Notes under the pieces: model-generated
The model's input: only the letters and a program-made list of their open reading frames with translations
Databases searched by the model: none
What the model was told of the DNA's origin: nothing
Position numbers and translations under genes: made by a program
Origin: an uncultured beta proteobacterium
GTDB taxonomy: Bacteria; Pseudomonadota; Gammaproteobacteria; Burkholderiales; Burkholderiaceae_C
Assembly (NCBI GenBank): GCA_963791595.1
Contig: CAWBTF010000014.1
Span: 455,417-519,416 of the forward strand
DNA: 64,000 nucleotides
Direction: 5' to 3'
Shown: one piece after another, positions 1 to 64,000 of the stretch
Layout: the number at the start of each line of letters is the position of its first letter
Position numbering within the stretch: position 1 is the stretch's first letter

Positions 1-490
1 TCGCGATCGGCGTGCTGTACCTGAAAGGCATGAACCCGGGGCCGACGCTTTTCGTCAACAACCCGCAGAACATCTACGCTGTGTTCATCGTCTTCATCCT
101 CGCGCAACTGCTGATGCTGCCGCTGGGTTGGATGGCGATCCGCGCGGCGCGCCAGATCCTGCGCATCCCGGCAAGCGTGCTGATGCCGCTGATCCTGCTG
201 TTCTGCATCGTCGGCAGCTTCGCGATCAACAACAGCCTGTTCGGCGTGATCGTGATGCTCTGGCCGGCGTGATGGGTTTCTTCATGGAGCGCTGGGGCTT
301 CCCGGTCGCACCGACGATCCTGGGCGTCGTGCTCGGCACGATGCTGGAGGAGCATTTCTTCTCCAGCCTGGTGAAGGCCGACGGCAACTTCCTGGTGTTC
401 TTCGAGCGGCCGATCGCCGGGGCGCTGGGCGCGGTGACCTTAATGATTTGGATCTGGCCGGTGTTACGTGCGACGTTCAAGCGTGACTGA
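1..490 (+). CDS. TctA-family tripartite tricarboxylate transporter large permease, C-terminal fragment (gene begins upstream of the window); the frame breaks near 265-275
   Basis: ORFs 12-272 and 128-490 encode consecutive TctA C-terminal segments (…LPLGWMAIRAARQILRIP…FGVIVMLWPA, then MGFFMERWGFPVAPTILGVVLGTMLEEHFF…) in different frames; compare intact TctA at 58057-59562. Confidence 0.7.
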   Translation, partial: RDRRAVPERHEPGADAFRQQPAEHLRCVHRLHPRATADAAAGLDGDPRGAPDPAHPGKRADAADPAVLHRRQLRDQQQPVRRDRDALAGVMGFFMERWGFPVAPTILGVVLGTMLEEHFFSSLVKADGNFLVFFERPIAGALGAVTLMIWIWPVLRATFKRD

Positions 491-581
491 TACCAGTTCG
501 CTTTCGTTTACATAGAAATGGGGGTCTGCCTTCGGCCCATTGCTGACACTCACCGCTGCGCGCCCGCCAGCTGCGGCGCGA

Positions 582-931
582 GGGCAGGTGGCCCGGGGCA
601 CGTTCTCCGGCCCACGCTCGCGGGGCACTCGATGTGGACCACCGCGCGCAGTTCCATCAACGCCAGCCAAGCTCGCGAAGAGCCAGGACACCGCGAATGG
701 GGCCTGCGACCGTACCCCGAGCCACCTGCCCCGGCCACCGGGTGGCACCCCTGCGCATCGCCCGTCACCGTGGGGTGCAGCAGGGCGGTGGTGGTGCCCC
801 CGTGCGCAGGCCCCATTCGCGGTGTCCTGGCTCTTGACGCGCTTGGACGGTGATGAGGCGGTTGAGCGTCGTGGGCTGCGGTGGTGCCCCGCGAGCGAGG
901 GCCGGAGCACGGGGGCGCCGCCACCGCCCTG
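582..931 (-). repeat. MITE-like repeat, copy A (inverted relative to copies B and C); imperfect 27-bp terminal inverted repeats (TTCTCCGGCCCACGCTCGCGGGGCACT … GTGCCCCGCGAGCGAGGGCCGGAGCAC) and an internal palindrome CGCGAATGGGGCCTGCGA / GGCCCCATTCGCGG
   Basis: direct comparison with 18146-18511 and 47941-48304; it lies intergenic between the TctA fragment and fic. Confidence 0.75.
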
Positions 932-1206
932 GGCAACGGTGGCAGGTGGGCTGCGCTTGCACGGACCGCCGGTTTTCGCTCGAAGCCCCCAGCCACCTGA
1001 CCTCGCGTCGCAGCTGGCATGCGCGCAGCGCCGAACGTCAGCAATGGGCCGAGGTGCGGTTGAAAGCCAGTCCGTATGAGGGATTGCGTACTCACGCCGA
1101 TTGCTGCGCCACAACTCGCGGCCCTGCACTGTGTCTTGTCCACAGACGGGCCACCTCCGCCCTTTCGATCTCCTGCGGCACTGACCGAAGGTGGTCGCCC
1201 TTGTAC

Positions 1207-2412
1207 TCAGGGGGCCGATGACGCGACGATTTGCGGGGCACGCAGGTCCGCGTCGGGCTTTTGCAGCAGCGCCAAGAGTTCGTGTGCGACATAGAGGCGC
1301 CCCCATTGGCGGCCAGTTACTTCGCGCAAGCAACCTTGTTCCTCAAGTGCCGCTATGGCTGCGCGTGCCGTGGGGTCCGTCTTCTGCATCACCCGCGCGG
1401 CTCGCTTGGCGTCGGTGAGCGGATTCTGGAACAGGGCGTCGATCAACGTCAACACGCCGGCTTGGCCGGCAAAGTGCGTACGGTAGCGCTCGCGCAGGTC
1501 GAGCAATGCTGTGACCTGTCCGGCGGCCAGCCTCGCGGTCACTTCAATCCCTTGCAGGAAGTAGATGAGCCAGCCGCGCCAATCGCTGTGGGTTCGGGTG
1601 CGCTGGAGGCGCTCGTAGTACTCCGTTTTGTTGGCTTCGATATAAGCCGACAGGTACAGGAGTGGCCGCGACAGACGCTGGCGCTCGCTGAGGAACAGCG
1701 TAATCAGCAAGCGGCCGACACGTCCGTTGCCGTCTGCAAACGGGTGCAGCGTTTCGAAATGAGCGTGCATCAGTGCGCACTGCACAAGGTCTGGCAATGT
1801 GTGGCGCTCATGCAGGAATTTTTCCCAGGAATCCAGGCAGGCCATCAAGCGATCCGGCGGGGGAGGCACGAAGGTGGCTGTATCGATGCGGCTGCCCAAC
1901 GTACCGATGAAATTCTGGTGGGTTCGGAAGTTGCCTGGATTCTTGTCGCCGCCGCGTACACCTTGCATCAGCTGCTCGTGCAGTTCGCGCACCAACCGAA
2001 GTGACAGGGGCAGCTCATGCAGGCGGCGCAGCCCGTGCTCAAGCGCAAGTACGTAGTTTTGGACTTCAGCGGTATCAGCATGGGCGGGCTGTTTGGCGTC
2101 TGTGGGCCTCAGTTCTTCTTCGAAAAGGTCGGAGAGGCTCGCTTGCGTGCCTTCGATCCGCGAAGACAGTACCGCCTCTTGGCGCATGTAGGGTGCAATG
2201 AGCAGATGCGGATTGGGGAGCTGGCGGCCCATGCCGGACAGTTCAGACAGGCTGGCGTCGGCGAGGGAGAGCAGGCGGACGAGTTCAGGATCGAAGTCGA
2301 GGTGCGGCGGCAAAGCAGCAGGCACAAAGGCCGGTACGCCCTGGGGGGTAGTGACCAGTTCACCCAGGAGGGGTTCGACAAAGTCTTCACGGCGCATGGC
2401 TATTAAATCCAA
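1207..2412 (-). CDS. fic: Fic family protein (Fic/DOC fold, probable AMP-transferase); canonical HPFADGNGRVGR motif and an N-terminal inhibitory-helix motif SRIEG ([S/T]xxxE[G/N]), i.e. class II auto-inhibited Fic
   Basis: motifs read in the 401-aa ORF translation. Confidence 0.85.
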   Translation of the reverse strand: MDLIAMRREDFVEPLLGELVTTPQGVPAFVPAALPPHLDFDPELVRLLSLADASLSELSGMGRQLPNPHLLIAPYMRQEAVLSSRIEGTQASLSDLFEEELRPTDAKQPAHADTAEVQNYVLALEHGLRRLHELPLSLRLVRELHEQLMQGVRGGDKNPGNFRTHQNFIGTLGSRIDTATFVPPPPDRLMACLDSWEKFLHERHTLPDLVQCALMHAHFETLHPFADGNGRVGRLLITLFLSERQRLSRPLLYLSAYIEANKTEYYERLQRTRTHSDWRGWLIYFLQGIEVTARLAAGQVTALLDLRERYRTHFAGQAGVLTLIDALFQNPLTDAKRAARVMQKTDPTARAAIAALEEQGCLREVTGRQWGRLYVAHELLALLQKPDADLRAPQIVASSAP

Positions 2413-2491
2413 CCACCTTTCGATTTAAATGATTGCTGCATTGAGGCCGTGCCTTTAATTGCTCGCATGGCTTTAAAAGAATACGGGCTAA

Positions 2492-2526
2492 TTATTCAAA
2501 AGATCGGGGCGCTTTACAAGCGCCCC
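2492..2526 (-). terminator. rho-independent terminator downstream of pntB (minus strand): hairpin GGGGCGCTTGTAAAGCGCCCC followed by a T-run (GATCTTTTGAATAATT)
   Basis: GC-rich stem plus U-tract immediately 3' of the pntB stop at 2574; it sits in an unusually AT-rich stretch (about 2398-2520). Confidence 0.6.
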
Positions 2527-2573
2527 GAAGCATCGATCACGGAAAAGCAGAATCGAATGCCCCCTCTTACAGC

Positions 2574-4044
2574 CTACTCCACCGCCTTCACCATCTGCTC
2601 GACCACCTTCTTCGCGTCGCCGAACACCATCATCGTCTTGTCCATGTAGAACAGCTCGTTGTCCAGCCCGGCGTAGCCGCTGGCCATGCTGCGCTTGTTG
2701 ACGATCACGGTCTTGGCCTTGTAGGCCTCGAGGATCGGCATGCCGTAGATCGCGCTGCCCTTCACGTGCGCGGCCGGGTTCACGACGTCGTTGGCACCGA
2801 GGATGATCGCCACGTCGGCCTGGCCGAATTCGCCGTTGATGTCTTCCATCTCGAACACCTGGTCGTACGGCACCTCGGCCTCGGCGAGCAGCACGTTCAT
2901 GTGGCCCGGCATGCGCCCGGCCACCGGGTGGATCGCGTACTTCACCGTGACGCCCTTGGCGATCAGCTTGGTTGCGAGTTCCTTCACCGCGTGCTGGGCG
3001 CGCGCCACCGCCAGGCCGTAGCCGGGAACGATGATCACGGTCTCGGCGTTGCCGAGCACGAAGGCCGCGTCGTCGGCGCTGCCGCTCTTCACGCTGCGCT
3101 GCTGCGCGGCACCTGCGGCGACCGTGGTCTCGCCGCCGAAGCCGCCCAGGATCACGTTGAAGAACGAGCGGTTCATCGCCTTGCACATGATGTAACTCAG
3201 GATCGCGCCCGATGACTGCCCACCAGCGAGCCGGCAATGATCAGCATGCTGAATTGTTCAGCGAGAAGCCGATGCCCGCCGCGGCCCAGCCCGAATAGCT
3301 GTTGAGCATGCTCACCACCACCGGCATGTCGGCGCCGCCGATCGGGATGATGAGCGTCACGCCGATCACGAAAGCGAGCGCGAGCACGATGCCGAAGTAC
3401 AGGTTCGACTGCGTAACGGTGTAGGCGACGATCAGCGCAACCATTGCCAGGCCAAGCACCGCATTGATCGCATGCTGACCGGAGAACACGACGGGCGCGC
3501 CCTGGAACAGGCGGAACTTGTAGGTGCCCGAGAGCTTGCCGAACGCGATCACCGAGCCGCTGAACGTGACCGCGCCGATCGCCGCGCCGAGCGCCAGCTC
3601 GAGCCGGTTGCCCACCGGCAGTGCGCCGCCTTTTTCCGTGATGCCGAAAGCCCAGGGCTCGACCGCCGCGGCGATGGCGATGAACACCGCAGCCAGGCCG
3701 ATCATGCTGTGGAAGAACGCCACCAGTTCGGGCATCTTCGTCATCTCGACCGTCTTGGCGCGCCACGCGCCATAGCCGCCGCCCACCACCAGGCCGAGCA
3801 GCACCCAGGACAGGCCGTTGGCGGAGCCTGCAAGCTTGACGATCAGCGCCACCGTCGTGAACGCGGCGATCGCCATGCCGGCCATGCCGAACACGTTGCC
3901 GCGGATCGACGTGGTCGGGTGGCTCAGCCCCTTCAGCGCCTGGATGAAGCAGACACTGGCGACGAGGTAGAGCAGGGTGACGAGGTTCAGGCTCATTGTG
4001 AACCCCCAGTCACGGAGGTCCGCGACAGCCCCCCGAGGGGGCAC
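2574..4044 (-). CDS. pntB: NAD(P) transhydrogenase subunit beta (PntB); the coding sequence is split across three frames with two frame breaks within about 3188-3250
   Basis: N-terminal membrane domain is ORF 3241-4044 and C-terminal NADP(H)-binding domain III is ORF 2574-3188 (…[18 protein letters not shown]…); the linking segment [14 protein letters not shown] is in a third frame. Confidence 0.85.
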
Positions 4045-4078
4045 TCGCCTGTCTTGAGGCGGCAGGGCAGCAGGCTCA

Positions 4079-4399
4079 TCACTTCTTCCCCTCGATCGCC
4101 TTCGCAGGCTTGTCCTTCTTTCTGAACATCTCCAGCATGCGCCGCGTGACGAGGAAGCCGCCGAAGATGTTCACCGAGGCCAGCGCGACGGCGAGCACAC
4201 CCATCGTCTTGCCGAGCGTCGTTTCGGTCAGCGCCGCGGCGAGCATCGCGCCGACGATCACGATCGCCGAAATCGCATTCGTCACCGACATCAGCGGCGT
4301 GTGCAGCGCCGGCGTGACGGTCCAGACGACGTGGTAGCCGACGTAGATCGCGAGCACGAAGATGATGAGGTTCGTAATGGTGGGTGAGACGATGTCCAT
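4079..4399 (-). CDS. pntA: NAD(P) transhydrogenase subunit alpha part 2 (small membrane subunit, PntAB)
   Basis: 106-aa protein with 3 TM helices and a KKDKPAK tail; position between pntAA and pntB. Confidence 0.85.
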
Positions 4400-4431
4400 G
4401 GAGTGTTCCTTGTTCTTCGCAGTGCAATCGG

Positions 4432-5547
4432 CTACTTCCGCTTGACCTCGCCGCCCTGCGTCATCAGGCAGGCCACGACGATGTCGTCATCCATCGGCAC
4501 ATGGAACGTGGCTTCCTTCGTGAGCACGAGCTTCAGGAAGTCGAGCACGTTGCGCGCGTACAGGCTCGAGCTGTCGGCCGCCACCAGCGCCGGGATGTTG
4601 GTCTCGCCCACCAGCGTAACGCCGTGCTTCACCACCGTCTTGCCGGCTTCGGTGAGCGGGCAGTTGCCGCCGGCCGGCGCCGCCATGTCGACGATCACCG
4701 AGCCCGGCTTCATGCTCTTCACCATCTCTTCCGTGATCAGCACCGGCGCCGCGCGGCCCGGAATCAGCGCGGTCGAGATCACGATGTCGGCCGCAGCGAC
4801 GCGCTTGGCGACTTCGATCTTCTGCCGCTCTAACCAACTCTGCGGCATCGGCCGCGCGTAGCCGCCCACGCCTTCGGCGGCTTCCTTCTCCTCGGCAGTT
4901 TCGTACGCGACGTCGATGAACTTCGCGCCGAGCGATTCGACCTGCTCCTTTACGCTCGGGCGCACGTCGCTCGCCTCGATCACCGCGCCCAGGCGCTTTG
5001 CGGTGGCGATCGCCTGCAATCCGGCCACGCCCACGCCGAGGATCACGATCCGCGCCGCCTTGATCGTCCCGGCCGCCGTCATCAGCATCGGGAACAGGCG
5101 CTGGTACTTGTCGGCCGCCATCATCACCGCCTTGTAGCCGGCGATGTTGGCCTGGCTGGAGAGCACGTCCATGCTCTGCGCGCGCGTCGTGCGCGGCGCG
5201 GCTTCCAGCGCAAAGCTGGTCAGGCCGGCGCTGGCCAGGCGCTGCAAACCTTCCTTGTCGAAGGGGTTGAGCATGCCGACGAGCGCGGTGCCGCTTTTCA
5301 TCAGGCCCAGCTCGTCGGCGCTCGGGCTGCGCACCTTGAGCACGAGCTCGCAAGCCAGGGCGCCGGCACGGTCGGTGATCTCGGCGCCGGCCGCGGCGTA
5401 GGCCGCGTCGGTGGCGCTGGCGGCGACGCCCGCACCCGATTGCACCTTGACCGTGTGGCCCTGCGCCTTGAGCTTCTTTGCCGTCTCGGGCGTCGCCGCA
5501 ACGCGGGTTTCGCCCGCCGCGGTTTCGAGCGGGACTCCGATCAACAT
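4432..5547 (-). CDS. pntA: NAD(P) transhydrogenase subunit alpha part 1 (PntAA, dI NAD(H)-binding domain)
   Basis: 371-aa translation [26 protein letters not shown]…[21 protein letters not shown] with a Rossmann GxGxxG motif. Confidence 0.9.
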
Positions 5548-5632
5548 GGGTGACTCCTCATCTTGTTAGCCGCGGCGTGGGGCGATGCGCGCGTTTCGAG
5601 CGGCGAGCATACACAAGAACACGCGCGCCGCG

Positions 5633-6916
5633 TCAAGCCGGCGGGACCGGCATGAAAGCCGTGGCGGGCGGGCGCCCGGGCAGGCTGAGCGACGCCGTGG
5701 CCGGCGGCGAGCCGGCGATGCGCTTGCCGCGCCGGTACACCGCCAGCCGGGTCGCGCGCAGGCGAATCGCTTCGATCGGGTCTCGCGCTTGAAGCAACAC
5801 GAAGTCGGCGTGACAGCCGGGTTCGATGCCGTAGTCCTGAAGCGCCAGGATACGTGCCGGCGCTTGCGTGACCGCATCGAAACACTGGCGCATCGCCGCC
5901 TGCCCGGTCATCTGCGCGACGTGCAGGCCCATGTGGGCCACTTCCAGCATGTCGGCGCTGCCCAGGCTGTACCAGGGGTCCATCACGCAGTCGTGGCCGA
6001 ACGCGACCGTCATTCCGTGCGCCAGCAGCTCGGGAACGCGCGTCATGCCGCGGCGCTTGGGGTAGCTGTCGTGCCGGCCCTGGATCGTGATGTTGATCAG
6101 CGGGTTGCTGACCACGCTCAACTGCGCCTGCGCCATCAGCGGCAACAGCTTGGACACGTAGTAGTTGTCCATCGAATGCATCGAGGTCAGGTGCGAGCCC
6201 GTCACGCGGCCGTGCAGGCCGAGGCGCTGCGTCTCGAACGCGAGCGTCTCGACATGGCGCGACAGCGGGTCGTCGGTTTCGTCGCAATGCATGTCGACCA
6301 GGCGGCCCTGCTCGGCGGCGAGTTCGCACAGGATGCGCACGCTTTCGGCGCCCTGCTGCATCGTGCGCTCGAAGTGCGGAATGCCGCCTACTACGTCGAC
6401 CCCCATCGCCAGCGCGCGCTTCAGCTGCTCCAGCGCGCCGGGGCTGCGCAGCACGCCGTCTTGCGGGAAGGCGACGAGCTGCAAGTCGAGATAGGGCGCC
6501 ACGCGTTTCTTCACTTCGAGCAGTGCCTCCACGGCAAGCAGGCGCGGATCGCAGATGTCGACATGCGAGCGAATCGCCAACAGGCCTTTGGCAACGGCCC
6601 AATCGCAATAGGTGAGCGCGCGCTCGATCAAGGCATCTGCCGTCAGCAGCGGCTTCAGCTCGCCCCACAGCGCGATACCCTCCAGCAGCGTGCCGCTCGC
6701 GTTCACGCGCGGCAAGCCGTAGCTGAGCGTCGCGTCCATGTGGAAATGCGCGTCGACGAACGGCGGGCTGAGCAGCAGGCCTTGTGCGTCCAGCGTCTCG
6801 TGCGCCGGTGCAGTCAGCCCCTGCGTGACCTCGACGATGCGCCCGGCTTGCACAGCGACCGCCATCTCGCGGCGGCCATCGGGCAGGTTGGCGTGGGTCA
6901 CCAGCAGATCGAGCAT
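5633..6916 (-). CDS. amidohydrolase-family enzyme, cytosine deaminase-like (CodA/AtzC clade); last gene of the BMP-type ABC operon
   Basis: 427-aa protein with metal-binding FVDAHFHMD and HCDE motifs typical of the cytosine deaminase / guanine deaminase-like amidohydrolase fold. Confidence 0.75.
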   Translation of the reverse strand: MLDLLVTHANLPDGRREMAVAVQAGRIVEVTQGLTAPAHETLDAQGLLLSPPFVDAHFHMDATLSYGLPRVNASGTLLEGIALWGELKPLLTADALIERALTYCDWAVAKGLLAIRSHVDICDPRLLAVEALLEVKKRVAPYLDLQLVAFPQDGVLRSPGALEQLKRALAMGVDVVGGIPHFERTMQQGAESVRILCELAAEQGRLVDMHCDETDDPLSRHVETLAFETQRLGLHGRVTGSHLTSMHSMDNYYVSKLLPLMAQAQLSVVSNPLINITIQGRHDSYPKRRGMTRVPELLAHGMTVAFGHDCVMDPWYSLGSADMLEVAHMGLHVAQMTGQAAMRQCFDAVTQAPARILALQDYGIEPGCHADFVLLQARDPIEAIRLRATRLAVYRRGKRIAGSPPATASLSLPGRPPATAFMPVPPA

Positions 6917-6976
6917 GTGTTCGGCCTTCCGTCTCTTGGCGCAACGCAGCTCGGTGCCGCGCCGCGCGCCCCGATG

Positions 6977-7900
6977 CTATCTCTCGCCCTTGCGATAGGG
7001 CTTCATCAACCCGGCCGGATAAGCCGCCCGCCGCGCCACGAGCACCAGAGCAACGATCGACAAGACATAGGGCAGCATCAAGTAAACCTGGTACGGCAAA
7101 GCCGCGCTGCCCGACTGCTGCAGCCGCAGCTGCAGCGCGTCGAACATCGCGAACAGCAGCGCGCCCAGCAGCGCCTTGCCCGGTTGCCACGACGCGAACA
7201 CGACCAGCGCCACGCAAACCCAGCCGCGGCCGTTGACCATGTTGAAGAAGAAGGCGTTGAAGGCGGCCAGCGTCAGGAACGAACCCGCCACGCCCATCAG
7301 TGCAGAACCGGCGACGATGGCCCCGGTGCGAACCGCTGCCACCGACACGCCCTGCCCTTCGGCCGCGTGCGGGTTCTCGCCGACCATGCGCAGCGCCAAG
7401 CCCGCCGGCGTGCGGTACAGAAAATAGCCGAGCAGCGGCACCAGCGCCAGCGCAAGCAGCGTCAGCGGCGTTTGTTGTTCGAGGATCGGGATGCCGAGGC
7501 CCGTCATTTCAGTGAAGGGCTGCACCGTTGGCGGCGTGTTCACCTTGGGAAACCCGACCCGATAGCCGTAGTAGCTGAGCGCGGTGGCGAGCAGGGTGAT
7601 TCCCAGCCCCGAGACATGCTGCGACAGCGCCAGTGTCACGGTGAGCAGCGCGTGCAACAGGCCAAACACCGCGCCGACGAGCGCGGCCACCGCCACCCCA
7701 CCCCACAGCGGCAGCCCGCTGTAGACCGCGAGCCAGCCTGCAAACGCACCCGCGACCATGATGCCCTCGATGCCCAGGTTCAGCACACCGGCGCGCTCGC
7801 ACAGCAACACGCCCAGCGTTCCCAGCAGCAGCGGCGTCGCGATGCGCAGCACGGCGACCCAGAAAGAGGCGTTGGCGACAATGTCCGCGATCTCGATCAT
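6977..7900 (-). CDS. ABC transporter permease, BMP/nucleoside-type (YufQ/NupQ-like)
   Basis: 307-aa polytopic protein; operon context with the BMP substrate-binding protein and ATPase. Confidence 0.8.
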   Translation of the reverse strand: MIEIADIVANASFWVAVLRIATPLLLGTLGVLLCERAGVLNLGIEGIMVAGAFAGWLAVYSGLPLWGGVAVAALVGAVFGLLHALLTVTLALSQHVSGLGITLLATALSYYGYRVGFPKVNTPPTVQPFTEMTGLGIPILEQQTPLTLLALALVPLLGYFLYRTPAGLALRMVGENPHAAEGQGVSVAAVRTGAIVAGSALMGVAGSFLTLAAFNAFFFNMVNGRGWVCVALVVFASWQPGKALLGALLFAMFDALQLRLQQSGSAALPYQVYLMLPYVLSIVALVLVARRAAYPAGLMKPYRKGER

Positions 7901-7983
7901 GCAAGTGCCGCTGGATTCGACGCCGCGTCGACGCCGGAGCTACTCTGGGTCGAACATCGAAGGCACCTCTCGACCAACATGGT

Positions 7984-9000
7984 TCAGCGAATCACCTCAT
8001 CGGCACGCACGAGCAGACTGTAGGGCATCGCTAGCCCAACAGCCTTCGCGGTCTTCATGTTGATGACCAGCTCAAAACGCATGGGCTGCTCGATGGGCAG
8101 ATCGCCGGGCTTTGTGCCCTTGAGAATCTTGTCCACGTAGGTAGCCAGGCGCCGATACTGCTGGTCGACCGACCCATAGGACATCAGGCCACCGCCCTCG
8201 GTATAAAGACGGTTCTCGTAGATGGCAGGCAAGCGCCGCCGCGCCGCAAAGTCGACAATCTTGCGCCAGAGCCCGAAATTGGGCGGACTGTTCGTCACCG
8301 TCAGTGCGTCTGCGCGTTCGCGGGTCATCACGGCGAATGCTTGGTCAGCGTCCTCGGACTTGTCGATCCCTACCGCGATCATCGTTACGCCCAACTGGGT
8401 TGCCGCAGCTTCTACCTCGCGACGCCGGACATACGCACCCGGCGTCGTTTGGCGATCGATGAACGTGGTGTCGACAAAGGCGAACCGAACGCACTTCGGC
8501 GCGGCTTCCTTCAGCAGTTGCAGCCGCTTGCCGTGGATCTCTGGTCCAGCGGAAAGGGTCACGCCGGTCACATTCCCACCCGGCTGAGCGAGAGTGGAGA
8601 CGAGACCTATTGAATCCGGGTCGTCGATTAGGGCGACGATCGGAATCGATCCGGTGGCCCGCCTTGCCTCCTCGGCCGCGGGTCCGTAGGCGACGATTAC
8701 GTCGACTTTGAGTGCGACGAGATCGCGTATGAGCGCGGGTATACGCTCTGGCCGCCCCTCGGCCGACCGGTGCTCGATGAAGATGTTGCGGCCCTCGACA
8801 TAGCCCAGTTCGCGTAGGCCGTGCACAAAATCCCGGGCACCGGAATGGACGGGCTCCGGCCCAGTCATATCTGCGAGCGGGGCCGTGTTAAATACGAATG
8901 CCACCCGAGGTAATTTTTCAGTGCGCTGAGCTGTGGCGCCTGACGGCACTGCCAGGCCATACGCAGCCGCCATGCCGATCAATCGTCGCCGCTCAATCAT
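7984..9000 (-). CDS. ABC transporter substrate-binding protein of the ABC_sub_bind (PF04392-like) family; a second, unrelated SBP embedded inside the BMP operon
   Basis: translation …PRVAFVFNTAPLADM…DVIVAYGPAAEEARRATGSIPIVALIDDP…; probable start at MIERRRLIGMAAAYG (about 9000); the longer ORF runs to 9057. Confidence 0.7.
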   Translation of the reverse strand: MIERRRLIGMAAAYGLAVPSGATAQRTEKLPRVAFVFNTAPLADMTGPEPVHSGARDFVHGLRELGYVEGRNIFIEHRSAEGRPERIPALIRDLVALKVDVIVAYGPAAEEARRATGSIPIVALIDDPDSIGLVSTLAQPGGNVTGVTLSAGPEIHGKRLQLLKEAAPKCVRFAFVDTTFIDRQTTPGAYVRRREVEAAATQLGVTMIAVGIDKSEDADQAFAVMTRERADALTVTNSPPNFGLWRKIVDFAARRRLPAIYENRLYTEGGGLMSYGSVDQQYRRLATYVDKILKGTKPGDLPIEQPMRFELVINMKTAKAVGLAMPYSLLVRADEVIR

Positions 9001-10124
9001 GCGAGACCTCCTCGAGCTTGTCGCCAGCCGGCCATGAGTCAGAGGATTGTCTTGCACCAGCGCCTGTACCCCAACGCACCCGATACTGCGTGAACATCGT
9101 CGCCACCAGCACCGCGAGCAACGACGTCGCGACGATCACATCGGCGAAGTAAGTCGGCACGCCGACCGCGCGGCTCATGCTGTCGGCACCCACGAGGATC
9201 CCGGCGATGAAGACCGCCGCGGCGAGAACGCCCAGCGGGTTCAGCGCGGCGAGCATCGCGATCACGATGCCGCTGTAGCCGTAACCGGGCGACATATCCA
9301 GCGTCACGTAGCCGGTGCGCCCGGCCACTTCCACCGCGCCGGCCAGTCCGGCGAGAGCGCCTGACAGACACGCGACGATGACGGTTGTGCGCAACGCCGG
9401 CACGCCGACGAACGCCGCGGCGCGGGCATTCGCGCCACTGGCTCGGATTTGAAATCCGAGCAGCGTGTGCTTGAACAGAACGGAGAGCGCGATGGCGAGG
9501 GCCCCGGCCAGCAGCAGGCCGCTGTGCACGCGCGTGCCTGGAATCAGCTTGCTCAATTCGAGCGCATCTGCCAACGCCAGGCTCTGCGGCCAGCCGAGCG
9601 CCGAAGGGTCCTTCATCGCACCGTCGAGCAAGGCCGATACGCCCAGCAGCGCGATGAAATTCAGCAGCAAGGTGGTGACGACTTCGTCGACACCCAGGCG
9701 CGCCTTCAGCAGCGCCGGCACGAGCAGCAACAAGGCGCCTGCCAGCATGGCGGCGAGCAGCATCGCCGGGAGCATCAGCCACGCCGGTGCTGCAAGTTCA
9801 GCGCCGGGGGCGACGCCGCCCACCGCCACGGCGGCCAGCGCGCCGGCATAGAGCTGGCCTTCGGCGCCGATGTTGTACAGCCGCGCCTTGAAAGCGATCG
9901 TCGCCGCCAGGCCGGTGAGGATCAGCGGCACCGCGCGCGTCAGCGTTTCGCTCCACGCGAACACCGAGCCGAAGCCGCCTTGCAGCATCAACGCGTAGGT
10001 TCGCGCTACCGGCGCGCCGGCCCACGCGACCAGCAGGGAGCTCACGAGCAACGTGAAGCCGATCGCCGCGAGCGGCGCGATCAGCAACGCGATGCGCGAC
10101 GACTGGGGGCGCGGCTCGAGCCTC

Positions 10125-10128
<4 letters not shown>
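8993..10128 (-). CDS. ABC transporter permease (YufP/NupP-like); in this sequence it is in one continuous 907-codon frame with the upstream ATPase
   Basis: C-terminal ~380 aa of ORF 8993-11716, beginning MRLEPRPQSSRIALLIAPLAAIGF; an ATGA motif (GCGATGAGG) at the junction has the permease ATG overlapping a TGA in the adjacent frame, so it is probably a separate gene and the fusion is probably a single-base indel artefact. Confidence 0.7.
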
Positions 10129-11716
<1,588 letters not shown>

Positions 11717-11728
11717 GAAGGGACGGGC

Positions 11729-12730
11729 TCATTTCGCGGTCGACTTCGGCTGGTTGTCGTCCACCTTCACCGTGAAGGTGCCCGCCAGGATCGCACCCTC
11801 CTTCGCGCGCATCTTCGCCACCACGTCGGCCGGCACTTTCTTCTCGAAAGTACCCAGCGGCGCGAGCTCCGAACCCTTGTGCTTCATCATCGAATAGGGG
11901 CCGTAGTCTTCGGCAGTGAACTTGCCTTCCTTTACCAGCTTGATCGCACGATCGATGCTCGGCTCCATGTGCCACAGCGCCGAGGCGACCACGGTGTCGG
12001 GGTACTTGTCCTGCGTGTTGATGACGTTGCCGATCGCCAGTTTGCCCTTTTCCTTGGCCGCATCGCTGACGCCGAAGCGCTCGGCGTACATCACGTCCGC
12101 GCCCTTGTCCATCATCGCGATCGCCGCTTCCTTGGCCTTCGGCGGGTCGAACCAGCTGTTGATGAAGCTCACCGTGAACTCGACCTTCGGGTTCACCTCT
12201 TTCGCGCCAGCCATGAAGGCATTCATCAGGCGGTTCACTTCGGGGATCGGAAAACCGCCGACCATGCCTATTCTGTTGCTCTTCGTCATGCCGCCCGCGA
12301 CCATGCCCGACAGGTACGCCGGCTCCTGGATGTAGTTGTCGAACACCGCGAAGTTGGGCGCCTGCGGCTTGCCCGAGCTGCCCATCAGGAATGCGACCTT
12401 CGGGAAGTCTTTCGCCACCTTGCGCCCGGCGGCTTCGACGCCGAACACCTCGCCGACGATCAGCGTATTGCCGCCGGTCGCGTATTCGCGCATCACTCGC
12501 TCGTAGTCGGCATTGGCGACGTTTTCGCTCGCCTTGTATTCGATCTCGCCGCGCGCGGCCGCCGCGTTCAGCGCCTTGTGGATGCGGCTTACCCATTGCT
12601 GCTCGAACGGCACGGTGTAGATGCCAGCGACTTTGAGTTTGGCCTGGGCCACGGCGAAACCGGGTGCGGCCAGGGCGATCGAGCCCGCCAGGGCGAGCAG
12701 GGAGCGGCGCAGTGCATGGTGTGGGGTCAT
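11729..12730 (-). CDS. BMP-family (Med/PnrA basic membrane lipoprotein) ABC substrate-binding protein, probably a nucleoside-binding component
   Basis: 333-aa protein with a signal peptide; family-typical …GFPIPEVNRLMNAFMAGAKEVNP…. Confidence 0.85.
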   Translation of the reverse strand: MTPHHALRRSLLALAGSIALAAPGFAVAQAKLKVAGIYTVPFEQQWVSRIHKALNAAAARGEIEYKASENVANADYERVMREYATGGNTLIVGEVFGVEAAGRKVAKDFPKVAFLMGSSGKPQAPNFAVFDNYIQEPAYLSGMVAGGMTKSNRIGMVGGFPIPEVNRLMNAFMAGAKEVNPKVEFTVSFINSWFDPPKAKEAAIAMMDKGADVMYAERFGVSDAAKEKGKLAIGNVINTQDKYPDTVVASALWHMEPSIDRAIKLVKEGKFTAEDYGPYSMMKHKGSELAPLGTFEKKVPADVVAKMRAKEGAILAGTFTVKVDDNQPKSTAK

Positions 12731-12890
12731 GGATTCTCCTTATGGGTGGGGATGGCGCGGGCGTGCACCTTTGTGTGGCGCGCCAGCAGGGCCTTGAATG
12801 TTGCCCAGGCTGGAACGACCGAGAAAGAGTGCTTATCCCTAGCGCCCGATTGCAGGTTCGGATGCCAGGCCCGCGGCGCCACAATGTCGC

Positions 12891-14426
12891 ATGAAAATGA
12901 GCTTGCCACCGATGAACTTGATCGACGAGTCCGCCGAGCGCTCGGCCGCGCTCGTGCGTCAGCTGATCGATTTGGGCGAGACGCGTCAGCGCGAGTTCAA
13001 GCGTGTCAGCGGCAAGATGGTCGGCAAGGCGTTGGAAACGGTGTGTGGTCTTGCCAACACCGATGGCGGCATTCTGGTGCTCGGCGTCGCCGACCTCAAG
13101 GAACACCAGAGCACGGCGCGGCTCTTCGGGACTGAAGAGAACCCGGAGGCTGTGGACGAGTTGCAGCGCAAGCTGCTCACGGAATTCCAACCACCGCTAA
13201 CGTCGGTGCGTTTGCGTCGGGTGTCCTGCACCTTGCACAACGGGCCGGCGAAAGGCCAGCTCGGGCATGTGCTGCTGGTCTGGGTTGACCGAAGTGACCG
13301 AGTCCATTCCATCGTCAACGGCGGCACGTTCACGCGTTTGGAGGCGGGAAATCGGCAGCTGACTGCAGCCGAGGTGACGGAATTGTCATACCGAAGGGGC
13401 GAGCGCAGTGCAGTCAACGAACCACTCCCGGTGGCGCTGGAGCGCTTGCAAACCGATGCGTGGCGGCGCTTTGCGGCCGGGCGCGGCCCGCTGACGGGAA
13501 ACTTCAGCGATCAGTTGCTTCGTCTTGGACTCGCCGAACAGGTGGCTGGATCCGTGCAACCGCGCCGTGCCGCGGTACTCCTGTTCGCCGACGAGCCGGG
13601 TGGCTTGCTGGCCGCGCACGACACACGCGCCGACGTACGTTTGATGGTCTACGACGGCAAGGCGGTGGTTGCGGGTGCCACACCCAATTTGCGCAAGCAA
13701 GCCAAGACGATTCGCGGCCCGCTGGTCGACCAGATCGACGCGACGGTTCGGGCGGTGCTGGACGAACTGGCGCAGGGCCTGACGCTGTCGGGAAGCGGAT
13801 TCAAGACTGTGCATGCCTATCCGGAACGCGTGGTCAAGGAAGCGATCGTCAATGCCGTCGTGCACCGCGACTATCGCCTCAACCGCGACATCTTTGTGCG
13901 CATCTTCGACGACCGGATCGAGGTGGAAAGCCCGGGCGTGTTTCCGGGGAACATCACCCCAGCCAACATCGCTCGAAAGGGATCGCAGGCGCGCAATCCG
14001 TTGATTGCAACCAACCTTCGAGAGTTTCCGGTTCCGCCGAACATCGACGCTGGCGAGGGTGTAAAGATGATGTTCGCCGAAATGGCGCGGGCCAAGCTCT
14101 ATCCCCCGCAGTACCGTCAGAGCGTGGACAAGGCGGTGGAGAGCGTGACGGTGACTCTTTTCAACCTGAAGCGACCTACTGCCTGGGACGAGGTGAGCGA
14201 CTGGATTGACAGAGTTGGCTCGATCGCCAACGCCGATGTCGTGCGTATCGCACAGGTGGATACGCTGAAGGCCTCGAAAATGTTGGTGGCATGGCGCGAG
14301 CAGGGCCTGCTGCAGGCGATGCCCTTTCGGGGCAAGCGCAACATGGCCTATACGAAGCCCAACCAGGCCGCAGAAGAAGCGCCGAACTTGTTATCTGGGC
14401 TCGAAGATAACAAGCCGGCTGGGTAA
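12891..14426 (+). CDS. ATP-binding protein with an N-terminal AlbA_2 (Schlafen-type divergent AAA, PF04326-like) domain and a C-terminal HATPase_c_4 (RecG C-terminal-like) domain; usually annotated as a putative transcriptional regulator
   Basis: motifs …REFKRVSGKMVGKALETVCGLANTDGGILVLGVAD… and …ERVVKEAIVNAVVHRDYRLNRDIFVRIFDDRIEVESPGVFPGNIT…. Confidence 0.75.
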   Translation: MKMSLPPMNLIDESAERSAALVRQLIDLGETRQREFKRVSGKMVGKALETVCGLANTDGGILVLGVADLKEHQSTARLFGTEENPEAVDELQRKLLTEFQPPLTSVRLRRVSCTLHNGPAKGQLGHVLLVWVDRSDRVHSIVNGGTFTRLEAGNRQLTAAEVTELSYRRGERSAVNEPLPVALERLQTDAWRRFAAGRGPLTGNFSDQLLRLGLAEQVAGSVQPRRAAVLLFADEPGGLLAAHDTRADVRLMVYDGKAVVAGATPNLRKQAKTIRGPLVDQIDATVRAVLDELAQGLTLSGSGFKTVHAYPERVVKEAIVNAVVHRDYRLNRDIFVRIFDDRIEVESPGVFPGNITPANIARKGSQARNPLIATNLREFPVPPNIDAGEGVKMMFAEMARAKLYPPQYRQSVDKAVESVTVTLFNLKRPTAWDEVSDWIDRVGSIANADVVRIAQVDTLKASKMLVAWREQGLLQAMPFRGKRNMAYTKPNQAAEEAPNLLSGLEDNKPAG

Positions 14427-14501
14427 CAAAACCTCTTGTAAATCAGTAAGTTAGCGTGACTCTCTTTATCCCCAAAGGCAATTCCCGAACCGAGTCGCAT
14501 C

Positions 14502-15023
14502 ATGGAATCACCGGCGGACGCAGCCCCCGCCAATGGCGAGCGTTGGAAACCCAGCGTCACCGTCGCCGCGATCATCGAGCACGACGGGCGCTACCTGCTC
14601 GTCGAGGAAAAAACCTCCGAGGGCCTGAAGCTGAACAACCCGGCCGGGCACCTGGACCCGGGCGAATCGCCGCTGCAAGGCGTGGTGCGCGAGGCATTGG
14701 AAGAAACGGCGCGTCAGTTCACACCGCAGGCCGTGCTGGGAATCTACCTGTCGCGCTTTCGACGCCAGCGCAGCGGCGAAGACATCACGTACTTGCGCAT
14801 CGCGTTTTGTGGAACGGTGAGCGACGCCGACCTCAGCCGACCGCTGGACGACCCGATCGTTCGCACGCTGTGGATGACGCCCGACGAAGTGCGCGAAAGC
14901 CGAGCCAGGCACCGCAGCCCCCTGCTGCTGCGCTGCATCGAAGACCACCTGGCCGGAAAACGCTTCAGTCTGGATGTGCTGCACGCTGATGCGTCGCTGT
15001 GGCAGCCGGAACTGCGGCCCTGA
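14502..15023 (+). CDS. NUDIX hydrolase (NudJ-like; frequently found upstream of mnmA)
   Basis: Nudix box GHLDPGESPLQGVVREALEETARQF. Confidence 0.8.
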   Translation: MESPADAAPANGERWKPSVTVAAIIEHDGRYLLVEEKTSEGLKLNNPAGHLDPGESPLQGVVREALEETARQFTPQAVLGIYLSRFRRQRSGEDITYLRIAFCGTVSDADLSRPLDDPIVRTLWMTPDEVRESRARHRSPLLLRCIEDHLAGKRFSLDVLHADASLWQPELRP

Positions 15024-15074
15024 GCGCCACCTTGGCGGGCGGCAGTCGTCGTCCCGCCCCGACAGCGGCCCTGA

Positions 15075-16049
15075 TCAATCGGGCTTGATCCCCGCCCGCG
15101 TCACGATCTCTTTCCACACCTTCTGCTGCTGCGCGATGAACGCGGCAAATTCCTCCGGCGGCCCGCCGCCGCCGACCGCGCTGTCGCTCGCAAAGCGCTC
15201 CGTCACCGCGTTCGACTTGAGCGCCTTCAGCGACTCTTCCTGCAGCCGCAGCACCACGTCGCGCGGCGTTCCGGCCGGCGCGAGGATGCCGTACCACTGC
15301 GAAGTCTCGAAGTCCTTGTAGCCCATCTCGGCGACGGTGGGCACCTCGGGCAACTGCGCCAGGCGCTGCGCGGTGCCCACCGCGATCGCGCGCAGCTTGC
15401 CCGCTTTGATGTGCGGCAGCAGCGCCGGCAAACCGGCCGATGAAGCCTGGGTGCGCCCGGCGAGCAGGTCGGTGAGCTGCGGACCGGTGCCGCGGTAGGG
15501 CACATGCGTGATCGACAGCCCGGTCACGAGCTTCAGGTACTCCATCGCCAGGTGCCCGGCGCTGGCATTGCCGGCCGAGCCGTAGTTCAGCTTGTCCGGG
15601 TGCTGCTTGGCGTAGGCGACGAATTCCTTGAAGTCCTTCGCCGGCACCTCGGGGTGGATCACAAACAGGTTGGGCACCTTGGCGAGCAGCGTCACGGGAA
15701 CGAAGTCCTTGTTCACGTCGTACGGCTGGTTCGGGAAGATGTAGGGGTTGACCGCGAGCGAGCCCACATGGCCGAGGATGATGGTGTGGCCGTCGGGCGC
15801 GGCCTTGGCCACGTCTTGCATCGCCGGGATGCCGGCGCCGCCGCCCTTGTTCTCCACATAAACGGTTTGGCCGAGCTGTTTGGTGAGTTCGTTCGCGACG
15901 GTGCGCGCGACGATTTCCGACGTGCCGCCCGGCGCGAACGGCACGACGAAGCGCACCGCTTGTCTGGGCCAGGCCGCTTGCGCGAAGCTCCAGCGCGGCA
16001 GCGCCAGGGCGGATGCGGCGAGCAGGGTGCGGCGGTTCACTGCGTTCAT
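15075..16049 (-). CDS. TctC/Bug-family tripartite tricarboxylate transporter substrate-binding protein
   Basis: 324-aa protein with a signal peptide and the Bug signature …VENKGGGAGIPAMQDVAKAAPDGHTI…. Confidence 0.85.
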   Translation of the reverse strand: MNAVNRRTLLAASALALPRWSFAQAAWPRQAVRFVVPFAPGGTSEIVARTVANELTKQLGQTVYVENKGGGAGIPAMQDVAKAAPDGHTIILGHVGSLAVNPYIFPNQPYDVNKDFVPVTLLAKVPNLFVIHPEVPAKDFKEFVAYAKQHPDKLNYGSAGNASAGHLAMEYLKLVTGLSITHVPYRGTGPQLTDLLAGRTQASSAGLPALLPHIKAGKLRAIAVGTAQRLAQLPEVPTVAEMGYKDFETSQWYGILAPAGTPRDVVLRLQEESLKALKSNAVTERFASDSAVGGGGPPEEFAAFIAQQQKVWKEIVTRAGIKPD

Positions 16050-16104
16050 GGTGTCTGCTCCGCGGTCGGGGCTTCGAGGTTCGTAGCGGGTCGGGGCCGT
16101 GGTG

Positions 16105-16872
16105 TCAAAACTGGTAGCGCCGCAAGCCGCCGTCCACGGGGATCACGGTACCGGTGATGTAGCTCGCGCGCGGACTGGCGAGGAACACCACCAGGTCGGC
16201 GAGGTCCTGCGGTTCGCCGTAGCGGCCCACGGGGATCTCGTTCTCCGCCTGCCACTGCCGATGCTCGGGCGTGTAGTTGCGAAAAATCTGCTCCGAGTGG
16301 ATGCGCCCCGGCGCGATGCAATTCACCGTGATGCCCTGCTTGCCCACCATTCGGCTCAAGCCCTTGGCCCAGCTGTGCATGCCGGCCTTCGCGCAGAACG
16401 CGCCGTTCACATGGTCGGGCTCGCTTTTTCCCGTGATGTTGACGATGCGGCCCCAGCGGCGCGCGACCATGCTGTCGATCAGCGCCTCGGCCAACTGGCG
16501 CGGCCGGTGGAAGTTCAGCGTCATTGCCTCGCTCCACGCCGCCTCGCCGACGTGCAGTTGCGTGAACGCCCGCGACCCGCCGGCGTTGTTGATCAGGATG
16601 TCCACCGTGCCCAGGCCTGCGCTTGCAGCGGCGGCGATGCGCTGCGGCGCGTCTTGCGCCAGGATGTCCTGCACCACGATCACCGGCGCCACGCCGCCGG
16701 CCGCGACGATCTCGGCGGCCAATTCTTCGAGCTGGTCGCCACGGCGCGCAGTGATCGCCAGCCGCACGCCCTCGGCCGCGAGCGCCTTTGCGATGCCGCG
16801 ACCGATGCCCACGCTCGCTCCGGTGACGAGCGCGGTTCGCCCTTGCAATTGCATGTCCATCGTGGGCTGCAC
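16105..16872 (-). CDS. SDR-family oxidoreductase
   Basis: [12 protein letters not shown] cofactor motif and a YxxxK-type catalytic region. Confidence 0.8.
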
Positions 16873-16923
16873 TGTAAGCCCCCGCGCGCCGTCGCAATAG
16901 CCTGGCCCGGGATAATCCCAGGG

Positions 16924-18060
16924 GTGAAAACATCAGCCCACCAAGCGCAACGCATCGTCGTCGGCCTTTCCGGAGGCGTGGACTCGGCCGTCAGCGCGCT
17001 GCTGCTCAAGCGTGCCGGCCACGAAGTGGTGGGCGTGTTCATGAAGAACTGGGAGGATGACGACGACAACGAATACTGTTCGTCGAACGCCGATTTCGTC
17101 GATGCCGCGGCCGTGGCCGACGTGATCGGCATCGAGATCGAACATGTCAACTTCGCCGCCGATTACAAGGACCGCGTCTTCGCCGAGTTCCTGCGCGAAT
17201 ACCAGGCCGGCCGCACGCCGAACCCTGACGTGCTGTGCAACGCCGAAATCAAGTTCAAGGCGTTCCTCGACCACGCAATGGTTCTCGGCGCGGAGAAAAT
17301 TGCCACCGGCCACTACGCACGCGTGCGCGAGCGCGACGGGCGCTTCGAGCTGCTGCGAGGGCTGGACCGCACGAAAGACCAGAGCTACTTCCTGCACCGC
17401 TTGAGCCAGGCGCAACTGGCGAAGACGCTTTTCCCGGTGGGCGAGCTGCCCAAGACCGAAGTTCGGCGCCTGGCCGAAGAGGCTGGCCTGCCGGTGGCCG
17501 CCAAGAAAGACTCGACCGGCATCTGCTTCATCGGCGAGCGGCCGTTTCGCGAGTTCCTCGAACGCTACCTCGCGAACCAGCCCGGGCCGATCACAGACGA
17601 GCGTGGGCGGATCATCGGCGAGCACGTGGGCCTGAGCTTCTACACGCTCGGCCAGCGCAAGGGCATGGGCATCGGCGGTGTGAAGGCGAAGCGCTCGGCG
17701 CGTGGCGGCGGCGAGCACGAGCCTTGGTTCGTCGCGCGCAAGGATGTCGCGAACAACACGCTGATCGTGGTGCAGGGCCACGAGCATCCGATGCTGCAAT
17801 CGCTGAAGCTGCAAGCGCTTGATGCGAGTTGGGTCGCGGGCGAAGCGCCCAGTCCCGCGCGGCGCAGTGCGAAAACGCGCTATCGACAGGCTGATGCGGC
17901 TTGCGAGCTGGACATTGCGCCGCCTGTGTCTGATGCCATGAACCGCGGGTTCGCGCTCAGCTTCGATTCGCCGCAGTGGGCCGTGACGCCGGGCCAGTCT
18001 GCCGTGCTCTACGACGGCGAGGTGTGCTTGGGCGGCGGGGTCATCGAGGCAGCGCTGTAG
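16924..18060 (+). CDS. mnmA: tRNA-specific 2-thiouridylase MnmA (GTG start inside the long ORF 16099-18060)
   Basis: PP-loop [32 protein letters not shown]…; the C-terminal region is also conserved. Confidence 0.9.
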
Positions 18061-18145
18061 CCACAGGCTCAGCCAGCGGCGCGCGCGCCACGGCGCGAAT
18101 TACGGTGAGCGAAGCGGCCGGCAGTGGAGCGCGCCTGCGTCCGAG

Positions 18146-18511
18146 CGGCAGGGCGGCGGCGCCGCCCCCGTTCTCCGGCCCACGCTCGCGGGGTACCACC
18201 GAGGTTGGCAACGGCCATTCTCGTCATCGCGGCCTGTGCCCTGGCAACGCTTGCGGGCCACCGCGAATGGGGCCTGCGAACGGGGGCACCACCACCGCCC
18301 TGTGCACGGTCGTTGGCGCGGCACCTCGTTGACCGTCACCTTTCGTGCCGGGGCAGGTGGCTCGGGGTGCGTTCGCAGGCCCCATTCGCGGTGGCCCGCA
18401 AACGGTTCCTTGGCACTGGCGGTGTTGACGCATGAACGCATCCTGACCACGGCGGTACCCCGCGAGCGTGGGCCGGAGAACGCACCCCGGGCCACCTGCC
18501 CGTGCTCGATG
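18146..18511 (+). repeat. MITE-like repeat, copy B (TIR TTCTCCGGCCCACGCTCGCGGGGTACC … GGTACCCCGCGAGCGTGGGCCGGAGAA)
   Basis: about 93-95% identical to copy C; lies intergenic between mnmA and the CAP-domain gene. Confidence 0.8.
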
Positions 18512-18574
18512 CCGGGGCGCAACGCGGGAGGCGGCGTGACCGAGGCCAGCGCGGCAGCGGCGTTTGCTCGGGGC

Positions 18575-19156
18575 TTACTGCGGCTTGCCCAGGTCCATCG
18601 TCCAGTACGTCGTGTAGGTGTTGCCTGCGGCGCCTGAAACGCACACCAGGCCGAGGTCGACCAGGTTCGGGTCCATGATGTTCGCGCAGTGGCCGTCGCT
18701 GGCCATCCAGCCGTCGATCACCTGGTCCATCGTGGTCTGGCCCGCGGCAATGTTCTCGGCAATCGCGCTCCAGGCGTAGCCGGTGGCATTGATGCGCTGC
18801 GCCAGCGTGCTTCCGGCGGAGCCGGTGTGCGAGAAGAAATTGTTCGCCTTCATGTCCTGCGAGTGCACTTCGGCGGCCTGGGTCAGCGCAGTGTTCCAGC
18901 GCAACGCCGCAGCAGGCGCGAACGTTCCCGCGGTCCGGCATGACGCGCCCGCCGCCCGGTACTGATTCACCCGAGCCAAGGCCGTCGCCTGGAAATCGGC
19001 CAAGCCGCAGGTCGACGCAGTGGCGTTCGGCGACAGGCCTGCGGGAGCGCTGCCCAGCGGGTCGCCGCCACCGCAGGCGGCCAAAGCCGTGAACGACGCG
19101 ACGATGGCGGTGCGGCGGAGCGCGCTCGCGGCGCGCAAAGCATGCTGTTGTTTCAT
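18575..19156 (-). CDS. CAP/SCP/PR1-like domain secreted lipoprotein (probable start MKQQHALRAA…; lipobox LAACGG)
   Basis: C-terminal CAP-domain motifs GHYTQVVW-like (…DGHCANIMDPNLVDLG…). Confidence 0.65.
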   Translation of the reverse strand: MKQQHALRAASALRRTAIVASFTALAACGGGDPLGSAPAGLSPNATASTCGLADFQATALARVNQYRAAGASCRTAGTFAPAAALRWNTALTQAAEVHSQDMKANNFFSHTGSAGSTLAQRINATGYAWSAIAENIAAGQTTMDQVIDGWMASDGHCANIMDPNLVDLGLVCVSGAAGNTYTTYWTMDLGKPQ

Positions 19157-19287
19157 GGAGCCGCAGGCTAGCGAATCGACGAATCGCGAGGCGTAAGAAC
19201 CGGTAAGGCGCGTGTAGGCACTGCGCTGCACGCTGCGCCTAGAATGAAAAATCGGCACTTTCGGTCATTGCCCTTCACGCTGCAAGA

Positions 19288-19821
19288 ATGGAACGCGCCC
19301 CTGATCTTGTCGCCAAGAGCCAGCGCCGCGCGGCGTTCGCACCGCTGCACTGGATCGGCGTGGCGCTGCTGGCCGCCTTGCTCACGGCGTGCGCGGGAAT
19401 CAAACTCGTTGCCGACTACGACGCCGAGGCAGCCAAGGCCATCGCCGACACGTCGTCGGCGGTGTTCGCGTTTTACGATCGCATGATTTCCGCGCGCGCC
19501 ACGCCGCCGCGGCCGGCCACGCTGGCGTACCGCGACTTTGCCGACGACTGGGGCCGCATCGAAACCCAGATCCGCGTGATGCTGGTGCGCGAAGAGTCGC
19601 GCCCGTTGAATGCCGACTCCGAAGCGATCACGAAAACGATCCTCGGCTTCTGGGCCAACTACCGCAACAAGCACTTGACGACGGACGACTACAACGCGCG
19701 GCTGCTGACGATCCACCGCGACCGATTCCAGCGCCTGTTCGCCGCCGCGCTGCGCGCCGAAAAAGCGAAGCAGTTGAACGCCGCGGACAGCAACCCCGCG
19801 GCCGCGGAAACCGAACCCTAA
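19288..19821 (+). CDS. hypothetical lipoprotein (lipobox LLTAC)
   Basis: 177-aa ORF with a signal peptide; no recognisable domain. Confidence 0.5.
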   Translation: MERAPDLVAKSQRRAAFAPLHWIGVALLAALLTACAGIKLVADYDAEAAKAIADTSSAVFAFYDRMISARATPPRPATLAYRDFADDWGRIETQIRVMLVREESRPLNADSEAITKTILGFWANYRNKHLTTDDYNARLLTIHRDRFQRLFAAALRAEKAKQLNAADSNPAAAETEP

Positions 19822-19829
19822 GGCAATCC

Positions 19830-20156
19830 ATGGCCATCGACTGGGAAGCCATCTTCAAGTCCGCCGCCATGGCGGCTACCGACGCGGTGAAGACGAACGC
19901 GCCCCAGGTCGAGGACTTTCTGCGCGAGATCGCCCAGGGCCACGAAGACGCGCTGAAGGAGATCGGCGACGCGTTTGCCGTGGGCGACATCGACGAAGCG
20001 ACGTTCAAGTCCGAACTCGCCGACGAGGCCAAGACGCTCGAGGCCGAGTTGCGCGCCGTGGCGGTGCTCAGCAAGGCGATCGCGCAACGCGCGGTGAATG
20101 CGTTTCGCGATGCGCTGTTCAGCGGCGTGAAGACCGCGCTCGCGGTCGTGATTTAA
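19830..20156 (+). CDS. hypothetical small acidic alpha-helical protein (108 aa)
   Basis: ATG at 19830, 9 nt after the preceding stop, same operon; no signal peptide. Confidence 0.45.
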   Translation: MAIDWEAIFKSAAMAATDAVKTNAPQVEDFLREIAQGHEDALKEIGDAFAVGDIDEATFKSELADEAKTLEAELRAVAVLSKAIAQRAVNAFRDALFSGVKTALAVVI

Positions 20157-20165
20157 GGGCTGCCC

Positions 20166-20864
20166 ATGGCCACAGGCGCAGAGTTGCTCGAACTGGCGAG
20201 CCGGCACGTGAACCAGACCTACGTGCTCGGCGCCAAGGTGCCGAAAGACAACCCGCACTGGACGGGGCCCTGGGACTGCGCCGAATTCGCCTCCTGGTGC
20301 GTGTACCAGGTGAGCCGCAAGATCTTCGGCTGCGACCAGACCCGCAACCCGAGCACCGCCGACGCCTACACGGGCCATTGGCGAGCCGACGCGCAGCGCG
20401 CGCGCTGCACCGTGCCGATCGTCACCGCAAAGTCGACCCCGGGCGCCTTCGTGCTGCGCTTTCCCGCCGCGCACCTGAACGGCCACATTGCGATCTGCGA
20501 CGGCGAAGGTGGCACCGTCGAGGCGCATTCGCAGGCGCGCGGGGTCATTCGCGATCGGGTCGACGGGCGGCGCTGGGACGTCGGCGTCATGCCGCCGATG
20601 ATCGACTACGAAGAGCCCAACGTGCTGCGGCCGTTCGTTCCCGCCGGCCTGGTGCTGCGCCTGAAGCAGCCGAACATGAAGGGCGCGCTGATCGCGCGGC
20701 TGCAGGCCGAGCTGAACGTGCGCGGCTTCGGCGTCGGAACGATCGATGGCGTGTACGGCCCGCACACCGCCGCGGCGGTGCATGCCTTTCAACTCAGCCA
20801 GGGGTTGGTGCCCGACGGCGAAGCCGGGCGCACAACGCTGCGGGCGCTGGGTCTGAAGGCATAG
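20166..20864 (+). CDS. NlpC/P60-CHAP-type papain-like peptidoglycan hydrolase with a C-terminal PG_binding_1 domain; no signal peptide
   Basis: YVLGAKVP…GPWDCAEFASWCVYQ (catalytic Cys) and …NGHIAICDGEGG (His); C-terminus …LIARLQAELNVRGFGVGTIDGVYGPHTAAAVHAFQLSQGL… (peptidoglycan-binding repeat). Confidence 0.7.
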   Translation: MATGAELLELASRHVNQTYVLGAKVPKDNPHWTGPWDCAEFASWCVYQVSRKIFGCDQTRNPSTADAYTGHWRADAQRARCTVPIVTAKSTPGAFVLRFPAAHLNGHIAICDGEGGTVEAHSQARGVIRDRVDGRRWDVGVMPPMIDYEEPNVLRPFVPAGLVLRLKQPNMKGALIARLQAELNVRGFGVGTIDGVYGPHTAAAVHAFQLSQGLVPDGEAGRTTLRALGLKA

Positions 20865-20877
20865 GGACAGGGACTGC

Positions 20878-23629
20878 TCACACGCTCCACGGCGCGCGGG
20901 CGCGCGCATCCAGCGCATAACGCTCGATCGCGCGCAGCGCCAAGCCTCGCTCGACGACGCCGCTGCGCGCCAACGCGTCGAGCGCGGCCAGTGCGATGTG
21001 GAATCGATCGACCTCAAAAAACCCGCGCAGCGCGACGCGCGTGTCGCTGCGGCCGAAGCCGTCGGTGCCGAGCGTGGTGTACGACGCGACGTTCAGGTAT
21101 TCGGCGATGAGCTGCGGCACGGCGCGCACGTAGTCGGTCGCGGCCACCACCGGCAGCGCGCCGTCCAGGCACTCCTGCACATAGCTCTGCTTCGGCGCTT
21201 GGGCAGGGTGCATGCGGTTGGCTCGCTGCACCTCGCGCGCGTCGCGCGCGAGTTCGGTGAAGCTCGTCGCGCTCCAGACCTCGGCCTGCACGCCGAAGTC
21301 CTGTTCCAGCAATTCCGCCGCGGCGATCGCCTCGAGCAGAATCGTTCCCGCGCCGAGCAATCGCACCTGCGCCGCGCCGCCGTTCGCGCTACCGTTCACT
21401 TCTCGGCACCGGTACAGACCGCGCATCGACACCGTCTTCGAGCCCCGGATTGCCTTGCGGCAGCGCCGGCTGCGCCAGGTTCTGGTTCGTGACGGTGAGG
21501 TAGTAGAACTCGTCGCGCTGCTCGTCGAGCAGGCGCTTCACGCCATGCGCGACGATGAGCGCGAGCTCGTAGCCGAACGCCGGGTCGTAGGCGCGGCAGT
21601 TCGAGATCGTCGACGCCGCGAGCAGGCTGCTTCCGTCCTGGTGCTGCAACCCCTCGCCCGACAGCGTGGTGCGCCCCGACGTCGCTCCGATCAGGAAGCC
21701 GCGCGCGCGCGAATCGGCGGCGGCGAGGATCAGGTCGCCGACGCGCGTGAAGCCGAAGCAGGAATAGAAGATGTAGAACGGCAGCATCGGCACGCCATGC
21801 GTGCTGTAGCTCGTCGCCGCGGCGATCCAGCTGCTCAGCGCGCCCGCTTCCGTGATGCCTTCTTCGAGGATCTGGCCGCTGCGCGATTCCTTGTAGTACA
21901 GCAGTTCGTCCTTGTCTTCGGGCTCGTAGAGCTGGCCCTGCGCGGCGTAGATCGCCACTTCGCGGAACAGGCTTTGCATGCCGAAGGTGCGCGCTTCGTC
22001 GGCGACGATCGGAACGATGTGTTTGCCGATGCGCTCATCGCGCAGCAGTTGCGTGAGCTGGGCGACGAACACCATCGTCGTCGATTGCTCTCGGCCGGCC
22101 AGGCGCTCGACGAGTTTGTGCGTCGCCGCCGGGTCGGGTGCGACCAAGCGCGGCGCCGCGCTGCTGCGCGCCGGCAGGTAGCCGCCCAGGCTCCTGCGCC
22201 GCTCGTGCAGGTAGCGCATCTCGGGGCTGTCGGCCTCTGGCCGGTAGAAGTTCAGTGCGCAGGCTTCTTCGTCTTTCAGCGGCAGCGCAAAGCGATCCCG
22301 GAACGCGAGCAGCGCGTCGTCTTCCAGCTTTTTCTGCTGGTGCGAGCCCATGCGGCCCTGGCCCCAGTGGCCCATGCCGTAGCCCTTCTTCGTCTGCGCC
22401 AGGATCACGCTCGGCCTTCCCGCATGCGTGGTCGCCGCGTGGTACGCGGCGTAGATCTTCACCGGGTCGTGGCCGCCGCGGCGCAGGCGGTCGATGTCGT
22501 CGTCCGACATGTGCGCGACCAACTGCTGCAGCTCCGGGTACTTGTTGAAGAAGTGTTCGCGGTTGAAGCGCCCGTCGGTCGCGGCGTAGGCCTGGAACTC
22601 GCCGTCCACGGTCTCGTGCAGGCGCTTGAGCAGCACGCCGTCCACGTCGCGTGCGAACAGCGGATCCCAGTCGCTGCCCCACATCAGCTTGATCACGTTC
22701 CAGCCCGCTCCGGCAAACAGGCCTTCCAGCTCCTGCACGACGGAGCCGTTGCCGCGCACCGGGCCGTCGAGGCGCTGCAAATTGCAGTTGACGACGAACA
22801 CCAGGTTGTCGAGCCCCTCGCGCGCCGCGAGCGACAGGCCGGCGAGCGATTCCGGTTCGTCCATCTCGCCGTCGCCGACGAAGGCCCAGACTTTTCTTCC
22901 CTGCGTATCGAGCAGACCCCGGTCGCGCAGGTAACGCATGAAGCGCGCCTGGTAGATCGCGGTGATCGGCCCCAGGCCCATCGAGCCGGTGGGGAACTGC
23001 CAGAAGTCTGGCATCAGCCAGGGGTGGCAGTAGGACGACAAACCACCGTTGGCCGGCGCGGATGCTGCCTGCGCATCGCGCGCACCGAGCGTCTCTTGCC
23101 GAAAGCGCATCAGCCGCGATTCGGGAAGTCTCCCTTCGAGGAACGCGCGCGCGTAGACACCGGGCGACGCATGCGGCTGAAAGAACACCAAGTCGCCGTT
23201 TTGACCGGCGCGGAAAAAGTGGTTGAAACCGACCTCGAACAGATCGGCGATCGACGCATACGTCGCGATGTGGCCGCCCAAGTCCCCAGAGAACTTGTTG
23301 CCGCGCACCACCATCGCCAGGGCGTTCCAGCGAACGGCGGCTGACAGCCGCGCCTCGATCTCCAGGTTGCCCGGGAACTGCGGCTGGCGGTCGAGCGAAA
23401 TGCTGTTCACGTAGGGCGTGTTCAGCACCGCGGGCAGCGGCACGCGCAGGCGCCGCGCTTCGTCGAGCAGGCGCCGCAGCACATAGGTGCCGCGCTCGGT
23501 GCCGACGTTGCGCACCAGCGTCGCGAAGCCGTCGAGCCATTCGCGGGTTTCGATCGGGTCGGCGTCGGCGGGAATGACGCGCCAGAAGGCGGCGCTGGTC
23601 GCCGCGGGCGGGAGGTCGTTGGGGTTCAT
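20878..23629 (-). CDS. aceE: pyruvate dehydrogenase E1 component (AceE-type homodimeric 2-oxoacid dehydrogenase E1); frame break near 21389-21432; orphan, no aceF/lpd adjacent
   Basis: ORF 21389-23629 (746 aa; ThDP-binding region) plus ORF 20878-21432 (184 aa; C-terminal domain) are consecutive E1 segments. Confidence 0.85.
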
Positions 23630-23706
23630 GGCAGTGCGGGGTTATGGGGTGCGGCGCGCACCGCAAACCCTATCATCGGACAAATCGACGAACCGCAGGC
23701 AAGGCG

Positions 23707-24297
23707 ATGGCCGAAGCAATCACGAAGGCGCAAATCAAGAAACTTCCGGTGATCGGTTATGAGACGGTACGCGCGCAGTTGCGCAGCGGCGACCTGGTGT
23801 TCTGTTCGGGCTCGTACGCGTTCTCCGGGTTGATCCAGCGCTTCACGCGATCGGTGTGGAGCCACGTGGGCATCGTCTACAGGGACGATTACTTGCAGCG
23901 CGTATTCGTGCTGGAGAGCGAAACCGCGATCGGCGTGCGCCTGGCACCAGTGTCGAAGTACCTGCGCGACTACCACGGCCGGAATCGCCCGTACCGCGGC
24001 AACATCGTCGTCGCGCGGGTCCAGCCCGACGTCGACGAAGACGGCATCAAGCGCGCCGTCAGCTTCGGCATGGACGAGCTCACCAAGCCCTACGACAACT
24101 TCGAGATCCTGCGCATCGCCTTGCGCATCCTGTTTCGCATCAGCCGGCGCCAGCGCGACCGCAAGTACATCTGCTCCGAACTGGTGGAAGAGTGTTTCCG
24201 CAAGGCCGGCGTGAGCTTCAAGCTGGCCGACAACTTCATCAGTCCCGACGACATCTGGAAAGACAAGGCCGTGCGATGGCAGCATCGAATTCTGTGA
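23707..24297 (+). CDS. permuted papain-like amidase, YiiX/YebB (Peptidase_C92) family
   Basis: …SVWSHVGIVYRDD… and …RKYICSELVEECF… in permuted order. Confidence 0.6.
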   Translation: MAEAITKAQIKKLPVIGYETVRAQLRSGDLVFCSGSYAFSGLIQRFTRSVWSHVGIVYRDDYLQRVFVLESETAIGVRLAPVSKYLRDYHGRNRPYRGNIVVARVQPDVDEDGIKRAVSFGMDELTKPYDNFEILRIALRILFRISRRQRDRKYICSELVEECFRKAGVSFKLADNFISPDDIWKDKAVRWQHRIL

Positions 24298-25475
24298 AGC
24301 CCGGCGCATCGACCGTGAGCGCGGTGCCCGTGGCGCGCGGCAACTACGCGAGCCTGTTCACATTGCCGGCTGCGCAGCAGTTGCGCGCGTTCGCCAACAT
24401 GCGAAGCCTGTACCCCACACGAAGCATCGCTCGCGGCGAGCACGTTCGCGAGCTGAGCACCGGGCCGTTGCTTGAACTGAGCTACATCGCCGACGGCCAG
24501 CGCCTGGGCGTCGAAGACTTCATGCAGCGCGGGCGCTGCGCCGGCCTGCTGATCCTGCACCGCGGCAAGGTCGTTCAGGAGCGCTACGCGCTGGGCCACA
24601 CGCCGGACACGCGCTGGATTTCGTTTTCGATGGCCAAGTCGATCACGTCGACCCTGGTCGGCGCCGCGCTGCAAGACGGCTTGATCGCGAGCCTGGACGA
24701 CCCGGTCACGCGCACCGTGCCGCGGCTGCTCGGCAGCGCCTACGACGGCGTGACGCTGCGCCAAGTGCTGCAGATGAGTTCCGGCGTGCGCTGGATCGAA
24801 ACCTACCTCGACCCTCAATCCGACCGGCGCAAGCTGCTCGAGTTGCAGGTGCGCGAGCAGCCGGGCCTCGTGATCGACTACCTGCGCACGCTGCCGCGCG
24901 TGGCCGAACCCGGGACTCGTTTCAACTACAACACGGCTGAGACGTTCCTTCTCGGCGCGATTCTGCACGGTGCGATCCAACGGCCGCTGTGCGACTACCT
25001 CTCGGAGAAAGTCTGGCGCCCGTGCGGCATGCAGGCCGACGCGTATTGGCAGCTCGAATCGGAAGGCGGCCAGGAATTCGCCGGCAGCGGCCTGAGCGCC
25101 ACCTTGCGCGACTACGCGCGCTTCGGCGCTTTCGTGCTGGGCGACGGCGCGATCGACGGCGTGCGTGTGTTGCCCGAAGGCTGGGTGGCGCAGTCCACCG
25201 CAGTAGCGCCACCAGGATCGATGCTCGCGCCGGGCAAGCTGCCGGGCTTCGAGCCGCTCGGCTACGGTTATCAGTGGTGGACCTTCCCCGCCACGCACGG
25301 CCGGCGCGTCTTCGGCGCCCTGGGCATCTTCGGCCAGCAGATCTACATCGATGCCGACGAGCAACTGATCATCGTGCTGCACAGCGCCTGGCCCGAGCCG
25401 GTGCACGCGCCGAGCCGCAGCGAGAGCTACGTCTTCTTCAACGCCGTGGCCCGCGCGTTGCGCGAACGGGGATGA
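24276..25475 (+). CDS. serine hydrolase of the beta-lactamase/transpeptidase-like family
   Basis: SxxK motif SMAKS; about 400 aa; start MAASNSVKPG inside ORF 23856-25475. Confidence 0.75.
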   Translation: MAASNSVKPGASTVSAVPVARGNYASLFTLPAAQQLRAFANMRSLYPTRSIARGEHVRELSTGPLLELSYIADGQRLGVEDFMQRGRCAGLLILHRGKVVQERYALGHTPDTRWISFSMAKSITSTLVGAALQDGLIASLDDPVTRTVPRLLGSAYDGVTLRQVLQMSSGVRWIETYLDPQSDRRKLLELQVREQPGLVIDYLRTLPRVAEPGTRFNYNTAETFLLGAILHGAIQRPLCDYLSEKVWRPCGMQADAYWQLESEGGQEFAGSGLSATLRDYARFGAFVLGDGAIDGVRVLPEGWVAQSTAVAPPGSMLAPGKLPGFEPLGYGYQWWTFPATHGRRVFGALGIFGQQIYIDADEQLIIVLHSAWPEPVHAPSRSESYVFFNAVARALRERG

Positions 25476-26083
25476 GGCGAAGCGACAAGCCCTTCTCCCC
25501 GGCAAGCGAGCGCAATCGCGAGCCGATCCTCGCCGTGTTGCGCGAGCATTTCATCGACGTGCGCAGCGTGCTCGAAGATCGGCAGCGGGACCGGCCAGCA
25601 TGCAGTGCACTTCGCGCAGGCGCTGCCGCACCTGCTCTGGCAAGCGTCGGACCGCGCCGAGAACCTGCCCGGCATTCGCCGGTGGCTCGGTGATGCCGAA
25701 CTGCCCAACACGCCCGAGCCGATCGAGCTCGACGTGAACGGCCGCTGGCCGGACGCGACGTTCGACGCCGTGTTCACCGCGAACACGCTGCACATCATGG
25801 GCTGGAGCGAAGTCGAACGATTCTTCGAGATGCTGCCGCGGGTGATGAACCCCGAGCGCGCTGGTCACCGTCTACGGCCCCTTCAACCGCGGCAGCGCGT
25901 TCACGAGCCCGAGCAACGCGAGCTTCGACGCCGACCTGAAACGCGCCGACCCGAAGCGCGGCATTCGCGACATCGAGGCGGTGGACCGGCTCGCGGCGCA
26001 GGCCGGCTTGAGCATGATCGACGACCGCGCCATGCCGGCCAACAATGCCTGCATCACCTGGCGGCTGCGACCTGGGGTTTGAC
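25472..26083 (+). CDS. DUF938-family class I SAM-dependent methyltransferase-like protein; two frame breaks; ATGA overlap with the upstream stop
   Basis: three consecutive in-order segments in three frames: MRRSDKPFSPASERNREPILAVLREHF…, …QHAVHFAQALPHLLWQASDRAENLPGIRRWL…, …VTVYGPFNRGSAFTSPSNASFDADLKRADPKRGIRD…. Confidence 0.6.
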
Positions 26084-26157
26084 GCAGTTCGGCGGCGAGT
26101 CCGCGCGGCTAGACTTGTTGCAGCGCCAATCCGATCCTGGACGCGAGTGAGCAACCC

Positions 26158-27455
26158 ATGGACCTGCAGCAGCTTAGTCGAACCCGACCGCGTCCACAAA
26201 CGCGTCTACACCGACCCGGAAATCTTCGACCTGGAAATGGAGCGCATCTGGGAGCGCACCTGGGTCTACTGCGGCCACGAGTCGCAGGTGAAGGCGCCCG
26301 GCGACTATCACGCGCTGAACATCGGCCGCCAGCCGATGATCATGGTGCGGCAGGCCCAAGATGCGGGCAGCATCCAGGTGCTCTACAACCGCTGCCCGCA
26401 CCGCGGCGTGCAGATCGTCGGCAACCAGCGCGGCAACACCGGCAGCGCGTTTGTGTGCTCGTACCACGCGTGGAGTTTTCACCTCGACGGCAGCGTGCGC
26501 GCGATTCCGCTGGCCAAGGGCTACGAAGGCACGCGCATGACGCGCGACAACCCCGATTGCGCGATGAAGCGCGCCGCGCGCGTGCGAGAGCTATCGCGGC
26601 TTCGTGTTCGCGAGTTTGGTCGACGAAGGCCCGGGCCTGCTCGAATTCCTGGGCGAAGCGAAGATCGCCTTCGACGACATGTGCGACCGCTCGCCCGTCG
26701 GCGAAGTGGAAGTCGTGCCGATCTGCCACCGCGTGATCCAGCAATCGAACTGGAAGTTCTTCATGGAGAACCAGCTCGACGCGCTGCACCCGTCCGTCAC
26801 GCACCAGTCCACCGGCATCTCGGCCGGGCGCGTGGAAAAGCGCCTGAAGGCCGAACGAGGCGCCGCGCCGCTTTACTACCACTACCTGTCCACCTTCGCA
26901 TCGAGCTTCGAGCTGTGGGACAGCGTGCAGACCATCAACTTCCCGCGCGGCCACGGCATCCTCAAGGCCTACATGGGGCTGCGCCCGCAAGACCCGGACA
27001 CGCTGGAATACGAAGCGCTGCTCGAGAAGGCCTACGGCAAGGAGAAGATGGAGGAGTACCTGTCGCGCAGCATCCACCATGTGCTGGTGTATCCGTACCT
27101 CTCGGTGCAGTCGCCCTTGCAGCAGCTGCGTTGCCTGCGGCCGATTTCGGCCGACAAGACGCTGTCGGAAATCTGGCACTTCAGGTTGAAGGGCGCGCCC
27201 GAGGCGATCTACCGCCGGAGCCTGTGGTACTACAACCTCGTCAATTCACCCGCGACGATGATCAACGCCGACGACCTGGAGAACTGGACCAAGGGCCAGT
27301 GGGGCTTGATGTCCAACGGCGGCGACTGGGTGAGTTTTCACCGCTACTTCGGCGACGACCGGGTTGAAGCCGGCGTCACCTACTCGAACCACGGCACGTC
27401 GGAAGCGGTGATGCGCAACCAGTTCGCGGCGTGGACGAAGTACCTCACAGCGTGA
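26158..27455 (+). CDS. aromatic ring-hydroxylating dioxygenase alpha subunit (Rieske [2Fe-2S] plus catalytic domain); two frame breaks near 26175 and 26585
   Basis: Rieske motif CPHRG…CSYHAW; mononuclear-iron catalytic domain in ORF 26604-27455. Confidence 0.8.
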
Positions 27456-27469
27456 AGGGAAGGTGCATC

Positions 27470-28144
27470 ATGAGCATCTCGAAAAACATCCCCAGCGCCG
27501 GCCCCGACTTCGAACACCTGCTCGCGCAGGATGTCGTGATCGAAGCCGATGCCAGCGCGCAGCGCACCGGTGCCCAGGCGATCGAGCCCGACCACTCGCC
27601 GCGCGCGCCGCAGGCCGGCGCGGCAGTCGCAGCGGCTGCCTTGCCGCAGCCTGGCCTGCTCGCGGGCGCCGACGTACAACGCGAAGTCGAGCAGTTCCTC
27701 TACCGTCAAGCAGAGCTGCTGGACGGCAAACACTGGCAGGCGTGGATCGACCTGTTCGACGCGCAAGGCGTGTACTGGATGCCGGTGACGCCCGAGCAAA
27801 CCGAATGGGAAGGCTCGCCGTCGATCTTTGCCGAAGACAAGCTGATGATGGAAATCCGCAAGGGCCGGGTGTCGCACCCGAACGCGTGGTCGCAGGCGCC
27901 GATGTGGGAGACGAACCACCTCGTCAGCCATGTCGCGATCGAAGCGGTGAACGGCGCGGAAATCCAGGTGCGCTCGCGCTTTCACATGATGGAGCTGCGG
28001 CGCGACACGGTGCGCCACTTTGGCGGGCGCTATCGGCATACGCTGGTGCGGGGGTCTGATGGCGGCTTGCGAATCAAGCTGCAGCGCGTCGACTTGTTCA
28101 ATGGGCAGGCGCCGTTCGACTATGTGTTGCAGGTGTGGGTGTGA
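27470..28144 (+). CDS. aromatic ring-hydroxylating dioxygenase beta subunit (NTF2/SnoaL fold) with an unusually long Ala-rich N-terminal extension
   Basis: C-terminal 160 aa …EVEQFLYRQAELLDGKHWQAWIDLFDAQGVYWMP…; RBS GAAGGGAAGG upstream of the ATG. Confidence 0.8.
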   Translation: MSISKNIPSAGPDFEHLLAQDVVIEADASAQRTGAQAIEPDHSPRAPQAGAAVAAAALPQPGLLAGADVQREVEQFLYRQAELLDGKHWQAWIDLFDAQGVYWMPVTPEQTEWEGSPSIFAEDKLMMEIRKGRVSHPNAWSQAPMWETNHLVSHVAIEAVNGAEIQVRSRFHMMELRRDTVRHFGGRYRHTLVRGSDGGLRIKLQRVDLFNGQAPFDYVLQVWV

Positions 28145-28273
28145 AGAAGGCAACGAACACGAAGGGCTCGCTTGACCCGCGAGGCGACATGCCGCTGCGC
28201 CGACGCGACATCGCCGCAGGCAAGCTTGTGGCGCGAGAACCCAGCGCGAGTGGCGCCGTGCTCTCGGAAGCAT

Positions 28274-28651
28274 CTAGGATTCGCCGACCCTCTTTGTTAG
28301 CTCATTGAGCTGCGCCCGCAACGCCCTGCGCCCGGCACTGTTCGTCGCGCGCCAGGCCTGCAGCGCAAGCGCCAGAAACTGCTGCTCCGTCGCCGACACC
28401 CCCACCGGCGCGCGTTCCTCATCCAGCCACCCCTGCAGCTTGCCGCAGTGCTGCTCGATCTGCCGCGCGAGCTTGTCGCCGATCGGCCGTGACGACTTGA
28501 TCTGGCTCCACATGCTGGGCGAAATCTCCAGGCTCGCGGCAAACGCCTGCTCGAGACCCTTGGGCGAATCGCCCGCGGCCAGCGCCTTTTCGGCGAAGGC
28601 CTGAAACAGCGCCAATGCGTTCTGTCGTCGTGTGACGGTGATGTTGGCCAA
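28274..28651 (-). CDS. hypothetical small DNA-binding-like protein (phage CII/Cro-like HTH region …ISPSMWSQIKSSRPIGDKLARQIEQ…)
   Basis: 125-aa ORF divergent from the promoter/small-ORF unit; resemblance to the lambda cII VDKSQISRWKRD segment is by eye only. Confidence 0.45.
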   Translation of the reverse strand: MANITVTRRQNALALFQAFAEKALAAGDSPKGLEQAFAASLEISPSMWSQIKSSRPIGDKLARQIEQHCGKLQGWLDEERAPVGVSATEQQFLALALQAWRATNSAGRRALRAQLNELTKRVGES

Positions 28652-28713
28652 GTCGTGTTGTGTGCAGGAAGCAACGCATTCGAGCGCCGCGATCGCGCCA
28701 TTGTGGCAGGGGG

Positions 28714-28742
28714 TTGACGGCCTCGTAAAGACTCTTTACAGT
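28714..28742 (+). promoter_or_regulatory. sigma70-like promoter TTGACG-N17-TACAGT
   Basis: near-consensus -35 with optimal 17-bp spacing to a 4/6 -10; about 60 nt upstream of a GTG-initiated small ORF preceded by AAGGA. Confidence 0.45.
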
Positions 28743-28802
28743 GCGCCACTTCGCTCGAAAGAGCATTGTTTGCAACCCAGAATTTCGAAGGACCGCATCG
28801 TC

Positions 28803-28985
28803 GTGAAACCCAATCGCATCGTCGGAACGTTCCGCCCCGCCCAGGGACGGGTCGGATTCGCGCCTGCCTTGGCGATGCAGCCTTGGGTCGCCTGCGGCAC
28901 GGCAATGCAACTGTCGTTCGCGACGAGCTATCTGCCGCTTGATCGACATGAGGATCGATTGCACCCGGGGGAGGGAAGCGCGTAG
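28803..28985 (+). CDS. hypothetical small protein (60 aa, GTG start) between the promoter and the intrinsic terminator; alternatively the 5' part of a small RNA
   Basis: frame of ORF 28632-28985; RBS AAGGA 9 nt upstream; no homology recognised. Confidence 0.3.
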   Translation: MKPNRIVGTFRPAQGRVGFAPALAMQPWVACGTAMQLSFATSYLPLDRHEDRLHPGEGSA

Positions 28986-29011
28986 GCGCACCTTCCAACT
29001 CTGTTCGCAGA

Positions 29012-29050
29012 GGCCCGGGCCCGATGAGGACCCGGGCCTTTTTGTTTTCT
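29012..29050 (+). terminator. rho-independent terminator GGCCCGGG-(loop)-CCCGGGCC followed by TTTTTGTTTT
   Basis: 8-bp GC stem plus U-tract, the only strong example on this strand in the region. Confidence 0.65.
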
Positions 29051-29385
29051 GCCTTGGTCTTTCGTTTTCACTCGGCACGCGCATCGGCGCATGCCGGCGA
29101 TCGATGGATCGCGAGGCCGCGAATGCGGTCGCTCTTTAACAATTTGCCGCGAGACGACTTCGGTACTGGCCGAGGCTTCGTCTCGCATTGTTTGCCGGGC
29201 ACGGTTGCGTCTGCGAGGGCGCTCCGTGCCTGAGCGAACCACTTCGGGTGTGCCCATGCACTCCGCTGCCGCATGCCATGGTGTTGGCGGCGCGGGATGT
29301 GCGCGGCCCCAGGCCGGGGCCACATGCAGCGAGACACCACATCCGACGGGATGCTCGCGTGTGGGCACAGCCGAAGTGGAATCTT

Positions 29386-29462
29386 GTCGCGTTCGTCTAG
29401 CCGGCCCAGGACGCCACCCTTTCAAGGTGACTACGCGGGTTCGAGACCCGCACGCGACGCCA
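29386..29462 (+). tRNA. tRNA-Glu (anticodon TTC)
   Basis: cloverleaf folded by hand; D-arm GTCTAGCCGGCCCAGGAC almost identical to E. coli tRNA-Glu; 27-43 mismatch; encoded CCA. Confidence 0.8.
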
Positions 29463-29551
29463 GTCAAGGAACCCTCGTCGAGCTTGTGCTTCGAGGGCGG
29501 AAATCGGCCGCAACGATTGGGCGGCGCCGGAACCCGTGCCCGGATGGAATT

Positions 29552-29627
29552 GCCTCGTTAACTCAGCGGCCAGAGTGCCGGCCTGTCTAGCCGGAAGCCG
29601 CGGGTTCGATCCCCGCACGAGGCGCCA
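29552..29627 (+). tRNA. tRNA-Asp (anticodon GTC)
   Basis: acceptor GCCTCGT/ACGAGGC; anticodon loop CTGTCTA; T-arm GCGGG-TTCGATC-CCCGC; CCA. Confidence 0.8.
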
Positions 29628-29637
29628 GGACAAATCT

Positions 29638-29713
29638 GCCGAGATAGCTCAGCCGGTAGAGCGGCGCGTTGAAGGCGCGTGCGTCGGGGGATCGAAGCCC
29701 TCTCTCGGCACCA
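29638..29713 (+). tRNA. tRNA-Phe (anticodon GAA); atypical G37 and T-loop ATCGAAG (A54)
   Basis: acceptor GCCGAGA/TCTCGGC; D-arm TAGCTCAGCCGGTAGAGC; anticodon loop TTGAAGG. Confidence 0.7.
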
Positions 29714-29719
29714 GACAGA

Positions 29720-29797
29720 ACCTCGTTAGCTCAGTGGAATCAGAGCATCGGCCTACGAAGCCGAGGGTCGCACGTTCGAGTCGTGCACGAGGTGCCA
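29720..29797 (+). tRNA. tRNA-Arg (anticodon ACG)
   Basis: acceptor ACCTCGT/ACGAGGT; anticodon loop CTACGAA; T-arm GCACG-TTCGAGT-CGTGC; CCA. Confidence 0.8.
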
Positions 29798-29802
29798 CTC
29801 AT

Positions 29803-29878
29803 CTCGGTGTGGCGCAGATGGCAGCGCGCGTGCTTCGGGAGCACGGGGTCGCAGGTTCGAGACCTGCCACCGAGACCA
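29803..29878 (+). tRNA. tRNA-Pro (anticodon CGG)
   Basis: acceptor CTCGGTG/CACCGAG; anticodon loop TTCGGGA; T-arm GCAGG-TTCGAGA-CCTGC; CCA. Confidence 0.8.
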
Positions 29879-29899
29879 TTCGACGACGTGCGCTTGGGC

Positions 29900-29973
29900 G
29901 TGGCCGTAGCTCAACGGCAGAGCTGCGGGATGTGACCCCGCCGGTGCCGGTTCGATTCCGGCCGGTCACCCCC
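29900..29973 (+). tRNA. tRNA-His (anticodon GTG); no encoded G-1 (C at -1), C73 discriminator, A32, and a 3' end CCCCA rather than a clean CCA
   Basis: acceptor GTGGCCG/CGGTCAC; D-arm TAGCTCAACGGCAGAGC; anticodon loop ATGTGAC; T-arm GCCGG-TTCGATT-CCGGC. Confidence 0.6.
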
Positions 29974-29990
29974 AAGCGCACACAACCCAC

Positions 29991-30066
29991 GCGTCGCGAA
30001 CTCGAGCGGCAGAGTACCGGGCTTTTAACCCGGCGTGTCAGGGTTCGAGCCCCTGGCGACGCACCA
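29991..30066 (+). tRNA. tRNA-Lys (anticodon TTT)
   Basis: acceptor GCGTCGC/GCGACGC; anticodon loop CTTTTAA; T-arm CAGGG-TTCGAGC-CCCTG; CCA. Confidence 0.8.
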
Positions 30067-30067
30067 C

Positions 30068-30153
30068 CCCCTCGTGGCGGAATCGGCAGACGCGCCGGTC
30101 TCAGAAACCGGTGCCCAAAGGGCATGTCCGTTCGACCCGGACCGAGGGGACCA
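30068..30153 (+). tRNA. tRNA-Leu (anticodon CAG), type II with a long variable arm
   Basis: acceptor CCCCTCG/CGAGGGG; anticodon loop CTCAGAA; variable arm TGCCCAAAGGGCAT; T-arm GTCCG-TTCGACC-CGGAC; CCA. Confidence 0.8.
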
Positions 30154-30157
30154 ATGA

Positions 30158-30233
30158 TGCGGTGTAGTCGAGTGGCCTCAGACACCAGCCTTTGAAGCTG
30201 GGGACGTTGGTTCAAATCCAACCGCCGCTGCCA
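30158..30233 (+). tRNA. tRNA-Gln (anticodon TTG); U1-U72 mismatch at the top of the acceptor stem and a 3-bp D-stem
   Basis: anticodon arm CCAGC-CTTTGAA-GCTGG; T-arm GTTGG-TTCAAAT-CCAAC; CCA. Confidence 0.65.
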
Positions 30234-30274
30234 TCTACAGACCAAGGGACCGGCTTCAGAAAGGAGGCCACGCC

Positions 30275-30850
30275 ATGCACCATCGACAAAGTGGTCACGT
30301 CCTGCAGCTCGACATCCAGGGCACGCCGCAGGCGTGGATCTCGCTCGAGCACGCGGCCGTGCATGTGGCCACGCACTCGGTGGCGTGGGTCGATGGCGAT
30401 GGGCCATTGGCCACGCTGCGCGGCGGCTTCAATGTCGCGCACGGCCGGCAGTCTTGCATCGACGTGCACCCGATCATGGCGCTGCACGGTGCGTCGAAGG
30501 TCAACCTGTTCGACGTGGCTCCGGCGTTCAGCAAGGCCAAGCTGTTCCGGCGCGACCGGATGACTTGCGCGTACTGCGGCCAGCGCTTTCCCGAGCGCGA
30601 TCTGCAATGCGAACACATCGTGCCGCAGTCGCGCGGCGGGCGCTGGAGCTGGATGAACCTGGTGACGGCGTGCGCGCTGTGCAACGGCCGCAAGGCCGAC
30701 CGCACGCCGGAGCAGGCGCGCATGCCGCTGCTGTACCTGCCGTATGTGCCGAGCCGGTTTGAAGACTTTCTGCTCGAAGGCCGGAACATCCGCGCCGACG
30801 TGCATGACTGGCTGGCCGCGCGCCTGCCGAAGGGATCGCGCCTGAGTTGA
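30275..30850 (+). CDS. HNH endonuclease with an ~100-aa N-terminal domain of unknown function
   Basis: HNH zinc-finger motifs CAYCG…CEHIVPQSRGG…NLVTACALCNGRK; strong SD AAAGGAGG 8 nt before the ATG; 41 nt downstream of the last tRNA. Confidence 0.85.
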   Translation: MHHRQSGHVLQLDIQGTPQAWISLEHAAVHVATHSVAWVDGDGPLATLRGGFNVAHGRQSCIDVHPIMALHGASKVNLFDVAPAFSKAKLFRRDRMTCAYCGQRFPERDLQCEHIVPQSRGGRWSWMNLVTACALCNGRKADRTPEQARMPLLYLPYVPSRFEDFLLEGRNIRADVHDWLAARLPKGSRLS

Positions 30851-31009
30851 TTCATTCAATTCGGGCGCCAACGAGTCTGCTGCGAAAAGCGAACGCTCAC
30901 AGGTCAGGGGTTCGGGCCGAGTTCAAGACAAGGCCCGCCCCGCCGGTGTGCGGCACCCGGCTTCGGCCGTGGGTGCTGCACATGCCGCGCCGCTGGAAAC
31001 AGCCGATGC

Positions 31010-31066
31010 GGGCCGTCAATGGATTGCACCGCGAGGTGCCGGGTTCGATCCCCGGATGGCCCTCCA
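31010..31066 (+). ncRNA. 57-nt tRNA-like minihelix: a 7-bp acceptor stem (GGGCCGU/AUGGCCC), a GCACC-GCGA-GGUGC tetraloop hairpin, a canonical T-arm (CCGGG-TTCGATC-CCCGG), discriminator U and CCA; no D-arm or anticodon arm
   Basis: hand folding; either an internally deleted tRNA remnant or a tRNA-like domain of a larger ncRNA. Confidence 0.4.
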
Positions 31067-31140
31067 CTGGATAGCTCAGATGGGTAGAGCAACGACCTGA
31101 TAAGTCGTGTGTCGCGGGTTCGACTCCCGCTCCAAAGCAC
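31065..31140 (+). pseudogene. tRNA-Ile(GAT)-like pseudogene: intact D-arm, anticodon arm (ACGAC-CTGATAA-GTCGT) and T-arm, but the acceptor-stem strands (CACTGGA vs TCCAAAG) do not pair; a tRNA-Cys-like anticodon hairpin (CTGGA-CTGCAAA-TCCAG) follows at about 31146-31162
   Basis: hand folding of the sequence between the HNH gene and the SPFH gene. Confidence 0.45.
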
Positions 31141-31432
31141 TGGACTGCAAATCCAGCTATTCGAACGGTCGAAAGACCACCGCCGAACGCGTGCAGGGGG
31201 TGGGTCGCACCCAGGGCAGGTTCGCTTGCCCGAGGTGCGCGAAGCCCACCGCACGTCAGCCCTGGCGGCCCGGCATGGAACCCGCCCGGCCCGCGCCCAC
31301 GGCCAGCCGAAGTTGCGTCTCCAAGACGCGACCGACGCGCACCGTGACGCCCGGTCCACGGCACTCCGTGCCCACCGCCACCGCTGTAACGGCACCCTTT
31401 TCAAACGACGCATGACCACAAGGAGAACGATC

Positions 31433-32569
31433 ATGCAATTCAAGCGAGTCACTGTGAAGAAGTACGAGCGCGGCGTGTTGCTGCGCAATGGCGACTTCGA
31501 GCGCGTGTTGCAACCCGGCACGCACTGGCTGTTCGCGGCCATCGACCAGCTGCGCGTCGAGACCTTCGCGCTCGAACAGCCGGCGTTCACGCATGGCCTC
31601 ACCGACTACCTGATGGCCAAGGAGCCCGAGGTCGTCGCGGCCGAGTTCGTTCGCGTGGAGTTGAGCGAAACCCAGGTCGGCCTGCGCACCGAGAACGGCG
31701 TGCTCGTCGAGGTGCTGGCCCCCGCGACGCGGCGCCTGTACTGGAAGGGCCAGGTCGACGTGCGCGTGGATGTCATCGACATCGCCGCGACGGCCGAAGT
31801 GCCTGCCGCGGTGGTGGCACGCCTGGTGCAGACGCAACTGCGGCAACGCGCGGTTGCCGGCCTGGCCGGTGTGCTGCAAGTGCAGGTTCCCGAGCATGGC
31901 GCGGGCGTGTTGTGGGTCGACGGCAAGGTTCAGCAGTTGCTCGGCCCCGGCTCGTACGCGTTCTGGAAGTTCAACCGCAATGTCGCGGTGGAAGCCGTCG
32001 ACCTGCGCTTGCAGGCGCTCGAAGTCACCGGCCAGGAAATCCTGACGAGCGACAAGGTGAGCCTGCGGTTGAACCTGTCGGCGACCTGGCGCTACACCGA
32101 TGTGCTGAAGGCCTTCACGCAACTGCAAAAGCCCGCGGAACACCTGTACCGCGAGCTGCAGTTCGGCCTGCGCTCGGCGGTCGGGACACGCTCGCTGGAC
32201 GAGTTGTTGGAGAACAAGACGGTGATCGACGAAGTCGTCACCGCTCAAGTGAAGGCCAAGCTCTCGGGCTATGGCCTGCAACTCGACGGCGTGGGCGTGA
32301 AGGACATTGTGTTGCCCGGCGAGATGAAGACGATCCTGGCGCAAGTGGTCGAGGCGGAGAAGGCGGCGCAAGCCAACGTGATCCGCCGGCGCGAGGAAAC
32401 CGCGGCCACGCGTTCCCTGCTCAACACGGCCAAGGTGATGGAGGGCAACCCCGTCGCTCTGCGCATGAAGGAGCTGGAGACGCTGGAACGCGTGGCCGAG
32501 CGCATCGACAAGATCTCCGTGTTCGGGGGTCTGGACCAGGTGCTCAACGGGCTGGTGAAGCTGCAGTAA
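31433..32569 (+). CDS. SPFH/band-7 (stomatin/prohibitin/flotillin/HflKC) domain protein
   Basis: 378 aa; RBS AAGGAG upstream of the ATG at 31433; N-terminal hydrophobic segment and a long coiled-coil C-terminus typical of SPFH proteins. Confidence 0.75.
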   Translation: MQFKRVTVKKYERGVLLRNGDFERVLQPGTHWLFAAIDQLRVETFALEQPAFTHGLTDYLMAKEPEVVAAEFVRVELSETQVGLRTENGVLVEVLAPATRRLYWKGQVDVRVDVIDIAATAEVPAAVVARLVQTQLRQRAVAGLAGVLQVQVPEHGAGVLWVDGKVQQLLGPGSYAFWKFNRNVAVEAVDLRLQALEVTGQEILTSDKVSLRLNLSATWRYTDVLKAFTQLQKPAEHLYRELQFGLRSAVGTRSLDELLENKTVIDEVVTAQVKAKLSGYGLQLDGVGVKDIVLPGEMKTILAQVVEAEKAAQANVIRRREETAATRSLLNTAKVMEGNPVALRMKELETLERVAERIDKISVFGGLDQVLNGLVKLQ

Positions 32570-32687
32570 TGGCCCACCCCCGAAGCGGCTTACGCCGCTC
32601 CCCCTCAAGGGGGCAAACACCAGCGGACCGGCAAAGCCGGATCCGCGGTGTTCGCTTGAAATGTCATGCATCATGGAGTGAGAAATC

Positions 32688-33914
32688 ATGGAAACGAACT
32701 ACATTGAAGAAGCCGTTCCCGGCGGCGTGCCGGTGAAGATGTGGACGCGCGGCGTTCCCATCGAAGACGAGGCGAAGCGCCAACTCACGAATGCGGCGCG
32801 CCTGCCGATCGTGTTCAAGCACATCGCGGCGATGCCCGACGTTCACTTCGGCATCGGCGCGACCGTCGGCTCGGTGATCCCCACGCTGCGCGCCATCATT
32901 CCGGCCGCGGTGGGCGTGGACATCGGCTGCGGCATGATGGCCGCGAAGACGACGCTGACGGCGGACGACCTGCCCGACAACCTGGGCCCGCTGCGCGCGG
33001 CAATCGAGCGCGCCGTGCCGCACGGCCGAGCGCCGGGCTCGCGCGATCCGGGTGCGTGGGGGAACTCACATAAGGCGCCCGGCTCGGTGAACACGGCATG
33101 GGCGCAGCTCGAACCCGAGTTCACCGAGCTGTGCCGCGACTTCCCCAAGCTCGCGAAGACGAACCACATCCAGCACCTGGGAACGCTGGGCAGCGGCAAC
33201 CATTTCATCGAGGTGTGCCTGGACGAGGAAGGCTTCGTCTGGTTCATGCTGCACTCGGGCTCGCGCGGCGTGGGCAACGCGATCGGCACGATGTTCATCG
33301 AGCTCGCCAAGCAGGATGCGCTGCGCAACAACATGAACCTGCCCGACCGCGACCTCGCGTACTTCGAGGAAGGCGCGCGCTACTTCGGCGACTACGTGCG
33401 CGCGGTCGGCTGGGCGCAGCGCTTCGCGGCGATCAACCGCGAAACGATGATGAAGCGCGTGATCGACGCGGCGAAGACCGTGATCGCGAAGAGCTTTCAA
33501 AGCCACATCGAAGCGGTGAACTGCCACCACAACTACGTGCAGAAGGAGACGCACTTCGGAGAAGACGTGTACGTCACGCGCAAGGGCGCGGTGAGCGCGA
33601 AGGCCGGGCAGCTGGGAATCATTCCCGGCAGCATGGGCGCGCGCAGCTACATCGTGCGCGGCAAGGGCAACGCGGACAGCTTCGAGAGCTGCTCGCACGG
33701 CGCAGGCCGCGTGATGAGCCGCGGTGAAGCGAAGCGTCGCTTCACCCTGGCCGACCACCGCGCCGCGACGGAAGGCGTGGAGTGCCGCAAGGACAAGGAC
33801 GTGATCGACGAAACGCCCGCCGCGTACAAGGACATCGACGCGGTGATGCAGGCGCAGCGCGACCTGGTCGACGTGGTGCACACCTTGAAGCAGGTGGTGT
33901 GTGTGAAGGGATAG
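32688..33914 (+). CDS. rtcB: RNA-splicing ligase RtcB (3'-phosphate/5'-hydroxyl RNA ligase), 408 aa, closely E. coli-like; no adjacent rtcA or rtcR
   Basis: METNYIEEAVPGGVPVKMWTRGVPIEDEAKRQL…MPDVHFGIGATVGSVIPT…CSHGAGR conserved metal- and GMP-binding motifs. Confidence 0.92.
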   Translation: METNYIEEAVPGGVPVKMWTRGVPIEDEAKRQLTNAARLPIVFKHIAAMPDVHFGIGATVGSVIPTLRAIIPAAVGVDIGCGMMAAKTTLTADDLPDNLGPLRAAIERAVPHGRAPGSRDPGAWGNSHKAPGSVNTAWAQLEPEFTELCRDFPKLAKTNHIQHLGTLGSGNHFIEVCLDEEGFVWFMLHSGSRGVGNAIGTMFIELAKQDALRNNMNLPDRDLAYFEEGARYFGDYVRAVGWAQRFAAINRETMMKRVIDAAKTVIAKSFQSHIEAVNCHHNYVQKETHFGEDVYVTRKGAVSAKAGQLGIIPGSMGARSYIVRGKGNADSFESCSHGAGRVMSRGEAKRRFTLADHRAATEGVECRKDKDVIDETPAAYKDIDAVMQAQRDLVDVVHTLKQVVCVKG

Positions 33915-33997
33915 CTTCGCCCAGACTCGGGCCCGTTGTGTTTGCAGCGGGCCCGTTTTTCTGGGGAGTCCGCCGTCGTTCACCCGGCGACCGTCGC

Positions 33998-36052
33998 TCA
34001 CGCCGACGTTGCTGCCGCCACCTCTACCCGCGCCTCGAACGTCGATTGACCTGCTGAAAAAGCGAATGCATCGACAGCGCAGTCGGGCAGCACGGGCGCG
34101 GCCTCGGTCAGCGTGTTGAGCTGTGGCCAGCCGTCGCGCAGCCACAGCGTGCCGGCGGGAATACGCTCGGTCACATGGGCACGGCCGTGCAGTTCGCCGC
34201 GTTGATTGAAGACGCGGATCGGCGCGCCGTCGATGACGCCACGTGCCTTCGCGTCCGCCGGCGCGACCCACACGTTCGGCTCGGCTTCGCGCCGCGCGAG
34301 CGTCGGCAGTTCGCGGCCGTTGTTGTAGAAGCCGTGGAAGTGGGTGAGCGTGCGGCCTTGGGTCAGCACGAGTGGATGAAGGGCGTTGTCGTCAGCCGGC
34401 ACCGGTGCATCGAATGTCGGCAGTGCAGGCAGCCCGAGATCGCGTGCCTTCGTGGACACGAATTCGAGCTTGCGCGACGCGGTATCGAACTGCAGCGTCG
34501 GGTAGGCGACGTGTGACACGTTCATCGGCACAAAGCCGCCGGCGGCGCGCAGTGAAGCGACCGTGGCGCGGCCGGTACACGGGTGGTCGAGCACCGTATT
34601 CACCATCGCTTCTTCATCGGCCCAGGGGTGAAAGTCCTTCAAGCCGAGCTGCTGCGCGAGTTCGGTCAACACGCGGTACATCGACCGCGTCTGGCCCGGT
34701 GGCGCAAGCGCCGGTTCCATCAGGTAGAGATGCGTGTGCGTCGCCTTGCAGCCGAGTTCTTCGAGCCACGCCGTGCCGGGCAGCACCAGGTCGGCGAACT
34801 GCTGCGCGGTGTGATTCAGGAACAGGTCGTGGCTGACGATCAGCTCGGTGCGCTGCAAGCCTTGCGCCGCGGCGGCTGCATCGGGAAATGACGACAGCAT
34901 GTTCGAGCCCATCTGGAACAGCGTGCGCACGCGGCCTTCGCGCAGTTTCGCCACCACGTCGGACATCTGGTTCGGCCAGGCGCTGCCGCTCGCGCGGCGT
35001 TCCGGCGCAATGATGCTGCCCAAGCCCCGCCCATGCGCCGCGCTGCCGTGGCGCGGGCCGAAGCCGCTGCCGGGGATGCCGAGGTTGCCGGTGAGGCCCG
35101 GCAGGCACGCAATCGCGCGGCTCGCTTGCCAGCCGTTCGCGCCCTTGTGCATCGAGCTGCCGCCGAGCACGATCATCGCGGGTTTCGTTACCGCGTAGCG
35201 CCGCGCCAGCTCGACGATGCGCATCGCAGCGATGCCGGTCACGCCTTCGGCCCAGGCTGGCGAAAACGGCTTCACATGCTCGGCGAGTGCCTCGAAACCG
35301 AGCGTGTGCTGCGCAACGAACGCCGCGTCGTGCAGCTGCTCGGCGCAGATCACGTGGGCCAGTGCGAGGGCAAGCGCCGTATCGGTGCCGGGGCGAATCA
35401 GCAACACGTCGTCCGACTTGGCGGCGGCTTCGGTGTGGCGCACGTCGATCGTCACGACGTGGGCGCCACGTTTCTTTGCGGCGAGCAGATGCCGCGCCGT
35501 GTTCGGTTGGCTCGCGAGGTTCGCCGCCCACAAGACGATGAGCTTTGAGTGCTCGCCCATGTCTTCCTTCGTGTTCGTCTCGAGCACGCCGGTGAGCGCG
35601 AGGCCGAACGCGCCCAGCCCCCAGCAGATCATCGTCGGGTTCCAGAACTGGCTGCCGTGGATGTTGGCAAAGCGCGCCATCAGTTGCGGCCCGATGCGCG
35701 TGCCGTAGCTCGTCGTGAAGATGCCGTGGCCGGGCCAGAACGCGGTGGCTTGCGACGGAGCGCTTTGCATCGACGCGACGATGCGTTGATACGCCTCGTC
35801 CCAACTCGCACGCCGAAACGGCTCGCTGCGCCGATCGCGAATCAGTGGGTGCAGCAGCCGCGCCGGGTTGCCGATGATCTCGCGCGAGGCCTGGCCGCGG
35901 ATGCACAGGAACCCACGGCTGTCGGGGTTGTCGGGGTCGCCTTTCACGCCGAGCAATTCGCCGCCCCGCACCTCGGCCAGCATGCCGCACAGCGTGGGGT
36001 GGCAGTTCATCGGGCACATCGTGCGCACAGTTTGGGTTTGCAATTCGCTCAT
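33998..36052 (-). CDS. molybdopterin-dependent oxidoreductase (MopB superfamily, formate dehydrogenase / assimilatory nitrate reductase-like catalytic subunit)
   Basis: N-terminal 4Fe-4S motif CPMNCHPTLCG…C; 684 aa. Confidence 0.8.
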   Translation of the reverse strand: MSELQTQTVRTMCPMNCHPTLCGMLAEVRGGELLGVKGDPDNPDSRGFLCIRGQASREIIGNPARLLHPLIRDRRSEPFRRASWDEAYQRIVASMQSAPSQATAFWPGHGIFTTSYGTRIGPQLMARFANIHGSQFWNPTMICWGLGAFGLALTGVLETNTKEDMGEHSKLIVLWAANLASQPNTARHLLAAKKRGAHVVTIDVRHTEAAAKSDDVLLIRPGTDTALALALAHVICAEQLHDAAFVAQHTLGFEALAEHVKPFSPAWAEGVTGIAAMRIVELARRYAVTKPAMIVLGGSSMHKGANGWQASRAIACLPGLTGNLGIPGSGFGPRHGSAAHGRGLGSIIAPERRASGSAWPNQMSDVVAKLREGRVRTLFQMGSNMLSSFPDAAAAAQGLQRTELIVSHDLFLNHTAQQFADLVLPGTAWLEELGCKATHTHLYLMEPALAPPGQTRSMYRVLTELAQQLGLKDFHPWADEEAMVNTVLDHPCTGRATVASLRAAGGFVPMNVSHVAYPTLQFDTASRKLEFVSTKARDLGLPALPTFDAPVPADDNALHPLVLTQGRTLTHFHGFYNNGRELPTLARREAEPNVWVAPADAKARGVIDGAPIRVFNQRGELHGRAHVTERIPAGTLWLRDGWPQLNTLTEAAPVLPDCAVDAFAFSAGQSTFEARVEVAAATSA

Positions 36053-36573
36053 CGCGATTGCTCCGTCGCCGGGTGCCGGTAGAGCAAGCAGGGTTGCTCC
36101 ATGAATTCGATCGTCTCGCCGAGCGTGGCGCCCAGGCGCTGCGCAAGCGCGATCGAGCGCTGGTTGTCGGGGCGGATCAGGCTGATGAGTTCAGTGAGGC
36201 CGAGCGCGTCGCGCCCGTAGTCGCGCGCGGCGCGCGCCGCTTCCGTCGCATAGCCCTTGCCCCAGGCGTCGCGCGCGAGCAGCCAGCCGAGTTCGCAGCC
36301 TGGCCAGCCGGGCGGGTCCAGAAACCCGACGCGCCCCACGAGCCGCGCGCCGGAGCGCTCTTCCAACGCCCACATGCCGTGGCCATGCAAACTCCACGAG
36401 CCCAGAAACAACGCCATGTGGCGCCACGCCACATCAACACCCACCGGGCCGCCGGCGCCGATGTAGCGCATGACTTCTTCGTCCGCGCACATCGCAGCGT
36501 AGGCATCGAGATCGGACTCGCGAAACGCCCGCAACCTCAGGCGGGCCGTGGCGAGCGACGGGATCATGTTCAT
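36049..36573 (-). CDS. GNAT-family N-acetyltransferase (RimJ/RimL-like)
   Basis: …ARLRLRAFRESDLDAYAAM… and the acetyl-CoA-binding region; start at MNMIPS. Confidence 0.75.
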   Translation of the reverse strand: MNMIPSLATARLRLRAFRESDLDAYAAMCADEEVMRYIGAGGPVGVDVAWRHMALFLGSWSLHGHGMWALEERSGARLVGRVGFLDPPGWPGCELGWLLARDAWGKGYATEAARAARDYGRDALGLTELISLIRPDNQRSIALAQRLGATLGETIEFMEQPCLLYRHPATEQSR

Positions 36574-36725
36574 CGGTGGCAGGCCCCGGCGGAAGTCAGG
36601 ACGCCTAGCGTACGCCATTCACTGCACCACCGGCTGATGGGGCTCGGGTGAGCGCACAGGCGTGGACACGGCATGCCTGCCTACAATGATTCGGCTCGGG
36701 CGCGTGCCCGGTTCATGGAGCTGCA

Positions 36726-37938
36726 ATGGCGTCGAAGCATCACACTGGGTTCGGTTCGGGTTCGAAGATCGTCGCTGCGTGCGTCGCCCTGTCGACGGTC
36801 GCACTCGCACCCTTCGCCCACGCCGCCGACAAGGTCAAGGTCGGCTTCGTCAGCACGCTGTCCGGCCCGTCTTCGGCGCTCGGCATCGACATTCGCGACG
36901 GCTTTGCGCTCGCGGTCAAGCTGAATGGCGGCAAGCTCGGTGGCTTGCCGGCGGAGGTGATCGTCAGCGACGACCAGTTCAAGCCAGACGTGGCGCGTCA
37001 ACTGTTCGAGCGCAACGTGAAGCGCGACAAGGTCGACTTCATGACCGGCGTGGTGTTCTCCAACATCATGCTCGCCGCGCTGCCCGAGGCGCTGGACAAC
37101 AAGGTCATCTACATCAGCCCGAACGCCGCTCCTTCTTCGATGGCGGGCAAGGACTGCAACCCGCTGTTCTTCGCCGTGTCGTGGCCGAACGATGCGTACC
37201 ACGAGGCGGCGGGCGAGTTCGCGAACCAGCGCGAACTGAAGAACGCGTACCTGCTCGCGCCCAACTACCAAGCCGGCAAGGATTCGCTCGCCGGGTTCAA
37301 GCGCACCTTCAAGGGCGCGATCGTCGGCGAGAACTACACCAAGCTCGGCCAGCTCGACTACGCCGCCGAGCTCGCCGAAATCCGCGCCGCGAAGCCGCAG
37401 GCACTCTACATCTTCCTGCCCGGCGGCATGGGCATCAACTTCATCAAGCAGTTCGTCGGCGCGGGCCTCGGCAAGGACATCCAGCTCGTGCTGCCGGGCT
37501 TTTCGGCCGACCAGGACATCATCACGCCGGTGGGCGCGCCGATGGCAGGCCTGTTCAACACGGCGCACTGGTCGCCCGACTTCACGAACGCGGCGAACCA
37601 GAAGTTCATGGCCGAGTTCCAGAAGGAATACAAGCGCGTGCCGTCGGTGTTCGCGTCGCAGGGCTACGACGCGGCGCTGCTCATCAACGCCGCGGTGCGC
37701 GACGTGAAAGGCAAGATCGAAGACCAGGAAGCGGTGCGCAAGGCGCTGCGCGCGGCGAAGTTCGATTCGGTGCGCGGTGCGTTCAAGTTCAACACGAACC
37801 AGTACCCGATCCAGAACTATTACGTGCGCACGGTGGGCAGCGATGGCAAGGGCGGCCTGATCAACAAGTCGCTCGGCGAGCCGATTCTGAAGAACCATGG
37901 CGACGCTTACGTCGCGGCAATGCAGCATGCCGAAGTGA
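36726..37938 (+). CDS. livK: branched-chain amino-acid ABC transporter substrate-binding protein (LivJ/LivK-like); the native C-terminus (…GDAYVA-QCSMPK*) is reached only after a 1-nt frame correction near 37908; as printed, the ORF reads through to 39020
   Basis: signal peptide; type I PBP motifs; conserved C-terminal GDAYV…QC(K/S)M tail found in the +1 frame, ending at the TGA at 37936-37938. Confidence 0.75.
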
Positions 37939-37943
37939 GGTTT

Positions 37944-38023
37944 GTCATCCCGGCGAAAGCCGGGATCCACCGCCCAGAGTCGCGCATCGGCCCAAGGTGG
38001 ATCCCGGCCTGCGCCGGGATGAC
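37944..38023. repeat. pair of REP-like palindromic elements in inverted orientation (BIME-like): GTCATCCCGGCGAAAGCCGGGATCCACC … GGTGGATCCCGGCCTGCGCCGGGATGAC
   Basis: mutually reverse-complementary; third copy at 49314-49342; translated by the run-on ORF as …VIPAKAGIH…. Confidence 0.8.
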
Positions 38024-38043
38024 GAGTCTTGGGGCAGATCGCC

Positions 38044-38961
38044 ATGACCAGCGTTCTGTTCCTCGAGCAGTCGCTCAACGGCGTGCAGTTCGGTCTGATG
38101 CTGTTCCTGCTCGCCGCGGGGCTGACGATCGTGTTCGGCGTGATGGACATGATCAACCTCGCGCACGGCGCGTTCTACATGGTCGGCGCGTTTCTCGCGG
38201 CCTGGTTCGTCGCGGCGACCGGCACTTTTCTCGGTGGGCTGCTGATCGCCGTGGTGCTGACCGCGCTGTTCGGCATGGCGGTGGAGTCGACGCTGCTGCG
38301 CACGCTGTACGCGCGCGATCATCTGTCGCAAGTGCTGGCGACGTTCGCGCTGATCCTGATCCTGAACGACGGCGTGGAGATGATTTTCGGCACCGACGCC
38401 ACGCTGTCCACGCCCGCCGCGCTGTCCGGCCCGGTCGATCTGGGCGGCGGACTCACCTACCCGGCGTGGCGCCTGGTCATCATCGCCGTGGGCTTAGGCC
38501 TCGCGCTGGCGCTGTACCTGCTGGTGCAGAAGACGCGCATCGGCGCGCTCGTGCGCGCGGGCGCGTCGAACCGCGAAATGAGCCTCGTGATGGGCGTGAA
38601 CATCGAGCGCCTGTTCACGCTCGTGTTCGGCCTGGGCGCGGCGCTGTGCGCCGTGGCCGGCGGGCTGCTCGGGCCGCTGCTCGCGGTGCAGGTAGGGATG
38701 GGCGAGAACATCCTGATCCTCGCGTTCGTCGTGATCGTGATCGGTGGCATCGGCTCGATTCGTGGTGCGTTGATCGGGGCGCTGCTCGTCGGCGTGGTCG
38801 ACACGCTCGGCCGCACGCTGCTGCAACAGGTCCTGCGCGAAATGCTGCCGCCGCAGTGGGCGAGCGCCGCCGGGCCGGCGTTCGCGTCGATCGCGGTGTA
38901 CCTGCTGATGGCCGGCGTGCTGGTGTTCAAGCCTTCGGGCCTGTTTCCCGTGCGGGCCTGA
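38044..38961 (+). CDS. livH: branched-chain amino-acid ABC transporter permease LivH
   Basis: start MTSVLFLEQSLNGVQFGLMLFLLAAGLTIVFGVMD…. Confidence 0.88.
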   Translation: MTSVLFLEQSLNGVQFGLMLFLLAAGLTIVFGVMDMINLAHGAFYMVGAFLAAWFVAATGTFLGGLLIAVVLTALFGMAVESTLLRTLYARDHLSQVLATFALILILNDGVEMIFGTDATLSTPAALSGPVDLGGGLTYPAWRLVIIAVGLGLALALYLLVQKTRIGALVRAGASNREMSLVMGVNIERLFTLVFGLGAALCAVAGGLLGPLLAVQVGMGENILILAFVVIVIGGIGSIRGALIGALLVGVVDTLGRTLLQQVLREMLPPQWASAAGPAFASIAVYLLMAGVLVFKPSGLFPVRA

Positions 38962-39016
38962 TGCAGCGCCCGGGAGCTTGCCGGACTTCGGGCCGGGCCC
39001 GCCGGAAGTGCGTGCG

Positions 39017-39976
39017 ATGAGCCCGGCGCGCCTCGTGGCCCTGCTGGGCATGCTCACGCTCGCGGCCACCGCGTTCGCCCTGCCTTGGCTGCTGCGCGCC
39101 TTCGACGCCGAGTTCTACCTGAGCTTCGCGAGCCGCATCGTCGTCTTCGCGATCGCCGCGACCAGCCTGAATCTGCTGCTCGGTTACGGAGGCATGGTCT
39201 CGCTCGGCCACACCGCGTTCTTCGGCCTGGGGGCGTATGCCACCGGCATTCTGCTCAGTGAGGGCGTGCAGTCGGGCGCGCTGCACGGCCTCGTCACGGT
39301 GGCCGTGGTCGCGGTGGCGGCACTCGCGATCGGCGCGATTTCGCTGCGCACGCGCGGCGTCTACTTCATCATGATCACGCTCGCGTTCGCACAGATGCTC
39401 TTCTACCTGGCGAATTCGATCAAGCAGTACGGCGGCGATGAAGGGTTAACGCTGAAGTTGCGCACGCTGCTGCCGTTCGGCCTGAACCTGCGCGACGGCG
39501 TGACGCTCTACTTCGTGGCGCTGGCCGCGCTCGCGGCCACGCTGCTGCTGCTCGCGCGCTTCACGCATTCGCGCATGGGCCGCGCCGTGCTCGCGCTGCG
39601 CGACGATGAATTGCGCGCTGAAGCACTGGGCCTGCCGACGTATCGCATCAAGCTCGCAGTCTTCGTCGTTGCCGGCGTTATCGCCGGGCTGGCCGGCGCG
39701 CTGAACGTCAACCTGCAAGGCTATGTCAGCCCAAGCCAACTGCACTGGACGCAATCGGGCACGCTGCTCGTGATGGTGATCCTCGGCGGCGTGGGCACGG
39801 TGTGGGGCGGCGTGCTCGGCGCGGCGGCGCTGTTGCTGCTGCAAGAGGTGTTGTCGGCGTACACCAGGCACTGGGGGTTCTGGACCGGCTGGGTGCTGCT
39901 CGCGGTGGTGCTGTTCGGGCGCCAGGGGCTGGTGGGGTTGATCGCGACATGGTTCGGGCGGGCGAAGAAGGCGTGA
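39017..39976 (+). CDS. livM: branched-chain amino-acid ABC transporter permease LivM
   Basis: start MSPARLVALLGMLTL…; polytopic. Confidence 0.85.
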   Translation: MSPARLVALLGMLTLAATAFALPWLLRAFDAEFYLSFASRIVVFAIAATSLNLLLGYGGMVSLGHTAFFGLGAYATGILLSEGVQSGALHGLVTVAVVAVAALAIGAISLRTRGVYFIMITLAFAQMLFYLANSIKQYGGDEGLTLKLRTLLPFGLNLRDGVTLYFVALAALAATLLLLARFTHSRMGRAVLALRDDELRAEALGLPTYRIKLAVFVVAGVIAGLAGALNVNLQGYVSPSQLHWTQSGTLLVMVILGGVGTVWGGVLGAAALLLLQEVLSAYTRHWGFWTGWVLLAVVLFGRQGLVGLIATWFGRAKKA

Positions 39977-39984
39977 GTGCACAG

Positions 39985-40746
39985 ATGACCGCGCCGCTGC
40001 TCGACGTGCAAGCCTTGAGCAAACGCTTCGGCGGCGTCGTCGCGACCGACGGCGTGAGCCTGTCGGTGCAGCGCGGCGAGATCCACGCACTGATCGGCCC
40101 GAACGGCGCGGGCAAGACGACACTCGTCGCGCAACTCGCGGGCCAGTTGCGCAGCGACTCCGGCAGCGTGCATTTCAACGGCGCCGACATCACGAGACTC
40201 GCCGCGCACCAGCGCGCGCGGCGCGGCCTGGTGCGCTCGTTTCAGATCACGCGGCTGCTGAAGAGCCTGTCGGTGCGCGACAACCTGGCGTTCGCGGTGC
40301 AGGCCACGCAAGGCGGCGTCTTCAGCGCCTGGCGGCCGGTGAGCGCCGATCGCGAGCTGGCGGCGCGCGCCGAAACGCTGCTCGCGCGCCTGGGCCTGGC
40401 CGACAAAGGCGAGGCGAGTGTCGAACAGTTGTCACACGGCGAACAGCGCGCCCTCGAAGTCGGCATGACGCTCGCGAGCCGGCCGCAACTGGTGTTGCTC
40501 GATGAGCCGCTGGCCGGCATGGGCGCGCAAGAGTCGCAGGGCATGTCGGCGCTGATCGCCGGGCTGCGCAGCGAGTGCGCGGTGCTGCTGATCGAGCACG
40601 ACGTCGACGCCGTGTTTCGCCTGGCCGATCGGGTGACCGTGCTGGTGGGCGGGCGCGTCGTCGCGAGCGGCGCGCCCGACGAGGTGCGGCGCCATCCCGA
40701 GGCGATCGCCGCCTATCTGGGCGATCCGCAGGGGGCGCCGGGATGA
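39985..40746 (+). CDS. livG: branched-chain amino-acid ABC transporter ATP-binding protein LivG
   Basis: Walker A GPNGAGKTT; signature LSHGEQRALEV. Confidence 0.88.
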   Translation: MTAPLLDVQALSKRFGGVVATDGVSLSVQRGEIHALIGPNGAGKTTLVAQLAGQLRSDSGSVHFNGADITRLAAHQRARRGLVRSFQITRLLKSLSVRDNLAFAVQATQGGVFSAWRPVSADRELAARAETLLARLGLADKGEASVEQLSHGEQRALEVGMTLASRPQLVLLDEPLAGMGAQESQGMSALIAGLRSECAVLLIEHDVDAVFRLADRVTVLVGGRVVASGAPDEVRRHPEAIAAYLGDPQGAPG

Positions 40747-41465
40747 GCGCCGACCTGCTGCACGTCGAGGGCTTGAGCGCGGGCTACCAGCGCACGCCCG
40801 TACTGTTCGATGTGGACTTGCAGGTGCGTGCCGGTGAAATCGTCGGCCTGCTCGGCCGCAACGGCATGGGCAAGACGACGCTCGTGCGCAGTCTGTTCGG
40901 CCTGGTGGCACGCAACGCCGGCACGGTGAGCTTCGACGGCGTGGCGCTCGGCGGCTTGTCCACGCACCGCATCGCACGCCTGGGGCTCGCCCTCGTTCCC
41001 GAAGGGCGGCAGATCTTCGGCAACCTGAGCGTTGAAGAGCACTTGACAGCGTTTGCACGCGAAGCGAGGTCCGCCCCGGGCGGTGCAACGCTCTGGACAC
41101 CGCAGCGCCTGTTCGATCTGTTCCCGCGCCTGGCCGAGCGCCGCCGGCACATGGGCGGTCAACTCTCCGGCGGCGAGCAGCAGATGCTCGCGATCGCGCG
41201 AGCGCTCGTCACGAACCCGAAGCTGCTGATCCTGGACGAAGCGACGGAAGGCCTGGCACCGCTGGTGCGTGAGGAAATCTGGCGCGTGCTGGGCCGTCTG
41301 CGCGAAGCGGGGCACGCGATGCTGGTGATCGACAAATACGTGCAGCGGCTGATCGCCATCGGCGACCGGCAGGTGATCCTGGAGAAAGGGCGGGTCGTGT
41401 GGAGCGGGAGCTCCGCGGCGCTGGATGCGGACCGCGGCGTGTGGGCGCGGCATCTGGGGATTTGA
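40743..41465 (+). CDS. livF: branched-chain amino-acid ABC transporter ATP-binding protein LivF (ATGA overlap with the livG stop)
   Basis: Walker A GRNGMGKTT; signature LSGGEQQMLAIARAL. Confidence 0.88.
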   Translation: MSADLLHVEGLSAGYQRTPVLFDVDLQVRAGEIVGLLGRNGMGKTTLVRSLFGLVARNAGTVSFDGVALGGLSTHRIARLGLALVPEGRQIFGNLSVEEHLTAFAREARSAPGGATLWTPQRLFDLFPRLAERRRHMGGQLSGGEQQMLAIARALVTNPKLLILDEATEGLAPLVREEIWRVLGRLREAGHAMLVIDKYVQRLIAIGDRQVILEKGRVVWSGSSAALDADRGVWARHLGI

Positions 41466-41678
41466 GAGGCCGAACGCCTGCGCTTTGGGCTCGCGGGCAT
41501 CGTCAAGCCGGACCGGGCAATGCCTCGCGCAGCATCTGTTTCATCAACTTTCCATTCGCATTGCGCGGCAGCGGCGAATCGCTCCACGTGATTGTCTCGG
41601 GAACCTTGTAGTCGGCGAGCAGCGCGGCGCAGTGGCTGCGCACCGCGGCGGCGTCGCGTGTCGCGTCCGGCGCGTAGA
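41405..41678. repeat. left copy of a 274-bp direct duplication flanking the IS (covers the last 61 bp of livF, the intergenic region and the 3' end of the acyl-CoA synthetase gene)
   Basis: matches 43654-43927 except for 2 substitutions (G/A and T/C). Confidence 0.85.
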
Positions 41679-43653
41679 CCCGACTTCCGCGCTTTTCCGC
41701 CCGCTTTACCCGCTCAGTCGTTGTGAATCAATGACTTATGTTCGCCGGGCACTACGTTTTTCGGTCTCGGGGGTGTGGCCGATGTAGTGCCCGCAGGTGG
41801 GGTTGGCGATGGGAGTCTTCGATCAGCTGCGATCCACCTCGACATCGAGATTGCGTTTGAGGCCGAACGCCTTGTAGATGCGCGCCGCGTCGTGCCCGAA
41901 GACGCTGGGCAGGCGGTACTTGGCCTTCGTGGTCTTGTGCTGCACGATGCTGGCCTGCACGTCGTGCAGGACGGCGCGGATGCGCTGCACGCTCATCGAG
42001 CCTTGCGCCAGCCCGATGCGCTGCTGGGCGTGGCGAGTCAGCGCGAAGGCCAGGTAGCACAGACCGATGTGGGCTTGGATTCGCTCGGGCTTGAAGTGGT
42101 AGATCGGGCGCACGGCCAAGCCGTGCTTGAGCGTGCGAAACGACTCCTCGATCACCCACAGCCGACGGTAGCGCGCCAGCAGTTCGCGAGCCCGGCTCGT
42201 GCGGTCGTTGGTGACGATGGCGTGCAGCCCGTCCCAGGCCGCGTCGTTGGCGATTCTGTCCTCGTCCAGCACGAACGCGCCGCCCGTGTCGGCCTGCTCC
42301 ACATAGCGCAGGTAGCCCGAGTTGGTGATCAGCTTTTGCGCGTTAGGCTTGGCGGGCTTGATCTCGCCGGTCTTCTTGTCCACGCGCTGGCTGGGGCCCA
42401 GCTTGGCGCTCAGGCGCTCAAGCAGCGCTTGGCGGTCGGCCCGATCCTTGTGCGCGCGCTTGGAGCTGTAGGTGACGATCAAGCGTCGGCCCTGCCAGTC
42501 GAACTCGCGCACCCAAACCAGATCGCCCTCGACCTCGCACGGCGCGGCCAGCGCCGTTTGCAGCACCTGTGCCTGCTCGGCCGCCTTCAGGCTCCTGCGC
42601 AGCGGCATGGCCACCACGTAGCTCCAGGGTGCGGCCTCCAGCGCGGTCAGGTTGGCCTTGCTGCACAGCGCCCGGTCGGCGACGAAGCTGACGCGCTCGA
42701 TCTTCAAACTCTGCTGCCAACTCCGCATGCACGCCAGCAGCGTACTCACCTCGGCCGTGTTCCCGGGGAACAGCTCGTAGCCGATGGGCAGCCCGTCGGC
42801 GTCGGTGGCCAAGGCCAGCACCACCTGCGTGCAGTGGTACTTCTGGTCCTTGGAGTAGCCGAAGGCGCGCAGCGTGTCGGCATCCACGCTCTCGAAGTAC
42901 AGCGTGCTCACATCGAACAGCATCACCTGCGCCGCGCCGCCAATCAGCGACGCGGTGGCCTCGTGCACGATTGCCTTCAAGCGATCGAGCCGCTTGTGCA
43001 GCGCATCCATCAGCCGGTACAAGCGGTCCAGCGGGTAGGCGCGACCGTAGTGCGCATCGAGCTCGGCGGCGCTGCCGCGCTTGGACGCCGGGGCCATGAC
43101 GCGGGCGATAACCAAGTCGCGCAGCATGGCCGTGCCGTGCACGCCCAGGATCCGGTCGAAGTGCAGGTAGTCGAACAGGTGGCCCAGCACCTCATGGGGC
43201 CCTTCCACGCGGCGCGCCACCTCGGCGACCTCGGCCAAGCGCACCTGGTCGGGCGCGGCCACCGAGGCCAGCGTCTGGCGCGGCGGGCGCCCGCCGCGGC
43301 GCACCGGGGCAGACTCGAACAGCGCCCCGGCATTGAGCCGCTCGGCGAGGCTGCGCGAGATGAACTCCTCGGCCATCGCGCGCAGCTTGATCTCTTCGTC
43401 GGCATCCAGCGCGATGCCGATGTGGCGCACGATGCGTTGCGTGACGCGATCGCCCTTTCGCGCGGACTCGACAACCTGCACGCTGCGGCGCGGGGAGTTG
43501 GGCGAGGACTTGATGCGAACGAACACGCCGCCACGTTACGCCACGATGGACCGCGACGCAAGCGGTATTAATAACTAGCTAGGCACTACAACTCCAAAAC
43601 TCGATTCCTCACCTATGAAGAACGGGCTCGGGGTGGGCCAAAACCGCCGAAGT
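41679..43653 (-). mobile_element. insertion sequence, IS4 superfamily / IS1634-like, 1975 bp, with imperfect ~20-bp terminal inverted repeats (CCCGACTTCCGCGCTTTTCCGCCC … GGGCCAAAACCGCCGAAGT)
   Basis: a single 567-aa DDE transposase ORF; element ends are defined exactly by the flanking 274-bp direct repeats. Confidence 0.8.
41823..43526 (-). CDS. IS4-superfamily (IS1634-like) DDE transposase, 567 aa, GTG start
   Basis: MFVRIKSSPNSPRRSVQVVES… N-terminus and overall length and organisation typical of IS1634-family transposases. Confidence 0.75.
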   Translation of the reverse strand: MFVRIKSSPNSPRRSVQVVESARKGDRVTQRIVRHIGIALDADEEIKLRAMAEEFISRSLAERLNAGALFESAPVRRGGRPPRQTLASVAAPDQVRLAEVAEVARRVEGPHEVLGHLFDYLHFDRILGVHGTAMLRDLVIARVMAPASKRGSAAELDAHYGRAYPLDRLYRLMDALHKRLDRLKAIVHEATASLIGGAAQVMLFDVSTLYFESVDADTLRAFGYSKDQKYHCTQVVLALATDADGLPIGYELFPGNTAEVSTLLACMRSWQQSLKIERVSFVADRALCSKANLTALEAAPWSYVVAMPLRRSLKAAEQAQVLQTALAAPCEVEGDLVWVREFDWQGRRLIVTYSSKRAHKDRADRQALLERLSAKLGPSQRVDKKTGEIKPAKPNAQKLITNSGYLRYVEQADTGGAFVLDEDRIANDAAWDGLHAIVTNDRTSRARELLARYRRLWVIEESFRTLKHGLAVRPIYHFKPERIQAHIGLCYLAFALTRHAQQRIGLAQGSMSVQRIRAVLHDVQASIVQHKTTKAKYRLPSVFGHDAARIYKAFGLKRNLDVEVDRS

Positions 43654-43927
43654 CGGGAGCTCCGCGGCGCTGGATGCGGACCGCGGCGTGTGGGCGCGGC
43701 ATCTGGGGATTTGAGAGGCCGAACGCCTGCGCTTTGGGCTCGCGGGCATCGTCAAGCCAGACCGGGCAATGCCTCGCGCAGCATCCGTTTCATCAACTTT
43801 CCATTCGCATTGCGCGGCAGCGGCGAATCGCTCCACGTGATTGTCTCGGGAACCTTGTAGTCGGCGAGCAGCGCGGCGCAGTGGCTGCGCACCGCGGCGG
43901 CGTCGCGTGTCGCGTCCGGCGCGTAGA
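43654..43927. repeat. right copy of the 274-bp direct duplication flanking the IS
   Basis: see the left copy. Confidence 0.85.
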
Positions 43928-45362
43928 GAAACGCATGCACGCGCTCACCCAGCACCGGGCAAGGCCGGCCGATCACTGCGGCCTCCACCACCCCCGGCAA
44001 CGCCATCAGCGCGTTCTCCACCTCGACCGAATAGACCTTGAACCCGCCGCGGTTCAGCATGTCTTTCTTGCGGTCGAAGATGCGCACGAAACCTTGCGCG
44101 TCGATCGAGCCCAGGTCGCCTGAATGCCAGTGGCCGGCAGTGAATGAGCTCGCGGTCGCGGCGGCGTTGTCCCAGTAGCCGGGCACGACCATCGGCCCGC
44201 CGATCCACAGCTCGCCGGTTTCGCCGGCCGGCACTTCAACGCCTTGTTCGTCCATCACGACGATGTGCGCGCAAGGCAAGACGACGCCCACGCTGTCGGC
44301 GTGCTCGCGCGTCAGGCCGGCGGGCATCATCGTCGCGGGCGAGGTGGTTTCGGTGGCGCCGTAGGCGTTGAGCAGCACCAGCTTGGGCACCGCTTCGCTG
44401 AGCGCGTCGATCGTCGCCACCGGCATCGGCGCGCCGCCGTAGCCGCCGATGCGCCAACTGCCGCAGGTCGCGCTGCGCGAAGCCGGGCGTCATCAGGCAG
44501 AGCGTGTACATCGCCGGCACCATCAGCGTGTGCGTGATGCGTTCGCGCTGCAGCAGCTCCACGAAGTCGGGCGCCTTGAATGCGGGAACGACGATCACGC
44601 GCGCCACCCACGTTGACCATCGCCAGGATGATCGCGACCAGCCCCGTCACATGGCTCGCCGGCACGGCAAGCGCGGAGCGGTCACCCGGCTGCAGCTTCA
44701 TGCACGACTGGTAGTGCAGCACCGAATGCGCGAGGTTGAAGTGCGTGAGCATCGCGCCCTTCGGGTTGCCGGTCGTGCCCGAGGTGTAGAGGATGACGGC
44801 GGTGGCGTGTTCGCTCACCGCCGCGGCCTCGGGCGCGGCGCCGGGTTCGGCGGCGAGCTCGGCCAAGGGCATCGCGCCCGGCGCGGCACCGACCACGATG
44901 CGCAGCGCAAGCGAGGGCACTTCGGTCTCGCTCGGCACACGCTCGGCCAGATTCAGCGTCGAACACGATGCCCTTGGCCGTGCATTGGTTGAGCATGTAG
45001 GCCAGCCCGGCACGCGCTTCGCGCACGCCGATCGGCACCGCGATCGCACCGAGCCGCTGCAAGGCGAACAGCACGAACACGAACTCGGCGCGGTTGCCCA
45101 TGAACAGCGCGACGCGGTCGCCCGCCCCAACGCCACGCTTGCTGCAGACCGGCGGCGATGCGCGCGGCCTGCGTATCCAATTCGGAATACGTCCAACGCC
45201 GGCCGTCGCACACCAGCGCCTCTTGCGCGCCGCGCTCCCGCACCGCGCGCGCGAGCATCGCGTGCACGCTCGCGGGCGCCGCACAAAGGCGCGCACCAGG
45301 CGGTCGGGCTGCGGCGCTTCGATGCGCGTCGCGCCGACCGGGTAGTCTTGCCAGTGGTTCAT
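43752..45362 (-). pseudogene. AMP-dependent synthetase/ligase (acyl-CoA synthetase family), disrupted by at least 5 frame breaks; its 3' end lies inside the duplicated segment next to the IS
   Basis: at least 6 consecutive segments in alternating frames (MNHWQDYPVGA…; …LVCDGRRWTYSELDTQAARIA…; …GDRVALFMGNRAEFVFV…; …ILYTSGTTGNPKGAMLTHFNLA…; …ARVIVVPAFKAPDFVELLQRERITH…; …GELWIGGPMVVPGYWDN…NGKLMKRMLREALPGLA). Confidence 0.7.
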
Positions 45363-46096
45363 CGCAGATTCATCTCGCATCGCTCGTCGACTGCATCGGT
45401 CGGCTGCGATCGACGCCGGCTCCAACGCGAACTCAATCTCCAGCCGCACCCAGCCGGCACAAGATTCGCGCCGCGCTCGATCGTGAACTCGGTATCGATC
45501 AAGCTGCGCGAATGGTTCAGGTCGGACTGCGCGATCAGCACCGCCATCGCGCCGCCGCGCAGGCCGCCGATCACGTCAGCCAGGCGGTTCGCCAAAGCCG
45601 GCGCCACGCCCTCGAACGGCTCGTCGAGCAGCAACAGTTTCGTGCCGACCGCGAGCGCACGCGCGAGCGCGACGAGCTTCTGCTGCCCACCGGAGAGCAG
45701 CAGCGCCCGCCGCTCGCGCATCTCTTTCAGCTCGGGCAGCACGCCGTAGACGAATTCCAGTCGCGTCTCGGCCTTCAGCGCTTTCGACGCCCACACCGGA
45801 ACCAGGATGTTTTCTTCGACCGTGAGTTCGGGCACCAGGCCGCGATCTTCGGGCATGTAGCCGATGCCCAGGGCCGCGCGCGCGTGGCGCGGCAGTTTGG
45901 CGAGGTCCTGGCCTTCGAAGGCGATGCGGCCTTGCGTCACCGGCAAGTGCCCCATCACGCTGCGGATCAGCGTCGTCTTGCCCGCGCCGTTGCGCCCGAC
46001 CAGGCCGATCATGCGCCCCGCCGGCGCGGCCAGGCTCAGCCCGCGCAGCACCTGCACCGCGCCGATCGCGACGTGGATCGCTTCAATGGCGAGCAT
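45359..46096 (-). CDS. LivF-type ABC transporter ATP-binding protein (second Liv-like system)
   Basis: Walker A GRNGAGKTT; signature LSGGQQKLVALARAL; TGA overlaps the acyl-CoA synthetase ATG (ATGA). Confidence 0.8.
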   Translation of the reverse strand: MLAIEAIHVAIGAVQVLRGLSLAAPAGRMIGLVGRNGAGKTTLIRSVMGHLPVTQGRIAFEGQDLAKLPRHARAALGIGYMPEDRGLVPELTVEENILVPVWASKALKAETRLEFVYGVLPELKEMRERRALLLSGGQQKLVALARALAVGTKLLLLDEPFEGVAPALANRLADVIGGLRGGAMAVLIAQSDLNHSRSLIDTEFTIERGANLVPAGCGWRLSSRWSRRRSQPTDAVDERCEMNLR

Positions 46097-46898
46097 GGCG
46101 ATCCTGGACGGAGCCGGTGACGTAGCGGCGCACCTCCTCGAGGCCGAGCGCGACGCCCGGGACGTCGTCAGCGATGATCTTGCCGCTGTAGAACGCGAGC
46201 ACGCGATCGGCGTAACGCTCGACGATGTCCATGTCGTGTTCGACGAACAGCACCGTCAGCGCCTGCGCGCCGAGCGCCGTCATCACGATATCCATCATCG
46301 GAAACTTCTCTTCGGCCGAAACGCCACTGGTGGGCTCATCCAGCAGCAGCAGTTTCGCCTCGCCGGTGAGCGCCATCGCGATGTCGAGCAATTTGCGCAC
46401 GCCGCCGGGCAGTTCGGCGGCGCGGCGGTCGCGGTGTTCGCTCAAGCGAAAGCGCGCGAGCAGCTCTTCAGCGCGCGCCAGTGCACTCGGGCGCCGCGCG
46501 GCCTGCCAGAACGACAGGTGTTCGCCGTGGCACGCCGTGGCGACCAGCATGTTCTCGAGCACGCTGAGCTCGGCGCACAACTGAGGAATCTGGAACGAAC
46601 GCGCGACGCCGAGGCGCGTGATCGCGCGCGGCGAGAGCTGCGTGATATCGAGTTCGCCGAAGTGGATCGATCCGGCGTCGGGCTTGAGGTAGCCGGTGAT
46701 CATGTTGACGAACGTCGTCTTGCCCGCACCGTTGCTGCCGATCAGGCTCAGGCGCTGGCCGATTGGAATCTCGACGTTGATTTCGCTCGCAGCGACCACG
46801 GCGCCGAAACGCTTTTCGATGCCGGTGGCCCGAAGCATGGGGCGCCCACTCGCCGAGGGGGTTTCGCCCGGCTTCGGGCGGCCGTGCGCCGGGCTCAT
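46083..46898 (-). CDS. LivG-type ABC transporter ATP-binding protein (second system)
   Basis: Walker A GSNGAGKTT; alternative start MLRATGIEKRF at 46838. Confidence 0.8.
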   Translation of the reverse strand: MSPAHGRPKPGETPSASGRPMLRATGIEKRFGAVVAASEINVEIPIGQRLSLIGSNGAGKTTFVNMITGYLKPDAGSIHFGELDITQLSPRAITRLGVARSFQIPQLCAELSVLENMLVATACHGEHLSFWQAARRPSALARAEELLARFRLSEHRDRRAAELPGGVRKLLDIAMALTGEAKLLLLDEPTSGVSAEEKFPMMDIVMTALGAQALTVLFVEHDMDIVERYADRVLAFYSGKIIADDVPGVALGLEEVRRYVTGSVQDRHARH

Positions 46899-47874
46899 TT
46901 CCCACCCCCAGCCCCTTGAACCACTCGCGGTCGAACCAGAGCGACCCGATTCCGCGCGGCAGGAACCGGATCACGAACAGCAGGAACAGCCCGAGCGCCA
47001 ACTGCCAGGTGTTCGGAAAGTAGGAACTCGAAAACGAACGCACGACTTCGAGCACGGTGGACGCCACGAACACCGCGAGCACACTTTGCCAGCCGGCGAG
47101 GATGGCAACGAAGACGAATTCTCCGGACGTCGTCCAGTAGCTGAAGTTCGGGTCGATGTGGCCGAGCGACATGACGGCCAGCGCGCCTCCGGCGCCGCCG
47201 GCAAACGCAGCGAGCACGAAGTTCACCGCCATCACGCGCCGCACCGAGCCGCCGAGGTACTCGACGCGCAACTCGTTGTCGCGCGTCGCCAGGCTCACCA
47301 GGCCGCGCGTCGAATCGAAATAGACTCGCGCCAGCAGCGCGAGCAGCGCGGTGATGGTGACCGTCACGCTGTACATCACATAACCCACGCGGGCATCGGG
47401 CAGGCTCTGGCCGAACAGCGTGGGCCGGCCCATGTTGAAGCCGTCGGAGCCGCCGAGCGCCTCGGTCTTCACGAGCGCGCCGTAGGCCACCATCGACAGC
47501 GCGAGCGTGAGCATCGCGAAGAAGATGCCGCGGTAGCGCGACAGCAGCGGCGCGAACGGCGCCGCGATCAGCGTCGCCGCCGCGCCGCCGAGCAACGCCA
47601 GGCCCACGGCGTCGGTGATGCCGAGCTTGTTGAAACCCAGCGCCGCGGCGTAGGCACCGGTGGCGAACACCAGGCCCTGGCCGAACGACACCACACCGCC
47701 GCGCATCAACAGCACGATTCCCAAACTCACCAATCCATGCGACGCCGCCATCGTGACCAGAAACGTCAACCACTTCGGCATGAACGCTCCGGCGATCACG
47801 AGCAGCACGGTGAGCGCCACACCCGCGAGCAGGAAGCGCACTCCCGGCGCGGGCCGCGCGGGCAGTTGCTGCAT
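46895..47874 (-). CDS. LivM-type ABC transporter permease (second system); the C-terminus is reached only via a frame shift, with the TGA at 46895-46897 overlapping the livG-like ATG; alternative start at 47931
   Basis: ORF 46468-48006 encodes the permease body (MQQLPARPAPGVRFLLAGVALTVLLV…) but runs through the stop; the terminal …QGAGGGK* is in the frame of ORF 46895-48022. Confidence 0.65.
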
Positions 47875-47940
47875 GGGTTCCGATATCGCGGCGCTCACTG
47901 CGGAAGCTCCATCGAGCAGGGCAGCGCGCATACGTCCGCG

Positions 47941-48304
47941 CGGCAGGGCGGTGGCGGCGCCCCCGCTCTCCGGCCCACGCTCGCGGGGTACCACCGAAGC
48001 CCACAACAGACAGCCGCGTCATCGCCGTCCAAGTGCACGAAGAGCCAGGACACCGCGAATGGGGCCTGCGATCGGGGGCACCACCACCGCCCTGTGCAAG
48101 GTCGTTGGCGCGCCACCTCGTTGACCGTCACCTTCGTGCCGGGGGCAGGTGGCTCGGGGTGCGTTCGCAGGCCCCATTCGCGGTGGCCCGCAAGCGCATC
48201 CAGGGCACTGGCGGTTTTGACGCATAAATGATTCCCTGCCGCGACTGGTACCCCGCGAGCGTGGGCCGGAGAACGCACCCCGGGCCGCCTGCCCCTGCTC
48301 GATG
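47941..48304 (+). repeat. MITE-like repeat, copy C, inserted between the two permease genes of the second Liv-like operon
   Basis: TIR GCTCTCCGGCCCACGCTCGCGGGGTACC … GGTACCCCGCGAGCGTGGGCCGGAGAACG; about 93-95% identical to copy B. Confidence 0.8.
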
Positions 48305-48364
48305 CTCGGGCGCGGATCGGCCAAGTTGCCACCGACGCGCGGAAAGCAAGTGTCGAAACCGCGC

Positions 48365-49270
48365 TCATATTTTTCGCGCCTGAATCTGCTGAAACAACCC
48401 CTCGGGCCGGAACATCAGCACCGCCGCCATCACGATGTAGATCGAGAACAGCTCGGCCACTGGCCACAGGTGCACGGCCGAAGAGCGCGCCAACCCGACG
48501 ATCAGCGCGCCAATCGCCGCGCCGGGAATGCTGCCCAGGCCACCGATGATCACCACCGCGAACGAGACGATGATCACGCCCACCGACACCCCCGGCTGCA
48601 CCGAGATCATCGGCGCCGTGAACGCACCGCCGATCGCCGCGAGGAAGATGCCGATCGCGAACGCCATCATGTAGACGCGCGACACGTTCACGCCCATGCT
48701 CGACGCGACTTCCGCGCTGTGAATCACCGCGAGCACGATCTTGCCCTGGCGTGTGCGGTTCAAGCCCCACCAAACCGCGCCGCCGACGATGGCCGCGAGT
48801 GCGACGAGCACGAAGTCGTAGCCGACGTAGACCTGCGTGCCGATTTCCACGTTGCCGAACAGGCTGTACGGCGCCGACACGTAAAACGGGTTCGCGCCCC
48901 ACACCAGTTTCGTCACGTCTTCCAGGATCAGGAACAGGGCGTAGGTCACGAGCACGAGCAGCACTTCGTCGCGGCCATAGAAGAAACGCAGCAGCCCACG
49001 CTCGACCACGGGTGCCACGAGCGCGGCCACCGCCACTGCGGCGAGCAGCAGCGCGACGATCGACCACGCCGGCGCGAACTTCAGCGCCGCGAACCACCCG
49101 ACGAAGCTCGCCGCCGCGTAGGCGCCGAGCGCGTAGAAGCTGCCGTGTGCGATGTTCAGGATTTTCAGCACGCCGAACACGAGCGTCAGCCCGAGCGCGA
49201 CGATGAACAGCCATGACGCGTAGGTCAGGCCGTCGATCAGGATCGTGAGTGCGGTGCTCATGCTGGACAC
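48365..49270 (-). CDS. LivH-type ABC transporter permease (second system)
   Basis: 301-aa polytopic protein MSSMSTALTILIDGLTYASWLFIVALGLTLVFGVLKILN…. Confidence 0.85.
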   Translation of the reverse strand: MSSMSTALTILIDGLTYASWLFIVALGLTLVFGVLKILNIAHGSFYALGAYAAASFVGWFAALKFAPAWSIVALLLAAVAVAALVAPVVERGLLRFFYGRDEVLLVLVTYALFLILEDVTKLVWGANPFYVSAPYSLFGNVEIGTQVYVGYDFVLVALAAIVGGAVWWGLNRTRQGKIVLAVIHSAEVASSMGVNVSRVYMMAFAIGIFLAAIGGAFTAPMISVQPGVSVGVIIVSFAVVIIGGLGSIPGAAIGALIVGLARSSAVHLWPVAELFSIYIVMAAVLMFRPEGLFQQIQARKI

Positions 49271-49313
49271 GCGTCACCCCGGCGCACGCCGGGGTCCAGT
49301 GTGGCGCACTTCG

Positions 49314-49342
49314 GGTGGATCCCGGCGTTCGCCGGGATGACG
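49314..49342. repeat. REP-like palindromic element GGTGGATCCCGGCGTTCGCCGGGATGACG, preceded by the hairpin CCCCGGCGCACGCCGGGG
   Basis: same family as 37944-38023; intergenic between the SBP and the livH-like gene. Confidence 0.75.
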
Positions 49343-49398
49343 CCATGTGAGGGCCGGCGCGAAGATGTCGGTCAGGCTCCTCGGTTCGACGCAACCAC

Positions 49399-50703
49399 TC
49401 AATTGCACTTCGCGCCGGGCATGCCGGCCTTGATCCAGTCTTCCGCCTTCATGTTCGCCGGCGGGTTCACGCATTCGGCCGGGAAGCGCTGGATGTCGTC
49501 GAGCATCACCATCTTCTTCGCCGCGTCGTAGCGAGTCTTGCCGATCGCCGTGTCTTGAATCGCCTGGTGCCCGTTGCCGAGCGCCATCTTGATTCTGCCG
49601 GCCGGCGTGTCCCACTCCGAATTGCGCAGCGCGTCGGCGAGTTGTTCCGGCGTGGGCTTCTTGCCGCCGTTGGCGGCCATCGCCTTTTCCACCGCGAGCT
49701 TCAACCCCAACAGCGCCTGGATCATGCGGTTCGGCGCCTGCACCGGGTACACCGTGTAGGCCTTCTGGTAGATGCCCCACCACCAGTCGTTCAGCGCCGA
49801 CTTCGGCGACATCAGGCCATACGCGCCGCGCGCGCCGAGGATCACGCCGTCGGGCATCTTGTCGCCCAGGCCCGGCAGCACATGGTCGGCGGCGGAGAAC
49901 ACGAACTGGGTGCGCTTGAACAGGCCGCGCGGCCCGCCTTGCAGAATCAGCGCCTGCAGGTCGCCGCCCCACAGGCTGGAGTGAGTGACGTCGGCGGGCT
50001 TGGCCATCAGCGCCGAAATCTCGGTGCCGTATTGGCCCGCGCCGAACTTGGGCAGCAGGTCTTCGCCCGCCTTCGCGCCGGGGTAGAGCGTGCCCATCGC
50101 GGCGACGAAGTCCTTGCGCGAATCGTGGCCCCAGGCGTAGTCCTGGTGGATCAGGTTGAAGCTGTCGGCCTTGACGTTGCGCGCCTTCAGATAACGCGCC
50201 AGCGCCACGTTGTCCATGGCGGCGTGCGCCGCGGTGCGGAACACGTAGTTGTATTTGCCTTCTTCGAAGATTCGCGGCGTGCCGCAGTCGTAGAGGATCA
50301 GGAACTTCTTCATCTCCTCGGCCACCGGCGCGACCGCCAGGCAGTCGCCCGAGCCCACATAGCCGACCACCGCGTCGACCTTGTCGCGGTCGTACAGGTT
50401 GCGCATTTCCTGCACCTGCTTGGTCGCGCCGCCGTTTTCGTCGACATAGATCGGCTCGATGATCACGCCGCCGAAACCCTTCTTGTTGTACGGCGCCGGT
50501 GCCTCGCCCTTGTTGAACGCCTCGATCACGACTTTCGCGCCGTTCACCGCGGGGATGCCGAAACTTTCAGCCGCCTGGCCGGACAGGAAGCTGACGATGC
50601 CGAGCTTGAACGTCTCTTGCGCGTGAACGCCGGGCGCGGCGAACAACAGGCCGGCAGTCGCTGCCGCCAAGGCGTGGCGGACCGGTCGGGTGGGGAAGGT
50701 CAT
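49399..50703 (-). CDS. ABC transporter substrate-binding protein, type I PBP (Liv-like/amide-binding), 434 aa with a signal peptide
   Basis: MTFPTRPVRHALAAATAGLLFAAPGVHAQETFKLGIVSFLSG…; first gene of the second Liv-like operon. Confidence 0.8.
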   Translation of the reverse strand: MTFPTRPVRHALAAATAGLLFAAPGVHAQETFKLGIVSFLSGQAAESFGIPAVNGAKVVIEAFNKGEAPAPYNKKGFGGVIIEPIYVDENGGATKQVQEMRNLYDRDKVDAVVGYVGSGDCLAVAPVAEEMKKFLILYDCGTPRIFEEGKYNYVFRTAAHAAMDNVALARYLKARNVKADSFNLIHQDYAWGHDSRKDFVAAMGTLYPGAKAGEDLLPKFGAGQYGTEISALMAKPADVTHSSLWGGDLQALILQGGPRGLFKRTQFVFSAADHVLPGLGDKMPDGVILGARGAYGLMSPKSALNDWWWGIYQKAYTVYPVQAPNRMIQALLGLKLAVEKAMAANGGKKPTPEQLADALRNSEWDTPAGRIKMALGNGHQAIQDTAIGKTRYDAAKKMVMLDDIQRFPAECVNPPANMKAEDWIKAGMPGAKCN

Positions 50704-50859
50704 GCAAATCTCCGGAGGGTGTGGGTCGGGTGGGCGGTGTTACGCATACGGCGATTCCGCGCCAGGACGATCATCGCGCATTCTTCGGGCGCCGGAGCGC
50801 GCTGGGTATGGGCGAAAACCCTGCGACGCTGCCTGCCCCAGTGCGGCGTTCTGGGCGGC

Positions 50860-51846
50860 TCAACCACCCGCCACGCCTTGCGTGGCGACATACAGCGAAT
50901 ACACCGAATGGCTCGCCGCCATGAACAATCGGTTGCGCGCCGGGCCGCCGAAGCACACGTTGGCGCAGCGCTCGGGCAGGTGGATGTGCAGCAGCGGCTT
51001 GCCAAGCGCAGAGAACACGCGCACGCCGTCGAGCCCCTCGCGCATGCCCCAGCCGCACCACAGGTTGCCGTGCACGTCGACCCGAAAGCCATCAGGCGTT
51101 CCGCCGTCGCTGTCGATCAGCGTGCGCTTGTTCGCGAGCGCCGCGCCGCCGTCGACCACGTCGTAGGCGAGGATCAGCCTGGGGCTGGCGCGGCTCTCGA
51201 CGATGTAGAGCCGGCTCTCGTCGGGCGAAAACGCCAAACCGTTCGGACAGTTGATGCCTTGCGCGACGACGCTCAGCCGGTCGCTTCGCGGGTCGAACCG
51301 GTACACGTCGGTCGGCAATTCGGGCGTCGCGGCGTGGCCTTCGTAGTGGTGCAGGATGCCGAACGGCGGATCGGTGAACCAGATCGTGCCGTCGCTCTTG
51401 CAAACGATGTCGTTCGGCGAATTCAACCGCTTGCCGTCGAAGTGGCTCGCGAGCACGGTGATGCTGCCGTCGTATTCGGTGCGCGTGACCCGCCGCGCGC
51501 CATGTTCGCAGGTCAGCAGCCGGCCCTGCCGGTCGCGCGTATTGCCGTTGCTGAAGTTCGACGGGCTGCGGTACACGGTCACCGCGCCGGTTTCTTCATC
51601 CCAACGCAGCGTCTTGTTGTTCGGGATGTCGTTCCACAGCAGGCAGCGCGCGTCGCCGAAATACACCGGCCCTTCGCACCAGCGCATGCCGCTCGCCAGC
51701 CGTTCGACGCTGGCGCTGGCCAGGCGCAGGTTCGCGCCTTCGGGGGCGAGCACTTCAACCGCCGGGTCGGGCAGGCGCAGCGCCGGCGCCCATGCGGGTT
51801 CTGCCGGGGCGGCAGCGAAAGGCTTGTGGGGCAAGGCGGTGGACAT
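50860..51846 (-). CDS. SMP-30/gluconolactonase/LRE-family protein (start MSTALPHK… inside the long ORF)
   Basis: six-bladed beta-propeller motifs …EGPVYFGDARCLLWNDIPNNK…NGLAFSPDESRLYIVES…. Confidence 0.75.
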   Translation of the reverse strand: MSTALPHKPFAAAPAEPAWAPALRLPDPAVEVLAPEGANLRLASASVERLASGMRWCEGPVYFGDARCLLWNDIPNNKTLRWDEETGAVTVYRSPSNFSNGNTRDRQGRLLTCEHGARRVTRTEYDGSITVLASHFDGKRLNSPNDIVCKSDGTIWFTDPPFGILHHYEGHAATPELPTDVYRFDPRSDRLSVVAQGINCPNGLAFSPDESRLYIVESRASPRLILAYDVVDGGAALANKRTLIDSDGGTPDGFRVDVHGNLWCGWGMREGLDGVRVFSALGKPLLHIHLPERCANVCFGGPARNRLFMAASHSVYSLYVATQGVAGG

Positions 51847-52068
51847 GGCGGCAGCGCGTGGCGATCGACGAAGGATCAGAGCATAGACGACGTGCGGGCC
51901 GAGGCGCGCGTTCGAGCCCGGCATGCCGGGCCGTGCTTGTGCGTCGTTCGCACCCGTGCGAGGGGGCCCCGTCCGCTCACGACTTTTGAATGTGGCCTTC
52001 AAGCTCGCGCGGCCTTCGCGTCGTCGCGATGTCTTATGCTTTGCCGCACTACTTCTGGAGGCATTCCG

Positions 52069-52485
52069 ATGCTCGATTCCTTCAAATCCCCTCTCGTGGT
52101 GGCCGGCCGCATCCTGCTGGCGCTGATGTTCGTGATGGCCGGTTTCAGCAAGCTCGGCAACATTGCCGGTACCGCCGGCTACATCGCCAGCGCCGGCTTG
52201 CCGATGGCCACCGCGCTCGCCTGGGCCACGGGCCTGTTCGAGGTGGTCGCCGGTCTGGCGCTCGCAGTGGGGTTTCACACGCGCTGGGCGGCGCTGTTGC
52301 TCGGCCTGTTCACGCTGCTCGCGAGCGTGCTGTTCCACAACTTCTGGGCCATGCCCGCCGACAAGCAGTTCATGCAGCAACTCATGTTCATGAAGAACCT
52401 GGCGGTGGCCGGTGGCATGTTCATGGTGGCGGCACTCGGTGCTGGACCGCTGAGCCTGGACGCACGCCGCGCAGGCACGACCTGA
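52069..52485 (+). CDS. DoxX-family membrane protein
   Basis: 138 aa, 4 TM helices; RILLALMFVMAGFSKLGN…. Confidence 0.75.
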   Translation: MLDSFKSPLVVAGRILLALMFVMAGFSKLGNIAGTAGYIASAGLPMATALAWATGLFEVVAGLALAVGFHTRWAALLLGLFTLLASVLFHNFWAMPADKQFMQQLMFMKNLAVAGGMFMVAALGAGPLSLDARRAGTT

Positions 52486-52516
52486 AACCGCGCGCCGGGT
52501 GGCGCGCCCTGGCCCA

Positions 52517-53290
52517 TCACATCGCGTGCAAGCCGCCGTCCACCATCAGCGTGGTGCCGGTGATGTAGGCCGCCTCGTCGCTCGCGAGCCAGAGCGCCGG
52601 CCAAGCAATCTCCTGCGGCGTCGCCCAGCGGCGCAGCAGCGTCGCGTGTTCGCGCTCCATCGCGAGTTGGTCGAGGGCCTTGCCGGCGGCGCGCGCCTTG
52701 TTGATGTGAAAGTCAGTCAGCGTCGGCCCAGGGCAGAGGGCGTTGGCGCGGATGCCGTGCGCCGCCTCTTCATGCGCGAGGGTGCGCGTGAACGCCAGCA
52801 GGCCGGCCTTGGTGGCGTCGTACAGGCCCATGCCCTTGCGGCCGGTCACGGCGTAACACGACGAGACGTTGACGATCGCGCCACGCCCGCTCTTGCGCAA
52901 CTCCGGCAGCGCGGCGCGGCAGTAGTTCGCCGCGCCCATCAGGTTCACGCCGAGCACCGCCTGCCACTCCTGCGGCGTGGCGTCGGCCAGGGCCGCGTAG
53001 TTGCGCATCGCGGCGTTGTTGATCAGCACGTCGATCTGGCCATGCGCGGCGATCGCGTGCGCGGTGGCGGCATGTGCAGCTTCCGCATCGGAAACGTCGG
53101 CGGTGAACTTCGCGATTCGCGCGCCGTGCAATTGCTGTTCGATCGCCGCGCAGGTCGATTCCAGCGCACCGGCATCGGCGTCGACGAGCGTCACGGCCGC
53201 GCCGTGTTCGACGAACAACCTGGCGATCGCGGCGCCGATGCCTGCGCCGGCGCCGGTGATCAGCGCCGCTTTGCCTTGCAGGCGGCTCAT
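52517..53290 (-). CDS. SDR-family oxidoreductase
   Basis: TGAGAGIGAAIA motif; YDATKAG catalytic region. Confidence 0.8.
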   Translation of the reverse strand: MSRLQGKAALITGAGAGIGAAIARLFVEHGAAVTLVDADAGALESTCAAIEQQLHGARIAKFTADVSDAEAAHAATAHAIAAHGQIDVLINNAAMRNYAALADATPQEWQAVLGVNLMGAANYCRAALPELRKSGRGAIVNVSSCYAVTGRKGMGLYDATKAGLLAFTRTLAHEEAAHGIRANALCPGPTLTDFHINKARAAGKALDQLAMEREHATLLRRWATPQEIAWPALWLASDEAAYITGTTLMVDGGLHAM

Positions 53291-53324
53291 CGAATTTGCG
53301 GTTGCGCGGTCGGCCGCGGCAGCA

Positions 53325-54305
53325 TCAATCGGCTTTTGCACCGGTGGCCTTGATCACCTTGCCCCAGCGCGGAATTTCGCTGCGGATCCAGGCGCTGAAG
53401 TGCTCCGGCGTGCCGGCGACGATCTCGAATTCCATCGCGGTGAGCTTGTCGCGGATCTCGGGCGAGGTGACGATCCTTACGATCTCCTTGTGATAGCGGT
53501 CGATGATCGGCCGCGGCGTGCCGCCCGCGGCAAGAAAGCCGATCCACGCCACCGCCACCAGATCGGGGTAGCCCGATTCCACGAGCGTGGGCACGTCGGG
53601 CGTTCCCGGAAAGCGCTTCGCCCCGGACGACGCGATGAGCCGCAGCCGCCCTTCCTTGGCGAACTGCAGCACGTTGCCCGGCACCATGAACGCCGCCTGC
53701 ACCTGGCCGCCCACCAGATCGGTCAGCGCCGGCGCCGCGCCCTTGTAGGGGATGTGCGCGATGTCGATGTTTGCGGCGAGCTTGAGCATCTCCATCGTCA
53801 GGTGCGACGCGCTGCCCACCGCGATCGAGCCGTACGACATCTTTCCCGCCTGTGCCTTCGCGTGCGCGACGAACTCGCCGATGTTCTTCACCGGCAGGCT
53901 CGGGTTCACGACGAGGTATTGAGGCGTCGTCACCATCAGCGTGATCGGCGCCAGGTCTTTCAGCGGGTCGTAGGGCAGCTTGTCGAACAGCGACACATTC
54001 ACCGCGATGGGTCCGTTGTAGCCGATCAGCAGCGTGTGGCCGTCGGGCGCCGACTTGGCGACGAAGTCGGCACCGATGTTGCCGCCCGCGCCGGCCTTGT
54101 TCTCGACGACGACCGTCTGGCCGAGCGCTTCCTGCAGCTTGGGCGCGACCAGGCGCGCGATCACGTCATTGGTGCTGCCGACGATGGGAACGATGATTCG
54201 GATCGGTTTGCTCGGCGCCCACTCCTGGGCCTGGCTGGCGGACATCGTCACGCACAGCACCGTGGCCAGCGCGCGCCCCAGGCCCCTCAGTCGCATTTTT
54301 GTCAT
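53325..54305 (-). CDS. TctC/Bug-family substrate-binding protein
   Basis: Bug signature …VENKAGAGGNIGADFVAKSAPDGHTLL…; start among several Met codons at 54296-54317. Confidence 0.8.
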   Translation of the reverse strand: MTKMRLRGLGRALATVLCVTMSASQAQEWAPSKPIRIIVPIVGSTNDVIARLVAPKLQEALGQTVVVENKAGAGGNIGADFVAKSAPDGHTLLIGYNGPIAVNVSLFDKLPYDPLKDLAPITLMVTTPQYLVVNPSLPVKNIGEFVAHAKAQAGKMSYGSIAVGSASHLTMEMLKLAANIDIAHIPYKGAAPALTDLVGGQVQAAFMVPGNVLQFAKEGRLRLIASSGAKRFPGTPDVPTLVESGYPDLVAVAWIGFLAAGGTPRPIIDRYHKEIVRIVTSPEIRDKLTAMEFEIVAGTPEHFSAWIRSEIPRWGKVIKATGAKAD

Positions 54306-54324
54306 GCCCATCCTCATTCTGTGA

Positions 54325-55608
54325 TCACAGCGAAAACACCGGCTTGCCGCGAACACGCTGGATCTTCTCAAGCGCCCAGGGCTTCGGGTCCTGGCCCCTG
54401 GGCAGCAGCACCCCGGCGGCGCGAACCTGCTGCTCGGCGGCGTTCAGCGCCGGCGGCTCGATGCCCTGCTGCAAGCCGAGCGCCGCCTGCTCCAGCATGC
54501 GCCGCGCCATCGTCACGCCCTTGTCGGTGGGCAGCAGCAGCTCGCGCGTGCGGTCCTGGATCGGGCCCATGCTTTCCTGCAACGACGCGTCCTGCTCGGA
54601 GAAGCCGAACACGCCGCTGTAGCTGCGCTTGTCTTTCTGCGCCTGCCGGTCGATCAGGTAATCGTTGTCCTTGTTCGCGCGCGGCCGCCAGGCCATCGCG
54701 TTCGGGCCTTGCTCGTACGCGACGTGGATGCCCTTGCCGGCGGCCATCTGCTCGCGTTCGTGTTCCGAGAGCGGCTTGTCGGGGTGGAAGTTGATGCTCC
54801 AGGCCCAGCAGTTCTCATCGTCGATCGGCACCCAGACATGGCCGCCGAGCGCGTGCTCGCCGAACGGCGGGATCAGCGTGAACCACGGGAACAGCCACTG
54901 CGTGATGCGCCAGTAGTACGAGTCGGCCTCGCCGTTGCGCCGGCCGTAGAGCGTCAGGCCGAAGGCGTTCTGCTCGATCTCGAACACCACGTTGCCGTCG
55001 GCCTTGATGTAGTCGAGCGCCTTCACGCCGCGGTGCATCGGGTCGATGTCGACCTCATAGCGGTGCACGTAGGACACATGGGCGGTGTCGATGCCGCCTT
55101 CCATCGCCTGCAGGTAGTTGCACTGCTGCAGGCGCTTCGAGACGAACACGTGGCTGTCGGGCAGCAGGCACCACTCCACTTCGGGCGGCGCGGGCTGCTT
55201 GTCGGGCGGGCCCATGTAGGCCCACACGAGCCCGCCGCGCTCGATGCACGGGTAGGCCTTGATGCGCATGCGATCCGCCACCTGCGGGGCCGAAGGCACG
55301 TCGACACAAGCGCCGCTGCGGTCGAACTTCAGGCCGTGGTACGAACAGCGGATGCCGCATTCTTCATTGCGCCCGAAGAACAGCGACGCGCCACGGTGCG
55401 AGCAGAACTCGTCGATCAACCCCGGCGCGCCGGTCGTGTCGCGAAATCCGATCAGCTTTTCGCCGAGGATCTGCACGCGCTGCTGCGGGCCGTCGGGCTC
55501 GCTGATTTCGCTGGAGGCGAGGATCGGCACCCAATAGCGGCGCATCAGGTCGCCCATCGGCGTGCCGGGGCCGGTGCGGGTGAGCAGGTCGGAGGTGGCG
55601 CGGTCCAT
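54325..55608 (-). CDS. Rieske (2Fe-2S) non-haem iron oxygenase alpha subunit, phthalate-dioxygenase/VanA-like class; divergent from the TetR regulator
   Basis: Rieske motif CSHRGASLFFGRNEECGIRCSYHGLKF; start MDRATSD at aa 327 of ORF 54325-56586. Confidence 0.8.
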   Translation of the reverse strand: MDRATSDLLTRTGPGTPMGDLMRRYWVPILASSEISEPDGPQQRVQILGEKLIGFRDTTGAPGLIDEFCSHRGASLFFGRNEECGIRCSYHGLKFDRSGACVDVPSAPQVADRMRIKAYPCIERGGLVWAYMGPPDKQPAPPEVEWCLLPDSHVFVSKRLQQCNYLQAMEGGIDTAHVSYVHRYEVDIDPMHRGVKALDYIKADGNVVFEIEQNAFGLTLYGRRNGEADSYYWRITQWLFPWFTLIPPFGEHALGGHVWVPIDDENCWAWSINFHPDKPLSEHEREQMAAGKGIHVAYEQGPNAMAWRPRANKDNDYLIDRQAQKDKRSYSGVFGFSEQDASLQESMGPIQDRTRELLLPTDKGVTMARRMLEQAALGLQQGIEPPALNAAEQQVRAAGVLLPRGQDPKPWALEKIQRVRGKPVFSL

Positions 55609-55725
55609 TGAATCGATTATCGGGGCGGCAGGTGTGGCGCCACGGAAACCCACGTGTCGGGGCGGCCCCGGTTCGCGATCGCCTGAGCAAGCCCGATACT
55701 TGGCCCGACCGCTGAGACAGCCCCC

Positions 55726-56376
55726 ATGACGAAGAAAGCACCGAAGGCGCCCGAGCCGCGCACGCGCGACGCCGAGCGCTCGCAGCTCGACATCCTGGAC
55801 GCGGCTCTGGGCGAATTCGCCGAGTTCGGCCTGGGCGGCGCGCGCATGGACCGCATCGCGCAGCGCGCTGCCGTGAACAAGCGGCTCATCTACTACTACT
55901 TCGAGAACAAGGAGAGCCTGTTCCTCGCGGTGCTGGAACGCGCCTATCAAAACATCCGCGGCGAGGAGCGGCAATTGAACCTGGCGCAGGTCGAGCCGAC
56001 CGAGGCGATCCGCCGGCTGATCTCGTTCACCTGGAACTACTACCTCGCGCACCCCGAGTTCCTGACGCTGCTCAACAGCGAGAACCTGCACCGCGCGCGG
56101 CACCTGAAACAGTCGACCCAGGCGCAGACGCTGAACTCGCCGCTGATCGAGACGATCTCCGAAGTGCTGGCGCGCGGCGCCAAGCTGCGGATGTTCCGCA
56201 GCGGCGTCGACCCGGTGCAGCTCTACATCTCGATCGCCGGGCTGTCCTACTTCTACCTCGGCAACAGCTACACGCTGTCGACGATCTTCGACCGCCAGTT
56301 GCTCGGCGCGAAGGCGAAGGTGGAGCGGCTGTCGCACATGACGGATCTGGTGCTGGGCTACTTGGTGCGGGATTGA
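55726..56376 (+). CDS. TetR-family transcriptional regulator
   Basis: N-terminal HTH …ILDAALGEFAEFGLGGARMDRIAQRAAVNKRLIYYYFENKESLF…. Confidence 0.85.
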   Translation: MTKKAPKAPEPRTRDAERSQLDILDAALGEFAEFGLGGARMDRIAQRAAVNKRLIYYYFENKESLFLAVLERAYQNIRGEERQLNLAQVEPTEAIRRLISFTWNYYLAHPEFLTLLNSENLHRARHLKQSTQAQTLNSPLIETISEVLARGAKLRMFRSGVDPVQLYISIAGLSYFYLGNSYTLSTIFDRQLLGAKAKVERLSHMTDLVLGYLVRD

Positions 56377-56470
56377 GGGCCAGCCGAGGGCAATTGCGGA
56401 TTCCGCGCGCGGCGGTTTCGGTTCACCATATGGTGAATAGCGCTCCTCCTGAGCGCGCGAGGAGACTTGA

Positions 56471-57478
56471 ATGAGCCAATGCCCCGGGTTGACCCGCGTC
56501 CTGTCCGTTGTTGCGCTGGCGGCCGCCGCGCTCACACCATTGGCGGCACACGCGCAATGGAAACCCACCAAGCCCATCACGATCATCGTTCCCTGGGCCG
56601 CGGGCGGCGCGACGGATCAGGTGACGCGCATCGCCGCGGCCGAGCTCGAAGCCGGGCTCGGGCAGAAGATCGTGATCGTCAATCAGCCCGGCGGCGCGGG
56701 TTCGATCGGCACCAAGGCGGCGATGGAAGCGGCGAAAGACGGCTACACCTGGACGGCGGGAGCCGCCAAGCAGCTCGGCACCTACCCGGTGCTGGGGATG
56801 ATCAACAGCAAGGTCGACGACTTCCACCTCTACCTCGCGGTGACGAACGTGTCGATCGTCAGCGTGAATCCGGCGTCGCCTTACCAGACGCTGCCGCAGT
56901 TGCTGGAGGCGATGAAGACCAAGCAGGTGTCGGTCGCGACCGCGGGCAACAGCTCGTCGGGCCATTTCGCGATGGAGGCGATCGTCAAGGCGGCGGGCGT
57001 GAAGTACCGCCACGTCACCTATGACGGCGGCAACCCGGCAGTGGTGTCCACCGTATCCGGCGAAACCGAAGTCACGACGCAGCTCGCCCCCGAACAGAGC
57101 GAGATGATCAAGGGCAAGCGGCTGCGCCCGCTCGCGGTGGTGGCCGACCAGGCGCTGACGATCGAAGGCGTGGGGACGATCCCGCCGATCACGCAGTTCG
57201 TGCCGAATTTTCCGAAGGTCACCACCGGGTTTGGCATCTTCATTCCGAAGGGCGTTCCGGCCGAAGTCGTGACCACCGTCGACAAGCTGTGGATGGAACG
57301 CATCGTCACTTCCGAGAAGCTGCGCAAGTACGCGGCCGACCGCGGCGCGTTGTTCACGCCACTCTACGGCCAGGCCGCGTTCGACGCGGTCTGGCCCACC
57401 GTCGTGACCGACGCCTATCTGCTGCAGGACGCGGGGATGGCGAAGGTGTCGCCGGAGTCGCTGGGCATCAAGCGCTGA
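56471..57478 (+). CDS. tctC: TctC-family substrate-binding protein (first gene of tctCBA)
   Basis: …VNQPGGAGSIGTKAAMEAAKDGYTW…. Confidence 0.85.
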   Translation: MSQCPGLTRVLSVVALAAAALTPLAAHAQWKPTKPITIIVPWAAGGATDQVTRIAAAELEAGLGQKIVIVNQPGGAGSIGTKAAMEAAKDGYTWTAGAAKQLGTYPVLGMINSKVDDFHLYLAVTNVSIVSVNPASPYQTLPQLLEAMKTKQVSVATAGNSSSGHFAMEAIVKAAGVKYRHVTYDGGNPAVVSTVSGETEVTTQLAPEQSEMIKGKRLRPLAVVADQALTIEGVGTIPPITQFVPNFPKVTTGFGIFIPKGVPAEVVTTVDKLWMERIVTSEKLRKYAADRGALFTPLYGQAAFDAVWPTVVTDAYLLQDAGMAKVSPESLGIKR

Positions 57479-57542
57479 TTTGCTGCGTCCCGTCGCCGGT
57501 GCTTCTTTCGTTGGCTTTGCCGGCGCCTGCGCCGCTGATGGA

Positions 57543-58049
57543 ATGTCGCGCCGCGCCGAAGTGCTGAGCGCTGCCCTCTGGGCGGCCGCCGGGGGCGCGA
57601 TCGTGATCGCCTCCTGGCGCATGGAGCGGCTGGACAAGCTCGGCATCAACCCCTGGTCCGCGCCGGGGCTGACGCCGGGAATCATCGGCGCGTTGATCGT
57701 CTTGTTCGCACTCGCCTTGCTGTGGCGCTCGCTGCGCGCCGCGGCCGAGCCGCAAGTGGATTCGGCCGTCGACGAAGGCCCCATGCCTACAGCCGGCTCC
57801 GCGCGCCGCACCATCGCCGCCGTGCTGATGTGCGTGCTGTTCGCCGGCATCAGCCTCGGCCACGGCTGGCCGTTCGCGGTGGAAGGCGCGCTCTTCATCC
57901 TCGTCTTCACGGCCGCGTTCAGCTGGACGGCGTGGCGCGCCGAGCGCCGCATCGCACGCGGCCTGGCCCAGACGCTGGCGGTCGCGGTGCTCGCCTCGGC
58001 GTTCATCTCCTGGCTGTTCGAGTCGGTGTTCCTGGTGAACTTGCCATGA
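57543..58049 (+). CDS. tctB: TctB-family small membrane subunit
   Basis: position between tctC and tctA; about 4 TM helices. Confidence 0.7.
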   Translation: MSRRAEVLSAALWAAAGGAIVIASWRMERLDKLGINPWSAPGLTPGIIGALIVLFALALLWRSLRAAAEPQVDSAVDEGPMPTAGSARRTIAAVLMCVLFAGISLGHGWPFAVEGALFILVFTAAFSWTAWRAERRIARGLAQTLAVAVLASAFISWLFESVFLVNLP

Positions 58050-58056
58050 TCTCTCG

Positions 58057-59562
58057 ATGGAAGGCCTGAGCCACCTCGGCACGGCGCTGGTCGCGCTCTG
58101 CGGCCCCTGGCAGATCGCCTACGCGCTCGGTGCCACGCTCGCCGGCATCATCATCGGCCTGTTGCCGGGGTTGTCGGCGACGCTCGGCGTCGCGCTCTTC
58201 ACCACGCTGACGATCAAGATGGCGCCGAACGACGCGATCCTGGTGCTGGTGTGCGTCTATGTCGGCGCAATCTACGGCGGCAGCCGAACCGCGATCCTGC
58301 TCAACATTCCCGGCACCGCGGCGAACGCCGCCGCGTGCCTGGACGGCAACATGCTCGCGCGCCAGGGCAACGCGGGGCGCGCGATGGGCATCGCGACCAC
58401 CGGCTCGGTCGCGGGTTCGCTGTTCGGTGTAGTGTGTCTGGCGATGTTCACGCCGCTGCTCGCCGAGACCGCGCTGAAGTTCGGCGCGTTCGAATTCTTC
58501 TGGCTCGGCATGGCGGGCGTGATGATGTCGGGCAGCCTCACCGGGACGAACCCGCTGAAGGGCTGGCTGATGGGGCTGCTGGGCCTGTTCGTCGCGACGA
58601 TCGGACTAGACCCGATCCACGCGCATGCGCGCTTCACGTTCGAGCAGAACGCGCTGTCGGGCGGCATCGGCCTGATCCCCGCGCTCGTCGGCGCGTTCGG
58701 CTTCGCCGAAATCCTTACCGTGATGGGCGAGCCGAAATTCAAGGCGATGATCACGTCGTTCGATTCGGTGTTGCCGAAGATCGCCGATCTGCTGCGCTAC
58801 TGGCGCACCATCATCCGCTCGGGCGTGATCGGCGTGTTCATCGGCATCCTGCCGGGTGTGGGCGAAGACATGGCGGCATGGTCGTCGTACGCCGCGGCCA
58901 AACGCGTCAGCCGCGAGCGCGAGCTGTTCGGCAAGGGTTCGATCGACGGCCTGATCGCCGCCGAAACGGGCGACAACGCGGCGATTCCCGGCGCGCTGAT
59001 CCCGGCGCTCGCGCTCGCGATCCCCGGCTCGGCGCCGGCCGCGGTGCTGATGGCGGCGATGATCATCCACGGCGCGCAGCCCGGGCCGATGCTGATGGTG
59101 AACCAGCCGCAGTTCATCTACGACGTGGTCGGCATCACCCTGGTCGCGACACTGGCGATGCTGCTTTTCGGCCTGCTGCTGGTGCGGCCGATCCTGTGGG
59201 TGCTGCGCGTACCGCGCGAGATCATCATGCCGATCGTGTTCGTGCTTTGCGTGCTGGGGTCGTACTCGATCACGCAGCGCCTGTTCGATGTGTGGGTGAT
59301 GCTGGCGGTGGGCATTCTCTGCTTTCTGTTGCGCCGCCAAGGCTTTCCGGTTGCGCCGTTCGTGCTCGGCCTGGTGCTCGGCGACATCGTCGACAAGTCG
59401 CTGCGCCGTGGGCTGGTGCTGTCCGACGGCAGCCTGTGGCCGTTCTTCACGCGTCCGATCAGCGCGGTGCTCGCGCTGCTGGTGCTTGCGATGCTGCTGG
59501 CGCAGATACCCGCCGTGCAGCGGCGCCTGTCTCGGACCGTTCAGGCGGGAGTGGCCCCATGA
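58057..59562 (+). CDS. tctA: TctA-family large permease, intact
   Basis: 501 aa, with the same C-terminal motifs as the fragment at 1-490. Confidence 0.88.
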   Translation: MEGLSHLGTALVALCGPWQIAYALGATLAGIIIGLLPGLSATLGVALFTTLTIKMAPNDAILVLVCVYVGAIYGGSRTAILLNIPGTAANAAACLDGNMLARQGNAGRAMGIATTGSVAGSLFGVVCLAMFTPLLAETALKFGAFEFFWLGMAGVMMSGSLTGTNPLKGWLMGLLGLFVATIGLDPIHAHARFTFEQNALSGGIGLIPALVGAFGFAEILTVMGEPKFKAMITSFDSVLPKIADLLRYWRTIIRSGVIGVFIGILPGVGEDMAAWSSYAAAKRVSRERELFGKGSIDGLIAAETGDNAAIPGALIPALALAIPGSAPAAVLMAAMIIHGAQPGPMLMVNQPQFIYDVVGITLVATLAMLLFGLLLVRPILWVLRVPREIIMPIVFVLCVLGSYSITQRLFDVWVMLAVGILCFLLRRQGFPVAPFVLGLVLGDIVDKSLRRGLVLSDGSLWPFFTRPISAVLALLVLAMLLAQIPAVQRRLSRTVQAGVAP

Positions 59563-60430
59563 TCGACAGGCTTTCGCTCTGCAATGAAGTGCTCGCGCCC
59601 TGGGGCTTCGCCGAGCAATGCGCGTATGCCGCCAAGCTCGGCTATCGCGCGCTCGAAGTCGCGCCGTACACGCTGGCCGACGACCCGACGGCGATCACCG
59701 AGCGCCAAGCACAGCAATGGGCGTCGATTGCAGCCGATCACGGCCTGGCGATCAGCGGCCTGCACTGGCTGCTCGTCGCGCCCAAGGGCTTGTCGATCAG
59801 CAGCCCGGACGCAGCGGTGCGCGCGCGCACGCAATACGCGATCGAGCGCCTGATCGAACTCTGCGCGCAACTCGGCGGCAGTTACCTCGTGCACGGCTCG
59901 CCGGCGCAGCGCAACCCGCAGCCCGGCCAGAGCCACGCCGACGCGCTGGCGCGCGCGACCGACGCCTGGGTCGCGGCCGGGCAAAAGGCCGGCGCGCTTG
60001 GACTCACGTATTGCATCGAGCCGCTGTCGCGCGACCAGACGAGTGTCGTGAACACGGTCGCCGAAGCCGCGGCGATCGTGCAAGCCGCGGCCTTGCCGGG
60101 GCTGCGCACGATGCTCGACACGTGTTCTGCGGGCGCCACCGAAACGCAGCCGCTGTCGGAGCTGATTGATCGCTGGTGGCCGAGCGGGCTGCTCGCGCAT
60201 GTGCAGTTGAACGACCGCAACCGGCGCGGCCCGGGCCAGGGCGACGAGCGCTTCGCGCCCGTCCTCGCCGCGCTCGCGCGCCAGGGCTATGCGGGCTGGC
60301 TGGCGGTCGAGCCGTTCGACTACCAGCCCGACGGGCCGGGCTGCGCGGCGGTGTCGATCGGCTATGTGCGCGGGCTGCTCGAAGCTCAGGCCTGGCTCAG
60401 CCCGCGAACCGCCGATTCGCGCGCGCCAGG
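59559..60430 (+). CDS. sugar phosphate isomerase/epimerase (xylose isomerase-like TIM barrel); 3' end uncertain: the printed frame runs on to 60617 and there is a probable frame break near 60400
   Basis: MIDRLSLCNEVLAPWGFAEQCAYAAKLGYRALEVAPY…AGWLAVEPFDY; ATGA overlap with the tctA stop. Confidence 0.65.
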
Positions 60431-60533
60431 TAGAACCATTCCTTGCCCGGCTCGGCAGAAGGGTTGGGGAAGACGATCCAGCCAGTCGGCCTGCGCGTGC
60501 AGCGCGCTGCCGTCGTGCCGCGTCGCGATGAGC

Positions 60534-61358
60534 TCACCGGCAGCGCACGGCGTCGAAGCTCTGCCAGGGGCGCGCCAATTGGTCATCGGCGTGGTGCCGG
60601 TCGACCACCTCGAATAGGCGGAGCATCTCCACGTCGCGCGCCGGCGGCGGGTCGGGCGCGTCGATCAGGCGCAGGTGCGCCAGGGTGTTCAGGATCGCCC
60701 GGTAGGCGACGTCTTGCGCGCCCGGGTCGTCGTGCTGGCCGCATTCGAGCGTGCAGGCCCAGCCGCCGCGGCGGCGCATGTATTCCGTGGTTCCCACGCC
60801 GTAGTCGGCGTGCAGGTCGGCCACCGCATCGCCTTCGCGCAGGCGCCGCGCGCGGCGCTGCTCCACACCCGCAGCGTAAGTCGAGAGCCAGCCGTCGACG
60901 ATGCGCCGCACGCCCAGCCGCAGCACCAGCGCCTGCTCGCGCGCCGCATGCGCAAACGGTTCCAGCGCATCGCTGTTGTTCTCCGGGCCGACCAGCGCGA
61001 ACGGCTCGCCCGGCGTGCGAAACGAGTGCAGGTCGAGCAGCGCGTCGTGTTGCGCCAGCAGCGGGCATAACCAGTTGGCGACGTGGTCCTCGAATTCGCG
61101 CGGTGTGTCGGTCGGCGCGAGCTTGCGGTTCAGGTTGCGCTCGCCTTCGCGCTGGCGCCGCTCGTAGGCGAGCGGGTTCGTCACCGGAACGAAGGTCACG
61201 GCGCCGGCGACGATGCCGATTCTCCCCGCCTCAATCTCTTGCAACACGCGCCGGATCGCGACGCTGCCGCAGGTCTCGTTGCCGTGCACCGCGCCGGTGA
61301 CGATCAGGCGCGTGCCGGGGGTGGGGGTGGCGAAGTGAATCGATTCGAAGGCGCGCAT
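60534..61358 (-). CDS. succinylglutamate desuccinylase/aspartoacylase (AstE/AspA) family protein
   Basis: zinc-binding HGNE motif VTGAVHGNETCGSVAI. Confidence 0.75.
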   Translation of the reverse strand: MRAFESIHFATPTPGTRLIVTGAVHGNETCGSVAIRRVLQEIEAGRIGIVAGAVTFVPVTNPLAYERRQREGERNLNRKLAPTDTPREFEDHVANWLCPLLAQHDALLDLHSFRTPGEPFALVGPENNSDALEPFAHAAREQALVLRLGVRRIVDGWLSTYAAGVEQRRARRLREGDAVADLHADYGVGTTEYMRRRGGWACTLECGQHDDPGAQDVAYRAILNTLAHLRLIDAPDPPPARDVEMLRLFEVVDRHHADDQLARPWQSFDAVRCR

Positions 61359-61470
61359 GGTGGGCAATGGGGCAACGTGGGCGCCGAGGATAGCGCCTCG
61401 GGTGGGCCGCGCCGTGTTGGCCCGCCCTCGTCGCCAGGGCGCGGCCGGCTGAGCGCTCGCGCTGCCTGAA

Positions 61471-61840
61471 TCAGGTGCCGGCGCGCAGCGCCTGCAACGC
61501 CGCCCGCAGCGGCGTGAGTTCGCGCGGCCGCACGACGCGTGCGACTTCCTTGCCGTCGCGAAGGAACACCAGGGTCGGCCAAAGCTTCACGCCGAACGAG
61601 CGGCCCAGCGGCCGGCCCGGGCCGTCGGCGATCTTCAGGTGCTTCGCCATGCCCTGCGCGCCCAGCTCCTGCTCGCGCAGTGTCTGCTCGACCAGCGGCT
61701 GCGCGGCGCGGCAGTAGCCGCAGGTCGGGCTGCCGAACTCGAGCAGCACCGGGCCACTGCCGGCGTCGATCTCGGCGCGGCTGGGTTCGGTGGCCTGCCA
61801 ATGGGCGCCTGCGCTTGCGCTCTTGTTGGGTGGGGGTGGG
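61471..61840 (-). CDS. thioredoxin-fold protein (CxxC motif PTCGYC); start uncertain (no ATG; TTG or GTG candidates)
   Basis: …GPVLLEFGSPTCGYCRAAQPLVEQ…LWPTLVFLRDGKEVARVV…, the C-terminal part of the long minus-strand ORF. Confidence 0.5.
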
Positions 61841-61847
61841 TTGCGAT

Positions 61848-62870
61848 TCAAGGTTTGATCCTGCTGTTGAACTGGTTCGTGAACACATCGGCCACCGCGA
61901 GCGGCTTGTCTGGCTTCGCGTTCGCGAACGTGATGTCCATGGTTTTTTGCATCAGCTCGGGTTCGATCCAGCCCAGGCCGTTCTTCGCCGAGCGTTCGGT
62001 CACGCACAGGTCGAGGATCTGCGGCATCGTCGCGAGCAGCGTGTCGCGGTCCAGGCCCGGCACCAGCTCGGCCATCGCGTCGATCGACGCCGCCGGGTTC
62101 GCCTTCGCGTCGCGCCAGCCTTTGTGCGTGGCGCGCAGAAAGCGCTCGATCAGTTTCGGGTTCTTGCGAAGCGTCTCGTTGTTGACGAAGTAGGTGTGGC
62201 CGTAGATCGGCAGGCCGAAGTCGGCCCACAGCAGGTGGCCGACGTCGCCCTTGCCGAGCACCTTCTCCCAGATCGCGTAGCTGGTGTACAGGTCGAACGA
62301 GCCGTCGACTTCGTTGGCCGCGACGATCGCCTGCTTGCCTTCGGGCTTCACGTTGACGAGCGTCACGGCGTTCGGGTCGATGCCGTGCAGCGCGGCAAAC
62401 GCCGGCCACAGCACCCGGTGCGAATCGGCAGGCGGCACGGCGATCTTCTTGCCGATCAGGTCTTTGGGCGACTTGATGTTCGCGCTTTTGCGGAAGAACA
62501 GGTTGTTGCCGGCCTTGTCGTAGACCACGGCGACCATCTTCAGGTTCGCGCCCTTGCTGATCGCGGTGAGCACGGTCGGCGCGTCGGAGATGCCGACGTC
62601 GGACTGGCCAAGGTCGACCTTCTTCGCGCTGTCGGCCGAGCCGCTGCCGCGCAGCACCGTCAGATCGAGCCCCTCTTCCTTGTAGTAGCCCTTCTTCAGC
62701 GCGAGGTAGATGGGCGAGTGGTCTGCGAGGTGGAACCAGTTCAGCTGGAGCTGGATCTTGTCTTGCGCGTGGGCCGGCGCCGTGGCCAGCCACAGCAGCG
62801 CGCCCGTGGCCAGGGCCGCGGCAAGGCGGAAACGCCAGGTGGCGGTGACTGGGTCGTGGCTTGAATGCAT
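61848..62870 (-). CDS. ABC transporter substrate-binding protein, NMT1/SsuA/TauA-like (sulfonate/nitrate/taurine family)
   Basis: signal peptide; …LQLNWFHLADHSPIYLALKKGYYKEEGLDL…. Confidence 0.8.
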   Translation of the reverse strand: MHSSHDPVTATWRFRLAAALATGALLWLATAPAHAQDKIQLQLNWFHLADHSPIYLALKKGYYKEEGLDLTVLRGSGSADSAKKVDLGQSDVGISDAPTVLTAISKGANLKMVAVVYDKAGNNLFFRKSANIKSPKDLIGKKIAVPPADSHRVLWPAFAALHGIDPNAVTLVNVKPEGKQAIVAANEVDGSFDLYTSYAIWEKVLGKGDVGHLLWADFGLPIYGHTYFVNNETLRKNPKLIERFLRATHKGWRDAKANPAASIDAMAELVPGLDRDTLLATMPQILDLCVTERSAKNGLGWIEPELMQKTMDITFANAKPDKPLAVADVFTNQFNSRIKP

Positions 62871-62885
62871 GGAAGGTCTCCTCGG

Positions 62886-63620
62886 TCATCCGGTCGGATC
62901 GTCGCGGTGCGCCCAGGGCGCAACGATGTGCTCGACGGCGACGACCAGACCGTAAAGCAACAATCCCATCGCCGAGATCAGCATCAGCGACGCGAAGATC
63001 ATCGGCGTCTGCATCGTAACGCCGCCGGTGATGATGAGCGAGCCCAGCCCCCGTTCCGACGCGACGAACTCGCCGACGATCGCGCCGATCACGCTCATCG
63101 TCGCGTTCAGCTTCAGGCCGACGAAGATGTAGGGCACGGCGTTCGGGAAGCGGATCTTCTTCAGCACCTGCCAGCGGCTCGCCCGCAGCGTGCGCACCAG
63201 GTCGAGCATTTCCGGCTCGGCGCTGGCCAGGCCGACCGCCGTGTTCACCACCATCGGAAAGAAAGCGATCGTCGTGCCGATCACGATGTTCGGCCAGATG
63301 CCGTAGCCGAGCCAGATCACGAACAGCGGCGCGAGCGCAATCTTCGGCAGCGTGTTGAACAGCACCAGCACGGGCATCACGGTGCGCAACATCAAGTCGT
63401 TCCAGACGATGACCACGGCGAGCAGCACACCGAGCACCGCCGACAGAACGAACGCGCCGAGCACCGCATACAGCGTGGCGAGCAGGTTCGCGGTCCACTG
63501 GTAGTTGGCCTCGCCCAAGGTGCGCAGCGCGGCCCATGGCGTGGGCAGGATGTACTCCTTGACGCCGAGCGCCGTCACGCTGAACTGCCACAGCACGAGC
63601 AACGCAAGCATCACCAGCAC
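62886..63620 (-). CDS. ABC transporter permease (SsuC/TauC-like); the true start is probably upstream at a non-ATG codon
   Basis: …TLYAVLGAFVLSAVLGVLLAVV…EAA-like binding-protein-dependent transport signature. Confidence 0.75.
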   Translation of the reverse strand: MLVMLALLVLWQFSVTALGVKEYILPTPWAALRTLGEANYQWTANLLATLYAVLGAFVLSAVLGVLLAVVIVWNDLMLRTVMPVLVLFNTLPKIALAPLFVIWLGYGIWPNIVIGTTIAFFPMVVNTAVGLASAEPEMLDLVRTLRASRWQVLKKIRFPNAVPYIFVGLKLNATMSVIGAIVGEFVASERGLGSLIITGGVTMQTPMIFASLMLISAMGLLLYGLVVAVEHIVAPWAHRDDPTG

Positions 63621-64000
63621 GCTGGGCAGGTAGTAGACAACCGCAGCGCCAAGCCGGGCGCGCAGACCAGCGTCGGCCGGCGAATCGCGCGGCGCCTGCG
63701 CTCATGGCGTGCGCGGCGCGGTGTGCGCCGGTGCCAGCGCCTGCGCGCGCGCGCCACGGGCGACGCTATCGGCTGCAAGGCCTGCCAGTCGGGCAGCGCG
63801 CCGCTCGCGAAGCCGGCGCAGCGCAGCGAGCCGATCGCGAGTTGCCCGTCGCGGATGCGCACCCGCACCGCGCCGTGGCTGAACTCGTACAGGTCCGGGT
63901 GCGCGGCGAGAAACGCCTGCTGCTCGGGCTCGGGCAGGCCGGCCATGCCGTTCACGTAGTGGTGGCCGTTGCGCTCGACGTGGCCGATGCCAAGCAGCGA
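63611..64000 (-). CDS. hypothetical protein, partial (continues beyond the window end); the frame degrades into an Arg-rich tail, so it is probably frameshifted
   Basis: …LLGIGHVERNGHHYVNGMAGLPEPEQQAFLAAHPDLYEFSHGAVRVRIRDGQLAIGSL…. Confidence 0.3.
   Translation of the reverse strand, partial: SLLGIGHVERNGHHYVNGMAGLPEPEQQAFLAAHPDLYEFSHGAVRVRIRDGQLAIGSLRCAGFASGALPDWQALQPIASPVARARRRWHRRTPRRARHERRRRAIRRPTLVCAPGLALRLSTTCPACW

Follow-up and report, generated by a model that had tools for sequence, protein, structure and literature searches.

Three copies of a palindromic repeat

The stretch of DNA analysed here (64,000 nucleotides; hereafter the window) carries three copies of one repeat, designated A, B and C, which lie between tctA and fic, between mnmA and a CAP-domain gene, and between livH-like and livM-like genes, respectively. 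The fic gene adjoining copy A encodes a Fic/DOC-family protein (window 1207-2412, minus strand) with Fic_N and Fic domains. All three copies were present where the initial annotation had placed them (582-931, inverted; 18146-18511; 47941-48304), and its description of a multicopy, non-coding, palindromic family in intergenic positions, with copy C between two permease genes (both of BPD_transp_2 type), was borne out. The inverted repeats it described were recovered in each copy, twice per copy and on opposite strands. Searches of the window with the outer 20-mer TCCGGCCCACGCTCGCGGGG gave six matches at up to three mismatches compared with 0.11 expected, and the inner 20-mer CGCAGGCCCCATTCGCGGTG gave six compared with 0.06 expected; six matches were attained in none of 100 shuffles for the outer and the inner 20-mer alike.

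Copies B and C, previously put at 93-95% identity, are 86.5% identical overall (85.4% in the BLAST alignment), and copy A is, as had been noted, inverted and more diverged (71% identity with B and 74% with C). Copy C is a mosaic, the left half of which is nearest to copy A (86% between the HL modules described below) and the right half to copy B (88% between the HR modules). Inverted repeats were found at the ends originally assigned to the copies, but similarity and palindromy run past these ends in copies A and C. Shorter inverted repeats do stand at the true element ends: copy C terminates in a perfect 12-nt repeat (CATCGAGCAGGG / CCCTGCTCGATG) and copy B in a short outer repeat (TCCGAGC.. 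/ ..GCTCGAT). Copy A is enclosed by two shell arms of 68 nt, 85% complementary and containing GGCCCATTGCTGAC, and its left extension bears a third R-type arm, a feature of the left extension of full-length copies. Please refer to Table 1 for the positions of all features.

Table 1. Positions of the three copies, their parts and their neighbouring genes in the window. Scores are those of the covariance model R1 on the canonical and on the opposite strand.
Feature	Position	Strand or orientation	Description
Copy A, full-length with outer shell	532-1052	-	Inverted-repeat shell arms
Copy A shell arms	532-599 and 985-1052		68 nt each
Copy A HR	579-735	canonical -	134.5 bits; 39.1 bits opposite
Copy A HL	778-933	canonical +	131.5 bits; 33.5 bits opposite
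Copy A left extension	~934-984		Third R-type arm
Copy A neighbours	tctA (3' end 272), fic (3' end 1207)	convergent	
Copy B, whole element	18140-18511	+	Outer repeat, HL, centre hairpin, HR
Copy B HL	18147-18305	canonical -	116.9 bits; 35.1 bits opposite
Copy B HL, 5' box	18261-18277		GCAGGCCCCATTCGCGG
Copy B HL, 3' box	18171-18193		CCCCGCGAGCGTGGGCCGGAGAA
Copy B central hairpin	18303-18349	no strand	Variable sequence
Copy B HR	18347-18504	canonical +	129.5 bits; 53.9 bits opposite
Copy B HR, 5' box	18375-18391		
Copy B HR, 3' box	18458-18480		
Copy B within-half repeats, left	18149-18181 with 18270-18302		
Copy B within-half repeats, right	18343-18382 with 18470-18509		
Copy B neighbours	mnmA (ends 18060), CAP-domain gene (stop 18575)	convergent	
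Copy C, whole inserted segment	47910-48304	+	Perfect 12-nt inverted repeat at ends
Copy C terminal repeat	47910-47921 and 48293-48304		12 nt
Copy C HL	47942-48097	canonical -	137.1 bits; 38.0 bits opposite
Copy C HR	48139-48297	canonical +	126 bits; 50.2 bits opposite
Copy C neighbours	livH-like and livM-like permease genes		Element antisense to operon

Anatomy of the hairpin module

The element consists of two inverted hairpin modules of ~160 nt (H; ~156-160 nt in length) placed around a central hairpin, which across the family measures 41-48 nt and is variable in sequence. Besides the repeats that pair one half with the other, each half of every window copy contains inverted repeats of its own. 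Read along its canonical strand, H comprises a basal stem of 22-24 bp, free in sequence and kept in pairing, a tandem G.A step (replaced by two T-A pairs in copies B and C of the window), an invariant 5' box (GCAGGCCCCATTCGCGG), an apical region kept at 64-69 nt that carries GGTGTTGA(T/C)G, an invariant 3' box (CCCCGCGAGCGTGGGCCGGAGAA) and the return arm. The two boxes pair imperfectly with one another, leaving fixed internal loops. The right module (HR) is canonical on the plus strand of the element and the left module (HL) on the minus strand, with both 5' ends directed toward the centre. Across genomes, a distinct stem type and a distinct apical 3' half go with the L-type and with the R-type modules.

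The 27-nt "TIR" of the initial annotation is the 3' box of the two H modules, its "internal palindrome" is the 5' box, and what it called "conserved flanks" corresponds to the outer arm of each basal stem. Outward of the 27-nt repeats lie the conserved, paired aL and aR arms of at least 22 nt, followed in most copies by a further shell; most cores, including that of copy A, stand at a fixed distance inside this outer inverted-repeat shell, the arms of which are of the TTCGGCCCTTTGCTGCCGTTCG type. The proposal of a MITE with 27-bp terminal repeats was not upheld: each of these repeats is a box inside one of the two inverted hairpin modules.

Pairing and strand specificity of the modules

Modules were collected from the window and from 99 loci (the matches listed) of ~21 Rubrivivax/Rhizobacter-like genomes, yielding 126 distinct modules by box anchoring and 132 by the covariance model. 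In the model alignment of the 132 modules, 91.8% of the basal-stem cells were paired compared with 77.0 ± 0.4% in shuffles (0 of 500), the covariation score was 0.358 compared with 0.105 in shuffles, and sliding the partner by 1-3 columns reduced the pairing to 37-53%. Changes on both sides of the pair were found for 21 of the 24 basal-stem pairs. Since the model alignment had been fitted to the structure, the stem was retested on a gap-free, box-anchored alignment, in which 84.9% pairing was obtained compared with 63.2 ± 1.2% for random partners and 37-47% when shifted. In an Aquabacterium copy (L030), the stems are wholly different in sequence, yet perfectly complementary.

The long rod formed by the whole element was rejected as the functional fold: the variable regions of the two halves (vL and reverse-complemented vR) showed 63% complementarity within elements and 59-61% between elements. 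The rod is nevertheless the minimum-free-energy structure, partly recovered by RNAalifold, for the sole reason that invariant boxes carried by two inverted modules must be complementary to each other. No conserved structure of the 67-nt apical region was detected by alifold or by APC-corrected mutual information.

Wobble pairs were ~11 times commoner on the canonical strand (267 TG and 38 GT) than on the other strand (8 CA and 19 AC). On the canonical strand the covariance model R1 gave the six window modules 117-137 bits, compared with 33-54 bits on the opposite strand (~80 bits apart), and it detected no H modules in the window beyond these six. The fold of the canonical strand is 2-19 kcal/mol more stable than that of its complement (-107.8 compared with -93.1 kcal/mol for HL of copy B). 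The wobble asymmetry, the model scores and the fold stability together indicate that it is in single-stranded form that H works or is copied. Among the wobbles, 5'-U/3'-G pairs exceed 5'-G/3'-U pairs 7-10-fold, a bias that a hairpin-DNA model does not explain.

Distribution and variants

A scan of species-representative genomes with the outer 20-mer returned at least 99 loci, and the matches listed all fall in Rubrivivax-, Rhizobacter- or Aquabacterium-like Burkholderiales (~21 genomes, with at least 10-15 loci per genome; the initial annotation had projected on the order of hundreds). The carriers among these matches are the isolate Rubrivivax albus ICH-3 and ~20 MAGs, and many of the contigs listed stop within the element. 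No match was obtained in plasmid and phage collections (BLAST, distant mode), nor did viral contigs match either H box. The core of the 43 full doublets measures 347-359 nt, with 65-80% identity between genomes. Genome-specific subfamilies are supported, the nearest relative being found in the same genome for 78 of the 126 modules from the matches listed.

Elements with a single H, either HL or HR alone, are common in mid-contig and intact, scoring 108-141 bits, the same range as paired modules. Collapsed mini-elements were found at three loci (L091, L003 and L058), and the outer shell was found empty at L051 and with a different palindromic cargo at L100. Two loci considered as a box without a core match (L029 and L078) proved to be merely truncated end remnants of the element.

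Several loci showed further rearrangements. At L023 (2700-2950) a full copy directly adjoins a tandem duplication of the element's left end, comprising a shell piece, aL and the 3' box, and a tandem duplication is also present in the element flank at L102. The copy of Candidatus Aquabacterium excrementipullorum (L030, 330-380) has at its centre a perfect terminator-like hairpin, AGGAGAAAGGGCGACCC-GTTG-GGGTCGCCCTTTCTCC followed by TTTT, which is absent from the window copies. At L007 (3380-3681) a truncated element (left arm and box) abuts a LexA-box-like motif, CTGTATGCATGTCCAG, which precedes an ORF starting MSSGSETDTPRLIAHLDMDAFYASVE that looks like a Y-family or ImuB-type polymerase.

Genomic position and site occupancy

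Among full elements with both flanks callable (n=20), nine lie between convergent, ten between co-directional and one between divergent genes. The gene adjoining an H usually reads into the non-canonical strand of the module, and single-H elements among co-directional genes occur in either orientation (3 compared with 2).

The site of copy C was compared with six homologous loci (L100-L105), at which the livH-livM pair is present. In the window the livH-livM spacer measures 490 bp and contains the core element, and it is likewise filled in two metagenome contigs with 97% identical LivH (L102 and L103). Three loci with 95-96% identical LivH lack the element: the spacer is 66 bp at L101, the gene calls are 22 bp apart at L104 and the genes overlap at L105. 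At L100 the spacer holds the shell with other cargo. Polymorphism for presence and absence at an orthologous site was therefore seen at livH-livM. Consistent occupation of the same relative position in conserved intergenic regions of distant relatives was regarded in the initial annotation as a sign of a conserved regulatory motif rather than a mobile element. This holds only in part: one orthologous locus (L023/L055/L058) is occupied in three genomes, with the collapsed form in one of them, and other loci are polymorphic.

Manual inspection of seven full copies of one genome revealed no visible target-site duplication; the filled/empty comparison at copy C allows a 3-bp GAG duplication, as read across diverged flanks. 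Vertical inheritance could account for much of the distribution, current mobility then being slight.

Searches for a partner protein, an RNA family and transcription signals

Within 690 kb of element flanks, no IS with matching ends, no transposase and no Y1/RAYT-like ORF was found. Searches by tblastn with IS608 TnpA and E. coli RayT produced nothing but spurious matches in ordinary genes, one in an acyl-CoA synthetase and one in an ABC ATPase/acyl-CoA dehydrogenase region. ORF clustering gave no recurrent neighbour gene, returning ordinary metabolic families and orthologous loci.

Rfam 15, applied to the whole window, gave no match at the copies at gathering thresholds, and chance matches only were obtained for copy A (400-1150) at E≤10. 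No intrinsic terminator (GC-rich hairpin followed by a T run) was detected in or around copies A and B, and no sigma-70-like promoter in or beside the copies. The conserved GTGTTGA(C/T)G was considered as a promoter and discarded, as no -10 element was seen by eye at the right spacing and the scan was negative; ATCAACAC was rejected by eye as an IHF site, the TTR part of the consensus being absent. Literature searches yielded no described repeat of this kind for Rubrivivax or Burkholderiales.

Comparison with known repeats

For REPINs and REP sequences with RAYT transposases (Bertels & Rainey 2011, PMC3116915; Nunvar 2010, PMC2817692), the definition used is that of PMC3116915, in which REPINs are inverted REP doublets with conserved boxes, decayed singlets and an associated RAYT, and with a spacer in which compensatory changes preserve both length and pairing. 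Like REPINs, the elements are multicopy, lie outside genes and have variants particular to each genome; the unit is itself an imperfect palindrome, and the units form inverted doublets with a spacer of conserved length. Conserved boxes stand beside less conserved parts with compensatory pairing, singlets and higher-order variants occur and some sites are vertical; REPINs make no target-site duplication, and no secure one was seen here. Unlike REPINs, the H unit measures ~160 nt (REP, 20-40 nt) and the doublet ~360 nt, or up to 520 nt with the shell (REPIN, ~70-110 nt). The compensated helix lies within each H and not between units, the L and R units are paralogues differentiated from one another, and singlets show no visible decay. 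In the 690 kb of flanks no RAYT was detected, and no conserved GTAG-like tetranucleotide was seen at the hairpin foot.

With the BIMEs of enterobacteria and the NIMEs of Neisseria the family shares modular palindromic units in alternating orientation, combined with other conserved motifs, a shell reused with other cargo or empty (L100 and L051), and sites between convergent genes and in operons; the sequences are unrelated, however, and the modules are much larger here. Correia/CREE, ERIC, RUP and BOX elements are similarly short and non-coding, with inverted ends and long-hairpin potential, and break assemblies. Those elements have true terminal repeats, with defined target-site duplications for Correia and RUP, whereas in the present family the conspicuous repeats lie inside the element, pairing is specific to one strand and the long rod has not been kept.

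Interpretation of the element

The repeat family is real and well defined, and the mechanistic label initially given to it is too simple. In our preferred reading, to which we give about an even chance, the element belongs with the palindromic intergenic repeats of the REP/REPIN/BIME kind, as a non-autonomous composite of very large units that acts through single-stranded DNA hairpins and a trans-acting partner. The observations from which this reading starts are the anatomy, the covariation, the strand specificity and the multicopy, genome-specific distribution, together with the position at gene 3' ends and in operons, the avoidance of promoters, the deletion variants and the orthologous site that is either filled or empty. 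The H hairpins would extrude in single-stranded DNA, and the invariant boxes and loops would be recognised by a protein whose gene lies elsewhere in the genome, the most plausible candidate being a single-copy HUH/Y1 (RAYT-like) enzyme or another hairpin-specific recombinase. Such a protein might copy or maintain the elements without making target-site duplications, and any effect on neighbouring transcripts would be secondary.

The lack of any secure target-site duplication would suit the REPIN-like reading, as HUH-type mobility predicts none. The reading is weakened by the negative search for a partner in the 690 kb of flanks, by the length of H, 4-8 times that of any described REP, and by single-H scores equal to those of paired modules, given that REP singlets decay (PMC3116915). 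Also against it are the occupation of the same orthologous locus in three genomes, the G.U-type asymmetry and tandem G.A, which are equally typical of functional RNA, and the unexplained excess of 5'-U/3'-G wobbles. In our reading the element works like a REPIN, most likely as single-stranded DNA hairpins read by a trans-acting protein, and it is not filed as one: membership is not established because the unit is too long, the helix lies within units, the singlets are undecayed and no RAYT was found (690 kb). The initial annotation had left a choice between a non-autonomous transposable element and a structured RNA or REP-like element; of these, REP-like is the best fit, and the TIR-based MITE model was not sustained.

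More tentatively, and with a probability that we place well on the doubtful side, H may be the recognition structure of an undescribed hairpin-specific system, either a 160-nt single-stranded DNA, REPIN-like replicator or an RNA family of ~160 nt, in which the opposite-strand pair is functional. In the replicator form the hairpins would be handled by an unknown HUH enzyme or recombinase; in the RNA form, molecules with the 22-bp stem, the tandem G.A and the fixed loops would be made divergently from the centre of the element. In both forms the opposite-strand arrangement of the two modules would not be a by-product of palindromy.

The main rival to the REPIN-like reading is a role at the RNA level, which we consider unlikely. 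Each H would be a structured RNA, acting in cis in read-through transcripts of the flanking genes, as a 3'-end stabiliser or processing site or as an insulator where genes converge, or else a small RNA from the canonical strand, and the inverted pair would guarantee one canonical hairpin for a transcript arriving from either direction. Strong covariation with wobbles tolerated on one strand only would suit such a role, as would the tandem G.A and fixed loops beside invariant boxes, which resemble a protein-binding RNA motif, the gene-3'-end sites (9/20 convergent, 10/20 in operons and 1/20 divergent) and the terminator-like hairpin at the centre of L030. Set against these are the missing sigma-70-like promoters at the copies and intrinsic terminators at copies A and B, the lack of an Rfam match even at E≤10 (copy A), the adjoining genes that usually read the non-canonical strand, the even-handed orientation of single H modules (3 compared with 2) and the 67-nt apical region, in which no conserved pairing was detected. 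A perfect RNA stem of 22-24 bp would moreover be a substrate of RNase III, and a cis function that the cell requires is hard to reconcile with the filled/empty polymorphism in an operon that looks essential.

It is improbable that the element is a host-domesticated DNA structure, no longer mobile, whose hairpins or cruciforms are putative binding or organising sites for chromosomal proteins; BIMEs offer a precedent, as binding of gyrase, IHF and Pol I has been reported for them. The boxes invariant across ~21 genomes, the constant module lengths, the persistence at one orthologous locus in three genomes and the equal conservation of single and paired H modules are consistent with domestication, but genome-specific subfamilies and contig breaks point to recent amplification or homogenisation, presence varies between close relatives, and frequent internal deletions suggest weak constraint per copy.

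The least supported explanation, a classical MITE derived by deletion from a DDE-type IS and mobilised through its TIRs as double-stranded DNA with incidental inner palindromes, would account for a small, non-coding, multicopy element with end repeats (12 nt in copy C, the shell in copy A), a site filled or empty with a possible 3-bp GAG duplication, and shell repeats enclosing other cargo (L100) or none (L051) in the manner of ends of one transposase, but is very unlikely given that the 27-nt repeats are internal, that the seven full copies of one genome show no visible target-site duplication, that a double-stranded mechanism requires neither basal-stem covariation nor strand specificity, that the halves stay differentiated L/R paralogues of fixed module length across genomes, that no transposase with these ends occurs in the 690 kb of flanks, and that intact elements with one "TIR" (a single H) are common.

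REP and REPIN repeats are short and have been described mainly from gammaproteobacteria. Here REPIN logic, with inverted pairs of strand-specific palindromic units, invariant boxes, compensated stems and vertical persistence interrupted by occasional gain or loss, appears with hairpins several-fold larger, in a little-studied clade of Burkholderiales from soil and fresh water, so that the logic of REP/REPIN systems may exceed their current definition. H, with its invariant boxes, fixed loops and freely varying stem, would be an unusually information-rich recognition structure that could be used for finding and testing the partner protein. Metagenome assemblies break at the element, which can also be misread as a MITE, a terminator or a non-coding RNA, and copy C, situated in a transporter operon, may affect polarity.

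Other features of the window

A second palindromic family consists of paired ATCCCGGC-N4-GCCGGGAT mini-hairpins at 37947-38020 and 49276-49338 of the window (four matches compared with 0.09 expected), one pair lying just upstream of livH. In a related MAG, the same unit forms the shell cargo at the livH-livM spacer (L100, 3451-3692). We take these mini-hairpins to resemble the dRS3/NIME-type repeats of Neisseria.

The window also contains nine head-to-tail tRNA genes within ~850 bp (29386-30233; Glu, Asp, Phe, Arg, Pro, His, Lys, Leu and Gln), an array unusually dense for a chromosomal region, with a tRNA-Ile gene ~830 bp past it (31065-31138).

Follow-up and report, generated by a model that had tools for sequence, protein, structure and literature searches.

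A compact 5.9-kb operon in a betaproteobacterium, apparently acquired horizontally, that probably provides inducible back-up tRNAs and RtcB repair

The segment listed first in Table 1 appears to be a horizontally acquired operon of 5.9 kb, located in the window (the whole 64,000-nucleotide stretch of DNA that was analysed). Its contents suggest that it probably supplies the cell with inducible back-up tRNAs together with RtcB-based repair. The structural evidence comes from synteny, from homologous loci in other Burkholderiales and from covariation in structured RNAs, while the functional reading draws on the anatomy of the operon and on published work.

Extent and distribution of the module

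In blastn comparisons with two relatives, L087 and L088, synteny is lost at 28144-28146 and recovered at 34014-34017, and in both of them the same slot is filled by other genes, the module being absent. The stretch homologous to 80 other loci extends from about 28305 to 33910-33914, and the flanks differ in nearly all of these 80 Burkholderiales species, the exceptions being 11 small groups that share flanks. A compact unit of 5-6 kb with sharp ends is found again across dozens of species. Furthermore, the conjugative plasmid of Methylibium PM1 carries the regulator, array and HNH gene of the module, which are the three parts that were checked, and Variovorax and Polaromonas megaplasmids give matches to the HNH gene alone. 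Because of the synteny breaks, the other cargo in the relatives' slot, the unshared flanks and the plasmid copies, the segment is regarded as an acquired unit, in agreement with the initial annotation; no mobility gene or terminal repeat accounting for its transfer was found. The initial annotation had placed the island at 29386-33914 with boundaries unknown; judged by synteny and by the ends of homology, the unit runs over approximately 28147-34013. Family statistics were obtained from the 46 complete loci, namely those with enough flank. At least three tRNAs lie upstream of the HNH gene in 37 of them and the regulator precedes the array in 36, while RtcB lies downstream of the HNH gene in 34 (16 with Band-7, 12 with Ro60 and 6 with neither) and Band-7 occurs without RtcB in two further loci.

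Table 1. Features of the module, in positions of the window.
Feature	Position	Strand	Basis or remark
Whole inserted module	28147-34013		5.9 kb; blastn synteny breaks
Divergent Cro/CI-like HTH regulator (up125), 125 aa	28274-28651	-	Profile search, structure model
Sigma-70-type promoter, TTGACG-17-TACAGT	28714-28742	+	Motif conserved between loci
Perfect palindromic operator, GTAAAGACTCTTTAC	28725-28739	+	In promoter spacer and -10
Leader ORF, 60 codons, ending in ...LDRHEDRLHPGEGSA and stop	28803-28985	+	Conserved between loci
Intrinsic terminator, candidate attenuator	29012-29048	+	GGCCCGG...CCGGGCC and T-run
Conserved hairpin, invariant loop GGTACTGGCC	29149-29186	+	Alignment A3
140-nt structured RNA element	29239-29379	+	17-bp closing stem; inverted repeat I6
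Array of nine tRNA genes	29386-30233	+	ARAGORN, Rfam tRNA RF00005
tRNA Glu-TTC	29386-29462	+	ARAGORN, RF00005
tRNA Asp-GTC	29552-29627	+	ARAGORN, RF00005
tRNA Phe-GAA	29638-29713	+	ARAGORN, RF00005
tRNA Arg-ACG	29720-29797	+	ARAGORN, RF00005
tRNA Pro-CGG	29803-29878	+	ARAGORN, RF00005
tRNA His-GTG	29900-29972	+	ARAGORN, RF00005
tRNA Lys-TTT	29991-30066	+	ARAGORN, RF00005
tRNA Leu-CAG	30068-30153	+	ARAGORN, RF00005
tRNA Gln-TTG	30158-30233	+	ARAGORN, RF00005
Array-associated HNH endonuclease, 191 aa	30275-30850	+	Pfam HNH_5, E 6e-17
Structured RNA, ~530 nt, with Band-7-associated tRNA-like elements	30863-31393	+	28-locus alignment A2
tRNA-like domain 1	31010-31066	+	7-bp acceptor stem, hairpin, T-arm, 3' CCA; read from sequence
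tRNA-like domain 2	31067-31134	+	D, anticodon and T arms; 4-bp acceptor stem
Optional anticodon-stem-loop-like hairpin, CTGGA-CTGCAAA-TCCAG	31140-31156	+	13/28 loci, loop variable
SPFH/Band-7 (stomatin-like) protein, 378 aa	31433-32569	+	Pfam Band_7, E 5e-33 to 1e-32
RtcB RNA ligase, 408 aa	32688-33914	+	Pfam RtcB, E 7e-129
Intrinsic terminator, operon end	33928-33960	+	12-bp stem and TTTTT; inside inserted segment

Regulatory region, tRNA array and structured RNAs

The gene at the 5' edge, previously read as a CII/Cro-like regulator, is without a Pfam or NCBIfam match, and its profile found the N-terminal domain of phage CI in the PDB (7nkv, E 1.3e-3). Its AlphaFold model (pLDDT 76.8) gave the phage repressor 5d50 as the best Foldseek hit, followed by XRE-family HTH proteins, so that a Cro/CI-like assignment is supported. 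The promoter is the sole promoter-like site on the plus strand of the module. The promoter-operator motif, searched with a few variable positions permitted, gave 53 matches across the window and the loci, and almost all of these read GTAAAGAnTnTTTAC. A terminator follows the promoter on its 3' side at 49 of these sites, and an in-frame ORF with a (H/N/P)PGEGSA-type C-terminus is present at nearly all 53, mid-ORF indels notwithstanding. The stop of the leader ORF lies 24-33 nt (usually 29) 5' of the terminator stem, and its last Gly and Ala codons vary synonymously, which points to selection on the leader peptide. The array reads 21 of 59 leader codons against a background of 36%, that is, there is no enrichment. 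The terminator stem does not vary across the 32 loci aligned and is present in the MFE fold; no antiterminator structure was found for it. This terminator had been thought to isolate the island from upstream genes, but it sits within the unit, 3' of the promoter and leader ORF that belong to the island itself. The 140-nt element was detected in 52 loci and has no Rfam match; RNAalifold gave 47 pairs, with compensatory changes in 14.

Both ARAGORN and the Rfam model recovered the nine tRNAs first read from the sequence alone, at the stated positions (37.8-62.9 bits, gathering score 29), separated by spacers of 1-89 nt. They are intact, with cloverleaves and an encoded CCA, and the cloverleaf of the tRNA-Glu copies is preserved through compensatory changes. 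Between loci, array tRNAs have median identities of 76-96%, compared with 53-87% (medians 61-83%) to housekeeping tRNAs. In L005, L025 and L038, the contigs with array tRNA-Phe also carry a canonical tRNA-Phe, and the array copies of tRNA-Phe, taken together, have a median identity of 72% to the canonical one. The array tRNAs thus look functional and supernumerary, redundancy in the source strain being judged from relatives. The array in the window is a shortened form of a conserved same-order array of up to 23 genes. Some loci retain only 0-3 genes, and the tRNAs there may therefore be dispensable or decaying. The suggestion that the anticodons cover the most used codons is not sustained, as the nine tRNAs together account for 36% of codons and leave GCG, GGC, GTG, GCC and ATC unserved. 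The HNH gene does follow the array directly, as annotated. Its homologs number more than 1400, the best 120 at 81-93% identity, and it is 41% identical to Anabaena all8564 over the HNH domain.

In the ~530-nt RNA, 127 pairs are predicted, of which 61 are changed on both sides, and paired cells reach 95.5% versus 35-47.5% with slid partners, values attained by 0 of 500 shuffles. No Rfam family other than tRNA matched it. Helices 8-11 of the alignment, which belong to domain 1, covary. Domain 2 coincides with a tenth call by ARAGORN and Rfam (tRNA-Ile-GAT, 31065-31138), whose Rfam score of 51.8 bits covers model positions 4-67 only. Interpretation of the tRNA-like fragments as debris, or degenerate remnants, was rejected, as they lie inside a conserved, covarying RNA with two tRNA-like domains. 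As far as the bioRxiv summary (10.1101/312249) describes it, this RNA corresponds to the predicted "b7a-tRNA".

The Band-7 protein also matches the PDB stomatin 3bk6 (E 5.5e-20). A start at the 5' end of the long ORF was rejected in favour of the ATG at 31433, which is preceded by a conserved RBS AAGGAGAAC. Of the original label "SPFH/band-7 membrane protein", the Band_7 identity stands and the membrane part is not supported; no convincing transmembrane helix was found, and the protein looks soluble. The catalytic motifs of RtcB are intact (MPDVH, GVDIGCG, GSGNHF, HSGSRG, HHNY and SHGAGR). In line with a solitary RtcB, tblastn found neither RtcR nor Ro60 in the window, no RtcA was present among the approximately 45 window ORFs scanned with Pfam, and no sigma-54 promoter was seen by eye in the window. 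Sister loci have Ro60, Y RNAs and RtcR in place of Band-7 and its RNA, with YrlA/YrlB-like RNAs scoring 60.5 bits (E 3e-13). Against the initial annotation, the array-linked RtcB of these sister loci does have its conventional neighbours RtcR, Ro60 and Y RNA. The Band-7/RNA and Ro60/Y RNA sets appear to be equivalent, interchangeable cassettes in array-linked loci.

Comparison with known systems

In Anabaena, the L-array, the HNH gene all8564, rtcB and slipin are co-repressed and are induced by translational stress (PMC8421152, PMC10272220). The neighbourhood and co-regulation of L-array, HNH and rtcB are described in PMC8421152, and the inclusion of slipin in the same regulon in PMC10272220. 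Burroughs & Aravind 2016, according to the summary in bioRxiv 10.1101/312249, predicted systems of RtcB, Band-7 and tRNA-like RNA. The parts of the module are known separately, from cyanobacteria and comparative genomics, and the earlier impression of an undescribed combination has to be withdrawn in view of these reports, for the Band-7 part to the extent that the summary covers it. For the compact self-regulated form, several features were not found described in the literature and RNA families searched.

The cyanobacterial L-array/TrcR system (PMC8421152, PMC10272220) resembles the module in its horizontally spread, same-strand supernumerary tRNAs with a neighbouring homologous HNH gene, in the presence of rtcB and a slipin/SPFH gene in the same response, and in a repressor site overlapping the -10 of a sigma-70 promoter. 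The window differs in having a single 5.9-kb operon where the cyanobacterial genes are dispersed, an HNH gene 3' of the array rather than upstream of it as in Anabaena, and a Cro/CI-like HTH protein with a palindromic operator, whereas TrcR is an RHH protein acting with direct repeats. It also adds a leader ORF with terminator and extra structured RNAs, its host is a betaproteobacterium and its array is short (9 genes). The RtcB-Band-7-"b7a-tRNA" systems, as summarised in bioRxiv 10.1101/312249, likewise place RtcB beside Band-7 and a predicted tRNA-like ncRNA and are interchangeable with Ro60/Y RNA, which is matched in the sister loci. Compared with that summary, the element in the window lies inside a covarying ~530-nt RNA that has two tRNA-like domains and in which an anticodon loop is hypervariable, and the cassette forms one module with a tRNA array, an HNH nuclease gene and a regulator of its own. 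The RtcR-controlled rsr-yrlBA-rtcBA of Salmonella and E. coli shares repair centred on RtcB, with a scaffold protein and an RNA that mimics tRNA, and sister loci share with it RtcR, Ro60 and YrlA- and YrlB-like RNAs; the window lacks RtcR and Ro60, with SPFH in place of Ro60. Phage arrays (T4 SegB region, T5, jumbo phages; PMC10264068, PMC7824862) have clustered tRNAs whose anticodon loops are altered, homing-type nucleases close by and RNA ligases mending cut tRNAs, but the present module is chromosomal, repressor-controlled and non-viral, with no phage genes adjacent. Finally, the 27-tRNA array of Methylibium petroleiphilum PM1 plasmid RPME01 (NC_008826) is alike in regulator (60% identity), HNH (72% identity), promoter, leader and array order; it is three times longer, has genes for an HD-domain protein and AlkB embedded in it, and is without the Band-7/RtcB cassette.

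Alternative explanations and proposed function

A dedicated counter-measure against anticodon nucleases, with resistant isodecoder tRNAs, a decoy or bait RNA in an SPFH cage and RtcB resealing the cuts, is a possible but less probable explanation; it is a sharper version of the idea in the initial annotation. It is favoured by conserved non-canonical anticodon loops, namely pyrimidine-37 in 40 of 40 copies of array tRNA-Asp, C33 in tRNA-Gly-GCC and tRNA-Val-TAC of the family arrays, and G37G38 in tRNA-Phe. Moreover, the anticodon loop of domain 2 is the most variable part of the otherwise conserved RNA (14 sequences in 28 loci; entropy 0.82 versus 0.17-0.18 in the D and T arms), whereas the stem that carries this loop covaries, and the optional hairpin, also variable in its loop, is another mimic of an anticodon stem-loop. 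Phage tRNAs escape tRNA-targeting defences by anticodon-loop changes (PMC10264068), and PMC11555353 and PMC11464382 also give phage precedent. However, the loop variation could reflect relaxed constraint, the Anabaena data favour a general translational-stress response over a specific toxin, and many isoacceptors are missing from the array.

Selfish cargo is an unlikely explanation. Here, the HNH nuclease would drive the spread of the array like SegB in phage T4, the array would be cryptic and decaying, and the linkage to RtcB would be a by-product of a recombination hotspot. The HNH gene is indeed the most conserved gene of the family and always marks the 3' end of the array, its homologs adjoin tRNA arrays in viral (IMG/VR) contigs, and homing was proposed for all8564 (PMC8421152). 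Arrays also vary by deletion from 0 to 23 genes, the window copy having lost at least 14 slots, tRNA-Gly among them. Yet purifying selection clearly acts on two structured RNAs as well as on the regulator, operator and leader peptide, the remaining tRNAs hold their structure via compensatory changes, RtcB follows the HNH gene in 34 of 46 loci via two alternative cassettes, and the insertions are not confined to one homing site.

Still less probable is a remnant prophage or integrative element that has lost its other genes. In its favour are the likeness of the regulator to phage repressors, the HNH homologs present in jumbo phages, and the P4-like C4/isrK RNAs and PcfJ near L002. Nevertheless, no integrase was found among the approximately 45 window ORFs scanned with Pfam, as had been noted initially, no phage structural genes or att repeats were found around the module, and the same compact, sharp-ended unit recurs in dozens of species. 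An ordinary housekeeping tRNA operon, inherited vertically and lying beside an rtcB that is unrelated to it, would suit the GC content (0.65-0.67, the same as the rest of the window) and the ordinary chromosomal metabolic genes on either flank. This reading is already contradicted by the module-free slot in the two syntenic relatives, the varying flanks, the occurrence on plasmids and the low identity to housekeeping tRNAs.

The preferred reading remains an inducible supply of back-up tRNAs coupled to RtcB repair. Of the earlier picture of a self-contained module against tRNA-targeting toxins, the "spare tRNAs plus RtcB repair" logic fits both the anatomy and published work, and the function is what we infer from them. 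A transcript from the single sigma-70 promoter would pass through the leader ORF, terminator, two RNA elements and nine tRNAs, and on through the HNH gene, ~530-nt RNA, Band-7 and RtcB to the strong end terminator. The repressor and premature termination would hold the operon off. When translation is compromised, by tRNA cleavage through a toxin or defence nuclease or by ribosome inhibitors, both would be relieved and the cell would receive divergent back-up tRNAs, some of them with unusual anticodon loops by which they may evade anticodon nucleases. RtcB would reseal 2',3'-cyclic-phosphate/5'-OH breaks, and the SPFH protein and tRNA-mimicking RNA may act as scaffold or cofactor, a role that in sister loci falls to Ro60 and Y RNAs. 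Spread or maintenance of the array is the most likely task of the HNH nuclease. Across the loci compared, this module family appears to be spread in Sphaerotilaceae and related Burkholderiales, on chromosomes and conjugative megaplasmids.

Extent and acquisition of the module

Judged from sequence comparison, the module is a discrete acquired unit, larger than first described. In two relatives that match the window flanks at 82-84% nucleotide identity, the gene order is GNAT, Mo-oxidoreductase, slot, ring-hydroxylase beta and ring-hydroxylase alpha; one relative carries a PPDK_N gene in the slot, and the other a pair of small genes. Synteny with these relatives is lost at window position 28144-28146 and regained at 34014-34017. 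When one genome per species was searched, 225 species proved to encode a relative of the HNH protein, and the 80 best loci were compared. All 80 belong to Burkholderiales (the Rubrivivax, Piscinibacter, Rhizobacter, Ideonella and Aquabacterium group, with Variovorax, Ramlibacter and Caldimonas). Nearly all share a common architecture consisting of the divergent 125-aa gene, an array of 0-23 tRNAs, HNH, the tRNA-like element with Band-7 or else Ro60, and RtcB, and the tRNA order within the array is conserved. Among the 46 loci with enough flank, at least three tRNAs are present in 37, the 125-aa gene in 36 and a downstream RtcB in 34 (16 with Band-7, 12 with Ro60 and six with neither), while two further loci contain Band-7 without RtcB. 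Nucleotide homology to the family loci extends from a sharp start near 28305 to 33910-33914, and the genes beyond these limits are common to almost no species pair among the 80 loci. Moreover, the regulator, a 27-tRNA array and HNH are located on the conjugative plasmid RPME01 of Methylibium petroleiphilum PM1, and a close HNH homolog is found on Variovorax and Polaromonas megaplasmids, as a match of the HNH alone. The acquisition proposed in the initial annotation is thus borne out by the other genes in the relatives' slots, by flanks that differ across species and by the array on a plasmid.

No integrase, transposase or terminal repeat belonging to the module was found, nor were att sites flanking it. 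In lacking an integrase or recombinase and att repeats, the module differs from integrative elements (prophage, ICE, genomic island). In line with the earlier statement that the window contains no integrase, neither an integrase nor RtcA was detected among about 45 window ORFs scanned against Pfam, a set that did not extend to every small ORF. GC content does not distinguish the region from the rest of the window. The sole mobility gene in the window is the DDE_Tnp_1 transposase of an IS element, unrelated to the module, which interrupts an AMP-binding (acyl-CoA synthetase-like) gene; the IS flanks (41522-41678 and 43771-43999) both match one stretch of the syntenic relative L087. Furthermore, ring-hydroxylase alpha is apparently split by a frameshift into a Rieske ORF and an overlapping catalytic-domain ORF, and PntB likewise into two ORFs. 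Both splits may reflect pseudogenes or else indels from long-read assembly; the alpha subunit is intact in L087 (433 aa).

Several family loci display additional features. In L005, L025 and L038, a canonical housekeeping tRNA-Phe (347-422, 412-487 and 3518-3593, respectively) is located 6.5-9.6 kb upstream of HNH, which hints that the module there may sit in islands integrated beside tRNA-Phe. In L002 (4332-5403, 8060-9208, 14335-14540), a PcfJ gene is inserted within the array, MC5/CTD9 conflict-system genes lie upstream, and C4 antisense and isrK RNAs, which are P4-like satellite signatures, lie directly 3' of RtcB. On the M. petroleiphilum plasmid (L084, 6197-7549), HD-domain and AlkB dioxygenase genes are situated inside the 27-tRNA array, where AlkB could add methylation-damage repair to the same theme.

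Features of the module and of other genes in the window (window positions)
Feature	Position	Strand	Remarks
PntB	2574-4044		
Schlafen-type protein	12891-14426	+	511 aa
MnmA-type gene	about 16950-18060	+	
Ring-hydroxylase alpha	26045-27455		
Promoter	28714-28742	+	TTGACG-17-TACAGT
Palindrome	28725-28739		GTAAAGACTCTTTAC
-10 element	28737-28742		
Leader ORF	28803-28985	+	60 codons
Internal terminator	29012-29048		
140-nt element	29239-29379		
tRNA array	29386-30233	+	nine genes
tRNA-His	29888-29981 (with its acceptor-stem extension)		
HNH nuclease	30275-30850		HNH_5 (Pfam)
About 530-nt RNA	about 30863-31393	+	28-locus covariation
5' domain of this RNA			first part
Mini tRNA-like domain	31010-31066	+	7-bp acceptor stem, hairpin, T-arm, CCA
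Ile-GAT call	31065-31138		ARAGORN
Second tRNA-like domain	31067-31134	+	D, anticodon and T arms; 4-bp acceptor stem only
Anticodon-stem-loop mimic			optional
GNRA hairpin, then long 3' domain			
Band-7 start	31433		378 aa
RtcB	32688-33914		full length (Pfam)
Strong terminator	33928-33960		module end
IS transposase	41823-43526	-	DDE_Tnp_1

The tRNA array, HNH and their control

The nine-gene array reported initially was confirmed by both ARAGORN and Rfam. ARAGORN called Glu-TTC, Asp-GTC, Phe-GAA, Arg-ACG, Pro-CGG, His-GTG, Lys-TTT, Leu-CAG and Gln-TTG, together with Ile-GAT as a tenth call further downstream, and all ten were recovered by the Rfam tRNA model, scoring 37.8-62.9 bits where the gathering score is 29. 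All nine array tRNAs adopt the cloverleaf fold, and eight have an encoded CCA end. The exception is tRNA-His, located within an 11-bp acceptor-stem extension (GTGCGCTTGGG / CCCAAGCGCAC) without a clean CCA; its C at positions -1 and 73 means that G-1 is not encoded. Of 55 array copies, 51 share this unusual 3' end. Homologous arrays contain 0-23 genes on chromosomes and 27 on the plasmid, compared with nine here, so that the window copy is a reduced derivative; its leading tRNA-Gly has gone, with the flanks of that gene still present. Across loci, the array tRNAs have a median identity of 76-96% to the window copy, and their identity to housekeeping tRNAs, taken as those that these loci carry beyond their arrays, is only 53-87% (medians 61-83%). 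In L005, L025 and L038, one contig carries both a canonical tRNA-Phe and the divergent tRNA-Phe of the array. Stems of the tRNA-Glu copies are kept through compensatory changes. Unusual bases are also conserved: a pyrimidine at position 37 of tRNA-Asp in all 40 copies, G37G38 and A54 in tRNA-Phe, and often C33 in tRNA-Gly-GCC and tRNA-Val-TAC. The suggestion that the anticodons cover the most used codons was not upheld, since in 28 window genes the nine tRNAs serve 36% of codons but none of the most frequent ones (GCG, GGC, GTG, GCC and ATC). An MnmA-type tRNA 2-thiouridylase gene is found in the core chromosome 11 kb upstream. MnmA modifies U34 of tRNA-Lys, -Glu and -Gln; the nearness of its gene to the module is probably coincidental.

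The gene following the array encodes an HNH nuclease, as first annotated. Among viral sequences, 11 tRNA genes precede an HNH homolog (49% identity) on one IMG/VR contig, and tRNAs with a tmRNA lie upstream of the homolog on a second (set L089, 26-5591 and 8001-8537, and L091, 681-6351). No tRNAs adjoin the HNH homolog of the jumbo phage Ralstonia RsoM2USA.

The promoter is the only sigma-70-like site on the + strand, and a perfect palindrome fills its spacer and overlaps the -10 element. With a few variable positions permitted, the promoter-operator motif had 53 matches across the window and the loci, the plasmid included, and almost every match read GTAAAGAnTnTTTAC. Even at E <= 10, neither Pfam nor NCBIfam assigns a family to the 125-aa regulator. 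Its profile matches a phage CI repressor at the N-terminal HTH (E 1.3e-3), and its AlphaFold model (pLDDT 76.8) is an all-helical HTH resembling phage CI/Cro/Rep, for which the first fold match is a Salmonella phage repressor, followed by XRE-family HTH proteins, all with weak E-values. We infer that the regulator is a repressor binding the palindrome.

Of the 53 promoter sites, 49 are followed by a terminator. The one in the window had been regarded as an insulator from upstream genes; it is instead internal and attenuator-like in position, 3' of the promoter and the leader ORF. As in leader-peptide attenuators, a short translated reading frame separates the promoter from the intrinsic terminator. 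This ORF is kept in frame at nearly all 53 sites, with conserved N- and C-termini (...LDRxEDxxHPGEGSA, then stop) and a middle of variable length, and its stop lies 24-33 nt (usually 29) ahead of the terminator stem. All four synonymous codons are used for the last Gly and Ala, implying that the peptide itself is under selection. It is a concrete candidate for a new regulatory device. The MFE fold contains no antiterminator structure, displaying three independent hairpins instead. CCGGG/CCCGG complementarity between leader ORF and terminator showed no consistent covariation, and a leader that senses the array's own codons was not supported (21/59 against a background of 36%, no enrichment). 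Sigma-54/RtcR control in the window was rejected (no RtcR, and no TGGCAC-N5-TTGC motif by eye). Further 3' of the terminator is a hairpin whose loop, GGUACUGGCC, is invariant, and in 52 loci there is a 140-nt element, closed by a 17-bp stem, in which 14 of 47 pairs covary. Neither has an Rfam match. In L047, two promoter-operator-leader-terminator copies occur in one locus (3933 and 7312).

The structured RNA and the RtcB cassettes

The sequence between HNH and Band-7, previously described as degenerate tRNA remnants, is a conserved, covarying structured RNA of about 530 nt. The entire interval is conserved in 28 aligned loci (888 columns), for which RNAalifold predicted 127 pairs, 61 with changes on both sides. 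Pairing cells reached 95.5% on the predicted structure, compared with 35-47.5% when partners were slid by 1-3 columns, and double-change cells numbered 317 against 31-38 in these controls; none of 500 shuffles reached the observed values. No Rfam family covers this RNA. Its second tRNA-like domain directly abuts the mini domain and is matched by the Rfam tRNA model at positions 4-67 only. The anticodon loop is the most variable part of that domain (14 sequences in 28 loci), while the anticodon stem covaries. A role for this "anticodon" in filling a gap in the array was rejected, as Ile-GAT occurs both there and in the array of L005.

The true start of the Band-7 protein can be placed from a conserved RBS and ATG. 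The protein is stomatin-like, contains a Band_7/SPFH domain (Pfam) and has no convincing transmembrane helix. Its gene is 118 nt upstream of rtcB. In L018, a 309-aa ORF (12339-13268) without a Pfam or NCBIfam match is located between Band-7 and RtcB, and a similar gap of about 1 kb is present in seven loci (L019, L027, L033, L041, L049, L051 and L057). RtcB itself retains all metal-binding and guanylylation motifs. As originally noted, it is unaccompanied by RtcR or RtcA: tblastn found neither RtcR nor Ro60 anywhere in the window, and RtcA was missing from the ORFs scanned. The Y RNAs YrlA and YrlB scored only 18.9-22.4 bits in the window against a gathering score of 69, and YrlA was rejected as scoring at chance level. 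In the sister loci, where Ro60 replaces Band-7, the Ro60-RtcB spacer contains YrlA- and YrlB-like RNAs (60.5 bits, E 3e-13 in L001), and many of these loci have a divergent RtcR (L015-type). As Ro60, Y RNAs and RtcR occur there with the same array, HNH and regulator, a common backbone is joined to either of two RtcB cassettes.

Known systems and probable function

The L-arrays defined by Santamaria-Gomez et al. (2021) are horizontally spread, duplicate isoacceptors of the housekeeping set, contain up to 43 genes (more than accretion of single genes would give), and have a conserved HNH neighbour with rtcB in the neighbourhood; in Anabaena, translational stress induces the otherwise silent array, the HNH gene and rtcB together (PMC8421152). 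The window array likewise has nine different anticodons closely and non-periodically spaced on one strand (spacers 1-89 nt) as a potential operon, its HNH domain is homologous to Anabaena all8564 (BLASTP E 1e-20, 41% identity over 78 aa), and the family displays patchy distribution and horizontal transfer. Wang et al. (2023) identified the repressor TrcR, the regulon of which includes a slipin (SPFH) gene (PMC10272220). TrcR is a ribbon-helix-helix repressor, whereas the window regulator is an all-helical HTH that resembles phage repressors. In both, the operator overlaps the -10 of a sigma-70 promoter, an analogous but not homologous arrangement, with a palindrome here and direct repeats for TrcR. 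According to a citing summary (bioRxiv 10.1101/312249), Burroughs and Aravind (2016) predicted Band-7 and a band-7-associated tRNA beside RtcB, exchangeable with Ro60/Y RNA. RtcB with its catalytic residues, an adjacent Band-7/SPFH protein and a strongly tRNA-like ncRNA are all present in the window, while Ro60, Y RNAs, RtcR and RtcA of the rsr-yrlBA-rtcBA/RtcR operon were not found there.

In view of the L-array reports of HNH, rtcB and slipin and the Band-7/RtcB prediction as summarised, the combination as such is not new, and the initial description of it as unreported was overstated. In the searchable literature, no earlier account was found of a betaproteobacterial operon that unites all parts under a repressor, the Cro/CI-type regulator with a palindromic operator, the leader peptide and terminator of a tRNA-array operon, the 140-nt element, Band-7 and Ro60/RtcR cassettes alternating behind the same array, or the conserved odd anticodon loops. 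As far as the citing summary of the 2016 prediction extends, the same applies to the full extent of the Band-7-associated RNA, its dual tRNA mimicry and its hypervariable loop. The overall interpretation as an acquired tRNA-supply and repair module is broadly right, with several details corrected.

tRNA cleavage is a major weapon of bacterial immunity and inter-bacterial toxins, which phages counter with their own tRNAs. Phage tRNAs escape anticodon nucleases through loop changes (PMC10264068), and phage tRNA sets are backed by RNA ligases (PMC7824862). In defence against phages, tRNA is also cut by bacterial Schlafen nucleases (PMC13056530); a protein with Schlafen AlbA_2 and HATPase_c_4 domains is encoded 15 kb from the module. 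On the basis of its anatomy, its conservation and the Anabaena precedent, the module most likely serves as a response that is induced when translation or tRNAs are damaged, combining back-up tRNAs with RtcB-based repair. A more elaborate reading, possible but rather doubtful, would regard the family as a mobile, self-contained translation-damage response operon. Here, the phage-type repressor would provide one sensing layer and the conserved leader peptide, with its stop at a near-fixed distance before the terminator, a second. The repair arm would place the structured RNA, with its two tRNA mimics, inside an SPFH/RtcB complex, its hypervariable anticodon loop serving perhaps as bait, decoy or specificity determinant for anticodon nucleases, and the array tRNAs would be nuclease-resistant isodecoders.

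The structured RNA and the 140-nt element are concrete candidates for new RNA families. The module offers a tractable system for the role of SPFH/Band-7 proteins and tRNA-like RNAs toward RtcB, and a way into why Ro60/Y RNA and Band-7/RNA cassettes interchange, how tRNA arrays are switched on, and whether odd anticodon loops (U37, C33) shield tRNAs from nucleases. Free-living Burkholderiales carry and exchange a compact operon in which spare tRNAs, an RtcB repair kit with a tRNA-mimicking RNA and dedicated regulation are placed under one promoter.

Follow-up and report, generated by a model that had tools for sequence, protein, structure and literature searches.

Conserved departures from tRNA rules in a nine-gene tRNA array within an RNA-repair island of an uncultured beta proteobacterium

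INTRODUCTION

Long tRNA arrays occur widely, and what they do is still poorly understood. Definitions of them differ: Tran 2016 asks for at least 20 genes at a density of at least two per kb, and Santamaria-Gomez 2021 for an array far longer than accretion predicts. In Anabaena, translational stress induces such an 'L-array', which shares its regulation with an HNH gene and rtcB; 23 of its 26 tRNAs are aminoacylated (PMC8421152). The regulon of the repressor TrcR comprises the array, the HNH gene, rtcB and a slipin/SPFH gene (PMC10272220).

The stretch of DNA analyzed here—the window, 64,000 nucleotides from an uncultured beta proteobacterium—contains a shorter array, several of whose tRNAs break rules that tRNAs of their kind ordinarily obey. 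Are these genes decaying duplicates, passengers that keep the habits of a foreign lineage, or RNAs maintained by selection and, if the last, maintained for what? A sequence-only reading of the locus had drawn attention to the departures in tRNA-His, tRNA-Phe and tRNA-Gln, and had linked them to the tricks by which phage tRNAs escape anticodon nucleases. We have compared the array with its counterparts in related genomes, and with housekeeping tRNAs of relatives.

MATERIALS AND METHODS

Transfer RNAs were called with ARAGORN and with Rfam model RF00005. Orthologous arrays were taken from 80 loci fetched out of 206 matching species genomes. The housekeeping comparators came from relatives: tRNA-His from Ralstonia, tRNA-Gln from Neisseria gonorrhoeae and tRNA-Phe from Variovorax, with Ralstonia and Neisseria lying outside the bacterial family.

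RESULTS

The island around the array

The locus is laid out as an island: a divergent repressor gene and then, in order, the tRNA array, an HNH gene, a tRNA-like RNA, a SPFH/Band-7 gene, an RtcB gene and a terminator (Table 1). ARAGORN and Rfam RF00005 both call nine tandem tRNAs at 29386–30233, with Rfam scores from 37.8 bits, that of tRNA-Lys, to 62.9. Nine tRNAs in 848 bp exceed the density of two per kb set by Tran 2016 and fall below the count of 20 genes. A degenerate tRNA-Gly 5′ of tRNA-Glu was sought in the window, and none was detected.

Table 1. Features of the island, in positions of the window
Feature	Position	Strand	Remarks
Repressor-like HTH ORF, 125 aa	28274..28651	-	PHROG 12107 'transcriptional repressor', E 1.9e-8; divergent from array
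Conserved non-coding leader	28700..29385	+	blastn 70–75% identity to pre-array region of other loci
tRNA-Glu(UUC)	29386..29462	+	G73-CCA; ARAGORN, Rfam 51.7 bits
tRNA-Asp(GUC)	29552..29627	+	Pyrimidine 37, loop CUGUCUA
tRNA-Phe(GAA)	29638..29713	+	G37; T-loop AUCGAAG (A54, G60); A73-CCA
tRNA-Arg(ACG)	29720..29797	+	ARAGORN; Rfam 61.3 bits
tRNA-Pro(CGG)	29803..29878	+	C1:G72, G37, A73-CCA; ARAGORN, Rfam
tRNA-His helix, 5′ strand (leader), GUGCGCUUGGG	29888..29898	+	Pairs with 29971–29981
tRNA-His(GUG)	29900..29970	+	70-nt body (29900–29969) and C73; -1 (29899) is C; no CCA; loop AUGUGAC
tRNA-His helix, 3′ strand (trailer), CCCAAGCGCAC	29971..29981	+	Pairs with 29888–29898
tRNA-Lys(UUU)	29991..30066	+	G8 and G14 replace U8 and A14
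tRNA-Leu(CAG)	30068..30153	+	C1:G72, A37, A73-CCA; ARAGORN
tRNA-Gln(UUG)	30158..30233	+	U1•U72 mismatch; G73-CCA
HNH-domain protein, 191 aa	30275..30850	+	Pfam HNH_5, E 6e-17; starts 42 nt past tRNA-Gln; GGAGG ribosome-binding site
tRNA-like minihelix	31010..31066	+	7-bp acceptor-like stem, one hairpin, T-arm, then U-CCA; read from sequence
Band-7-associated tRNA-like RNA (ARAGORN 'tRNA-Ile')	31065..31138	+	Two acceptor mismatches, no CCA
Two hairpins, CUGGA-CUGCAAA-UCCAG and GGUC-GAAA-GACC	31140..31178	+	Conserved; GGUC/GACC invariant in 33 loci
SPFH/Band-7 protein	31433..32569	+	Pfam Band_7, E 5e-33
RtcB RNA ligase	32688..33914	+	Pfam RtcB, E 7e-129
Intrinsic terminator-like hairpin, 12 bp, then T run	33928..33955	+	Probable operon end

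By tblastn, 52 related loci have a homolog of the repressor-like ORF 5′ of their array; it is on the opposite strand in every case, with a median identity of 71%. Neither a sigma-70 nor a sigma-54 consensus was found directly 5′ of the first tRNA; a scan for sigma-70 promoters gave no useful result, and a sigma-54 promoter of the RtcR type was rejected, as matches occurred at chance level and none lay 5′ of the array. The HNH protein has 1455 homologs, the best 120 of which are 81–93% identical to it, and it is present in 206 species genomes. Genes that adjoin the plasmid arrays of Anabaena, Acaryochloris, Mycobacterium and Arthrobacter encode homologous HNH domains. Membership of a known defence or tRNase family was considered and set aside, the domain being a generic one that matches best the HNH domains of PtuB, IscB and Cas9.

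Between the HNH and SPFH/Band-7 genes lie two RNAs that resemble tRNAs without being decoding ones. The hairpin and T-arm of the minihelix covary in 33 loci, and its Rfam match is sub-threshold. The second RNA matches RF00005 at 51.8 bits, and only across positions 4–67 of the model; it is a conserved element whose anticodon loop varies between species, and it fits the 'b7a-tRNA' that Burroughs and Aravind predicted in 2016, as bioRxiv 10.1101/312249 describes it. Folding of the region after the HNH gene as a single sequence did no better than shuffles (z = -0.99), and the comparative alignment alone was informative. Further downstream, the SPFH/Band-7 gene is found 3′ of HNH in 40 loci (median identity 86%), and RtcB in 58 of the 60 loci whose sequence reaches far enough. 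From the array to the terminator-like hairpin that follows RtcB, no other strong terminator-like sites were found. In sister loci, Rsr and the Y RNA YrlA replace Band-7 and the tRNA-like RNA, and one of them (L006) has a true YrlA (Rfam 76.1 bits). In the window, YrlA gave sub-threshold matches only, at junctions between tRNAs.

Selection rather than decay

The deviations recur in the orthologous arrays of dozens of species, among about 80 Burkholderiales genomes. Pyrimidine 37 of tRNA-Asp, U or C, occurs in 41 of 41 array orthologs, and G8 and G14 in 26 of the 28 orthologous tRNA-Lys(CUU) genes that occupy the tRNA-Lys position of the array. Throughout these arrays the anticodons are invariant. 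The discriminator base, N73, obeys the identity rule in 24 of 24 isotype groups; G3:U70 persists in 13 tRNA-Ala genes of 14; and an encoded CCA ends 78–100% of the genes in every isotype save His, where the figure is 11%. Because the deviations are conserved, the stems compensated, the discriminators lawful and the CCA encoded, the array tRNAs are selected, not decaying. Broken stems, a drifting anticodon and an absence of conservation would mark them as pseudogenes; what is found, instead, is 99.6% pairing, compensatory changes and invariant anticodons. The deviant tRNAs are, to judge by this comparison, selected RNAs and no chance event of one genome. Since arrays hold anywhere from 0 to 23 genes, and over half have been lost here, selection on any single gene is weak or conditional.

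Comparison with tRNAs of relatives supports the view that the deviations are specific to the array: they are absent from the canonical tRNA-His, tRNA-Gln and tRNA-Phe of Burkholderiales and other betaproteobacteria that we compared. That the array tRNAs are non-housekeeping copies is supported, too.

tRNA-Phe and tRNA-Gln

The G37 and A54 reported earlier for tRNA-Phe can be read directly in its anticodon loop, UUGAAGG, and in its T-loop, which also has A58. Among 29 array orthologs, 23 have G37 and 16 have A54. The tRNA-Phe that Variovorax carries outside its array has A37, instead, and a T-loop, UUCGAUU, with T54. G37 is present, too, in the Anabaena array and in a plasmid array of Methylibium, and it appears to have been inherited across the whole array family rather than to be a local adaptation.

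In tRNA-Gln the mismatch at 1•72 is likewise real; the acceptor strands read UGCGGUG and CGCCGCU, followed by G73 and CCA. About 36 of 40 array orthologs have a Y1•U72 mismatch, and the housekeeping tRNA-Gln of Neisseria has U1:A72. The 3-bp D-stem that had been counted as a further oddity is present but is no deviation: the housekeeping tRNA-Gln of N. gonorrhoeae has the same stem, and the architecture is normal.

tRNA-His and its extra helix

The array tRNA-His was said to have no encoded G-1 and no clean CCA, and so it proves. Position -1 is C and 73 is C, the bases after C73 are CCCA, and A32 and C38 flank the rest of the anticodon loop. It was said, too, that G-1 is normally genome-encoded in betaproteobacteria, and the housekeeping tRNA-His of Ralstonia, of the Burkholderiales, agrees: it has G-1, C73 and CCA, and an anticodon loop that reads UUGUGAU rather than AUGUGAC. 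G-1 is lacking in 49 of 55 orthologs of the array tRNA-His, which have C or U at -1; all 55 have C73, and all 55 the GUG anticodon.

What the sequence-only reading overlooked is the defining feature of this tRNA, a conserved leader-trailer helix. Eleven base pairs long, it encloses the tRNA and carries a Y-1•C73 mismatch. Across 46 distinct sequences the helix is 98.8% paired, with two-sided compensatory changes in three pairs. Pairing in the body of the tRNA reaches 100% among orthologs, and its D, anticodon and T stems have also undergone compensatory substitutions. Overall, 99.6% of cells are paired for tRNA-His, versus 31–46% with slid partners, and nine pairs show two-sided changes. The helix is limited to His, where the mean extension is 10.4 bp, against no more than 1.2 bp in every other isotype, and the minimum-energy fold includes it (z = -4.3). 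A tRNA-His in a conserved extra helix, without G-1 and without CCA, has apparently not been described before; we found no earlier account of one.

Within the anticodon loop, positions 32 and 38 vary by 1.55 bits, compared with 1.9 bits in unconstrained flanks, and U33 has become C in 14 of the 55 orthologs. Might the inverted repeat that forms the helix be a DNA-level site, instead, for a protein or for recombination? This is unlikely, because its arms tolerate G•U on the + strand and change in compensatory fashion; no integrase is present, either.

Distribution, and the question of phages

Gene order is conserved among the orthologous arrays, which range from 0 to 23 tRNAs per locus. In the same order, the fullest chromosomal arrays number 23 genes, and a plasmid-borne one has 27; its carrier, the conjugative megaplasmid of Methylibium petroleiphilum, also has an HNH gene 72% identical to the one here. 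Further copies of the array occur on plasmids of Variovorax and Polaromonas, and the chromosomal flanks of array loci differ between species, a patchy pattern that bespeaks horizontal transfer. Related loci with no array tRNAs exist, and Variovorax has its canonical tRNA-Phe outside the array; both facts lend indirect support to the array genes being supernumerary. The nine-gene array would seem, from these comparisons, to be a reduced remnant of a mobile L-array.

A phage setting for the array finds no support. No phage genes flank the array, and its setting is a conserved chromosomal or plasmid-borne RNA-repair island. A phage origin was considered in its own right and rejected, the module being free of phage genes and not distinct in base composition. 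Full-length homologs of the HNH protein do occur in jumbo phages, and the copy in RsoM2USA is not beside tRNAs. Three IMG/VR contigs start at the HNH gene, and hence come without the upstream array.

DISCUSSION

Relation to known systems

[quoted passage not shown] PCC 7120. Both arrays consist of tandem, redundant isodecoders on one strand, with an HNH-domain gene adjacent and plasmid-borne copies known; both are linked to rtcB and a SPFH/slipin gene and to a dedicated repressor, and both have a tRNA-Phe(GAA) with G37. The differences are of several kinds. Array, HNH, SPFH and RtcB form one physical island here; their Anabaena counterparts belong to one regulon and lie scattered. A phage HTH type of repressor stands here in place of the ribbon-helix-helix protein there. 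The HNH protein here has an extra, conserved N-terminal region of 85 residues, and only its residues 82–159 align with the Anabaena protein. And the tRNA-His of the Anabaena array keeps G-1 and has no helix, whereas ours has the helix and no G-1.

The array on megaplasmid RPME01 of M. petroleiphilum PM1, one of those listed in Tran et al. 2016 (PMC4758250), belongs to the same family, Sphaerotilaceae, and has the same gene order, together with G37 in tRNA-Phe, U1•U72 in tRNA-Gln and the loop AUGUGAC in tRNA-His. Its tRNA-His differs: G-1, C73 and CCA are present, and the leader-trailer helix is absent. Genes of the HD-domain, AlkB and NADAR kinds are scattered through that array, and none of the genes in the 9 kb 3′ of its HNH gene is annotated as SPFH or RtcB.

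Two kinds of RNA-repair operon come close from the other side. In one, that of Burroughs and Aravind 2016 as described in bioRxiv 10.1101/312249, RtcB has a Band-7 protein and a tRNA-like RNA ('b7a-tRNA') for neighbors, as in the island here; the other, Rsr–YrlA–RtcB (Chen et al. 2014, PMC4201824), recalls the sister loci, which carry Rsr and YrlA. As far as their descriptions extend, these operons are not reported to have a long array of chargeable-looking tRNAs and an HNH gene directly upstream.

In tRNA-His, a comparison with another lineage is instructive. The alphaproteobacterial tRNA-His without G-1 is the sole housekeeping copy; it has A73, and a HisRS that has co-evolved with it. Wang, Sobral and Williams are said to have found such G-1-less tRNAs in some Alphaproteobacteria in 2007. 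The array tRNA-His shares the lack of G-1, but it is an accessory copy in a leader-trailer helix, and with C73 in 55 of 55 orthologs it does not show the alphaproteobacterial combination of missing G-1 and A73.

What might the array do?

The reading we favor, with a probability of roughly 0.55, is that these tRNAs are selected members of a mobile array, co-expressed with RtcB and less visible to enzymes that act on tRNA, and that tRNA-His is matured separately. The array would normally be repressed, serving as a reserve of tRNAs fit for charging; damage to the housekeeping pool, or stalled translation, would switch on array and RtcB together, as has been shown for the Anabaena array. Many of the differences lie at bases read by modification enzymes of the host and by tRNA nucleases (32/33/37/38, 54/58/60, 8/14, 1:72 and -1), and the reserve tRNAs would then be less dependent on such enzymes and less visible to them. 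Escape from tRNA nucleases is a plausible hypothesis. Phage tRNAs evade anticodon nucleases through changes in the loop (van den Berg et al. 2023, PMC10264068), and CDI toxins cleave the T-loop and acceptor ends of tRNA-Gln and tRNA-Ile (PMC9086364). Like the phage tRNAs, those of the array are extra isoacceptors that keep the anticodon and differ from the host at the loop positions beside it; unlike them, they are not phage-encoded, and their deviations reach the T-loop, 8/14, 1:72 and -1.

tRNA-His would need a maturation of its own, either cleavage of the duplex or a cut by RNase P at +1, after which the 3′ end would be trimmed and CCA completed. Most likely it emerges without G-1. By the rules of E. 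coli HisRS such a tRNA would be poorly charged, unless U-1 is kept or G-1 is added later.

Several observations sit awkwardly with a reserve pool. The near-flank variability of positions 32 and 38 in tRNA-His, with the change of U33 to C, resembles relaxed constraint on decoding more than directed escape; the hypervariability of 32 and 38 is as compatible with relaxed constraint as with an arms race. G37 of tRNA-Phe, common to cyanobacterial and plasmid arrays, may be inherited and not adaptive. And a tRNA-His with C73 and no G-1 should be a poor substrate for HisRS, which ill fits a pure spare. One further conjecture, unlikely as it stands, is that tRNA-His might be a 'locked' pro-tRNA, freed or completed at -1 only by processing specific to stress, within an array that serves as a modification-independent, nuclease-invisible set during repair by RtcB. 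The step might be carried out by RNase III, by RtcB, by the neighboring HNH protein if it acts on RNA, or through templated 3′–5′ addition opposite C73.

Other explanations

The deviations could be inherited baggage, traits of a foreign lineage that travel with the mobile array, are tolerated in redundant and mostly silent genes and have no adaptive meaning. We consider this doubtful, though much that is described above agrees with it: G37 of tRNA-Phe recurs in the Anabaena and Methylibium plasmid arrays, the loop AUGUGAC and U1•U72 recur in the latter, L-arrays are horizontally spread and mostly silent (PMC8421152), and array size is anything between 0 and 23 genes. Many species nevertheless preserve stems, discriminators, G3:U70 and CCA, which implies selection, and the loss of G-1 and the gain of the helix are derived features that were then fixed, with compensatory changes in at least 46 sequences; a function for these is hard to deny. 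Plain decay, in which redundant duplicates gather random damage, is very improbable and strongly disfavored. Only nine of some 23 ancestral genes are left here, some loci have degenerate or unassignable tRNAs, and tRNA-Lys scores poorly; but the same 'defects' occur in tens of species, pairing of 99.6–100% is preserved through compensatory substitutions, anticodons do not vary, discriminators and CCA are retained, and array Rfam scores of 47–69 bits overlap those of housekeeping tRNAs, at 67–69 bits.

Rather unlikely, to our minds, is that some members, above all tRNA-His, have left translation to serve, in the manner of the adjacent tRNA-like RNAs, as nuclease decoys or sponges, or as damage sensors or cofactors of the RtcB system. 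A tRNA-His that lacks G-1 and CCA and is nearly unconstrained beside its anticodon invites the idea, as do the two non-decoding tRNA-like RNAs of the same operon, replaced by Rsr and YrlA in sister loci, and a 'sponge' role has been proposed for the operonic tRNAs of Anabaena (PMC8421152). Against it, tRNA-His holds on to GUG and to C73 without exception, the other isotypes retain identity elements and encoded CCA as charged tRNAs would, and most of the Anabaena array tRNAs are, after all, aminoacylated.

Implications

Array, RtcB, Band-7 and tRNA-like RNAs are physically joined here, so that in many environmental Burkholderiales RNA repair and the array tRNAs make up a single genetic unit, a closer association than the shared regulon of Anabaena. 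The conserved departures at -1, 8/14, 33, 37, 54/58 and 1:72 are natural experiments on what bacterial translation will tolerate and, falling as they do at near-universal positions, they point to specific targets among tRNA nucleases and modification enzymes. A tRNA-His that keeps C73, lacks G-1 and sits in a covarying helix bears, finally, on how tRNA-His identity and 5′-end processing can be rewired.

Departures from canonical structure

ARAGORN and the Rfam tRNA model make the same nine calls in the array, which is a reduced member of the 'L-array' class of Santamaria-Gomez et al. 2021. In their folds tRNA-His (GUGGCCG...CGGUCAC) has C at -1 (29899) and C at 73, followed by CCCA, so that, as the sequence-only reading had it, neither G-1 nor CCA is encoded; its anticodon loop is AUGUGAC. 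The claim of G37 and A54 in tRNA-Phe is likewise confirmed (anticodon loop UUGAAGG; T-loop AUCGAAG, with A58 and G60). In tRNA-Gln the U1•U72 mismatch, followed by G73 and CCA, stands, and the 3-bp D-stem drops out as a deviation: housekeeping tRNA-Gln of Neisseria gonorrhoeae shares it, and it is ordinary tRNA-Gln architecture.

Three housekeeping tRNAs from relatives served as comparators. That of Ralstonia solanacearum for His has G-1, GUGGCUG..., C73, CCA and the loop UUGUGAU; that of N. gonorrhoeae for Gln has U1:A72, G73 and CCA; and a Variovorax tRNA-Phe, encoded 4 kb away from the array of that species, combines A37 with the T-loop UUCGAUU. The deviations are absent from all three, so that, judged by these relatives, they are specific to the array.

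Other members are odd, too. tRNA-Asp carries a pyrimidine (U37) at a position where nearly all tRNAs have a purine, and tRNA-Lys has G8 and G14, both kept in orthologs; tRNA-Leu(CAG) has A37, where its E. coli counterpart has G37.

Features of the locus, in window coordinates, and of related loci (L002, L006, L029, L047, orthologous HNH/array loci; L081, Methylibium plasmid)
Feature	Position	Strand	Remarks
Non-coding leader, ~700 nt	28700-29385		5' of first tRNA; 70-75% identical to other loci
Terminator-like hairpin and T run	~29011-29050		in leader
Long hairpin (example)	29241-29258 with 29362-29379		in leader
125-aa ORF	upstream of array	-	matches phage transcriptional-repressor family
tRNA array	29386-30233	+	Glu, Asp, Phe, Arg, Pro, His, Lys, Leu, Gln
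tRNA-Asp	29552-29627	+
tRNA-His body	29900-29969	+
tRNA-Lys	29991-30066	+
tRNA-Leu(CAG)	30068-30153	+
HNH-domain protein, 191 aa	30275-30850	+	directly 3' of tRNA-Gln
tRNA-like region	between HNH and SPFH/Band-7	+	
Composite RNA	31010-31178
'tRNA-Ile'	31065-31138
SPFH/Band-7 protein	31433-32569	+	3' of tRNA-like region
RtcB	32688-33914	+	3' of SPFH/Band-7
Strong terminator-like hairpin	3' of RtcB	+	terminator scan
PcfJ-like ORF	L029:3700-4848; L002:~4150-5309		between tRNA-Pro and tRNA-His; Pfam PF14284
YrlA Y RNA	L006:8567-8699		Rfam 76.1 bits (threshold 69)
C4 antisense RNA	L047:4016-4106	-	Rfam RF01695, 59.9 bits
Plasmid RPME01 array	L081:239151-257708

Selection on the array

Are the array copies pseudogenes? 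We strongly disfavor this. Among 651 array tRNAs parsed out of 81 sequences, no orthologous group varies in its anticodon, and in every group the discriminator obeys the bacterial identity rule (U73 in Gly and Cys; C73 in His; G73 in Asp, Asn, Gln, Glu, Trp and Ser; A73 in the others). Of 14 tRNA-Ala genes 13 keep G3:U70; an encoded CCA is present in 78-100% of the genes of each isotype except His (11%); and Rfam scores, at 47-69 bits, reach into the range of housekeeping tRNAs (67-69 bits). Being conserved in orthologs, the deviations themselves are traits of the array lineage and not random damage. G37 of tRNA-Phe occurs also in the Methylibium plasmid array and the Anabaena trn operon, and is therefore older than this lineage.

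Departures conserved among orthologous array tRNAs
tRNA	Departure	Orthologs
Phe	G37	23/29
Phe	A54	16/29
Gln	Y1•U72 mismatch	~36/40
Asp	pyrimidine at 37	41/41
Lys(CUU)	G8 and G14	26/28
Gly(GCC)	A32-C33	20/30
Val(UAC)	C33	7/12
Met	T-loop AUCGUGC (A54, U58)	18/27
Ile	T-loop AUCGUUC (A54, U58)	14/18
Met and Ile	1•72 mismatch	common

A helix around tRNA-His

tRNA-His is the most unusual member. Of 55 arrays, 49 have U or C at position -1, and 73 is always C; G-1 occurs only in the Variovorax and Ramlibacter arrays, two further loci (L041 and L080), the Methylibium plasmid and Anabaena. Where G-1 is missing, GUGCGCUUGGG and CCCAAGCGCAU on either side of the gene form an 11-bp leader-trailer helix, 98.8% paired in an alignment of 46 sequences. 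Both partners change in three of the pairs (CG to UA; UA to CG or GC; GC to AU or CG), and the many G•U pairs fit an RNA helix on the top strand. tRNA and helix together are 99.6% paired, versus 31-46% when partners are slid. The mean extension of the stem is 10.4 bp in His, and no other isotype has a mean above 1.2 bp. Minimum-energy folding of 29884-29985 gives the cloverleaf together with the helix and a 1x1 C•C loop (-58.8 kcal/mol, z = -4.3).

In bacterial tRNA-His, G-1 survives RNase P processing by virtue of its pairing with C73, and HisRS relies heavily on this additional 5' nucleotide. A Y-1•C73 precursor is expected to yield a product that starts at G1, which would need 3' trimming and CCA completion; alternatively, U-1 might be retained, G-1 might be added later, or the RNA might stay uncharged. 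Positions 32 and 38 are the most variable within the structured RNA (~1.55 bits, close to the 1.9 bits of unconstrained flanks), and U33 is C in 14 of 55, with the anticodon never altered. This pattern is explained by relaxed decoding constraint no less well than by an arms race.

Neighborhood and spread

The HNH protein is highly conserved. It has 1455 homologs, the best 120 of which are 81-93% identical and equal in length. In a scan of one genome per species, 206 carry the gene, all Burkholderiales, including Piscinibacter, Rubrivivax, Rhizobacter, Aquabacterium, Ideonella, Variovorax, Ramlibacter and Caldimonas. Across 80 fetched loci, 0 to 23 tRNA genes precede HNH in conserved order, SPFH follows in 40, and the repressor-like ORF lies upstream in 52; RtcB follows in 58 of the 60 with enough downstream sequence. 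In these loci, different species have no genes in common outside the module. The conjugative megaplasmid of Methylibium petroleiphilum PM1 carries 27 tRNAs in the same order with a 72%-identical HNH gene, further versions occur on Variovorax and Polaromonas plasmids, and HNH-domain homologs adjoin the known plasmid arrays of Nostoc/Anabaena PCC 7120, Acaryochloris, Mycobacterium and Arthrobacter.

The N-terminal ~85 residues of the HNH protein (VLQLDIQGTPQAWISLE...) are very conserved and match no family; the closest defence-system family to its HNH domain is PtuB. The jumbo phages Ralstonia RsoM2USA and Salicola SCTP-2 encode full-length homologs at 37-43% identity, and three IMG/VR contigs classed as viral (L082-L084) begin at a terminal, 76%-identical HNH gene, any array being cut off. 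A PcfJ-like ORF (~380 aa; E 1.6e-13), absent from the window, is inserted directly upstream of the helix-enclosed tRNA-His in many arrays. HD-domain and AlkB dioxygenase genes intersperse the Methylibium array, with a NADAR gene upstream, which suggests wider RNA or nucleotide damage-repair cargo. A C4 antisense RNA, a P1/P7 phage-type immunity RNA, precedes the Variovorax saccharolyticus array by ~1.3 kb, which hints that those surroundings are prophage- or plasmid-derived. tRNA-Gly(GCC), found in the leader region in other species, was not detectable in the window's leader.

The 'tRNA-Ile' after HNH is no ordinary tRNA: its acceptor has two mismatches, CCA is missing, and its ARAGORN isotype shifts between species (Ile, Met, Phe, Val, Cys, Glu, Lys, Ser, Ala). 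The conserved composite RNA comprises a tRNA-like minihelix ending in U-CCA, a tRNA-like module (acceptor only ~4 bp, anticodon loop species-variable) and two hairpins, one an invariant GGUC-GAAA-GACC. It probably corresponds to 'b7a-tRNA', the so far only predicted 'band-7-associated tRNA' that Burroughs and Aravind place next to RtcB, according to bioRxiv 10.1101/312249. In five loci (L003, L006, L007, L009, L040) HNH is followed by an ORF that, by eye from its translation, looks like Ro/Rsr (TROVE); in L006 a bona fide YrlA replaces SPFH and b7a-tRNA. The array would be attached to either flavor of RtcB repair operon.

What the array might do

L-arrays are supernumerary, horizontally spread and HNH-linked, and that of Anabaena stays silent until translation is impaired, when 23 of its 26 tRNAs are aminoacylated (PMC8421152). 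The Anabaena TrcR regulon comprises the array, the HNH gene, rtcB and a slipin (SPFH) gene (PMC10272220): the same components, but here joined in one locus. Already known, then, are L-arrays and their HNH/rtcB link, the RtcB/Band-7/tRNA-like RNA operon and the Methylibium plasmid array (PMC4758250). In the accessible literature we found no description of an array fused physically to a Band-7/b7a-tRNA (or Rsr/YrlA)-RtcB operon in many Burkholderiales, of a catalogue of conserved departures at near-universal tRNA positions, or of a covarying leader-trailer helix around a tRNA-His lacking G-1 and CCA.

The deviations concentrate at bases recognized by modification enzymes and by nucleases that act on tRNA. 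Burkholderia and enterobacterial CDI toxins cleave the T-loop between its conserved T and pseudouridine, and also cleave tRNA-Gln, tRNA-Asn and tRNA-Ile(GAU) at their 3' acceptor ends (PMC9086364), and phage tRNAs evade anticodon nucleases via loop changes (PMC10264068). That A54, U72 and the loop changes overlap such targets is a lead, not a test, for nuclease escape. The deviations could instead be the inherited baggage of a mobile element, or some members could act outside translation, as decoys or sensors. The best-supported reading is that the array would serve as a repressed reserve of chargeable tRNAs. Damage to the housekeeping pool or stalled translation would bring on its expression, along with that of an RNA ligase and of tRNA-like cofactors.
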